From an archaeon (GTDB lineage Archaea > Asgardarchaeota > Thorarchaeia > Thorarchaeales > Thorarchaeaceae), in NCBI GenBank assembly GCA_024275415.1, contig JAJRZD010000012.1:1-32000 (forward strand): a stretch of 32,000 nt of DNA, in the 5' to 3' direction. The stretch's first letter is position 1. Each line of letters starts with the position of its first letter. A program made the translations under genes and the position numbers. Positions 1 through 32,000 of this stretch are shown in pieces. The notes under the pieces are model-generated. The model was not told where the DNA came from, did no database searches, and worked only from the letters and a program-made list of their open reading frames with translations.

Positions 1-926
1 AACACATGTTTGGGTCGCCGTGCTGTGACATCAAACTTTTCAGCTAACCGCTTTACAAGATCCGTACGAAGTTTCTCTACACGGGAGAGTCTGCCTGTCA
101 GGATTATCTCTCTTGGCTGGTTCTCGAAGGTTGTTTGCAACATTGCCACTGCCTTGATGATACCCTCGGTCATGCTCTCCCATGCCATCTGGTAGTCTTC
201 CCGATCCAGATTTGCACTGAAGTCCTCGACCTCCAGCACATTGCCAGAGGCTATGAAGGTTGTTCCGGCCTCGAAAAGCTTGAGCTTGCTGAACTTTCCC
301 AAGATGTAAGCTACTTCACCGTCCATTTGGCTCAGGGTGAGATAACCGGGACCTGGGAAGATGGTGCCTCCTATTCCGTCAATAATTCGTCCATTCTCGA
401 CTGCCATCGCTGCATTGTAGCCAAATCCCATCTCTACACAAATAAGACTTGTTTCGCCGTAACTGATTCCTTCTTCTCTTGCTTGATCCCAGACAGCAAA
501 AGCTGCAACACAGGTCTTGTCAGCGGTGCCCATGTCTATCTTGTTCACCTTTCGAGAAGGGGGAATAGTCGGTAGATGGACGACTCCAGGGGCTGAGTAT
601 GCGTTCAACCCAGCCTCCTTCATCATCCACAACAACTTTCGTAGCCCTGAAAGAACAGGAATGTCAATGTCGCCAACCTTGTCAAGGGTCGTTAGAGCCA
701 CATCTTCCTTTGTGAACTGAGATATGTGCTTGAACTCAAGCCCGTATCCAGATGGACCAACAATGACATCGGCTTTAGCATCTTTGATTATGGTGAAGAC
801 TTGTTCAGGGTCGCTAGCAACCATCTCACTGGAGATAGAAGTGTCGAGGATCACATTATCCACATCATCCTCTATACAACAAATGTCGAAATTCTTTGTT
901 CCTGGGTCAATACCAAGTGCTCTCAA
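1..926 (-). CDS. DUF1464-family protein (ASKHA/butyrate-kinase-like fold), 3' end runs off the window
   Basis: Not in the ORF track. Hand translation from TTG at 926, preceded by a GAGGTG SD-like sequence, is open to the window edge: MRALGIDPGTKNFDICC...VGPSGYG...PGVVHLPTIP..RKVNKIDMGTADK...EMGFGYNAAMAVENGRIIDGIGG. These motifs match archaeal DUF1464. Confidence 0.85.
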   Translation of the reverse strand, partial: MRALGIDPGTKNFDICCIEDDVDNVILDTSISSEMVASDPEQVFTIIKDAKADVIVGPSGYGLEFKHISQFTKEDVALTTLDKVGDIDIPVLSGLRKLLWMMKEAGLNAYSAPGVVHLPTIPPSRKVNKIDMGTADKTCVAAFAVWDQAREEGISYGETSLICVEMGFGYNAAMAVENGRIIDGIGGTIFPGPGYLTLSQMDGEVAYILGKFSKLKLFEAGTTFIASGNVLEVEDFSANLDREDYQMAWESMTEGIIKAVAMLQTTFENQPREIILTGRLSRVEKLRTDLVKRLAEKFDVTARRPKHV

Positions 927-1059
927 TTCTACACCTCTTTCAGCTCGGCTCACAGGAGTGGATTTAAGGACTTCCGTTCATAGTTGATCAGTTTTGTCCG
1001 GTATCTCGCTAACCCAAATGGACACTACTGCGAGTGTATAGGGGATGTGGACTACGAGA

Positions 1060-1725
1060 TCAATTGACATATGGTGTAGCATCTAAACGATCCAGCACGC
1101 CATGGGATTGGGCCATCTTCTTCCAGTTCTTTTCCGCGAACATGATGTATAGTTTCTTTGGTATCCCCAGCTTTGAGATCACTTGAACCGCTCGCTCTGG
1201 AACACGTTCCTCTTTGATAACGGAGTCCGCAAGCAATTCAAGTGCATTTCTCACATTGCGCCCACGTCCACCGAGTTGATCCAGAGAAACGCCACTGACT
1301 ATTCCCCCACCACCGAAGGGAAGACCCCCTGCCCATTCGAAAGAAGCCTGTTTGCAAAACAGTTCAAGGATTCTCAACGCCAGAGTATTATGCTCACTCT
1401 CTGGAAAGCCACTATTCACAATTCCTACAAACTTGGGAGTGTGACCAGCTTTACTTGTACGTGCATAAGCGATTTTCATCAGTATCTTGAGAACATGTGA
1501 TGGGAGGCTATCTACATAGAGCGGTGATGTGAGGATCACATAACTTGACCTCTCAATCTTCTCCAGTATAAAGGTCATGAACTCGTCAGAGGATTCAAGC
1601 CCCGGTAGGATCTGGATATCACATGTCACCTCATGAGAATCCAGTAAAGAACGGAGATACTCAGCAATGGAATAGGATGTAGACCTCTGCCCCCGCGGAG
1701 ACCCACAAAGTATCAGACAGTTCAT
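1060..1725 (-). CDS. Flavodoxin-fold NAD(P)H-dependent oxidoreductase (FMN_red-like)
   Basis: MNCLILCGSPRGQRSTS (FMN phosphate loop) and SPLYVDSLPS, SGFPE motifs. The start at 1725 overlaps the upstream stop as ATGA, indicating translational coupling. The track's 1803 start is probably too long. Confidence 0.8.
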   Translation of the reverse strand: MNCLILCGSPRGQRSTSYSIAEYLRSLLDSHEVTCDIQILPGLESSDEFMTFILEKIERSSYVILTSPLYVDSLPSHVLKILMKIAYARTSKAGHTPKFVGIVNSGFPESEHNTLALRILELFCKQASFEWAGGLPFGGGGIVSGVSLDQLGGRGRNVRNALELLADSVIKEERVPERAVQVISKLGIPKKLYIMFAEKNWKKMAQSHGVLDRLDATPYVN

Positions 1726-2297
1726 GCAATCGCCTCCATTCGTTTCAGCAATCTTTCGAGAGACCTCTCGATCATGTGCTTGTCCGTTTCCGGTGAAAAA
1801 CAATGGACATCGAAGATAGTAGAGTGCATGTTCTTGGCATTTCGTGAAATATTCTCTTTGAATAGCGCTTCACTGTCAGGTTCATTCGAGTCATTGATTC
1901 CTATGCCGACGAGCCGTGGATACTTGCCATATCGCCTCCTATGGTGATAGACCCCATCCACTTTTTCAAAGAACGGGTGAGCCATACCGATCGAGCGATC
2001 AACCTGTACCTTGAGGAATGGCGAATATGTGCCAAACAAGATAGGAGTGAGATATACCACGACATCACAACCTATGATACGTCTTGTTATCTCGGGAGCG
2101 TCATCACGGATAACACACTCTCCCGGGCTCTTTACCCAGCAACCAAAACACCCCTTGCACTCGGTCAGGTTCTTCTCTCGGAGGATAACGAACTCGACCT
2201 CCCACTGGTGATCGCGTCCCAATTGTTTCAGCACAGCATTGATTTCATCTTCAATCGTATGCGGTTCCATAAATCCATCCAATACTAGTACCTGCAT
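1722..2297 (-). CDS. Flavodoxin-family / iron-sulfur flavoprotein-like protein
   Basis: CKGCFGCWVKSPGECVIRDD cysteine cluster motif and TPILFGTYS..LK..VDR, typical of the multimeric flavodoxin/Isf family. Confidence 0.85.
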   Translation of the reverse strand: MQVLVLDGFMEPHTIEDEINAVLKQLGRDHQWEVEFVILREKNLTECKGCFGCWVKSPGECVIRDDAPEITRRIIGCDVVVYLTPILFGTYSPFLKVQVDRSIGMAHPFFEKVDGVYHHRRRYGKYPRLVGIGINDSNEPDSEALFKENISRNAKNMHSTIFDVHCFSPETDKHMIERSLERLLKRMEAIA

Positions 2298-2381
2298 CGT
2301 AATCGAGTAATGGACGATTGGAAAGAAGATAACCCTAGCTAAAGAGAAATCTTGAAATCTGAGGATTGCTCTTGAACTGCC

Positions 2382-3137
2382 ATGGCGAGATTGGACATCG
2401 TTGCAAGCTTGTTATTCGAGCTTGCAAGCGAGCCAAGATTAGAATTGCTTTCCCGATTGAGCCAAGAGCCAACAAGGTTAAGCCTGCTTGCAAAAGAGAT
2501 TGGGATAACCATCCAAGAAACATCACGTCACCTTGGACGCCTCTGTGATTCGCTTCTTGCTACCAAAAACGCGGATGGACTCTATCTGGCCACACCACTT
2601 GGGCATCAGTTAGTGGAGCTTCTCCCAATCTTTGACTTTCTCTTTTCCAACCGCGAATATTTCTCACGGCATGATATCTCTGCGTTGCCACTGAAGTTTG
2701 TCTATGGATTCGGGTTGATGACAGACTATGGTGTTTCCAATCATGTCATGGACTCGTTCAAGTATGCCGAGGATGCCGTCAAGAACGCAGAGCGATTCAT
2801 TTGGATCCAGTCAGACCAAGTCCTCTCAAGCACGACTGATGCCATTAATGATGCGGTAGACGCCGGGATGGATTTCAGGCTCATCCTCCCGAAGTCACTT
2901 GTGACACCACAGGAACCTGAGAACGACAGCGCTGTGCAAGACACGCATGTACGAGTGGTAGATAGTGTCGGCATTGTGATGGTCATCACTGAGAAGTGCG
3001 CCTTGCTTTCATTTCCTAGAATCGGCGGTGAGCATGACTATCATGGTTTTTTACTAGAGAATCAGGAAACTATCAGATGGTGTCAACTGCTCTTTCAAGA
3101 CTGTTGGGATAATGCGAGTCCACTAGTCCCTCTTTGA
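2382..3137 (+). CDS. ArsR-like winged-helix transcriptional regulator with archaeal C-terminal effector domain
   Basis: N-terminal LFELASEPRLELL...LAKEIGITIQETSRHLGRL wHTH followed by a C-terminal alpha/beta domain. Divergent from the flavodoxin pair. Confidence 0.8.
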   Translation: MARLDIVASLLFELASEPRLELLSRLSQEPTRLSLLAKEIGITIQETSRHLGRLCDSLLATKNADGLYLATPLGHQLVELLPIFDFLFSNREYFSRHDISALPLKFVYGFGLMTDYGVSNHVMDSFKYAEDAVKNAERFIWIQSDQVLSSTTDAINDAVDAGMDFRLILPKSLVTPQEPENDSAVQDTHVRVVDSVGIVMVITEKCALLSFPRIGGEHDYHGFLLENQETIRWCQLLFQDCWDNASPLVPL

Positions 3138-3249
3138 TAAAATAAAATGGCTGACAATAGATAGATTCAGTGTGCGCGATGGGAACTGTTAATTGTGTTC
3201 TTCCGACTCTAGCACAATCATCATGGTGCTTGCGGAAATGTTGGGTCAG

Positions 3250-4575
3250 TCATTGTTGTCTGACGACCCATTCCGCTTCAGAAAACAAGCCGTTTCGCTT
3301 CGTATAACGAAACGATGCCAAAAGGATACATACCCCCGTAAGAATCAGAATGACGGCCGCTACGAAGCTTCCCCGATACGCATCGGCGTTTGAGAATCCT
3401 AGTGAGATAAGCATATCTGCAACGGGACCTGCAACAAACGTGGCTGCCATTCCCCAGCTGAGGAAGAAAGTAGCATTATAGTAGGCAAATAACCGTCCGC
3501 GATATTCTTCAGGTGCCATCCTCGCAGCGATAGAATAACTGGAAGACCCGATGATGACCTGTGAGGCGCCCGTCAGGAAGGAGGAAACCATTGCCAGCAG
3601 GAAAGAGGGAGTAATGATAAGCCACAGTATCGCAAAGACAGCAAGGAATACGCCAGAGAGCATGACTTTATCATCATCTCGTTTTGAAACAACTGAACCG
3701 ACCAGTGCACCTGCAATCATCGAAGCAATGCTTCCAACATTGCTGTAGATGGCAATGGCCCCACCGTCAGCCCCAAACCCTGTAGGATCCGCAAGGAACA
3801 AGCTGGTGATAATAGCAATCGAATTCCTTCCGAAGTTTATGAATACCAATGCAACAATGAAAATCATGTAGCCTTTCAAGAGGGTAGAAGGAAGGTCGCT
3901 CAGCGGGTGGTTGTCCAGCGTCGGGGTATCATCTCCTTTGATATGTTCGGCGTGACTGCGAGCCCGAATCGAAAAGTACACTATCAGGCTTGAAAAGATC
4001 ATGACGACTGCTGCAACGAAGAAGATACTCCCGTTGGCAAAACCTGCACCATTGTCAAAGAGGAATCCCCCGAGCATTGCACCCCCAATACCCCCAAAAC
4101 CTCCGATAATCGACAGCTGTCCCATAAGCTTCTTTCTTTCATCAATGGTCGTCAGCTCGGAAAGTAACGCAGACCAACCGACATTGGACATACTCCAGAA
4201 TATCTCGATGATACCCAAGGCAAAGATGATGACATAGCCTGCAATGATAAGTTGATTCACACCGAGAAACACCTGATAGCCAAACACCATGAAGATATGT
4301 CCGACGCCAGCCAATCCCTCTCCCAAGATAACGAACATCGTGGGCTTTCTGTACTTGTCGAGAGCACCACCCCATAAGAACGACTGAGCCCCAGCATTCG
4401 CTATCATCCCAACGGTGGCCATCAAGGTGACCTCTGTAGTTGAGAGACCCAACGAACGAAGGTAGATGGAGAGGAACGTGTATACGATTGACCTTCTGAA
4501 GAATGCCAGGAATTGGAACGTTGAAAGTCCAGTGAACTCTTTTCCTTTAAGATGCGAATAGTCTAGAAAACTCAA
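3250..4575 (-). CDS. MFS transporter
   Basis: 441 aa with about 12 hydrophobic segments and MFS-like loop motifs (WGGALDKYRK, APEEYRGRLFA). TTG start. Confidence 0.88.
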   Translation of the reverse strand: MSFLDYSHLKGKEFTGLSTFQFLAFFRRSIVYTFLSIYLRSLGLSTTEVTLMATVGMIANAGAQSFLWGGALDKYRKPTMFVILGEGLAGVGHIFMVFGYQVFLGVNQLIIAGYVIIFALGIIEIFWSMSNVGWSALLSELTTIDERKKLMGQLSIIGGFGGIGGAMLGGFLFDNGAGFANGSIFFVAAVVMIFSSLIVYFSIRARSHAEHIKGDDTPTLDNHPLSDLPSTLLKGYMIFIVALVFINFGRNSIAIITSLFLADPTGFGADGGAIAIYSNVGSIASMIAGALVGSVVSKRDDDKVMLSGVFLAVFAILWLIITPSFLLAMVSSFLTGASQVIIGSSSYSIAARMAPEEYRGRLFAYYNATFFLSWGMAATFVAGPVADMLISLGFSNADAYRGSFVAAVILILTGVCILLASFRYTKRNGLFSEAEWVVRQQ

Positions 4576-4628
4576 CTTGCCTCTGTTACGAAGATGGCTT
4601 TCTTATATAGTGTTTCTTCAGGACAATG

Positions 4629-5285
4629 TTAAGAGATAGACCTGATAAGATCGATAGCCCGTCCTGTGTCACGCTCACTCAGGACGAAGAGCATGTCACT
4701 TTGTACTGAATACGTGGCATATATAGCCACATCATTCCGGTTAAGCAGGTCGATGATATACGCGATGATGGTTGTTTCCTCGACCAGTGGGTTATGTATG
4801 CGGAGGTTGAGGGTCGCAAACCCGTCCTTTCGAAGGAACTTGATCTTCCGTTTCATTTTAGTGGCAAATGAGTCCGCATCACGGGATGAGCAGAGGATCC
4901 TGATACATGTTGGGAATTGATGGATGCTCAGATGCTCAGGATACTCGAAGTCGAGTTCGGATAGTAGGGCAAGAATCCTTGTTTGTTGCTTAGGAGTTGT
5001 AGGCACCTCGATCTGGGTCATGCCTGTCGCAACACTTAGTCGGGCATTGCGGAACAAGTCTGATACACTGACAGCCCGCGGTTCGTCAAGCGCTTTTGCC
5101 ATCCGTACAAAGTTAGCGACAATCGTGTTAAGTTCTACCTCTCGCCGCAACATGGATTCAACTTCTGCTTGGATGTATCTGGCAGCAGCACTATAGTTCA
5201 GCACGCCCATCTGCATGCTGCGGTAGAGAGTCGGATACCTGCTGAGAATCTCCCTGACTATCGAACTTGTACTCTTATGACTCAT
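4629..5285 (-). CDS. Uncharacterised protein with an N-terminal helical 'LNYSAAARYI' domain and C-terminal ACT-like domains
   Basis: The N-terminus (VREILSRYP...GVLNYSAAARYIQAEVE) resembles a conserved archaeal/Bacteroidetes ACT-domain family. The C-terminus IIAYIIDLLNRNDVAIYATYSVQSDMLFVLSERD is ACT-like. ATG at 5285 preferred over 5300. Confidence 0.6.
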   Translation of the reverse strand: MSHKSTSSIVREILSRYPTLYRSMQMGVLNYSAAARYIQAEVESMLRREVELNTIVANFVRMAKALDEPRAVSVSDLFRNARLSVATGMTQIEVPTTPKQQTRILALLSELDFEYPEHLSIHQFPTCIRILCSSRDADSFATKMKRKIKFLRKDGFATLNLRIHNPLVEETTIIAYIIDLLNRNDVAIYATYSVQSDMLFVLSERDTGRAIDLIRSIS

Positions 5286-5422
5286 GGGCTCGTCCCTCAA
5301 ATCGTGAGATTTCTATGACTAATAGTAATATTTGTGACAAAATCCCATTATTAGTGTTTTGGATGAGTAAGGAAAGTCGCCATTTATGCAGTTTTAATGC
5401 ATATTTCCCGTGTTATGCCGTG

Positions 5423-5457
5423 TGTCATATTTATGACAATATTTATATACTTATGAC
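5423..5457 (+). promoter_or_regulatory. hsp20-cdc48 promoter: inverted repeat TGTCATA-tt-TATGACA, TATA box TTTATATA and a further TATGAC half-site
   Basis: Perfect 7-2-7 inverted repeat at 5423-5438, TATA box at 5442-5449, TATGAC at 5452-5457, and an SD-like GAGGTGA before ATG 5498. Confidence 0.65.
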
Positions 5458-5497
5458 GTATTAATTAGAACAACCGAAATGAAGAGGTGAACAAGAA

Positions 5498-6031
5498 ATG
5501 GCATGGAGAAGACCCGATTACTTCAGCAGAATCTTTGACGAGATGACAAGGGAATTTGAAGAGGCCAGTCAGATGATCGAACGTATGTTCCGTACCGCAC
5601 GGGCCGGAAGTCTGGATGGAACCATCAAGACAAGCGGGCCTTGGTACTATGGGTTCTCGATGCGGACTGGCCCAGATGGAAAGCCCATCTTCAGAGAGTT
5701 TGGTAACATCCGTCCTACTGCCGAAGGGCAGGTGATTGAGGGTTACCGCGAGCCCTTGATGGATGTCGTAGTCGATGACAAAGAGGAGGTCGTCAGGATA
5801 GCTGCGGAGATGCCTGGCATCACAAAAGACCAGATCAAGCTGAAAGCCACCGAAGCATCCATCACTATCAAGGCGGAAAACAACACTCGGAAATACAAGA
5901 CCGAGGTGCCACTCTCCGTGGAAATCGATCCTGACACAGGCGAGGCATCGTATCAGAACGGCGTCCTTGAGGTGACCTTCAAACTCAAGGAATCATCCAA
6001 GTCGGAAGGCAAGGACATCAAAGTGAAGTAA
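5498..6031 (+). CDS. hsp20: Small heat-shock protein, archaeal Hsp20
   Basis: GPWYYGFSMRTGPDGKPIFREFGN, REPLMDV, AEMPGITKD and ASYQNGVLEV alpha-crystallin motifs, with a C-terminal IKV motif. Confidence 0.95.
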   Translation: MAWRRPDYFSRIFDEMTREFEEASQMIERMFRTARAGSLDGTIKTSGPWYYGFSMRTGPDGKPIFREFGNIRPTAEGQVIEGYREPLMDVVVDDKEEVVRIAAEMPGITKDQIKLKATEASITIKAENNTRKYKTEVPLSVEIDPDTGEASYQNGVLEVTFKLKESSKSEGKDIKVK

Positions 6032-6042
6032 TCTCAGTTCTC

Positions 6043-6069
6043 AGAGGTGGGGACTCTAACTCCACCTCT
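6043..6069 (+). other. Stem-loop between hsp20 and cdc48
   Basis: AGAGGTGG(GG)-ACTCTAA-(CT)CCACCTCT: 8 perfect base pairs, extendable to 10 with a G-U pair. Confidence 0.55.
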
Positions 6070-6093
6070 CTACTCATTTCTTAACGGAGTTGA

Positions 6094-8279
<2,186 letters not shown>

Positions 8280-8280
<1 letters not shown>

Positions 8281-8312
8281 TGGCTAGATGCCACCAGCTT
8301 TTTTCTTTTTTT
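8280..8312 (+). terminator. Hairpin plus oligo-T terminator of cdc48
   Basis: GTGGC-tagat-GCCAC followed by TTTTTTCTTTTTTT immediately after the stop codon. Confidence 0.65.
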
Positions 8313-8360
8313 GCAATCTCGTGATTGCCTGATTAATCACAGGAGATGTACGACAGGGTA

Positions 8361-8680
8361 CTAGGACACCCTCCCCTGTAGTATGTTGCTCCATACCTCC
8401 TGGATGTATCGCACAACTCTTATGGTGTCCGGTATTAAGGACGAGTGGGGACGTTCCTTGTTGTGGTACTCGATGTGCTCGTCCAACCCCTTTCCCATCC
8501 GCTCACTCTTGTCCTGTATCGTCCGGTGCAACCGCTCCCTTTCCTAAGGTCGGGGGATGATCCCGCTGATACGGGCCCCTTGAGGTTCAGCTGTCACATC
8601 TTGTTGTGCCTCTTCCTTGACCATGCCCTGTAGTGCCTCCTCCCCTGTTTCTGGTGACTCGCAAGACCACTGCCCTTTCA
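8361..8680 (-). pseudogene. Degenerate IS481-like (rve/integrase-core) transposase remnant
   Basis: The minus strand reads, across frames, RRHYRAWSRKRHNKM*QLNLKGP (cf. 'R..PN.LWQ.D.KGP'), then HPPTLGK, a frameshift, ERLHRTIQD...IEYHNKERPHSSL (cf. 'HPQTxGKxERFHRT...YYN..RPHSSL'). It has a TGA at 8594-8596, frameshifts, and lacks the central catalytic segment. Confidence 0.7.
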
Positions 8681-8735
8681 GGCACTGTGTGGAATGTCTA
8701 GAAACTCCCGCACTTCACTTTTAGAAAAACTTATT

Positions 8736-8755
8736 TTACCCAACGCGTTGGGTAA
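8736..8755. promoter_or_regulatory. Perfect 20-bp palindrome TTACCCAACGCGTTGGGTAA, probable VapBC autoregulatory operator
   Basis: Seen directly 12 nt upstream of the antitoxin ATG (8768), right after an AGAAAAA-CTTATTTTA BRE/TATA-like element. Confidence 0.75.
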
Positions 8756-8767
8756 TATGTAGGCAAA

Positions 8768-9010
8768 ATGAGTGAAACAAGATATTACAAAGATAAGATT
8801 TACATCCCTCGCAATATTCGTGAAAAGTTAATGCTAACAGATGGTGACATTATCCGATTTGAGATAACAGCTGATGGAGGCGTGAAATTAATTGTGCTTA
8901 GTGCCAGTGAAGCTACAGACCGAATACTTTACCGCTTGAATCATCCTCCGGATCTTGGAAAAATAAGTGGTACCTTGCGGAGGACTGAGATATATGAAGA
9001 CATTGCTTGA
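8768..9010 (+). CDS. vapB: AbrB/MazE/SpoVT-type antitoxin (VapB-like)
   Basis: 80 aa with KIYIPRNIREKLMLTDGDIIRFEI swapped-hairpin motif and an LRRTEIYED tail. Overlaps the downstream PIN gene. Confidence 0.85.
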   Translation: MSETRYYKDKIYIPRNIREKLMLTDGDIIRFEITADGGVKLIVLSASEATDRILYRLNHPPDLGKISGTLRRTEIYEDIA

Positions 9011-9431
9011 TACGAATATTCTTGTTCATGCACACAACCAGTCATCACCAAATCAAAATACTGCTAGTGATATCCTTCGTGATGCAATCAACTCACGCTT
9101 GGATGCTTACATAACTCCTCAAATATTGTACGAGTTCTTCTCAGTAATTACAAACTCAAGAAGAGTGGACAAACCACTTGATTCAAATGAGGCTCTTGGT
9201 ATATGTAAGGACTTGTGGGTGAGTCCTGCGATAAAAGCTATCGAGCCACAAAGTTCTACAACACTAGCTGTATTTGACCTTGCCAGAAACCATGGGATTG
9301 CTGGAGCTCGAATATTCGATTATGCAATTGCTGTCACAGCTAAGGAGCATGGAATTGAACGCATATTCACTGAGAATACAAAAGACTTTGCTGCCTTCGG
9401 CTTTCTCAAAGTCGTCAATCCTTTGCGATGA
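8994..9431 (+). CDS. vapC: PIN-domain toxin (VapC)
   Basis: MKTLLDTNILV, QILYEFFSVIT, RIFDYAIA and IFTENTKDF acidic PIN tetrad. GGAGG SD before ATG 8994; the track's 8967 start is probably too long. Confidence 0.92.
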   Translation: MKTLLDTNILVHAHNQSSPNQNTASDILRDAINSRLDAYITPQILYEFFSVITNSRRVDKPLDSNEALGICKDLWVSPAIKAIEPQSSTTLAVFDLARNHGIAGARIFDYAIAVTAKEHGIERIFTENTKDFAAFGFLKVVNPLR

Positions 9432-9601
9432 AACTTTGCATCCTTCGATTCAAGAATCAAACTCGTTTGGTATTCCATCCTCAGAAAGCGGATGGTATCC
9501 AGCTTGCAAACAACTGGGATATCCTCAACTTCACAGTAGAAGGGTTTCTCACTTGTGCGTTTCTCATAACTCTTGGCTGTGACCAAGATATCGAGTTTCA
9601 T
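9432..9601 (-). pseudogene. Possible fragment of a PD-(D/E)xK (RecB/Cas4-like) nuclease
   Basis: SEKPFYCEVEDIPVVCKLDTI...LILESK resembles 'E.PF...I.G..L.G.ID.I...II(D/E)xK'. The frame then runs into the antisense of vapC. Short match only. Confidence 0.3.
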
Positions 9602-9667
9602 CGCCAGACCCACTGCCGGGACATTACAATGCATGAATATTGGTTACTGTTATCATGATTGCCTGTA

Positions 9668-11554
9668 TCAAACTTCCCTAGAGAAGATTGGCTGTCGGGA
9701 AATCAGTGATGGCAAGAGCAATTGCTGCTTGGGTGCGAAATCGGTCTTCTCAGAGATCTCCTCTGCAAGCTGCTCGATAGTCATCTTGGCTTGCTCCTTT
9801 ACCCTGCGGATCCGGACTGCCAACTCACCAGTTTCCTGTTCTCTCTTGCCAACAACACAGATGTAAGGAACCCAGAGCTTCTCAGCAGAACGGATTTTCT
9901 TGCCAAGGGTCATTGAACGGTCATCAATCTCATAACGGATGCCATAACGGTCGAGTACCTTCCCCAGTTCGATAGCGTACTGGATAAGCATATCATCAAC
10001 AGGCAACAGCCGTACCTGCACAGGAGTCATCCAGAGAGGGAGCATGGGCTTGATGCCCTTCTTCTTGTCCTTGTTCGCCTGCTCCAGTACCCCGTAGAGT
10101 ATCCTTTCGATAGAGCCAGAGGGAGAGGTGTGCAGGATGAGGGGTCTCTTCTCCTGACCGTCTTCACCAATATACTTGATATCGAAACGCTCAGCATTCT
10201 CCACATCGATCTGAATAGTCCCTAAGCATGCAGCTTTCTCTTGGTCATCCACGACATTCCATTCGCCCTTGAACAGGAAATACGCATAGCGTTCATCGAA
10301 TATCTCGATCATGACGGGTTTCCCGATCCTTTTGACGATACCCTTTACGAAGTCCTCGTTCTCCTCATAAAACTCCTTCAGGACTCGGAATGAAACCTCG
10401 TAATTGAGTTCGAGTTCCTGCATGAGCTTCTCCACGAACTGGATCTGGTTGTTAACAGCCTCTTTCGCCATCTTCACATCAGCAACGATCTCGTGGATGT
10501 CGGGCATGGTGAATGCACGGGGACGGCGCATCCCTGCGAGCTCTCCGCTTTGCTCCCTTCGAAAGCTGGGGGCGATCTCGAACATCTTCAATGGAAGCTG
10601 CTTGTAAGAAATTGTGGCCTGAGAAAGGAGCAGGAACTGTCCGAAACATGCCGAGAAGCGGGCGAAATAATCTCTCTGTCCAGATCTCACCACATATTGG
10701 CGGGACGGGAATCTTTGCAGGTAGGATTTCAGCGAGGGATGCTCATAGTCATAGATGAGTGGCGTCTGTACCACATGAGCACCGTAATCAACCATTTCTC
10801 TAGTGACACGCTCTTCTATTGCCCGTTTCAGTGTATAACCACGCGGTGGCCATCTGAAATTCCCAGCATCAGAACCGGGCTCATAATCGACCAATTCCAA
10901 GTTCTTCATCAGCTCGATGTGCGGCGGAGGTTCTTGTGCAGTGCGATCCTTAGCGGTTTCGTACTTGACATAAAGCCGAAGCTCCTCATGGCCCGTATAG
11001 TCGAACTTGTCCACTTCAGTGACAACACCATCTGGAGTAAATATGTAGAACTTCGAGTGTGCTTCTTCTTCAGCCTTGATGGCGGTCAAGTCCTCGCCTT
11101 CAGTGACCTCCTCATCAGTTTCGACGGCCTTACTGATATCAAGCACCTTCGAGCGCTCTGCAAGAGGATGTCCCTTACAGTGTATCATAAAGGACTTGTA
11201 CCAGCCAAAGGGGATTCGAAGCACATCGAAACCATCCTTTACCAGTTGCTTCTCGACGAGTTTGAGCAACTTGAGCGCCGAACCCGGTTGGGCAGGGGTC
11301 TCGCTGAGGTGAACCCAAGGATATACGATGATCTTCTTCTCCTTGACCTCCTCCGCTGCCTGAGCGATCATCTGGGCCGTCATCTTCGCTGCTTGGGCAA
11401 TGTTCTTTGTGTCAGAGGTCTCGGCAGCGATGAAGTTGACCAAGCAGGACTCTTTTGTAGAGTAACTCTTGGAATCTACCTTCTCAGCATTCTTCAAGGC
11501 TTTTCGTTTCGCTTCGAACGCGAACCCATCGCTGTGAATCTGTAACATTCTCAT
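9668..11554 (-). CDS. thrS: Threonine--tRNA ligase, archaeal type with N-terminal DTD-like editing domain
   Basis: MRMLQIHSD start with GAGGT SD, VYPWVHLS editing motif, CKGHPLAERS, SFRREQSGEL..MRRPRAFTMPDIH motif 2, GTIQIDVENAERFDI, LHTSPSGSIER, and an anticodon-binding C-terminus. Confidence 0.97.
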   Translation of the reverse strand: MRMLQIHSDGFAFEAKRKALKNAEKVDSKSYSTKESCLVNFIAAETSDTKNIAQAAKMTAQMIAQAAEEVKEKKIIVYPWVHLSETPAQPGSALKLLKLVEKQLVKDGFDVLRIPFGWYKSFMIHCKGHPLAERSKVLDISKAVETDEEVTEGEDLTAIKAEEEAHSKFYIFTPDGVVTEVDKFDYTGHEELRLYVKYETAKDRTAQEPPPHIELMKNLELVDYEPGSDAGNFRWPPRGYTLKRAIEERVTREMVDYGAHVVQTPLIYDYEHPSLKSYLQRFPSRQYVVRSGQRDYFARFSACFGQFLLLSQATISYKQLPLKMFEIAPSFRREQSGELAGMRRPRAFTMPDIHEIVADVKMAKEAVNNQIQFVEKLMQELELNYEVSFRVLKEFYEENEDFVKGIVKRIGKPVMIEIFDERYAYFLFKGEWNVVDDQEKAACLGTIQIDVENAERFDIKYIGEDGQEKRPLILHTSPSGSIERILYGVLEQANKDKKKGIKPMLPLWMTPVQVRLLPVDDMLIQYAIELGKVLDRYGIRYEIDDRSMTLGKKIRSAEKLWVPYICVVGKREQETGELAVRIRRVKEQAKMTIEQLAEEISEKTDFAPKQQLLLPSLISRQPIFSREV

Positions 11555-11930
11555 CTCAGAGACCTCTGGAGCATCAAACATCAGTTCCACACTTAAGCTT
11601 GGCGTATGGAACATGAGAAGAATGACATTTCAAGAGATAATTATGAATGGGCAACATATGTCTGTCGGGACAAAGCGCCCCATACCATCCTGACATATGT
11701 ATGTTGTTCCATCTGCACGGATGCAAGTAAGAAAGTCATGTCGTACGGGATACTCGTCCACCAGTCCAGTACAAAGCTTGTTTATGTCGAGTGTGTTACT
11801 TGCTCAAGAGGTTTGATTCACCTTGGCCGCCAAGTTAGCAGGTAGTATGATATGTCAAACCGGATCAGAGGGATTCTCCGATGACGAGATTTATCTGCAA
11901 GGGTCAAGACGATAGATAGGTGCGAGCAAA

Positions 11931-12905
11931 ATGATAAAGACGAGAGTAACTGAGATTCTGGGATGCAAATACCCGATCATAGCAGGAACCATGGCAAGGA
12001 TATCCAACCCAGAGTTTGTTGCTGCTGCAAGCAATGCTGGTGCTTGTGCTGTACTGGCCAGTGCCAACTATAAGACACCTGATGACCTGCGTGATGCGAT
12101 CAAGAAAACACAGTCGCTTACAGACCAGCCATTTGCAGTCAACATCAACTTGTTCCCAGCCTTGATGCCTCAAGACAAGTTGGAGGACTATGTGGACGCC
12201 ACATTGTCCGAGGGTGTCAAAATCATTGAAACAAGTGGACACAAAGCTCCAGAGGACTTGGTTCCCAAATTCAGAGATGGTGGTGCAATCTGGATCCACA
12301 AATGTGCTGGAGTCAGATATGCTATGAAAGGAGCGTCCTTGGGTGCGGATATGATAACTGTTGTTGGATACGAGAATGGCGGGGCCACCGGTAGATTGGA
12401 CATAGGAACGATGGTGATGACGCCATCCGTGGTCGATGCGGTGGATGTTCCAGTGATTGCTGGCGGGGGTATATCAGATGGGAGAGGCGTTGCTGCGATC
12501 TTAGCGCTTGGTGCCGAAGGAGTGATCATGGGCACACGGATGATGGCGACAAAAGAATGTCCTATCCACGACAATCTTAAACAAGCCTTTGTCAATGCCG
12601 CTGAAACAGATACATGTCTGGCTCTGCGGTCTGTCAAAAACACCCATAGGGTGTGGAACAACAAGGCGGCACAACACTTGATCGAACTGGAATCCCAGGG
12701 AGCACCATTGTTCAAGCTCATTCAAGCGGCAGCAGGAGATAAAGCAGAAGAGATGTACAGGAATGGGGACATTGACCTAGGTGTTGTGAGTTGTGGTCAA
12801 GGTGTAGGGCTGGTCAGAGACATTCCCACTGTCAAGGAGCTGTTAGATAGGATAATGGTAGAGGCTGAAGAGGTCATCTCTCGATTGTCCGAAATATCCA
12901 ATTAG
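11931..12905 (+). CDS. Nitronate monooxygenase / FabK-family FMN-dependent oxidoreductase
   Basis: LGCKYPIIAGTM, PFAVNI, VPVIAGGGISDGRG.AA.LALGAEGVIMGTR motifs of the NMO/enoyl-reductase II family. Confidence 0.9.
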   Translation: MIKTRVTEILGCKYPIIAGTMARISNPEFVAAASNAGACAVLASANYKTPDDLRDAIKKTQSLTDQPFAVNINLFPALMPQDKLEDYVDATLSEGVKIIETSGHKAPEDLVPKFRDGGAIWIHKCAGVRYAMKGASLGADMITVVGYENGGATGRLDIGTMVMTPSVVDAVDVPVIAGGGISDGRGVAAILALGAEGVIMGTRMMATKECPIHDNLKQAFVNAAETDTCLALRSVKNTHRVWNNKAAQHLIELESQGAPLFKLIQAAAGDKAEEMYRNGDIDLGVVSCGQGVGLVRDIPTVKELLDRIMVEAEEVISRLSEISN

Positions 12906-13010
12906 ATTCATCTCACATCTGCTATCTCAGGAAGGCTACTAGAAGACATCCTCGTAATCGGGAAGTTGTGAAAGCACAAACGTCGAGGACTTCTCTGGGA
13001 AGCATCGACA

Positions 13011-13020
13011 ATTTAAGGAA
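13011..13020 (+). promoter_or_regulatory. TATA-like element of the thiolase gene (probably leaderless mRNA)
   Basis: ATTTAAGGAA begins 29 nt upstream of ATG 13040, the spacing expected if transcription starts at or near the ATG. Confidence 0.45.
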
Positions 13021-13039
13021 GGACTGCACCTGCTAGGGC

Positions 13040-14254
13040 ATGAAAGAGGTCGTTATCGTTTCAGCAGTGAGAAGCCCAATCGGAGCTTTTGGTGGATCAC
13101 TCAAGTCCATCCAGGCCCCAGAACTTGCGGCTCAAGTGATGAAAGCAGCAGTACAACAAGCAGACGTAGACCCTCACATCATTGGGGATGTGCGGTTCGG
13201 ATGCTGTTTGGAACCGCCAAAGGCGCTGAATGTCGCAAGGGTTTCAATGCTCTTAGCCAATATCCCCTATACTGTCCCAGCAGTCACAATCAATAGAGTA
13301 TGCACTTCTGCTATGGAGGCGATAGTCAGTGGCTCCCTGCAGATTGAAACTGGGTTCACTGAGGTCGTGCTTGCAGGTGGCGTGGAGTCCATGTCGAATG
13401 TGCCCTACTGTGTGGAAGATGCCCGATGGGGATTACGCCTTTTCGACAAGACCTTCGTGGATATGTTGACGACAGGATTACATGCCGGAAGTCACTACAT
13501 CCCCCATCCTGATACGGGCAAGCCATACATCATGGGCGAAACCGCGGAATTCCTCAACGAGAAACATGGCTTCACTCGTGAGGAGCAGGACGAGGTGGCA
13601 TTACGCTCTCACAACAATGCAGAGCGAGCCACAAAGAATGGCGACTTCAAGGACGAGATTGTCCCCATCGAGGTTCCAAGTAGGAAAGGCGATGTCACAA
13701 TCGTTGACGAGGACGAACACTTCAGGCCCGGGTTGACAATGGAGGACTTGGCGAAGCTCCGTCCTGCCTTCAAGAAGGGTGGCTCAGTCACAGCAGGCAA
13801 CTCCAGTGGTATTAATGATGGCGCGGCGGCTGTTGTATTGATGTCCATGGAGAAAGCAAATGAGTTGGGTATCAAGCCTCTTGCCAAACTCACAGGCTAT
13901 GGGATGGGGGGCAGTGAACCTCATCTCATGGGCGAGTCACCAATCCCTGCCGTCGAGAATCTCATCGAGCGGACTTCGGAAACCTTCGACGACTGGGATC
14001 TTGTCGAGGTGAACGAGGCATTCGCAAGCCAGTATCTTGCAGTCGAAAAGGCACTCAAACCAATCGGTTTCGACAGGGAGAAAACTAACGTGAACGGGTC
14101 GGGTATCGGTCTAGGTCATCCGGTCGGAGCGACAGGAGCACGCATCATCGTGACGCTACTGCACGCCCTCAAGAAAAGGAATCTCAAACGGGGCATGGCC
14201 ACCCTCTGCGGTGGTGGTGGTGTGAGCATCGCTACATCATGGGAAATGATGTAG
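13040..14254 (+). CDS. Acetyl-CoA C-acyltransferase (thiolase, bacterial-type)
   Basis: INRVCTSAMEA (Cys nucleophile), GGVESMS, NSSGINDGAAA, EVNEAFA, GHPVGATGARI and TLCGGGG. Confidence 0.96.
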   Translation: MKEVVIVSAVRSPIGAFGGSLKSIQAPELAAQVMKAAVQQADVDPHIIGDVRFGCCLEPPKALNVARVSMLLANIPYTVPAVTINRVCTSAMEAIVSGSLQIETGFTEVVLAGGVESMSNVPYCVEDARWGLRLFDKTFVDMLTTGLHAGSHYIPHPDTGKPYIMGETAEFLNEKHGFTREEQDEVALRSHNNAERATKNGDFKDEIVPIEVPSRKGDVTIVDEDEHFRPGLTMEDLAKLRPAFKKGGSVTAGNSSGINDGAAAVVLMSMEKANELGIKPLAKLTGYGMGGSEPHLMGESPIPAVENLIERTSETFDDWDLVEVNEAFASQYLAVEKALKPIGFDREKTNVNGSGIGLGHPVGATGARIIVTLLHALKKRNLKRGMATLCGGGGVSIATSWEMM

Positions 14255-14284
14255 AAAAAAATGGTGAGGGGTAATTCCCTCACC
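14255..14284 (-). terminator. Hairpin plus T-tract terminator (minus strand; possibly bidirectional)
   Basis: GGTGAGGG-gtaatt-CCCTCACC (8 bp, 14263-14284) with A7 at 14255-14261, which reads as U7 after the hairpin on the minus strand. Confidence 0.7.
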
Positions 14285-14520
14285 TATCTTCGAAACCGAT
14301 AGATTAGGACAACAAACACTACTACAACAGCCAACCCTCCCACAGTGATTGCAAAGGAAAGTATCAGCATGAGGTTCGCCAGTTGGAGTGGTAGAATTCG
14401 TTGGGGGTGTCGATGAGGCTTCAGGTGTGACTGTGATAGTCACAGAATCTACCGCAATATTCCCAGATTCATCATCGGTTATCAGAACACTATCATTTAC
14501 ATGATGTCCGACGAAAAACA
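14284..14520 (-). pseudogene. Frameshifted relic of a surface-protein C-terminus (Ig-repeat end, Thr/Pro linker, TM anchor)
   Basis: DESGNIAVDSVTITVTPEASSTPPTNSTTPTGE, then after a one-base frameshift LMLILSFAITVGGLAVVVVFVVLIYRFRR* (TAG at 14284-14286). It parallels DKSGNTVSDSVLVTVTP...TM-KSKR of the upstream giant gene. Confidence 0.75.
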
Positions 14521-14734
14521 AATCACAGTCTTGGGCATGAAGTAAGAGTCAAGCCTTCGTCGTTAAGAACGAGTACATTAATCGTTGATATTGCTTCTAT
14601 GAGTTAGCATATTACTCTACAGAGCCCATTTCTGGAGTGCTGGAAGATGAATTATCCTCTGGAGAATAACTTCGTTCCAACAGATCCAGTGTCACATCAT
14701 AGGCGAATCAAAGAATCTTACGGATGGATGGCTG

Positions 14735-14766
14735 AAAAAGAAAGATGTGGAGGGAAAAATCCCTCC
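14735..14766 (-). terminator. Hairpin plus T-rich terminator of the giant surface-protein gene
   Basis: GGAGGGA-aaaa-TCCCTCC (14749-14766), followed on the minus strand by TCTTTCTTTTT, starting 27 nt after the stop codon. Confidence 0.65.
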
Positions 14767-14793
14767 CTGTGTGTTTGTTCGAGGTTATCCGTA

Positions 14794-17700
14794 TCATCTT
14801 TTTGATTTGATGAAGAGGATTATCACCACAATAATCACTATGATAGAACCAATAGTGATTACAATCGTGATGACCAGCGGGCCATCGACAGGTGGTGGTA
14901 ATGTGGTATCGGTGCCTGTCGGGGTCACTGTCACCAGCACGCTATCGGAAACAGTGTTGCCACTTTTGTCGTACACGACTACAGTGAAATTGTAAGTACC
15001 CACTTCAAGTCCGTCCACATCGACCACAATCTCATCCGATGTAGAATCTAGTTTCCCTGTCGTATACGGTGTTCCGTTCTGCAACACGACATAGTTGGAC
15101 GGATTGAGATCCGTAGTAGTCCAAGTGATTGTGTTACCCGTTGTTCCTTCGACGTAGGACATGTCAGCAGGACTATTAACCGTTGGTGGGGTCACGTCGA
15201 GGACATCAACCCAGACCGTGCTGACAACTGTATTGCCGTAGCTATCACTTAGGACAAGTGTGAAGTTATATGTACCAAAGGCAAGTTCTCCAACACTGTA
15301 GGAGAACGTGAGAGGGCTCTCCCAAGTAAAGTTCGCCAAGACAGTCCCGTTTCTGTACAATGTCAGTAAGTTGGGATTCATATCAGTCGCAGACCATACC
15401 AGTGTCGGTCCAGTTTCTCCTTCGTTGAAGGACGTATCTGTAGGTTCATCTACGACCGGAGCATCTACATCTCCGAATACTGAAACAATCACGGAGTGTG
15501 ACCCGGCGTTCCCTGTCCCATCGTATGCGACAAGAGTGTAGTTGTAGACTCCGACATCAAGACTATCTAGCGATAGATAGAACACCTCGCCAGATGCATT
15601 CCAGACGCCAGTAGTAATACGTGAGCCGTTGAGGAGAACCTCGTAGGTAGCCGGATACGAGTCCGTCAAGGTCCAGTTTATCTCATGGCCTGACTCACCA
15701 AATTCGAAGGTGATGTCAGTAGAGCCTGTGACTACTGGAGGAGTGATATCTTCCACGGAAACCATGACTGTATCACGGTCGGAATTTCCAATCGTGTCAT
15801 TCACTACCAGAGTGTAGTTGTAGGTGCCAACAGATAGTCCGTCTACATTTACTGTGATCGAGCTGCCGTCCCATGGGCCCATATCGACAATCACGCCGTT
15901 ACGGTACAGTGTGTAATTGGATGGAAACATGGCATCGGGGTTCCATACAATCTGATTTCCAGTGGCTCCTTCAGGATAGCTGATGTCAGCCGGAGAATCA
16001 ATCGTTGGTGCTTGGTAGGTGACAGTGACCAACGTGGTAAAGGACGCAGAGTTGCCATATGCGTCCTCCGCATAGAGTGTGTAGTTGTGAATGCCTAGAA
16101 ACAGCCCATCGATACTGATTGTTGTCTTGTTTGATAGGTCAGACCAAACTTGATGGGTTGTCCTGACATCATCCACCCACATCTCAAGGACAGAGGGATA
16201 CAGACTTCCGGCAATCCATGTCAAGTTATGTCCCATCGACAAATACACATACTCGTAACTATCAATACCCCAGATGACTGGGGGCTGGCTTGGCGGTGAC
16301 GCTCCACCAGCAGTGAACACCGCGTCTGAACGGTCTTCATCTGTCATGCCTCGATCGACTGCAACAACTCTCACCAAATAGGTGTCCATGTACTGCCAAT
16401 CTGAAGTATTCCAGACCAAGTTCGAGTCTGATATCCCTGACGCGACCAGCATGAAAGACACACCACCATCGTTTGAAACGTAGACATCATGCAATGGCTG
16501 CGAATCGCTATTCTGAGAAGTAGTAGTCCATGTAATGCTGTGAGAAGTTGTCCATACTTCGCCGCCGTTCGGAGATGTTACAAGTACTTCAGGGGCAAAG
16601 AAGTTGTTGAAGGTGATATTACTCCAGCTTCCACTGTACTCGCTGCCGCTGAGAGTATATGCTGTAGCAATTATATCACGTGTGGAGCTTGATCCCAAAT
16701 TTGAGGTGTCGTACCATGCTGACCGCCCAGCAGAATTGACTTCAACGCCCGTCCGTGTATCTACTGTGAGTGTGTACTGAGCACCAATGGTACGGTCATA
16801 GTTGAAAATGCCAATAGCAAGTCTACCATCTCGATCCGCGGTGAAAGAGGTTGCTTCCGGTTTAGCAGCGGTTGCCATTTTGCTTCCAACCAGATTGTTG
16901 CTATATGACCAAGTAGTGTTGTCAGTGTCAGCCCACCACACCATGATGTCAGAGTCGCCGTTAGTAAAGTCCACAGTAATCTGTACAATGTCATCCTTCA
17001 TGATGCCATCAACAAACTCCCAGCTTAATTGCGTAAGATCGATGTAGCCAGAGAATGGGTCGTATGCAGCATCTGGTTCTACTATGGTACCACTGTTCTG
17101 ATAAAGAATTCCAGAAAGCAGTTCCAGTTTGACAGTGTTGATTTCAGATTCAGGGAAATTGCTAGCTCCTACAGGAGAGAACGTCACGTTCACAACAATA
17201 TGGTCGCCATCAATCACATCATTGTCAGTGAATGGAGTTGGAGTCATGTTCCAATTTGAGTAGTACCTTGGGTCAGGGACTGGTGTTGCAATGTTCTCGT
17301 ATATCATGACATTGATAGTGTAATTGACTGGTAAGGTCACCGATCCAGCAAGTTCCGTGGGATGAACGAGTAGGTAATACATCCCGACTGGATCAGCTGG
17401 AAGTGACACCATTACCACTGTAGCGTTTGATGTGGTAGCAACGGCTGATGATAGAACCGTTCCATTGGCATCAAGAACATCCAGACTCATATTGTTACCA
17501 AGAATGTCCCATACGACTCTCACACCCATATATTGCACGGTCGGGTATGGATTGAACAGAGCATAACTTCTGAAATCCCAGTCGTCAACATCTCCTTCCA
17601 TACAGCCATATACAGGACTGTCATATGGAGTCAACTCATTGCCAAATCCGCTGACTATTCTATTCTCGTCGCCAATATTTGCTGAAAGATTGCCAATGAT

Positions 17701-20700
17701 GCTGAAACTCCAAGGCACTGTCAGGGTTGTGGCACCATCACTGATTTCCACGTACCCCTGATAGATGCCAGCATCATCTTGTGGGGCGTCCAACTGCCAG
17801 ATGTAGGTTGCAGCAACACCCCCATCAGTTGCAGAAAGTATTGAAGTAGGAACCTTTTCCCAGAAGATGACCGTGCATGTGAACGGATTACCTACGTATG
17901 CCAGGTCGCTATCAAATGCAGGGTCATGAACCACAAGTGTTAGGTTACCGCTCATAGCAGCAGACAAGCTTCCACTATTTGTAGCATAGGACATCATATT
18001 CGAGTTCGAGGGATCGTAGGCACTTGCAAGCCGCACTAGCTCGTTACCTTCGGCAGTTGTGGAGTTCCAAAGATTCGGCATTCCATCATTCGGGCTCCCA
18101 TCGGTCCAGTCATAAAGGAATGACCATGGAGCACCATACGTGCTGATGTTAGCGTTATCAAAAGAAATCCCAATGGTGACATAGCTATACGTAGAAACCA
18201 GCGAGTCATAAGTGGTTGTTCCAATCTGATCTCTAATGTTGTACCAGCCATACATCTGAGCTCCGGGCACGACAGTATCAGTGTATGTAAAAGTCGTGGC
18301 AGAGAAAGAGATTGATTCTGCTTTCCTCCAATAATATGCAGATGTCGTCCAACCGGTAGTATCGGTGATCAATGTGCCTGACGCAGTTCCATAGATGTTC
18401 TGTGAGATGGTTGTCACTGAGCCGGGTACTACCTGTCCGAAGTATAAGGAGCCTTCAGCAAACCCTCTTGGAAGATTGCCTGTAGGAAACGGCGTGGGCA
18501 GTAACGAGCGGGCGGATCCAATATCTGAAGCCCAAGCACCCTCAGATATGCTCATCAGGTTATCAAAAGAGTCTGTCGATTCTGCAATCAGTCCAACGTC
18601 ATTCTCAACAAAATCGCACGCAGCCTGAGCATCGATTCTTCCGAATCCTTCAGTGGCAGGATCATAGCCCAGTCGTTTGGCCGTGTTTTGTATTATTGTC
18701 TTCACACGGTCAGGAGTCCAAGATACGCCTCGCGTGTTCAGGGATTCAATGACTAGTGCAGCTACTCCAGCTGCTACAGGAGCCGATTGGCTCGTTCCGC
18801 TAAACAGTGAAACATTGAGTTGTGAGCCATAATCCATCTTTGAACCGACCCAATATTGATGCAGGTATGGAGCATAGACAGGTCTGGGTGCGTAAGCTGC
18901 TAGCCCCGGTGCAACAACATCAGGTTTGGAATAGCCCAAGAACGAAGGCCCTTTGCTTGAGAAGGGTGCAATCCCTTCAACATCTTGCCCTGGTCCATAA
19001 AGATACTCGAGATATTGGTAGCTTGTGGACGCTCCCACTGTCAGAACTCCAGCAGCAGACCCAGGTGGCCCAATAGTCATAAAGCCCGAACCCTCATTCC
19101 CTGCCGAGAACACTTGGAGTACACCCGGATAGGATGGGTCGAGGTATCCAGGGGTAGATAGTATTGTCCAGACCAGCGATAGATAATCCAATTCGCTGCT
19201 AGGAGCAACAACCCATCCCCAAGAGTTGGTTACAAGATCCGCTTGATGGTTGCCAGTGTAATAGAAGTCACCACTCTGTTCATTGTAATCAAATCCACAA
19301 GCCCAAAGGTATGCCCCCATCTCTGTACCTGACGACAGCGAACGTATAGACAGTATTTTGGATCTATTCGCAACTCCGGACATATAGAAGTAGGAATCAT
19401 TGTTTGGATCGTAATATTGGTAATTACCACGACTGGCAACATGAGCTGCCGTAGCGGTTCCATGTGTGTCGGCGTCAAAATACAGACTGACAGCCGCGCC
19501 ATCCGAACGGAACCCGTTGAAGACAGTTTCATCAGCAAACCAACCATAAACGTCATAGAGCCAACTGATAGCCCCCAGACTATAATCATTGATTCCGTCG
19601 CCGTTCAAGTCAGCAGCCACAATGGGGTTTGTGTAATTGTAGGTGGCAACGCTGATGTCATCAGTGAAGTCCCAGTCGGATAAGTCGAGAATGGGCTGAT
19701 AGTCAGCTGGATCTGTAAGGTTGACACTTTCATAGTAGAAGCCTCCATTCCAGAACCAAGACCAAGCTTCAGCTCCTTCCCAGTCGATTGCAAGATTCCA
19801 TTCGTTTGTTGTCGATGAGTTGTATACCAATGCAGGAGCGAATGCCTTCATGTAAGGACTATTTCTTTGTTGGAAGATGAAGCCAACCCGATAGTCACCT
19901 ATCAGTTCAGAAGTGTCTGGCAGTTTGATGTCCTGCCATATATCATCTGCCATAGTCCCTACATCAATACCCCAATAATAGGCGTACAACCAGATAAAGC
20001 CAAGACGATTGACATAGGGGGTCGTTTTATTTCCATCTCCGATTAGATATCTGGAACTGCCTTGGTTATTCAGCAGTGGATCCCACCCTGTGACATTAAG
20101 ATAAACACCGCTGGCATTCTGATAGGTCAAGACATTCCCGTTAGCTACCCATGATGCAGGGTCTGCTACGTAGGATGAATTGGCAAGTACCAGTGGATTC
20201 AAACCCAGTCCCGTCGGGTCATATGTGCCATTGTCATATGCATCCATCAGGTCAGGGACACCAAAGTCACACCCTGTGTCTATATGTCCAACTACGACAC
20301 CTTCACCGGTATAGCCAGACGCTACCGACCCTGTGGAGCCTACAATAGCACGGATCTCGGACATGTCCAATGAATACTCAGGTGATTGTGTCCCATCAAA
20401 ATCCGGCTTTGCAAATTCATCAACTCTGGGTGAGGTCAGCTTGTCAGCCCAAATCGCAGTCACACCGTTCAAATCGATGATTTTCCTTAGCGATTCTGCT
20501 GAGGGTAGTTCCACCTTGACCAACTTGAAGGCTTTGAAGTCCATTTTCCATTTTATATCTGCCAGTCCATCTAGTGTTTCCATGTCCGCCCATGGTGCAG
20601 AGTATATCAGGGCACCTGGGTTTCCATCGACGAGAGAGATTGAACTATCGATTGTCCCATCTGTAAGCCATGTTTCGAATAACGGATCAATATCGGGTCT

Positions 20701-22530
20701 GAAATCAGGTTCTGACCATGTGTCCCATAAGATCTTTGTAGTATCTTCGACTTCTTGAAGTGGGGAGTCACTAGACCCGGTGGATGTTGGCTCCGAGGCA
20801 GTCGGGCTCACGAACGATTCTAACTGTGGCCCTCCATGTCCAGAGAGTCCTCGGAAATAGTAAGGATTGCGTGTGAGCTCGATATATGAGCCTTGGACAT
20901 AATCAGAGATATAGTATGGCCCCGATGTCACCATACGTTCTGCCAGAGGATCGGGATCCCATGTATTCCACCCATCAGTCCCGATGTCCTTAAAGTAATG
21001 TTTGGGAATTATGGGCAACTCCGCAAACGACGAGAGATGCCAATATGACTCGGTGTCAAATTCCACTACGAGTTTGTAATCTTGGGGAGCATAGGCAGCA
21101 TATACTTCTTGCAGGTCTTCGTAGAATGGATTCCCGGAAGCCTCACGATAGTAGTTATATGAAAAGGCAATATCTTGAGCGGTAAGAGGGACTCCATCTA
21201 TCCATGTGGCATTTCGTACAATATTAAATGTAAACCGTGTATGGTTTACAGGAACCTCTGGGTTGTCAGCATGCGTTTCAGTGATATAGCTCTCACAAAG
21301 CCAGTTCATTAGATTACCATCAGGATCTCTACGCAGGAGTGGATCATAAAGCTCATTGAGAACATTCCTCGTATATTCACTGGAGGTGGTCATGAAGTTG
21401 AAGGTATCTACATCAAGCGGAGTACTCCAACGGAAGGTTCCCCCATATGGACCACCGGACTGACTTTGCAATCTGACTTTCTGATTAGTCCACCATGAAG
21501 GAATGCCTTTCACTGCGTCGTTGACATGTCCTTCAAATGCATCATTACGATAAGCAGAAACAATCTGGTTCTCATAACAAATGACCATCGGACTCTCATA
21601 TACCCAGATTCTTTGCATTTCAATTGCAGCCTCATAGACCTTATCGTAGTCAGTTGAGTGGAGCAGCTGGTCGCGCCATGCGTCATAGGAGGCATTCCTA
21701 AAGTTCGGGAAGTTGTAATATGGCTCATCAGCATATTCTGACCAGTACTCGTATGCCAGCCAGTCTACATCAAAATCAGGAAAGGTCATGCCCAAGAAGG
21801 CCATATCATAGTCATCATGGAAATAAAGTCGATTCACGTAGTCGTAGAAATCGGTAAGTATGGATGTCGCATTGACTGATATTGCAACTAGGGAGTCTGC
21901 TGCTTTCTGACCAATATTTATTGCAACACTCGATGATGATGCAACCTCAATTCGAACGTTAAAGTCTGAACCGTCGGGAGCTTCCCTGATGCCATCAGAA
22001 TCGATATCTAGGAACCCAGCTGCATCAAGTAGCTGATTCGCCTTTGCTAAATCAGCCGTGTAATAGTTATATGATAGTTGCCCTTCAATCGAAAACGGAT
22101 TGACTTGGGCAACTACACTGTCCTGCGGTACAGCCAGTCCATTCCATACATCAGTAGTGATTGCTTGTTTGTCCAGAGCAAAGGCAAATGCTCGTCTGAA
22201 AGAAGTTATATTGAATGGATATTTGGCCGTATTGATAGTGAGATAGCCATAACCATTTCGAAGATACGTTGATGTATCTATATCTGTAGCTGCAGACAGT
22301 GTATCTAGAAACACCGGGTCTACACTATCACCAATCAGATCAATCTCGTTGTCCAGAAGTGCAAGTACCTGCTGGTCATCTTGTGCAATCACTTTGAACA
22401 AGAGCGTGTCAACATACGGACCTGCACCATCATAGTATCCTGCGGCGCTGACACCGGGTAAGGTGCCCATGCCAGAACTCAGTATCATTACCAGTACAAA
22501 ACATATTGATACAATTACTTTACGTACCAA
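14794..22530 (-). CDS. 2578-aa cell-surface protein: signal peptide, family-5 solute-binding domain, S8 serine peptidase, PPC-like domains, Ig-like repeats and C-terminal TM anchor
   Basis: Sec-type signal (..VSA/A) and SBP_5 motifs. Catalytic residues: D751 (GHIDTG), H1023 (THGTATA), N1145 (SAGNEG) and S1247 (SGTSQSAP). PPC-like DSDIMVW...PEATSFTA..DGRLAIGIFNY, six Ig-like units, and a hydrophobic C-terminal helix followed by KSKR. TTG start. Confidence 0.92.
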   Translation of the reverse strand: MVRKVIVSICFVLVMILSSGMGTLPGVSAAGYYDGAGPYVDTLLFKVIAQDDQQVLALLDNEIDLIGDSVDPVFLDTLSAATDIDTSTYLRNGYGYLTINTAKYPFNITSFRRAFAFALDKQAITTDVWNGLAVPQDSVVAQVNPFSIEGQLSYNYYTADLAKANQLLDAAGFLDIDSDGIREAPDGSDFNVRIEVASSSSVAINIGQKAADSLVAISVNATSILTDFYDYVNRLYFHDDYDMAFLGMTFPDFDVDWLAYEYWSEYADEPYYNFPNFRNASYDAWRDQLLHSTDYDKVYEAAIEMQRIWVYESPMVICYENQIVSAYRNDAFEGHVNDAVKGIPSWWTNQKVRLQSQSGGPYGGTFRWSTPLDVDTFNFMTTSSEYTRNVLNELYDPLLRRDPDGNLMNWLCESYITETHADNPEVPVNHTRFTFNIVRNATWIDGVPLTAQDIAFSYNYYREASGNPFYEDLQEVYAAYAPQDYKLVVEFDTESYWHLSSFAELPIIPKHYFKDIGTDGWNTWDPDPLAERMVTSGPYYISDYVQGSYIELTRNPYYFRGLSGHGGPQLESFVSPTASEPTSTGSSDSPLQEVEDTTKILWDTWSEPDFRPDIDPLFETWLTDGTIDSSISLVDGNPGALIYSAPWADMETLDGLADIKWKMDFKAFKLVKVELPSAESLRKIIDLNGVTAIWADKLTSPRVDEFAKPDFDGTQSPEYSLDMSEIRAIVGSTGSVASGYTGEGVVVGHIDTGCDFGVPDLMDAYDNGTYDPTGLGLNPLVLANSSYVADPASWVANGNVLTYQNASGVYLNVTGWDPLLNNQGSSRYLIGDGNKTTPYVNRLGFIWLYAYYWGIDVGTMADDIWQDIKLPDTSELIGDYRVGFIFQQRNSPYMKAFAPALVYNSSTTNEWNLAIDWEGAEAWSWFWNGGFYYESVNLTDPADYQPILDLSDWDFTDDISVATYNYTNPIVAADLNGDGINDYSLGAISWLYDVYGWFADETVFNGFRSDGAAVSLYFDADTHGTATAAHVASRGNYQYYDPNNDSYFYMSGVANRSKILSIRSLSSGTEMGAYLWACGFDYNEQSGDFYYTGNHQADLVTNSWGWVVAPSSELDYLSLVWTILSTPGYLDPSYPGVLQVFSAGNEGSGFMTIGPPGSAAGVLTVGASTSYQYLEYLYGPGQDVEGIAPFSSKGPSFLGYSKPDVVAPGLAAYAPRPVYAPYLHQYWVGSKMDYGSQLNVSLFSGTSQSAPVAAGVAALVIESLNTRGVSWTPDRVKTIIQNTAKRLGYDPATEGFGRIDAQAACDFVENDVGLIAESTDSFDNLMSISEGAWASDIGSARSLLPTPFPTGNLPRGFAEGSLYFGQVVPGSVTTISQNIYGTASGTLITDTTGWTTSAYYWRKAESISFSATTFTYTDTVVPGAQMYGWYNIRDQIGTTTYDSLVSTYSYVTIGISFDNANISTYGAPWSFLYDWTDGSPNDGMPNLWNSTTAEGNELVRLASAYDPSNSNMMSYATNSGSLSAAMSGNLTLVVHDPAFDSDLAYVGNPFTCTVIFWEKVPTSILSATDGGVAATYIWQLDAPQDDAGIYQGYVEISDGATTLTVPWSFSIIGNLSANIGDENRIVSGFGNELTPYDSPVYGCMEGDVDDWDFRSYALFNPYPTVQYMGVRVVWDILGNNMSLDVLDANGTVLSSAVATTSNATVVMVSLPADPVGMYYLLVHPTELAGSVTLPVNYTINVMIYENIATPVPDPRYYSNWNMTPTPFTDNDVIDGDHIVVNVTFSPVGASNFPESEINTVKLELLSGILYQNSGTIVEPDAAYDPFSGYIDLTQLSWEFVDGIMKDDIVQITVDFTNGDSDIMVWWADTDNTTWSYSNNLVGSKMATAAKPEATSFTADRDGRLAIGIFNYDRTIGAQYTLTVDTRTGVEVNSAGRSAWYDTSNLGSSSTRDIIATAYTLSGSEYSGSWSNITFNNFFAPEVLVTSPNGGEVWTTSHSITWTTTSQNSDSQPLHDVYVSNDGGVSFMLVASGISDSNLVWNTSDWQYMDTYLVRVVAVDRGMTDEDRSDAVFTAGGASPPSQPPVIWGIDSYEYVYLSMGHNLTWIAGSLYPSVLEMWVDDVRTTHQVWSDLSNKTTISIDGLFLGIHNYTLYAEDAYGNSASFTTLVTVTYQAPTIDSPADISYPEGATGNQIVWNPDAMFPSNYTLYRNGVIVDMGPWDGSSITVNVDGLSVGTYNYTLVVNDTIGNSDRDTVMVSVEDITPPVVTGSTDITFEFGESGHEINWTLTDSYPATYEVLLNGSRITTGVWNASGEVFYLSLDSLDVGVYNYTLVAYDGTGNAGSHSVIVSVFGDVDAPVVDEPTDTSFNEGETGPTLVWSATDMNPNLLTLYRNGTVLANFTWESPLTFSYSVGELAFGTYNFTLVLSDSYGNTVVSTVWVDVLDVTPPTVNSPADMSYVEGTTGNTITWTTTDLNPSNYVVLQNGTPYTTGKLDSTSDEIVVDVDGLEVGTYNFTVVVYDKSGNTVSDSVLVTVTPTGTDTTLPPPVDGPLVITIVITIGSIIVIIVVIILFIKSKR
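14920..16290 (-). repeat. Five tandem ~90-aa Ig-like (P.I..P.D....G.....I.W...G.YNYTL...D..GN...D.V.V.V) repeats
   Basis: Units begin QPPVIWG, QAPTIDSPAD, ITPPVVTGSTD, DAPVVDEPTD and VTPPTVNSPAD at about 270-nt spacing. They are diverged at the nucleotide level. An SPNGGE-type Ig domain precedes them at about 16305-16600. Confidence 0.85.
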
Positions 22531-22796
22531 ACCGAACCCCTCGTCTATTTGAGTTTTTCATATTTAGACTATGTGCAGAAAGTCAACCAGTAATTTCTAT
22601 TTGGACTTAGTACGAGCGATTGCACATTAGAACGCAAACACCTCAACCCTTTACCACCATCGATTTTATGATATTCGATTGGACTTTCCACACGAGCCCT
22701 CATGCTTGAATGTAGATAAACCCTTCGCCTTTTTTGCTATGCACATTTTCTATTTCTATCGATATACATAACTATGATGAATGGGATTATCCAGCT

Positions 22797-24233
22797 ATGC
22801 AGAAATATGACTTACTGGTCTTGGGATCTGGTGCAGGAGCGAGTATTGCAGCCAATGCGTATCAGCAGGGCCTTTCTGTCGCGATTGTTGATAACGGACG
22901 GTTTGGTGGCACCTGTCTAAACAGAGGGTGCATCCCCACGAAAATCCTCACATACGTCGCTGATGTGATAATGGAGATCGAGCATGCTGAAAGAGTGAAT
23001 CTTCGTGCTAGCGTACAAGAGGTGGATTTTAGAGCGCTGATGGAGCGGATGAGGAAAGAAACATGGGGTGAAGCTGCTGAGATGGAACATTCCATCGCGC
23101 AGGTCGAGAACTATGATTTTTACAAAGGGACTGGCGAATTCATCAGTGATTACACGATGGAAGTGAATGGTGAGGAGTTGAGGGCGGATCATGTGGTCAT
23201 CGCCGCTGGGGCTAGGCCATTCATCCCGGACATCCATGGAATAAATGAGGTACACTACCTGACAAACAAGACGGTTCTCGAACTTGACGAAAGGCCAGAG
23301 TCTATGATAATTGTTGGCGGAGGATACATGGCAACTGAGCTTGCACACTTCTTTTCGGCAGTAGGTACGGATGTGACGATTCTAGGGAGGAACCCCTATC
23401 TTGTCAAGAACGAGGACACTGATGTTTCTGAACTCCTGAAAGAAGAGCTGTCAAAAAGGATGACTGTCCTGACGAACCATGAGGTCGTTTCTGCTAGCCA
23501 AGATAGCGAGACAAAGAAGGTTGTAGCAAAGGATAGAGATACTGGAAAGGAACGGAAATTCGAGGCTGAAGTGCTTCTGGTGGCAGCAGGACGAATATCC
23601 AATGCAGACCTCTTCAAACCAAAAAAGACAGGAGTGAAGGTTGACAAGCGCGGGTGGGTGATTGTGGACGAGTATTTCAGGACGACAAAGAAGAACATCT
23701 GGGCGTTTGGTGATGCAATTGGAAGATACCAATTCAGACATGTCGCCAATGAGGAGTCCTCAATTGCATGGTACAATTTTGTAAGCAGCCTCAACGCCCA
23801 ACATCAGGGTGAGAAACCCGAACTCCGTTCAATGTCATATCATGCCATTCCAAGAGCAGTGTTCTCCTATCCTACAATTGCTACTGTGGGAATGACACTG
23901 GCCGAGGCCAAGGGGTCAAAGAGAGAGCTGCTTGTGGGGCAAATAGGATACGATGGCGCAGCAAAGGGAGCAGCAATGGGATATCCACCGGGTTTCCTGA
24001 GAGTCATTATTGATGCTAATGAAGGAACCATTCTTGGAGCGACCATCATTGGACCTCACGCGCCCATCCTGATCCAGGAGATTGTCAACCTGATGTACAC
24101 ACAGGATAGGACATACTTTCCCATGTTCGAGGCGATCCACATCCATCCAGCACTTTCAGAACTTGTGCAACGAGCTTTTGGTAGGATGGCCCCACTAAAC
24201 GGGGGTCACACACAGTCACTAGACCAAAGATGA
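22797..24233 (+). CDS. Class-I pyridine nucleotide-disulfide oxidoreductase (dihydrolipoamide dehydrogenase / mycothione reductase-like)
   Basis: LGSGAGA FAD motif, GGTCLNRGCIPTK redox disulfide, VGGGYMATE NAD(P) motif, and the HIHPALSE His-Glu pair. ATG 22797 preferred over the track start. Confidence 0.92.
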   Translation: MQKYDLLVLGSGAGASIAANAYQQGLSVAIVDNGRFGGTCLNRGCIPTKILTYVADVIMEIEHAERVNLRASVQEVDFRALMERMRKETWGEAAEMEHSIAQVENYDFYKGTGEFISDYTMEVNGEELRADHVVIAAGARPFIPDIHGINEVHYLTNKTVLELDERPESMIIVGGGYMATELAHFFSAVGTDVTILGRNPYLVKNEDTDVSELLKEELSKRMTVLTNHEVVSASQDSETKKVVAKDRDTGKERKFEAEVLLVAAGRISNADLFKPKKTGVKVDKRGWVIVDEYFRTTKKNIWAFGDAIGRYQFRHVANEESSIAWYNFVSSLNAQHQGEKPELRSMSYHAIPRAVFSYPTIATVGMTLAEAKGSKRELLVGQIGYDGAAKGAAMGYPPGFLRVIIDANEGTILGATIIGPHAPILIQEIVNLMYTQDRTYFPMFEAIHIHPALSELVQRAFGRMAPLNGGHTQSLDQR

Positions 24234-24273
24234 AACGACAATCTGAAACATACGCTGGTAATGGATCCTAACG

Positions 24274-24612
24274 TTACCACACCATAGGGACATAACCTTC
24301 CTTCAACAGGTCGGCGATTCGGGTTCCTACGTAATCAACCGTGACCCCAAGTTCTTCAATCTGGGGAGAAATTTCATCCCTATCGGCGATGAACTTGCAG
24401 GCTATGGGCTCAACAACGTCAGCAAGGATTTGTGCCTCGTGACTAACGGCTTCATCCGAAACAAGCAGATTTTCTGCAGGTCCAAAAAACATCACTTTGA
24501 CATCCTCAAGCCAGCCGAATTTCACCGTGTTGCGCGCATACATTAATGCTGTAAGAACCTTCTCTCTGTCACTCGATGCAATGATGACCAGTAGTTTCTG
24601 ATTTCCAACCAT
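24274..24612 (-). CDS. DsrE/DsrF-like family protein
   Basis: KLLVIIAS.DREK...ALMYA.N...FGWLEDVKVMFFGPAE...IACKFIAD...GTRIADLLKEGYVPMVW pattern. ATG 24612 or TTG 24630. Confidence 0.8.
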   Translation of the reverse strand: MVGNQKLLVIIASSDREKVLTALMYARNTVKFGWLEDVKVMFFGPAENLLVSDEAVSHEAQILADVVEPIACKFIADRDEISPQIEELGVTVDYVGTRIADLLKEGYVPMVW

Positions 24613-24873
24613 GGTAAGTCTGGCATCCAAACACAGGCGAAAAGATAAAGCCTTGGAAGCGGGTCAGCAGCCAAATAAGGAAATCGGGGTCTTTACGGGT
24701 AATGAGGGCGTTGCAAATAGAACTCGACATGCATATTAGGAAATCCAGCGGACTCGACAATCATCCATGTGTACTGAAGTATAGCATCTGGTTTCAAGAC
24801 GAATGCACAGCCTGTTTGATTTCATTTTCAACATGTTTTTGTTGGTTCACGAGGAATACGTCGTAGAAATATA

Positions 24874-25605
24874 ATGGGCGGTCATGGAGAAAACGACTCG
24901 GATAATAAGGACTCATCACTGGCTAGTGCGATTCCCGCGAATGTCAAAGTGAAGAAAGAACCCTCAAAGCAAAAAACAGAAGGCAAGAAACAGAAGCGCA
25001 AGATCAGTTCGAAGAGGCTATACAGGCTCATATTGGAGTCACCGGAGTACGAGATTTACGGGGTGCCGAGTGGAGTAGGTCATCGGCAGATAATCTGCGG
25101 TATTGTGTCATCCATGTCCCTCGGATTCATCGGGTTGGTACTGCTGGGGCAATTTATCCAGCAAGGGAATGACACTCTCCTCATAGGAGGAGTCCTTCTT
25201 TCAGCGATCCTGCTTGGATTCACTGTAGGCATTCTCCTTCTATCACTTGTGCTTGATAGTCGTTCCTTCGACAAGCTAACCGTGAACGAACTTGGACTTG
25301 GAAAGGAGTATCGTGGGAGGGGATTAAAGGGCCAGCCAACAAGAGTGTTAGGACATCGTGCTCTTAGGTGGGTGGACATTGACCAGATCGAGATGATTAG
25401 AAAAGGTGGCAGGGTCGATGCGTTCGTCGTGAAAGGAGGTTCACGCGAGGTGACATTCTATAGGAGACTTCTTTGTCGCGGTTTTCCGATGCGCCTCTTT
25501 AGAGAACACATCCCCGACTTCGAACTTTGGAAAGTCACCTGTGAACCAAAGCGCACCTATCCCTACAGATACCAGCGCCCAACCGAAGGTCAGAATTCCA
25601 ATTGA
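24874..25605 (+). CDS. Hypothetical membrane protein (Lys-rich N-terminus, two TM helices, soluble C-terminal domain)
   Basis: 243-aa ORF with hydrophobic stretches IICGIVSSMSLGFIGLVLLG and LLIGGVLLSAILLGFTVGILLLSLVL. No family recognised. Confidence 0.7.
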   Translation: MGGHGENDSDNKDSSLASAIPANVKVKKEPSKQKTEGKKQKRKISSKRLYRLILESPEYEIYGVPSGVGHRQIICGIVSSMSLGFIGLVLLGQFIQQGNDTLLIGGVLLSAILLGFTVGILLLSLVLDSRSFDKLTVNELGLGKEYRGRGLKGQPTRVLGHRALRWVDIDQIEMIRKGGRVDAFVVKGGSREVTFYRRLLCRGFPMRLFREHIPDFELWKVTCEPKRTYPYRYQRPTEGQNSN

Positions 25606-25666
25606 CTCGTACAGCTAAGGTCACAACACTGAATAGCAGGGAGCGGTCTTTTGGCAACGACATATT

Positions 25667-26662
25667 ATGGTGAAATGCTTTGTTACAGGAGGCAACGGGT
25701 TCGTCGGATCACACATCGTAAGACAGCTAGCTGAAAAAGGTCATGACTTGACCTTGCTCTTGCGGGGAAACTCGAACACTGATCTGATAGAAGGTGTGGA
25801 ATTCAGAAGAACCATTGGCGATGTGACGGATCTTGCCAGCCTCGAGAATGCAATCCCCGACGACTGTGAATGGCTGTTCCATAATGCTGCAATAATGTCC
25901 GAATGGGGGTCGCGGGACCATTTCTACCCGGTGAATGTTGAAGGGACTCGTAACATCCTTGAAATTATGCAGCGAAAAGATATCCCTTATCTGATCCACA
26001 CATCATCAACAGCGGTCTATGGGTTTCCCGACAGCAAAGATCCTGTAACTGAAGAAAGGGAATGGAACCCACCGGGCAACTATCAAAAATCCAAGACTGA
26101 AGCGGAAGCACTCATTTTGGAATACGAACAGACCTATGGGATAAAAGCCACGCGAGTACGTCCCCCGACTGTGCTAGGACATGGCGACCTGTATACTGGA
26201 CCTCAATTCATCGAGCGAGTGAAGCAGGGGTCAATGGCCGTGTTCGGGAAAGGGGATGCCCTCCAAAGCTATGTACACGGAAGCGATGTTGGTAAATGCA
26301 TCGTTCTGGCAGCAGAGAACCACGATAAATCTATGGGAAACGCATACAATGTAGTATCCTTTATAGCTACTTTCCGAGAGTTCTTGGAGCAGCTCGCAGA
26401 GGAACTCGACGCGCCAAAGAAATTCAGGAGCATTCCCTACGGGGTCGCAGTGGGGATTGGGAAAATCGCCTCTGCGGTGTACAGCGCGTTTCGCAGGAAG
26501 AACCCTCCGGTGCTTACGGACTTCCTCCCAAGAATGTTCGGCTCAGATTATGTGATCAGCAATCAGAAGGCACGGGATGAACTTGGGTTTGTCCCCGACT
26601 GGGATCTTGATTCAACAGTGAAAGACATGGTCGCGTGGGGAGGTTACGTGAAACCACGATGA
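25667..26662 (+). CDS. NAD-dependent epimerase/dehydratase (extended SDR, 3-beta-HSD/DFR-like)
   Basis: VTGGNGFVG, FHNAA, VNVEGTRN, HTSSTAVYG and the YQKSK catalytic YxxxK. Confidence 0.92.
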   Translation: MVKCFVTGGNGFVGSHIVRQLAEKGHDLTLLLRGNSNTDLIEGVEFRRTIGDVTDLASLENAIPDDCEWLFHNAAIMSEWGSRDHFYPVNVEGTRNILEIMQRKDIPYLIHTSSTAVYGFPDSKDPVTEEREWNPPGNYQKSKTEAEALILEYEQTYGIKATRVRPPTVLGHGDLYTGPQFIERVKQGSMAVFGKGDALQSYVHGSDVGKCIVLAAENHDKSMGNAYNVVSFIATFREFLEQLAEELDAPKKFRSIPYGVAVGIGKIASAVYSAFRRKNPPVLTDFLPRMFGSDYVISNQKARDELGFVPDWDLDSTVKDMVAWGGYVKPR

Positions 26663-26708
26663 CCAAAGAAGAGAAAAGACAGCGTTGCAGTATTCTTTGT
26701 GCTGTATC

Positions 26709-27560
26709 ATGGAAATATTGAAACATGACGAGTCTGATGCGGAAAGCCTAATCCAGAAAATCTCTTCAAGAATCCAGAGTATTCTCAATGATGGCACTCC
26801 GTTCTTCCTGTTTGTTCAGGACGCACGGGTAGAAGGCCTATTGGTCATTAGACATGAACCTACATACCTGCTGGCTGAGGCAGGAGCAGCATATGGTAGC
26901 GTCGTCTGTTTCGTTGAGGATACAGAGTCGCTCCGAAAGGTGCTGGATGCCTCAGTTAAACTGATGGATGATAGGAACCTGTCATATCTAATCCATTCAA
27001 AACAAAAGTTTACCACAGAGGAACGAACTTCTCTTGAAGAGCATGGACTGAAACTGATGGATCACTCGTATGAGATGTCCGTCGATATACACGAGTTCCT
27101 AGAAATTCCAGAGGGACTCGTCCTGCGACCAATGCGAATAGAAGAACGCGATAGGTTCCTGAGAGTCGAGGAGGAGTTCTTTGAAGGGTCAGGTGATAGG
27201 CTGTCGTCATTGATGATACATAACATCAGGACACTCTCCCAAGAAACACTAGACATCATTTACAATGAAGATACATCATACTATGTGTTTGAGGGTGAAT
27301 TGTTAGTGGGGATTGTCGTCGTTTTTGTCGACAACGGAGGGATAGCATCTATTGCCGTAGAGCCAAACCTGAGGGGGAAAGGGTATGGAAGAAAGATCCT
27401 CGCCATGGCATTGAATAGGCTAAAGGAACTTGGTTGGGAACGGGCTTGGCTTCGAGTCGACGCAGAGAATGCACCAGCAATCGCGATATATGACGCTCTA
27501 GGATTCGTGAAGACAAACGAAAGGTTTGCCTTCATCCGGTTCGGGCAGCCAGTTCCTTGA
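26709..27560 (+). CDS. GNAT-family N-acetyltransferase
   Basis: C-terminal IASIAVEPNLRGKGYGRKIL (motif A) and LRVDAENAPAIAIYDALGF (motif B). ATG 26709 preferred. Confidence 0.88.
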   Translation: MEILKHDESDAESLIQKISSRIQSILNDGTPFFLFVQDARVEGLLVIRHEPTYLLAEAGAAYGSVVCFVEDTESLRKVLDASVKLMDDRNLSYLIHSKQKFTTEERTSLEEHGLKLMDHSYEMSVDIHEFLEIPEGLVLRPMRIEERDRFLRVEEEFFEGSGDRLSSLMIHNIRTLSQETLDIIYNEDTSYYVFEGELLVGIVVVFVDNGGIASIAVEPNLRGKGYGRKILAMALNRLKELGWERAWLRVDAENAPAIAIYDALGFVKTNERFAFIRFGQPVP

Positions 27561-27820
27561 GTACATAATGACCTATTGCTGTGCCGATTGGGCACTTTCA
27601 TAAGTGTCTGTATGATGTTATTTAGTGGCGGTATCAATGAGGCATTAGGTCTAATTCGGAGCTTTGGCAATGAAGAATCGGTGAGCAGCTGAGATCCGCC
27701 ACTATCCAGATACCATTTTGTATGCTTCCCTTGTTGGGATTGGCAGTATCCTGTGTGCTCAAAAAAGTGCATTTACTTACATTTATAAGCAAATAATTTA
27801 ACCATATTTAAGGAAAAAAT

Positions 27821-28001
27821 GGATATGAGAACGGTTGACGTTCTATCCGTCCCTGAAATGGGGCGGCTGTGAATGACTCGAACCAGACAGAAACCAATCC
27901 GACCTTTTTTCCAGCAATCTGTCTGGTGCAGTGGTGAAATAAAATGAAAAAAGACAACAAATTAGTAGATTCCCCAGTTGTAGACAAAGTGTCTGACAAC
28001 T
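27821..28001 (+). other. Cluster of four hairpins downstream of an AT-rich promoter-like patch in a convergent intergenic region (candidate ncRNA)
   Basis: Hairpins at 27828-27844, 27847-27866, 27882-27927 (10-bp perfect inverted repeat) and 27976-28001. No known RNA family recognised. Confidence 0.25.
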
Positions 28002-28188
28002 ACAACACTAGAGTGAACAGGATAGCTTTTGATCCGCTTCCAGAACACATCCATCTAGTGACAGCAAATATCAAGTAATAATCTGGAGTCGCCAAACTGG
28101 TAGAAATGGCATGATTAAATCATACGCCATCGCCTACCTACATTTGGCCTGACACCAGTGTCTGGTCAGCCCGACCGGACCAACGAAA

Positions 28189-31100
28189 TCATTCTTCGAC
28201 TAATTTTCCAAGATTCTGTTGCAGTACCTCTAATTCATAGTCTGAATGAGGATCAACTACAAAGCAGGACATGATGACTCGTTTCTCGCCAGATGGCATA
28301 ATCCGTGAATTGCCAATCACTCCAAGTATGGTCATGCTCTCGATCGCCAGACCCATGACACTCGGCCTTGCATCCGAGTGAACCAATGCAAGACCTTCAC
28401 TCACTCCATCATCACCCTCATTATGTATCCACAGGATATTGTTTTGAGGCATGGACATGGATGGCATACCCATCTGATAGTGGTCTGTCATACGACCGCC
28501 GACCTCTGCACGGAATGCGGTATTTGGTAGTCCCCCGTTGAACCCTGGATCAACCACAAAAGAAGGCGCTGCTCCTAATGGTGATTCCGTGGTATTATCG
28601 ACAATCCACCTAGTCAGCACAAGGGGACATCCTGGGAGCGTGAGATACTGGACACTCATCCGTACACCACGTGTGGATTGCTGCTTGGTTCCAACCCACG
28701 AGATTTCAACTCCTTTCCACACTCCTACTGCAACAGGTTTCCCTTCCATGGTTTCCTTGTTCGTGAGAGCATTGGTGAGTTCCTCGTCGAAGGATTGATC
28801 CCATATAATTGGCTGTATCCCTCCATAGTAATTACTGAGAAATCCTCCTGGTCTTGCCTCAGCGGTGGGAAACGTCGAGATTAAGAGTTCAGTGCCTCTG
28901 GCATTCTTCAACGAGTAAAGACATCCTCCATACTCGTGCGAAACCTTGAACTCAATGACACCATTCTTCACTAGGTAGCTCTTGAGTCCTTGGTCTTCAA
29001 TCTGAGTTATCGCGACCTCTCCTTTTGATGTGCCAAGTCCAAGTATGTGAAGGGGAAATTCTTGATCGGTAAAGCCTCTCAGACGAACCGTTCCTTCTTG
29101 GACGAAAAAACCTCCATCCTTGTTAGCCCTTTGTGAAACACTGACAATGAATTCCTGAGAGTCTTGAAGAACCTGATTCTCTAGTCGGTTCGTCTTCGCC
29201 CCTTGGGCGCCATCTTCGCTTATCTGAAGCGTTGCCTCCCACCCTTCAGGGACAGTGACCTCGATATCCACAGGCAAGGGAATCTCTATCGCCTTGTTGA
29301 AGGTCACCTTTGCTGTCGCATCTGACCCGTTATGAGAGATGGCGGAATCAACTGATAGGTCGATGATGCCATGCGTTTCTGGTGCTGGGCGGTATGACAT
29401 GTCGGGGTATTCCTTCGCCACTCTCGACTGCCATATCGTTTGTATCGAGAGCCAATCAGGCTCTCCAAAAGCCATCCCAATCTGTGAAATCATGCGTCTT
29501 TCTTTCGGGGCAAGTTTCACATGAGGGTACTGGAGCATATTGAGCTGGTTGGTTCCAATTCGAATCTCCTCAACACTGTCCTTGTCCCAGAATTGCCCTT
29601 TTGTCGAACGCCGACTTGAGATTGCAATCCATCCTTCACTGAATGCACTGGGAGAGGATGAGATAGCAGGGTATCCGTACGCCATCTTGACGGTAGAGTC
29701 AACAATGATTCGTTCCTTCAATGGAAGAACTTTGGTTCCTGTGGTGAAACCGATACCAGTTCCCCCACCATAAACACGAAGTTGGAAATCATGAGATTCG
29801 TCACCTGTATTTGTTACCCATACCTGATGAATAATGATACCTGTGCCGTATTCGAATATGACACGATCCTCAACTGTGAGGGGGCGTTCTGGATGCTCTC
29901 CGACCATTGTGAGAACAAGAGATTCTTTCTCAAAGGACTCGTGAATCTCACGAGGAGCGAATCGAAATGAGTCGAGCCCAAAAGGAGGACCAATCTGAGA
30001 CCGCAGCTGAAAGGCACCTGCAAAGAGATCCTCGGAATCGTTGGCTGTAAGGATACCCCCCTCATAACTTGCTGATGCAAAGTACTTGCTTGTAGCAACT
30101 ACCTTCCTCAGCCGAATCTCATCATCGCTAATAGCGACAGTACCATTCTCAAGACAGTAGATGGGGAACCGGAACCTTCGAGTGCTCAATGACAGGTCGC
30201 GAGGCCCCTCCAACTCCAAGTGCATAAGCAATTCATGAGTACCACTGGGCAGTGATGGCGAAGCATGCGCCACAATCGTCGCCCCAGAGATGCCCTCGGG
30301 CTGGACTGTGATATCCACTGATGAGGGCTGCACCTTGATCAGGTCGGTCGAGCTTTCAATAACAAGCCTTCCTGATATCGGGAAACTAGCAGAGCTGATG
30401 ATGGAAAGGGGGAGTGTCGTGTCACCACCAGCAGCAATCCGACTGTGTCTTGCGACGTTTCTAATTTCGGCAGCCGGCTTGATGACGAGACCCGTACGCA
30501 ACAAGGATTTTGTTCCACCGAGTTCGACCTCTGTATCAATTGTAGGAGTCCTGAGATTTCTTCTGTGGATTGGGGCATCCGAAGAAACTGTGAAGGGAAC
30601 CTCCCATACCGTTTCGCTGCTCGCCTTGACGACAAGCCTTTGCTTGGTGGTCTTATCAAAATGGATTGCATCAATACTGGAGATGCTCACTCCAATCTCG
30701 ATGTCATCATGTGTGTCGTTCTCTATCTTTAGGAAGTACTTCGAGGGCACACCGCAGAGAACAATGTGATCTAGTACACTACAGCGTACCGCAATCCTAG
30801 CACCATCAACGATTCTGTCAATGGCCGTGATATGACGGGAGTGTTTATCGACGACGACCGATAGCACATTGTCTTCGTACATGAAACGATAGGGGAATAT
30901 CTCCATGCCGTCCTCCTTGAAGTCGTCGGGTGCTTGCACGATATCGCGCTGGAGGACATCATACCATATCAGATGTTCAGGGAGTGTGTCGAAGAAAGGC
31001 TTAGTGAGAGGGTGTTCAAGGATGCCAGGAATATAGCTTTCCATCTGGACTCCATCACCGGTAGGATTCCACATCATCCCCACTTTCTTGTAGAGTGGTA

Positions 31101-31497
31101 CAGCCCGCATGTTCCCGGGCCATGTGTTGAGATCAACCCGAGTCTTACCATGTTGCTGAGAAATCTCGATTGCTCGCAAGAGGAGCTTCTTGCCTACTTT
31201 TTTGTTCAATGCTTCAGGGGAAACGCCAAGAGTGCCGACATATGCTGCATCATTGTCCCTCCAGTGGTGATGCAATGTGCAGGATCCTACTGGTTTGTTC
31301 GTGGCGGTGTCAATTGCGATGAGGATAGCTATGGCTGCCATCGTGCCAAATTGCTTCTTGATCCTATCCTCGTCGTAGGGGACGCCTTGAGTGTAACCTC
31401 CGGGCCAGAGGTCGTCCCAGCCATTGTACATTTCTGCAAGATCCTTTGCCAGATCGTCGGAATATTGGACTATGCGGATATCCTTCTGTTCACTCAT
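28189..31497 (-). CDS. ~1100-aa protein: N-terminal GNAT acetyltransferase fused to a large beta-rich region
   Basis: YVGTLGVSPEALNKKVGKKLL and WPGNMRAVPLYKKVGM GNAT motifs in the first ~170 aa. The remainder is beta-rich with no signal peptide or TM segment. ATG 31497 preferred. Confidence 0.85.
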   Translation of the reverse strand: MSEQKDIRIVQYSDDLAKDLAEMYNGWDDLWPGGYTQGVPYDEDRIKKQFGTMAAIAILIAIDTATNKPVGSCTLHHHWRDNDAAYVGTLGVSPEALNKKVGKKLLLRAIEISQQHGKTRVDLNTWPGNMRAVPLYKKVGMMWNPTGDGVQMESYIPGILEHPLTKPFFDTLPEHLIWYDVLQRDIVQAPDDFKEDGMEIFPYRFMYEDNVLSVVVDKHSRHITAIDRIVDGARIAVRCSVLDHIVLCGVPSKYFLKIENDTHDDIEIGVSISSIDAIHFDKTTKQRLVVKASSETVWEVPFTVSSDAPIHRRNLRTPTIDTEVELGGTKSLLRTGLVIKPAAEIRNVARHSRIAAGGDTTLPLSIISSASFPISGRLVIESSTDLIKVQPSSVDITVQPEGISGATIVAHASPSLPSGTHELLMHLELEGPRDLSLSTRRFRFPIYCLENGTVAISDDEIRLRKVVATSKYFASASYEGGILTANDSEDLFAGAFQLRSQIGPPFGLDSFRFAPREIHESFEKESLVLTMVGEHPERPLTVEDRVIFEYGTGIIIHQVWVTNTGDESHDFQLRVYGGGTGIGFTTGTKVLPLKERIIVDSTVKMAYGYPAISSSPSAFSEGWIAISSRRSTKGQFWDKDSVEEIRIGTNQLNMLQYPHVKLAPKERRMISQIGMAFGEPDWLSIQTIWQSRVAKEYPDMSYRPAPETHGIIDLSVDSAISHNGSDATAKVTFNKAIEIPLPVDIEVTVPEGWEATLQISEDGAQGAKTNRLENQVLQDSQEFIVSVSQRANKDGGFFVQEGTVRLRGFTDQEFPLHILGLGTSKGEVAITQIEDQGLKSYLVKNGVIEFKVSHEYGGCLYSLKNARGTELLISTFPTAEARPGGFLSNYYGGIQPIIWDQSFDEELTNALTNKETMEGKPVAVGVWKGVEISWVGTKQQSTRGVRMSVQYLTLPGCPLVLTRWIVDNTTESPLGAAPSFVVDPGFNGGLPNTAFRAEVGGRMTDHYQMGMPSMSMPQNNILWIHNEGDDGVSEGLALVHSDARPSVMGLAIESMTILGVIGNSRIMPSGEKRVIMSCFVVDPHSDYELEVLQQNLGKLVEE

Positions 31498-31660
31498 GAT
31501 AGGTTGCACCATTCCCATTATCAAAGGGCTTTTGGTTCAAGCATGAACCACTGATAATGATGGATGGTCACCTGATATTACTCTTCTGAGCAAAAGTGAC
31601 CACTGCGATGGCGCTTGCAGTAAGAGTTATCCCCTGATGGTACTCTAAGTGTTCTGAGAG

Positions 31661-32000
31661 ATGACTACCAAGAGATACTATTCTGCTTGTGCGTTGAATT
31701 GCCCCGACATCTGTGCTTACGTCGTGCATGTCGAGGATGGACGAGTGGTCAGGATAGAAGGTGATGAGAAACACCCGTACACGTTGGGGCGTTGTTGTCC
31801 GAAGGGATATGCTCATGTGTTGAGAACATACTCGGAGGATAGACTGCTATATCCCATGAGAAAACAGTCAGACGGGACATTCAAGAGGGTTTCATGGAAC
31901 GAAGCATTAGACGAGATAGCAAAACGAATGAGGACAGCCAAACAAGAGCATGGTCCCATATCAGTGGGTGTCTACTCCGGCTCAGGAAACGATGGGATGG
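31661..32000 (+). CDS. Molybdopterin-dependent oxidoreductase (DMSO-reductase superfamily), N-terminal part; runs off the window
   Basis: Not in the ORF track. MTTKRYYSACALNCPDICAY...IEGDEKHPYTLGRCCPKGY...DRLLYPM...FKRVSWNEALDEIA contains the CxxxCxxxC-x(n)-C [4Fe-4S] motif with conserved Lys. Confidence 0.92.
   Translation, partial: MTTKRYYSACALNCPDICAYVVHVEDGRVVRIEGDEKHPYTLGRCCPKGYAHVLRTYSEDRLLYPMRKQSDGTFKRVSWNEALDEIAKRMRTAKQEHGPISVGVYSGSGNDGM

Follow-up and report, generated by a model that had tools for sequence, protein, structure and literature searches.

A circularly permuted family-5 solute-binding domain joined to a predicted stalked surface subtilase in Thorarchaeia

Among the described systems closest to the gene analyzed here are the envelope hydrolase MltF, whose N-terminal domain we take to have the fold of a solute-binding protein (SBP), and the cell-envelope proteinase of Lactococcus with the binding protein OppA. 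In MltF, muropeptides bound by the N-terminal regulatory domain cause an allosteric opening of the catalytic domain (PMC10746161), and in Lactococcus the hand-over of peptides from the proteinase to OppA has been discussed (PMC7783315). Thorarchaeota have abundant transcripts for the degradation of proteins and peptides (bioRxiv 10.1101/374165). Here, we describe a Thorarchaeia gene that encodes an SBP and a subtilase in one chain. It lies in a window, that is, the whole stretch of DNA analyzed, of 32,000 nucleotides (positions 1 to 32,000 of contig JAJRZD010000012.1, assembly GCA_024275415.1). A literature search of incomplete coverage for SBP_bac_5 combined with Peptidase_S8, Asgard SBP-subtilisin fusions, permuted family-5 SBPs, and permutation in archaeal SBPs returned nothing relevant; the SBP-subtilase combination is apparently undescribed. 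The original prediction, made from the sequence alone, likewise knew of no characterized protein with such an architecture.

The gene occupies positions 14794-22530 on the minus strand as a single open frame of 7.7 kb, translated from a TTG start into 2578 aa without an internal stop. The TTG start is favored because an SD-like GAGGGG precedes it and because the signal-peptide pattern, with its ...VSAAG end, recurs at the N-termini of orthologues; in the database copy of the protein (P0002), the start lies 20 codons later and the signal peptide is missing. The domain order is signal peptide, family-5 SBP, S/T linker, I9-like prodomain, S8 catalytic domain, beta-sandwiches, six Ig-like units, transmembrane (TM) anchor, and KSKR tail (Table 1). 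Judged by its sequence, the gene product is a Sec-exported subtilase precursor with a C-terminal TM anchor, raised on a stalk. Much of what was originally predicted is recovered here: the single 2578-aa frame; the signal peptide, its pattern shared by orthologues; six Ig-like units, one at about aa 1978-2080 and five repeats of about 90 aa beginning at aa 2083, 2173, 2263, 2356, and 2447, with Ig-like Pfam matches spanning aa 2220-2540; the TM anchor with its basic tail; and a terminator of the gene's own, here a T-rich-tailed hairpin that is a pattern match from a consensus scan in which 4 sites were found against 0.4 expected. The stalk repeat type also occurs in other surface proteins of the same genome, including a stalked SBP on contig C24.

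Table 1. Features of the fusion gene and its flanks (window positions; aa, residues of the 2578-aa protein)
Feature	Position	Strand	Basis
SD-like GAGGGG, 5' of TTG start	22531..22545	-	sequence reading; 7-12 nt from start
Signal peptide, aa 1-29 (VRK, hydrophobic core, ...GVSA/AG)	22444..22530	-	translation; same pattern in orthologues P0004, P0005, P0006
SBP head, first half, aa 31-356	21463..22440	-	Pfam profile positions 139-364; VIA; model pLDDT >90
SBP head, second half, aa 360-561	20848..21453	-	Pfam profile positions 9-152; PDB alignments; model
Linker rich in Ser/Thr/Pro with short helices, aa 562-635	20626..20847	-	low pLDDT in both models; sequence
I9-like prodomain, aa 636-700, beta-alpha-beta-beta-alpha-beta	20431..20625	-	secondary-structure order in model; pro-Tk-subtilisin superposition
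Prodomain/catalytic junction, aa 701-741, expected autoprocessing region	20308..20430	-	pLDDT <50 at aa 712-721; cleavage inferred
S8 catalytic domain, aa 742-1296, D751/H1023/N1145/S1247	18643..20307	-	Pfam; invariant columns; VIA
271-aa Asp-His insert, aa 752-1022	19465..20277	-	model pLDDT ~90 (folded); conserved in 25/25 relatives
Beta-sandwich domains packed behind catalytic domain, aa 1362-1744	17299..18447	-	model; VIA alignments
Further beta-rich region including second PPC-like stretch, aa 1745-1977	16600..17298	-	sequence only
Stalk: Ig-like unit aa 1978-2080 and five ~90-aa Ig-like repeats aa 2083-2540	14911..16599	-	Pfam K319L-like_PKD, Big_3_3, Big_13; repeat starts
C-terminal TM anchor aa 2551-2574 and basic tail KSKR	14797..14880	-	sequence; same ending in protease-only relatives
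Terminator-like hairpin with T-rich tail	14749..14766	-	28 nt past stop codon; consensus scan

The SBP head is matched by Pfam SBP_bac_5 in two stretches (182.3 bits; cut-off, 32.4 bits) and has 60 PDB relatives at E <= 0.001. Its chain order is a circular permutation, in that aa 31-266 cover profile positions 139-364 and positions 9-152 follow only afterwards, at aa 414-574; in PDB alignments, query residues 364-547 fall on chain residues 21-188 of solved SBPs. The first half of the head is equivalent to the last two-thirds of a canonical family-5 chain (second lobe and return to lobe 1) and the second half to its N-terminal third, so that the fold is that of canonical members whereas the connectivity differs. 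The AlphaFold2 model of aa 31-570 forms one compact fold (pLDDT 91.9, pTM 0.85), and the first half aligns at VIA Z 26-28.6 with chain residues ~185-520 of AppA, DppA, TM1223, and CBP; a compact two-lobe fold is predicted, its second half drawing on sequence only. The original assignment of a family-5 SBP to about aa 37-560 stands with a match far above the Pfam cut-off, but it did not state the permutation. Degeneracy of the SBP pocket had been named as a possible refutation; the head as a whole is not degenerate. Stand-alone relatives have 119 columns with a conservation of 95% or more, and the head retains 117 of them, in line with a leave-one-out mean of 97.7% among the stand-alone proteins themselves. 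In the most distant orthologues the head is 56-58% identical and the protease region only 32-34%, and purifying selection on the head is, by these sequence comparisons, at least as strong as on the protease.

Full-length collinear orthologues share 44-70% identity, and the fusion was found in about 8 of 87 Thorarchaeia genomes, representing about 7 genera, in independent assemblies with different neighbor genes. The fused heads form one clade (SH-aLRT 99). The closest paralogue of the head is a stand-alone SBP on contig C42 (P0045; 68% identity), encoded in an OppC-OppB-OppC / OppD-OppF locus whose operon is syntenic in three other assemblies; the head is derived from the cognate binding protein of the Opp/Dpp-type ABC importer of this lineage. 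Stand-alone permuted Thorarchaeia SBPs (among them P0045, P0046, P0078, and P0129) share with it the permutation and the conserved columns at 55-68% identity over the whole head, but they are proteins of ~610 aa with their own C-terminal TM anchor, encoded in OppDF / OppC-B-(C)-SBP operons, and the fused heads are separate from them as a clade. At four columns that are polar and conserved in the stand-alone SBPs (D407, H500, K505, E548), nearly all fusions have other residues. Some SBPs are known to be orphans that use a shared transporter, and the original statement that no ABC permease or ATPase gene lies nearby can be extended to the whole 86.8-kb contig, on which neither BPD_transp_1 nor ABC_tran has a match; no permease or ATPase genes of PepT type adjoin the fusion gene in four loci (this one and three orthologous ones).

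Peptide binding by the head had been assumed from the family name, and the comparison with solved relatives makes it questionable. In E. coli DppA, an aspartate (D408 in the mature protein) binds the alpha-amino group of the peptide and an arginine (R355) binds its carboxylate. When the family profile was aligned with DppA (hhalign), the aspartate (D436 in precursor numbering) fell on Pro251, in a column occupied by T/N/S/G across 88 sequences, with an outcome unchanged by a one-residue shift in either direction, and the arginine (R383 in the precursor) had no counterpart. Peptides may be bound through other residues. The best solved sequence relatives of the head are chitooligosaccharide- and mannoside-binding SBPs (E 9e-35 and 6e-30), slightly ahead of the peptide binder AppA, and the alignment shows no conservation in the head of W363, N409, and F411, which contact the ligand in the Vibrio chitin-binding protein. 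Ranking by structure (Foldseek, VIA) does not discriminate, with peptide, sugar, nickel, and opine binders lying within about 2 Z units. The operon context of the stand-alone relatives does not point to a ligand class either: near these operons lie only small unknown genes and a conserved gene of phosphoglucose-isomerase type, and neither a peptidase nor a glycosidase is among them.

The S8 protease, predicted to be intact, has a Pfam Peptidase_S8 match over aa 742-1296 (118 bits against a cut-off of 21.8) and carries D751, H1023, N1145 (the oxyanion Asn), and S1247 in subtilase order, all four invariant in 25 relatives; with triad and oxyanion Asn invariant, the enzyme is active as far as can be judged from sequence. 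In VIA, the catalytic fold matches Vpr at Z 38.4 and both KP-43 and Tk-SP at Z 29, within a range of 26-38 over solved subtilases, and with Vpr, cucumisin, SBT3, and C5a peptidase the alignment continues into the beta-sandwich region. Pfam PPC and PA have no match in the protein or across 25 family members. The sandwiches originally described as PPC-like are thus confirmed in part, the model having beta-sandwich domains at aa 1362-1744. The protease-only paralogue on contig C1 aligns through the region that follows (aa 1745-1977), up to about aa 2075. A place among the pyrolysin-like or cell-envelope proteinases is possible: Pfam and the model show the large insert between Asp and His and the beta-sandwiches, with PA and PPC unmatched.

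Subtilase prodomains are normally cut away and degraded. In the model, the topology and superposition of the prodomain fit unprocessed pro-Tk-subtilisin and ProN-Tk-SP, and unprocessed pro-Tk-subtilisin aligns with the model (47..721) over 338-349 residues against 277 for the mature enzyme. None of the 25 members has a Pfam Inhibitor_I9 match, so that the prodomain is called from predicted structure only. Within the junction, IRAIVG...GYTGEGVVVGHIDTG presumably resembles the N-terminus of mature subtilisin. The SBP lies N-terminal to this subtilisin-type prodomain, and standard subtilase maturation would therefore sever it from the anchored enzyme. The physical coupling of digestion and capture proposed originally is made uncertain by this position of the SBP, ahead of an I9-like domain that superposes on pro-Tk-subtilisin.

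The reading we prefer, with a probability of roughly 0.4, is that the fusion unites a functional ligand-capture head with a surface protease in feeding, as a cis version of lactococcal PrtP and OppA. The protease would digest polymers at the cell surface, and the head, as a working ligand-binding module, would capture small oligomers made or exposed there, possibly a peptide, and pass them to an Opp/Dpp permease encoded in trans; it could remain attached either uncleaved or through a prodomain still bound after autoprocessing. In favor of this reading are the conserved fusion of single origin, the intact head with its transporter ancestry, the protease judged active from its sequence, the degradation transcripts of Thorarchaeota, and the lactococcal precedent. 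Many stand-alone SBPs of this lineage are stalked as well, at 1000-1350 aa, and a head far from the membrane is nothing unusual in it. Several observations stand against capture for feeding: prodomain cleavage would release a head without its own anchor, the residues by which DppA grips dipeptide termini are not conserved while the top sequence relatives bind oligosaccharides, the loss of D407, H500, K505, and E548 could mean a lost permease-docking surface, and the fusion, found in a minority of genomes, has no permease gene in the four loci.

The head might instead serve as a sensor or safety catch, its closure on a ligand being wired to the I9-like prodomain and controlling prodomain release or access to the active site, so that the enzyme is switched on only where substrate or product is present and no transporter is fed. 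We consider this somewhat unlikely. The head is linked to a prodomain positioned as in pro-subtilisins, no transporter genes adjoin, and the charged-to-hydrophobic changes in the fusions (D407 and K505, with H500 and E548) all lie in the chain-exit lobe, where they could point to an interface newly formed within the molecule; for a hydrolase regulated by a binding domain, MltF provides a precedent (PMC10746161). Tight mechanical coupling is nevertheless hard to reconcile with the low-confidence linker of 60-70 residues between head and prodomain, a prodomain whose release is irreversible makes a poor sensor, and the head holds almost every constraint of its transporter-associated paralogues. 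A self-contained device that digests, senses, and captures seems quite improbable to us: here the I9-like prodomain would be retained and would keep the permuted head docked to the anchored protease, ligand closure would both gate the protease and load ligand for an Opp/Dpp permease, and the permutation, by placing the chain exit at the hinge, would allow wiring to other modules in Asgard surface proteins.

A role in targeting or adhesion, in which a lectin- or CBM-like head binds glycan or peptide epitopes on polymers (detrital glycoproteins, cell walls, other cells) and keeps the protease at its substrate without passing anything to a transporter, is in our estimate unlikely. The head would sit at the membrane-distal tip, its top solved sequence relatives bind chitooligosaccharide and mannoside, and the same permuted module occurs without transporter context in giant surface proteins (a multi-SBP protein of 4308 aa, one of 6240 aa (P0253), and one combining Laminin_G_3 (concanavalin A-like) with SBP). 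The Vibrio contacts are lost, however, peptide binders equal sugar binders by structure score, the nearest paralogue is a transporter SBP, and SBP pockets enclose small free ligands, or polymer ends at best. Very improbable is a head that is mere cargo of the pro-region, sharing export and folding with the protease and leaving it when the prodomain is cut away, to give one binding protein per activated protease, after which both act independently. The I9-like prodomain between head and catalytic domain, followed by a disordered junction, would suit such release, and so would a head without its own lipobox or TM segment, the stand-alone relatives having a C-terminal TM anchor; yet an anchorless released head would diffuse off in sediment pore water, and the retention of the fusion in about 7 genera with strong head conservation is hard to explain if the linkage is functionless. 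As for an artefact, the source genome is a MAG of 127 contigs with 4.5% estimated contamination, for which no public sequencing run was listed, but an assembly chimera or a decaying, functionless gene fusion has next to no credibility in view of the open frame of 7.7 kb, the purifying selection on both modules, and the junction itself. The check by homologs asked for in the original prediction was decided by that junction, which recurs in at least 7 other genomes, in NCBI assemblies and separately in Logan assemblies, and on which a split gene was likewise rejected. The sequence comparisons indicate that the architecture is real, conserved, and selected.

Beyond the fusion itself, Thorarchaeia and some other Asgard families have as their standard Opp/Dpp binding protein a family-5 SBP whose fold is naturally circularly permuted; several Asgard families have this permutation in common. 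The same lineage has reused the permuted module on stalks and in giant surface proteins. A permutant with one hinge crossing fewer is relevant to SBP mechanism and biosensor design, and also to annotation, as the permuted SBPs are all labeled plain "ABC transporter substrate-binding protein". Sediment Asgard archaea are thought to live largely on detrital protein, and to our knowledge few Asgard strains have been cultured, with no Thorarchaeon among them. For the coupling of extracellular digestion and uptake in Asgard archaea, a conserved single chain of binding protein and surface protease offers a concrete instance, or else an instance of ligand-controlled proteolysis, and fragments of the fusion can be expressed, which makes it a testable case.

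Compared with known systems, both halves of the fold of solved family-5 SBPs (Vibrio chitooligosaccharide-binding protein, 7ebm and 1zty; Thermotoga TM1223 mannoside binder, 4pft; Bacillus subtilis AppA, 1xoc; E. coli DppA, 1dpp) are recognizable in the head, but these proteins have the canonical chain order, ~20% identity to the head, and ligand-contact residues that the head does not conserve. Solved subtilases (Vpr, 8jmw; KP-43, 1wmd; Tk-SP, 3afg; pro-Tk-subtilisin, 2z2z; cucumisin/SBT3; C5a peptidase) have the same catalytic fold, prodomain position, and trailing beta-sandwiches; identity is only 20-30%, none carries an SBP, and their structures do not cover the large Asp-His insert. MltF of Pseudomonas and E. 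coli resembles the fusion in architecture, with a binding-protein-like N-terminal module on an envelope hydrolase and a small product-like ligand (PMC10746161). It differs in SBP family, in being a lytic transglycosylase, and in having no prodomain between the modules, and allostery, demonstrated in MltF, is hypothetical in the fusion. PrtP of Lactococcus lactis is likewise a large anchored S8 protease with a prodomain, an insert-bearing catalytic domain, beta-sandwiches, a spacer or stalk, and an anchor, and the family-5 SBP OppA collects products for a PepT-type ABC importer (PMC7783315), a hand-over that for the fusion is a proposal only. PrtP and OppA are two distinct chains, with OppA in the canonical order, whereas the fusion is one chain with a permuted SBP, a TM-helix anchor, and no PA-domain match. 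Asgard protease-only relatives (P0012-P0025 and the paralogue on contig C1; ~1580-1700 aa) share 42-57% identity with the fusion over the linker, I9-like domain, catalytic domain, and sandwiches, together with the 271-aa Asp-His insert and the TM-plus-basic-tail anchor, but have neither the SBP head nor the five-repeat stalk. Relative to this widespread protease-only form of about 1600 aa, the fusion has two additions, the five-repeat Ig-like stalk and a complete permuted SBP head, the latter placed after the signal peptide and ahead of the I9-like prodomain.

The fusion ORF encodes an exported, anchored and apparently active subtilase precursor, which carries a conserved, transporter-derived and permuted family-5 SBP (solute-binding protein) head. 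The originally predicted layout was recovered, with Pfam matches to SBP_bac_5 (182 bits) and Peptidase_S8 in one frame, a signal peptide, Ig-like families matched near the C-terminus, and a transmembrane (TM) anchor. The catalytic columns D751, H1023, N1145, and S1247, proposed to be intact, are invariant in an alignment of 25 relatives, and the predicted terminator is present as a hairpin with a T-rich tail after the stop codon. An SD-like GAGGGG is located immediately 5' of the TTG start, from which the N-terminus reads VRK, a hydrophobic core, and ...GVSAAG, in agreement with orthologue signal peptides. The public record of the protein (P0002, 2558 aa) begins 20 codons downstream at an internal ATG and therefore misses the signal peptide; we prefer the TTG at 22530 as the start.

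Coordinates of the fusion gene, its parts, and related loci (G000, the genome studied; C-numbers, contigs; aa, fusion ORF residues)
Feature	Location	Strand	Remarks
Fusion ORF	window 14794-22530	-	2578 codons, one open frame, TTG start
Signal peptide missing from P0002	window 22471-22530
Permuted SBP (fusion head)	window 20848-22440
Columns 407, 500, 505, 548	window about 20887-21312		second half of head
Peptidase_S8 domain	aa 742-1296		Pfam, 118 bits
Asp-His insert	aa 752-1022, window 19465-20277		271 aa
C-terminal part			one Ig-like unit and five ~90-aa repeats, TM helix 2551-2574, KSKR
Permuted SBP	G000:C24:12542-15511	+
Permuted SBP	G000:C32:31055-32824	+
Permuted SBP	G000:C119:9065-11227	+
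Stand-alone permuted SBP	G000:C42:5067-6983	-
Opp-like operon with permuted SBP	L004 (G000:C42) 7076-11667; 12432-14589	-; +
Canonical family-5 SBPs of G000	C77, C21, C10
Stalked SBP adjoining fusion gene	L001 6353-9793	+
Stalked SBP adjoining fusion gene	G075:C50:23935-25554
ORF with GNAT domain	window 28189-31524	-	1111 aa
Second S8 protease gene	G000:C110:52518-55415	+	965 aa, outside the window

The genome of this uncultured organism is a MAG (3.5 Mb, 127 contigs, 93% complete), and homologues carry the label Thorarchaeota. Ten database proteins of 1627-2849 aa are collinear with residues 1-1320 (44-70% identity) and contain both Pfam domains; three of them come from assemblies that are independent (two from NCBI MAGs, one from a Logan assembly). 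The original prediction had raised the possibility of a chimera, but the collinear fusion recurs in these assemblies within unrelated gene neighborhoods, which rules out an artefact of assembly, and we regard an artefactual origin as extremely improbable. When the genomes of 87 Thorarchaeia species were searched in six frames, G000, G003, G004, G075, G077, and G081 each proved to encode the complete fusion as one open frame; G008 has two such genes in tandem (contig C59), and G073 has a fragment at a contig end. Only a minority of genomes carry the fusion (about 8 of 87, about 7 genera), which makes it an accessory trait. When 78 stand-alone relatives and outgroups are included in the tree, the ten fused heads form one clade (SH-aLRT 99), which fits a single fusion event. 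In two genomes, a gene encoding a stalked SBP of 1146-1260 aa directly adjoins the fusion gene.

The SBP head is circularly permuted. Its residues 31-266 match SBP_bac_5 model positions 139-364 and residues 414-574 match positions 9-152 (Pfam); the swap is also seen against solved TM1223 (query 95-321 on residues 268-502, query 364-547 on residues 21-188), with the family profile, and in structural alignment (model residues 6-332 on chain residues about 185-520, Z 26-28.6). AlphaFold2 folds aa 25-620 into a single compact body (pLDDT 91.9, pTM 0.85). The head starts with what is normally the segment after the '...NPxYW' strand and ends with that strand itself, so the chain enters and leaves at the hinge, and residues about 340-365 join the native SBP termini. 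The permutation characterizes the lineage rather than this ORF alone and is near-universal in Thorarchaeia. Five permuted and three canonical family-5 SBPs are encoded in G000, and the permuted form is present in 61 of the 65 genomes sampled from the same family. At E <= 1e-30, 276 cluster representatives match the head, nearly all among the matches listed being collinear over its whole length, and collinear copies (28-33% identity) are found in at least three other Asgard families. Some permuted SBPs are carried on stalks of 400-700 aa, and others reside inside giants of 4308 and 6240 aa or after a Laminin_G_3 (concanavalin A-like) domain. Since giant surface proteins embed SBP5 modules in varied contexts, the SBP seems to be a surface binding module that this Thorarchaeota lineage reuses. 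One or several such modules, permuted and canonical, lie among Ig/PKD domains or behind Laminin_G_3 in P0166 (4308 aa), P0253 (6240 aa), P0026 (2427 aa), and P0275 (1590 aa), all from Thorarchaeota-type metagenome contigs.

A protease-only form of about 1580-1700 aa is widespread among MAGs with the labels Thor-, Loki-, and Hodarchaeota. It matches the fusion ORF from about residue 570 on, and its C-terminus consists of an S/T-rich linker followed by a TM helix and a basic tail; the copy on contig C1 of G000 is 42% identical over aa 601-2075. The nearest in-genome paralogue of the head is a 638-aa protein on C42 (68% identity over aa 37-562), whose gene adjoins OppC-, OppB-, and OppC-like permease genes, with two OppD/F-type ATPases containing an oligo_HPY domain encoded divergently, an operon syntenic in three further assemblies. 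The three permease genes at loci L004, L010, and L012 encode two OppC-like proteins of ~525 aa, whose N-termini carry long extensions, and one OppB-like protein; the L011 operon has a single OppC-like gene. Stand-alone SBP relatives have a C-terminal TM anchor (consensus tail), and the stalk repeats are common to other G000 surface proteins, including the 989-aa stalked SBP on C24. The genes around the fusion ORF have housekeeping functions (CDC48-like ATPase, ThrRS, nitronate monooxygenase, thiolase, GNATs, an epimerase, and a pyridine-nucleotide disulphide oxidoreductase). The predicted absence of nearby ABC genes holds for the whole 86.8-kb contig (C110), on which neither permease nor ABC ATPase domains were found. 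The 1111-aa ORF contains a GNAT acetyltransferase as its sole recognized domain (aa 32-150, N-terminal), its other ~950 residues being without a Pfam match. The second S8 protease gene is located ~30 kb away on the same contig, and G000 has about a dozen S8 loci in total.

In the model of aa 590-1760 (pLDDT 82.4, pTM 0.87), a beta-alpha-beta-beta-alpha-beta unit (aa 636-700) and a disordered segment (712-721) precede the catalytic domain. Unprocessed pro-Tk-subtilisin entries align to model residues 47-721 (338-349 residues matched) and mature Tk-subtilisin to 133-721 (277 matched), while ProN-Tk-SP and Csp proteins likewise reach into the unit. Because the pro-forms align further into it than the mature enzyme, the modelled unit occupies the place of an I9 propeptide; none of the 25 family members gives a Pfam I9 match, and the assignment is therefore structural only. 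In protease-only relatives this unit directly follows the signal peptide, so the SBP was inserted upstream of the pro-region. All Asgard relatives conserve the folded insert that separates the catalytic Asp from the His, and a large insert occupies this position in tripeptidyl peptidase II too; this enzyme (3lxu) is among the sequence matches of the protease (E 4.7e-10). The beta-sandwich domains after the catalytic domain can be aligned with the corresponding domains of Vpr, cucumisin, SBT3, and C5a peptidase; no profile match lies behind the 'PPC-like' label used originally.

Of 119 columns conserved at >= 95% among the 78 stand-alone relatives (leave-one-out mean 97.7%), the fusion ORF keeps 117 and the other fusions 105-111, and identity to its head is still 56-58% in the most distant orthologues, compared with 32-34% for the protease region. 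Because these columns are kept and head identity stays above protease identity, a degenerate pocket is, judging from the alignments, very unlikely. The intact head does not, however, imply the 'peptide-binding' label of the original prediction. In the profile alignment, D436 of DppA, which binds the peptide amino group (E. coli MG1655 record, in the precursor numbering of PDB entry 8z1z; D408 mature), aligns with Pro251, in a column of T/N/S/G across the family, and R383 of DppA has no counterpart.

In the favored reading, the head would bind small oligomers at the digestion site and pass them to the Opp/Dpp permease, whose genes lie in trans; this would be a single-chain counterpart of the PrtP-to-OppA hand-over that has been discussed for Lactococcus (PMC7783315). 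We give this capture and hand-over reading a probability of about 0.4; it agrees with the way of life, based on protein degradation, that has been inferred for Thorarchaeota (bioRxiv 10.1101/374165). The distance between head and membrane is not a strong objection, since long SBP stalks are normal in this lineage. At four positions where stand-alone SBPs have a conserved polar residue, nearly all fusions carry a different one (D407 is replaced by L/I/W/Y, H500 by S/T/P, K505 by L/V/I/T, E548 by S/T/N), two of the replacements being hydrophobic; these changes could reflect a new interface, the loss of a docking site, or an altered pocket. A sensor or safety-catch acting on the zymogen, analogous to MltF (PMC10746161), appears somewhat doubtful.

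The best solved relatives by sequence are Vibrio chitooligosaccharide binders (9e-35) and Thermotoga TM1223 (6e-30), with the nonapeptide binder AppA (3e-29) close behind; no conservation of the Vibrio contact residues W363, N409, and F411 was found in the family alignment, and by structural comparison the ligand classes all tie. That the head is a lectin-like targeting module seems rather unlikely. Standard subtilase maturation would here cut between aa 700 and about 740, and such a cut would separate an anchor-less SBP-prodomain fragment from the anchored enzyme; a head that is pro-region cargo, released at maturation, is quite improbable. Among these readings, capture, sensor, and cargo are mutually compatible.

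In the literature searched, we found neither a published description of a family-5 SBP permutation or a permuted SBP family, nor a single-chain SBP-protease architecture, nor an SBP upstream of a prodomain. The fusion protein is real, conserved, and approachable experimentally by fragments. Both modules are members of known families, and the functional coupling of a surface protease with an SBP is already known in trans, whereas here both are present in a single chain.
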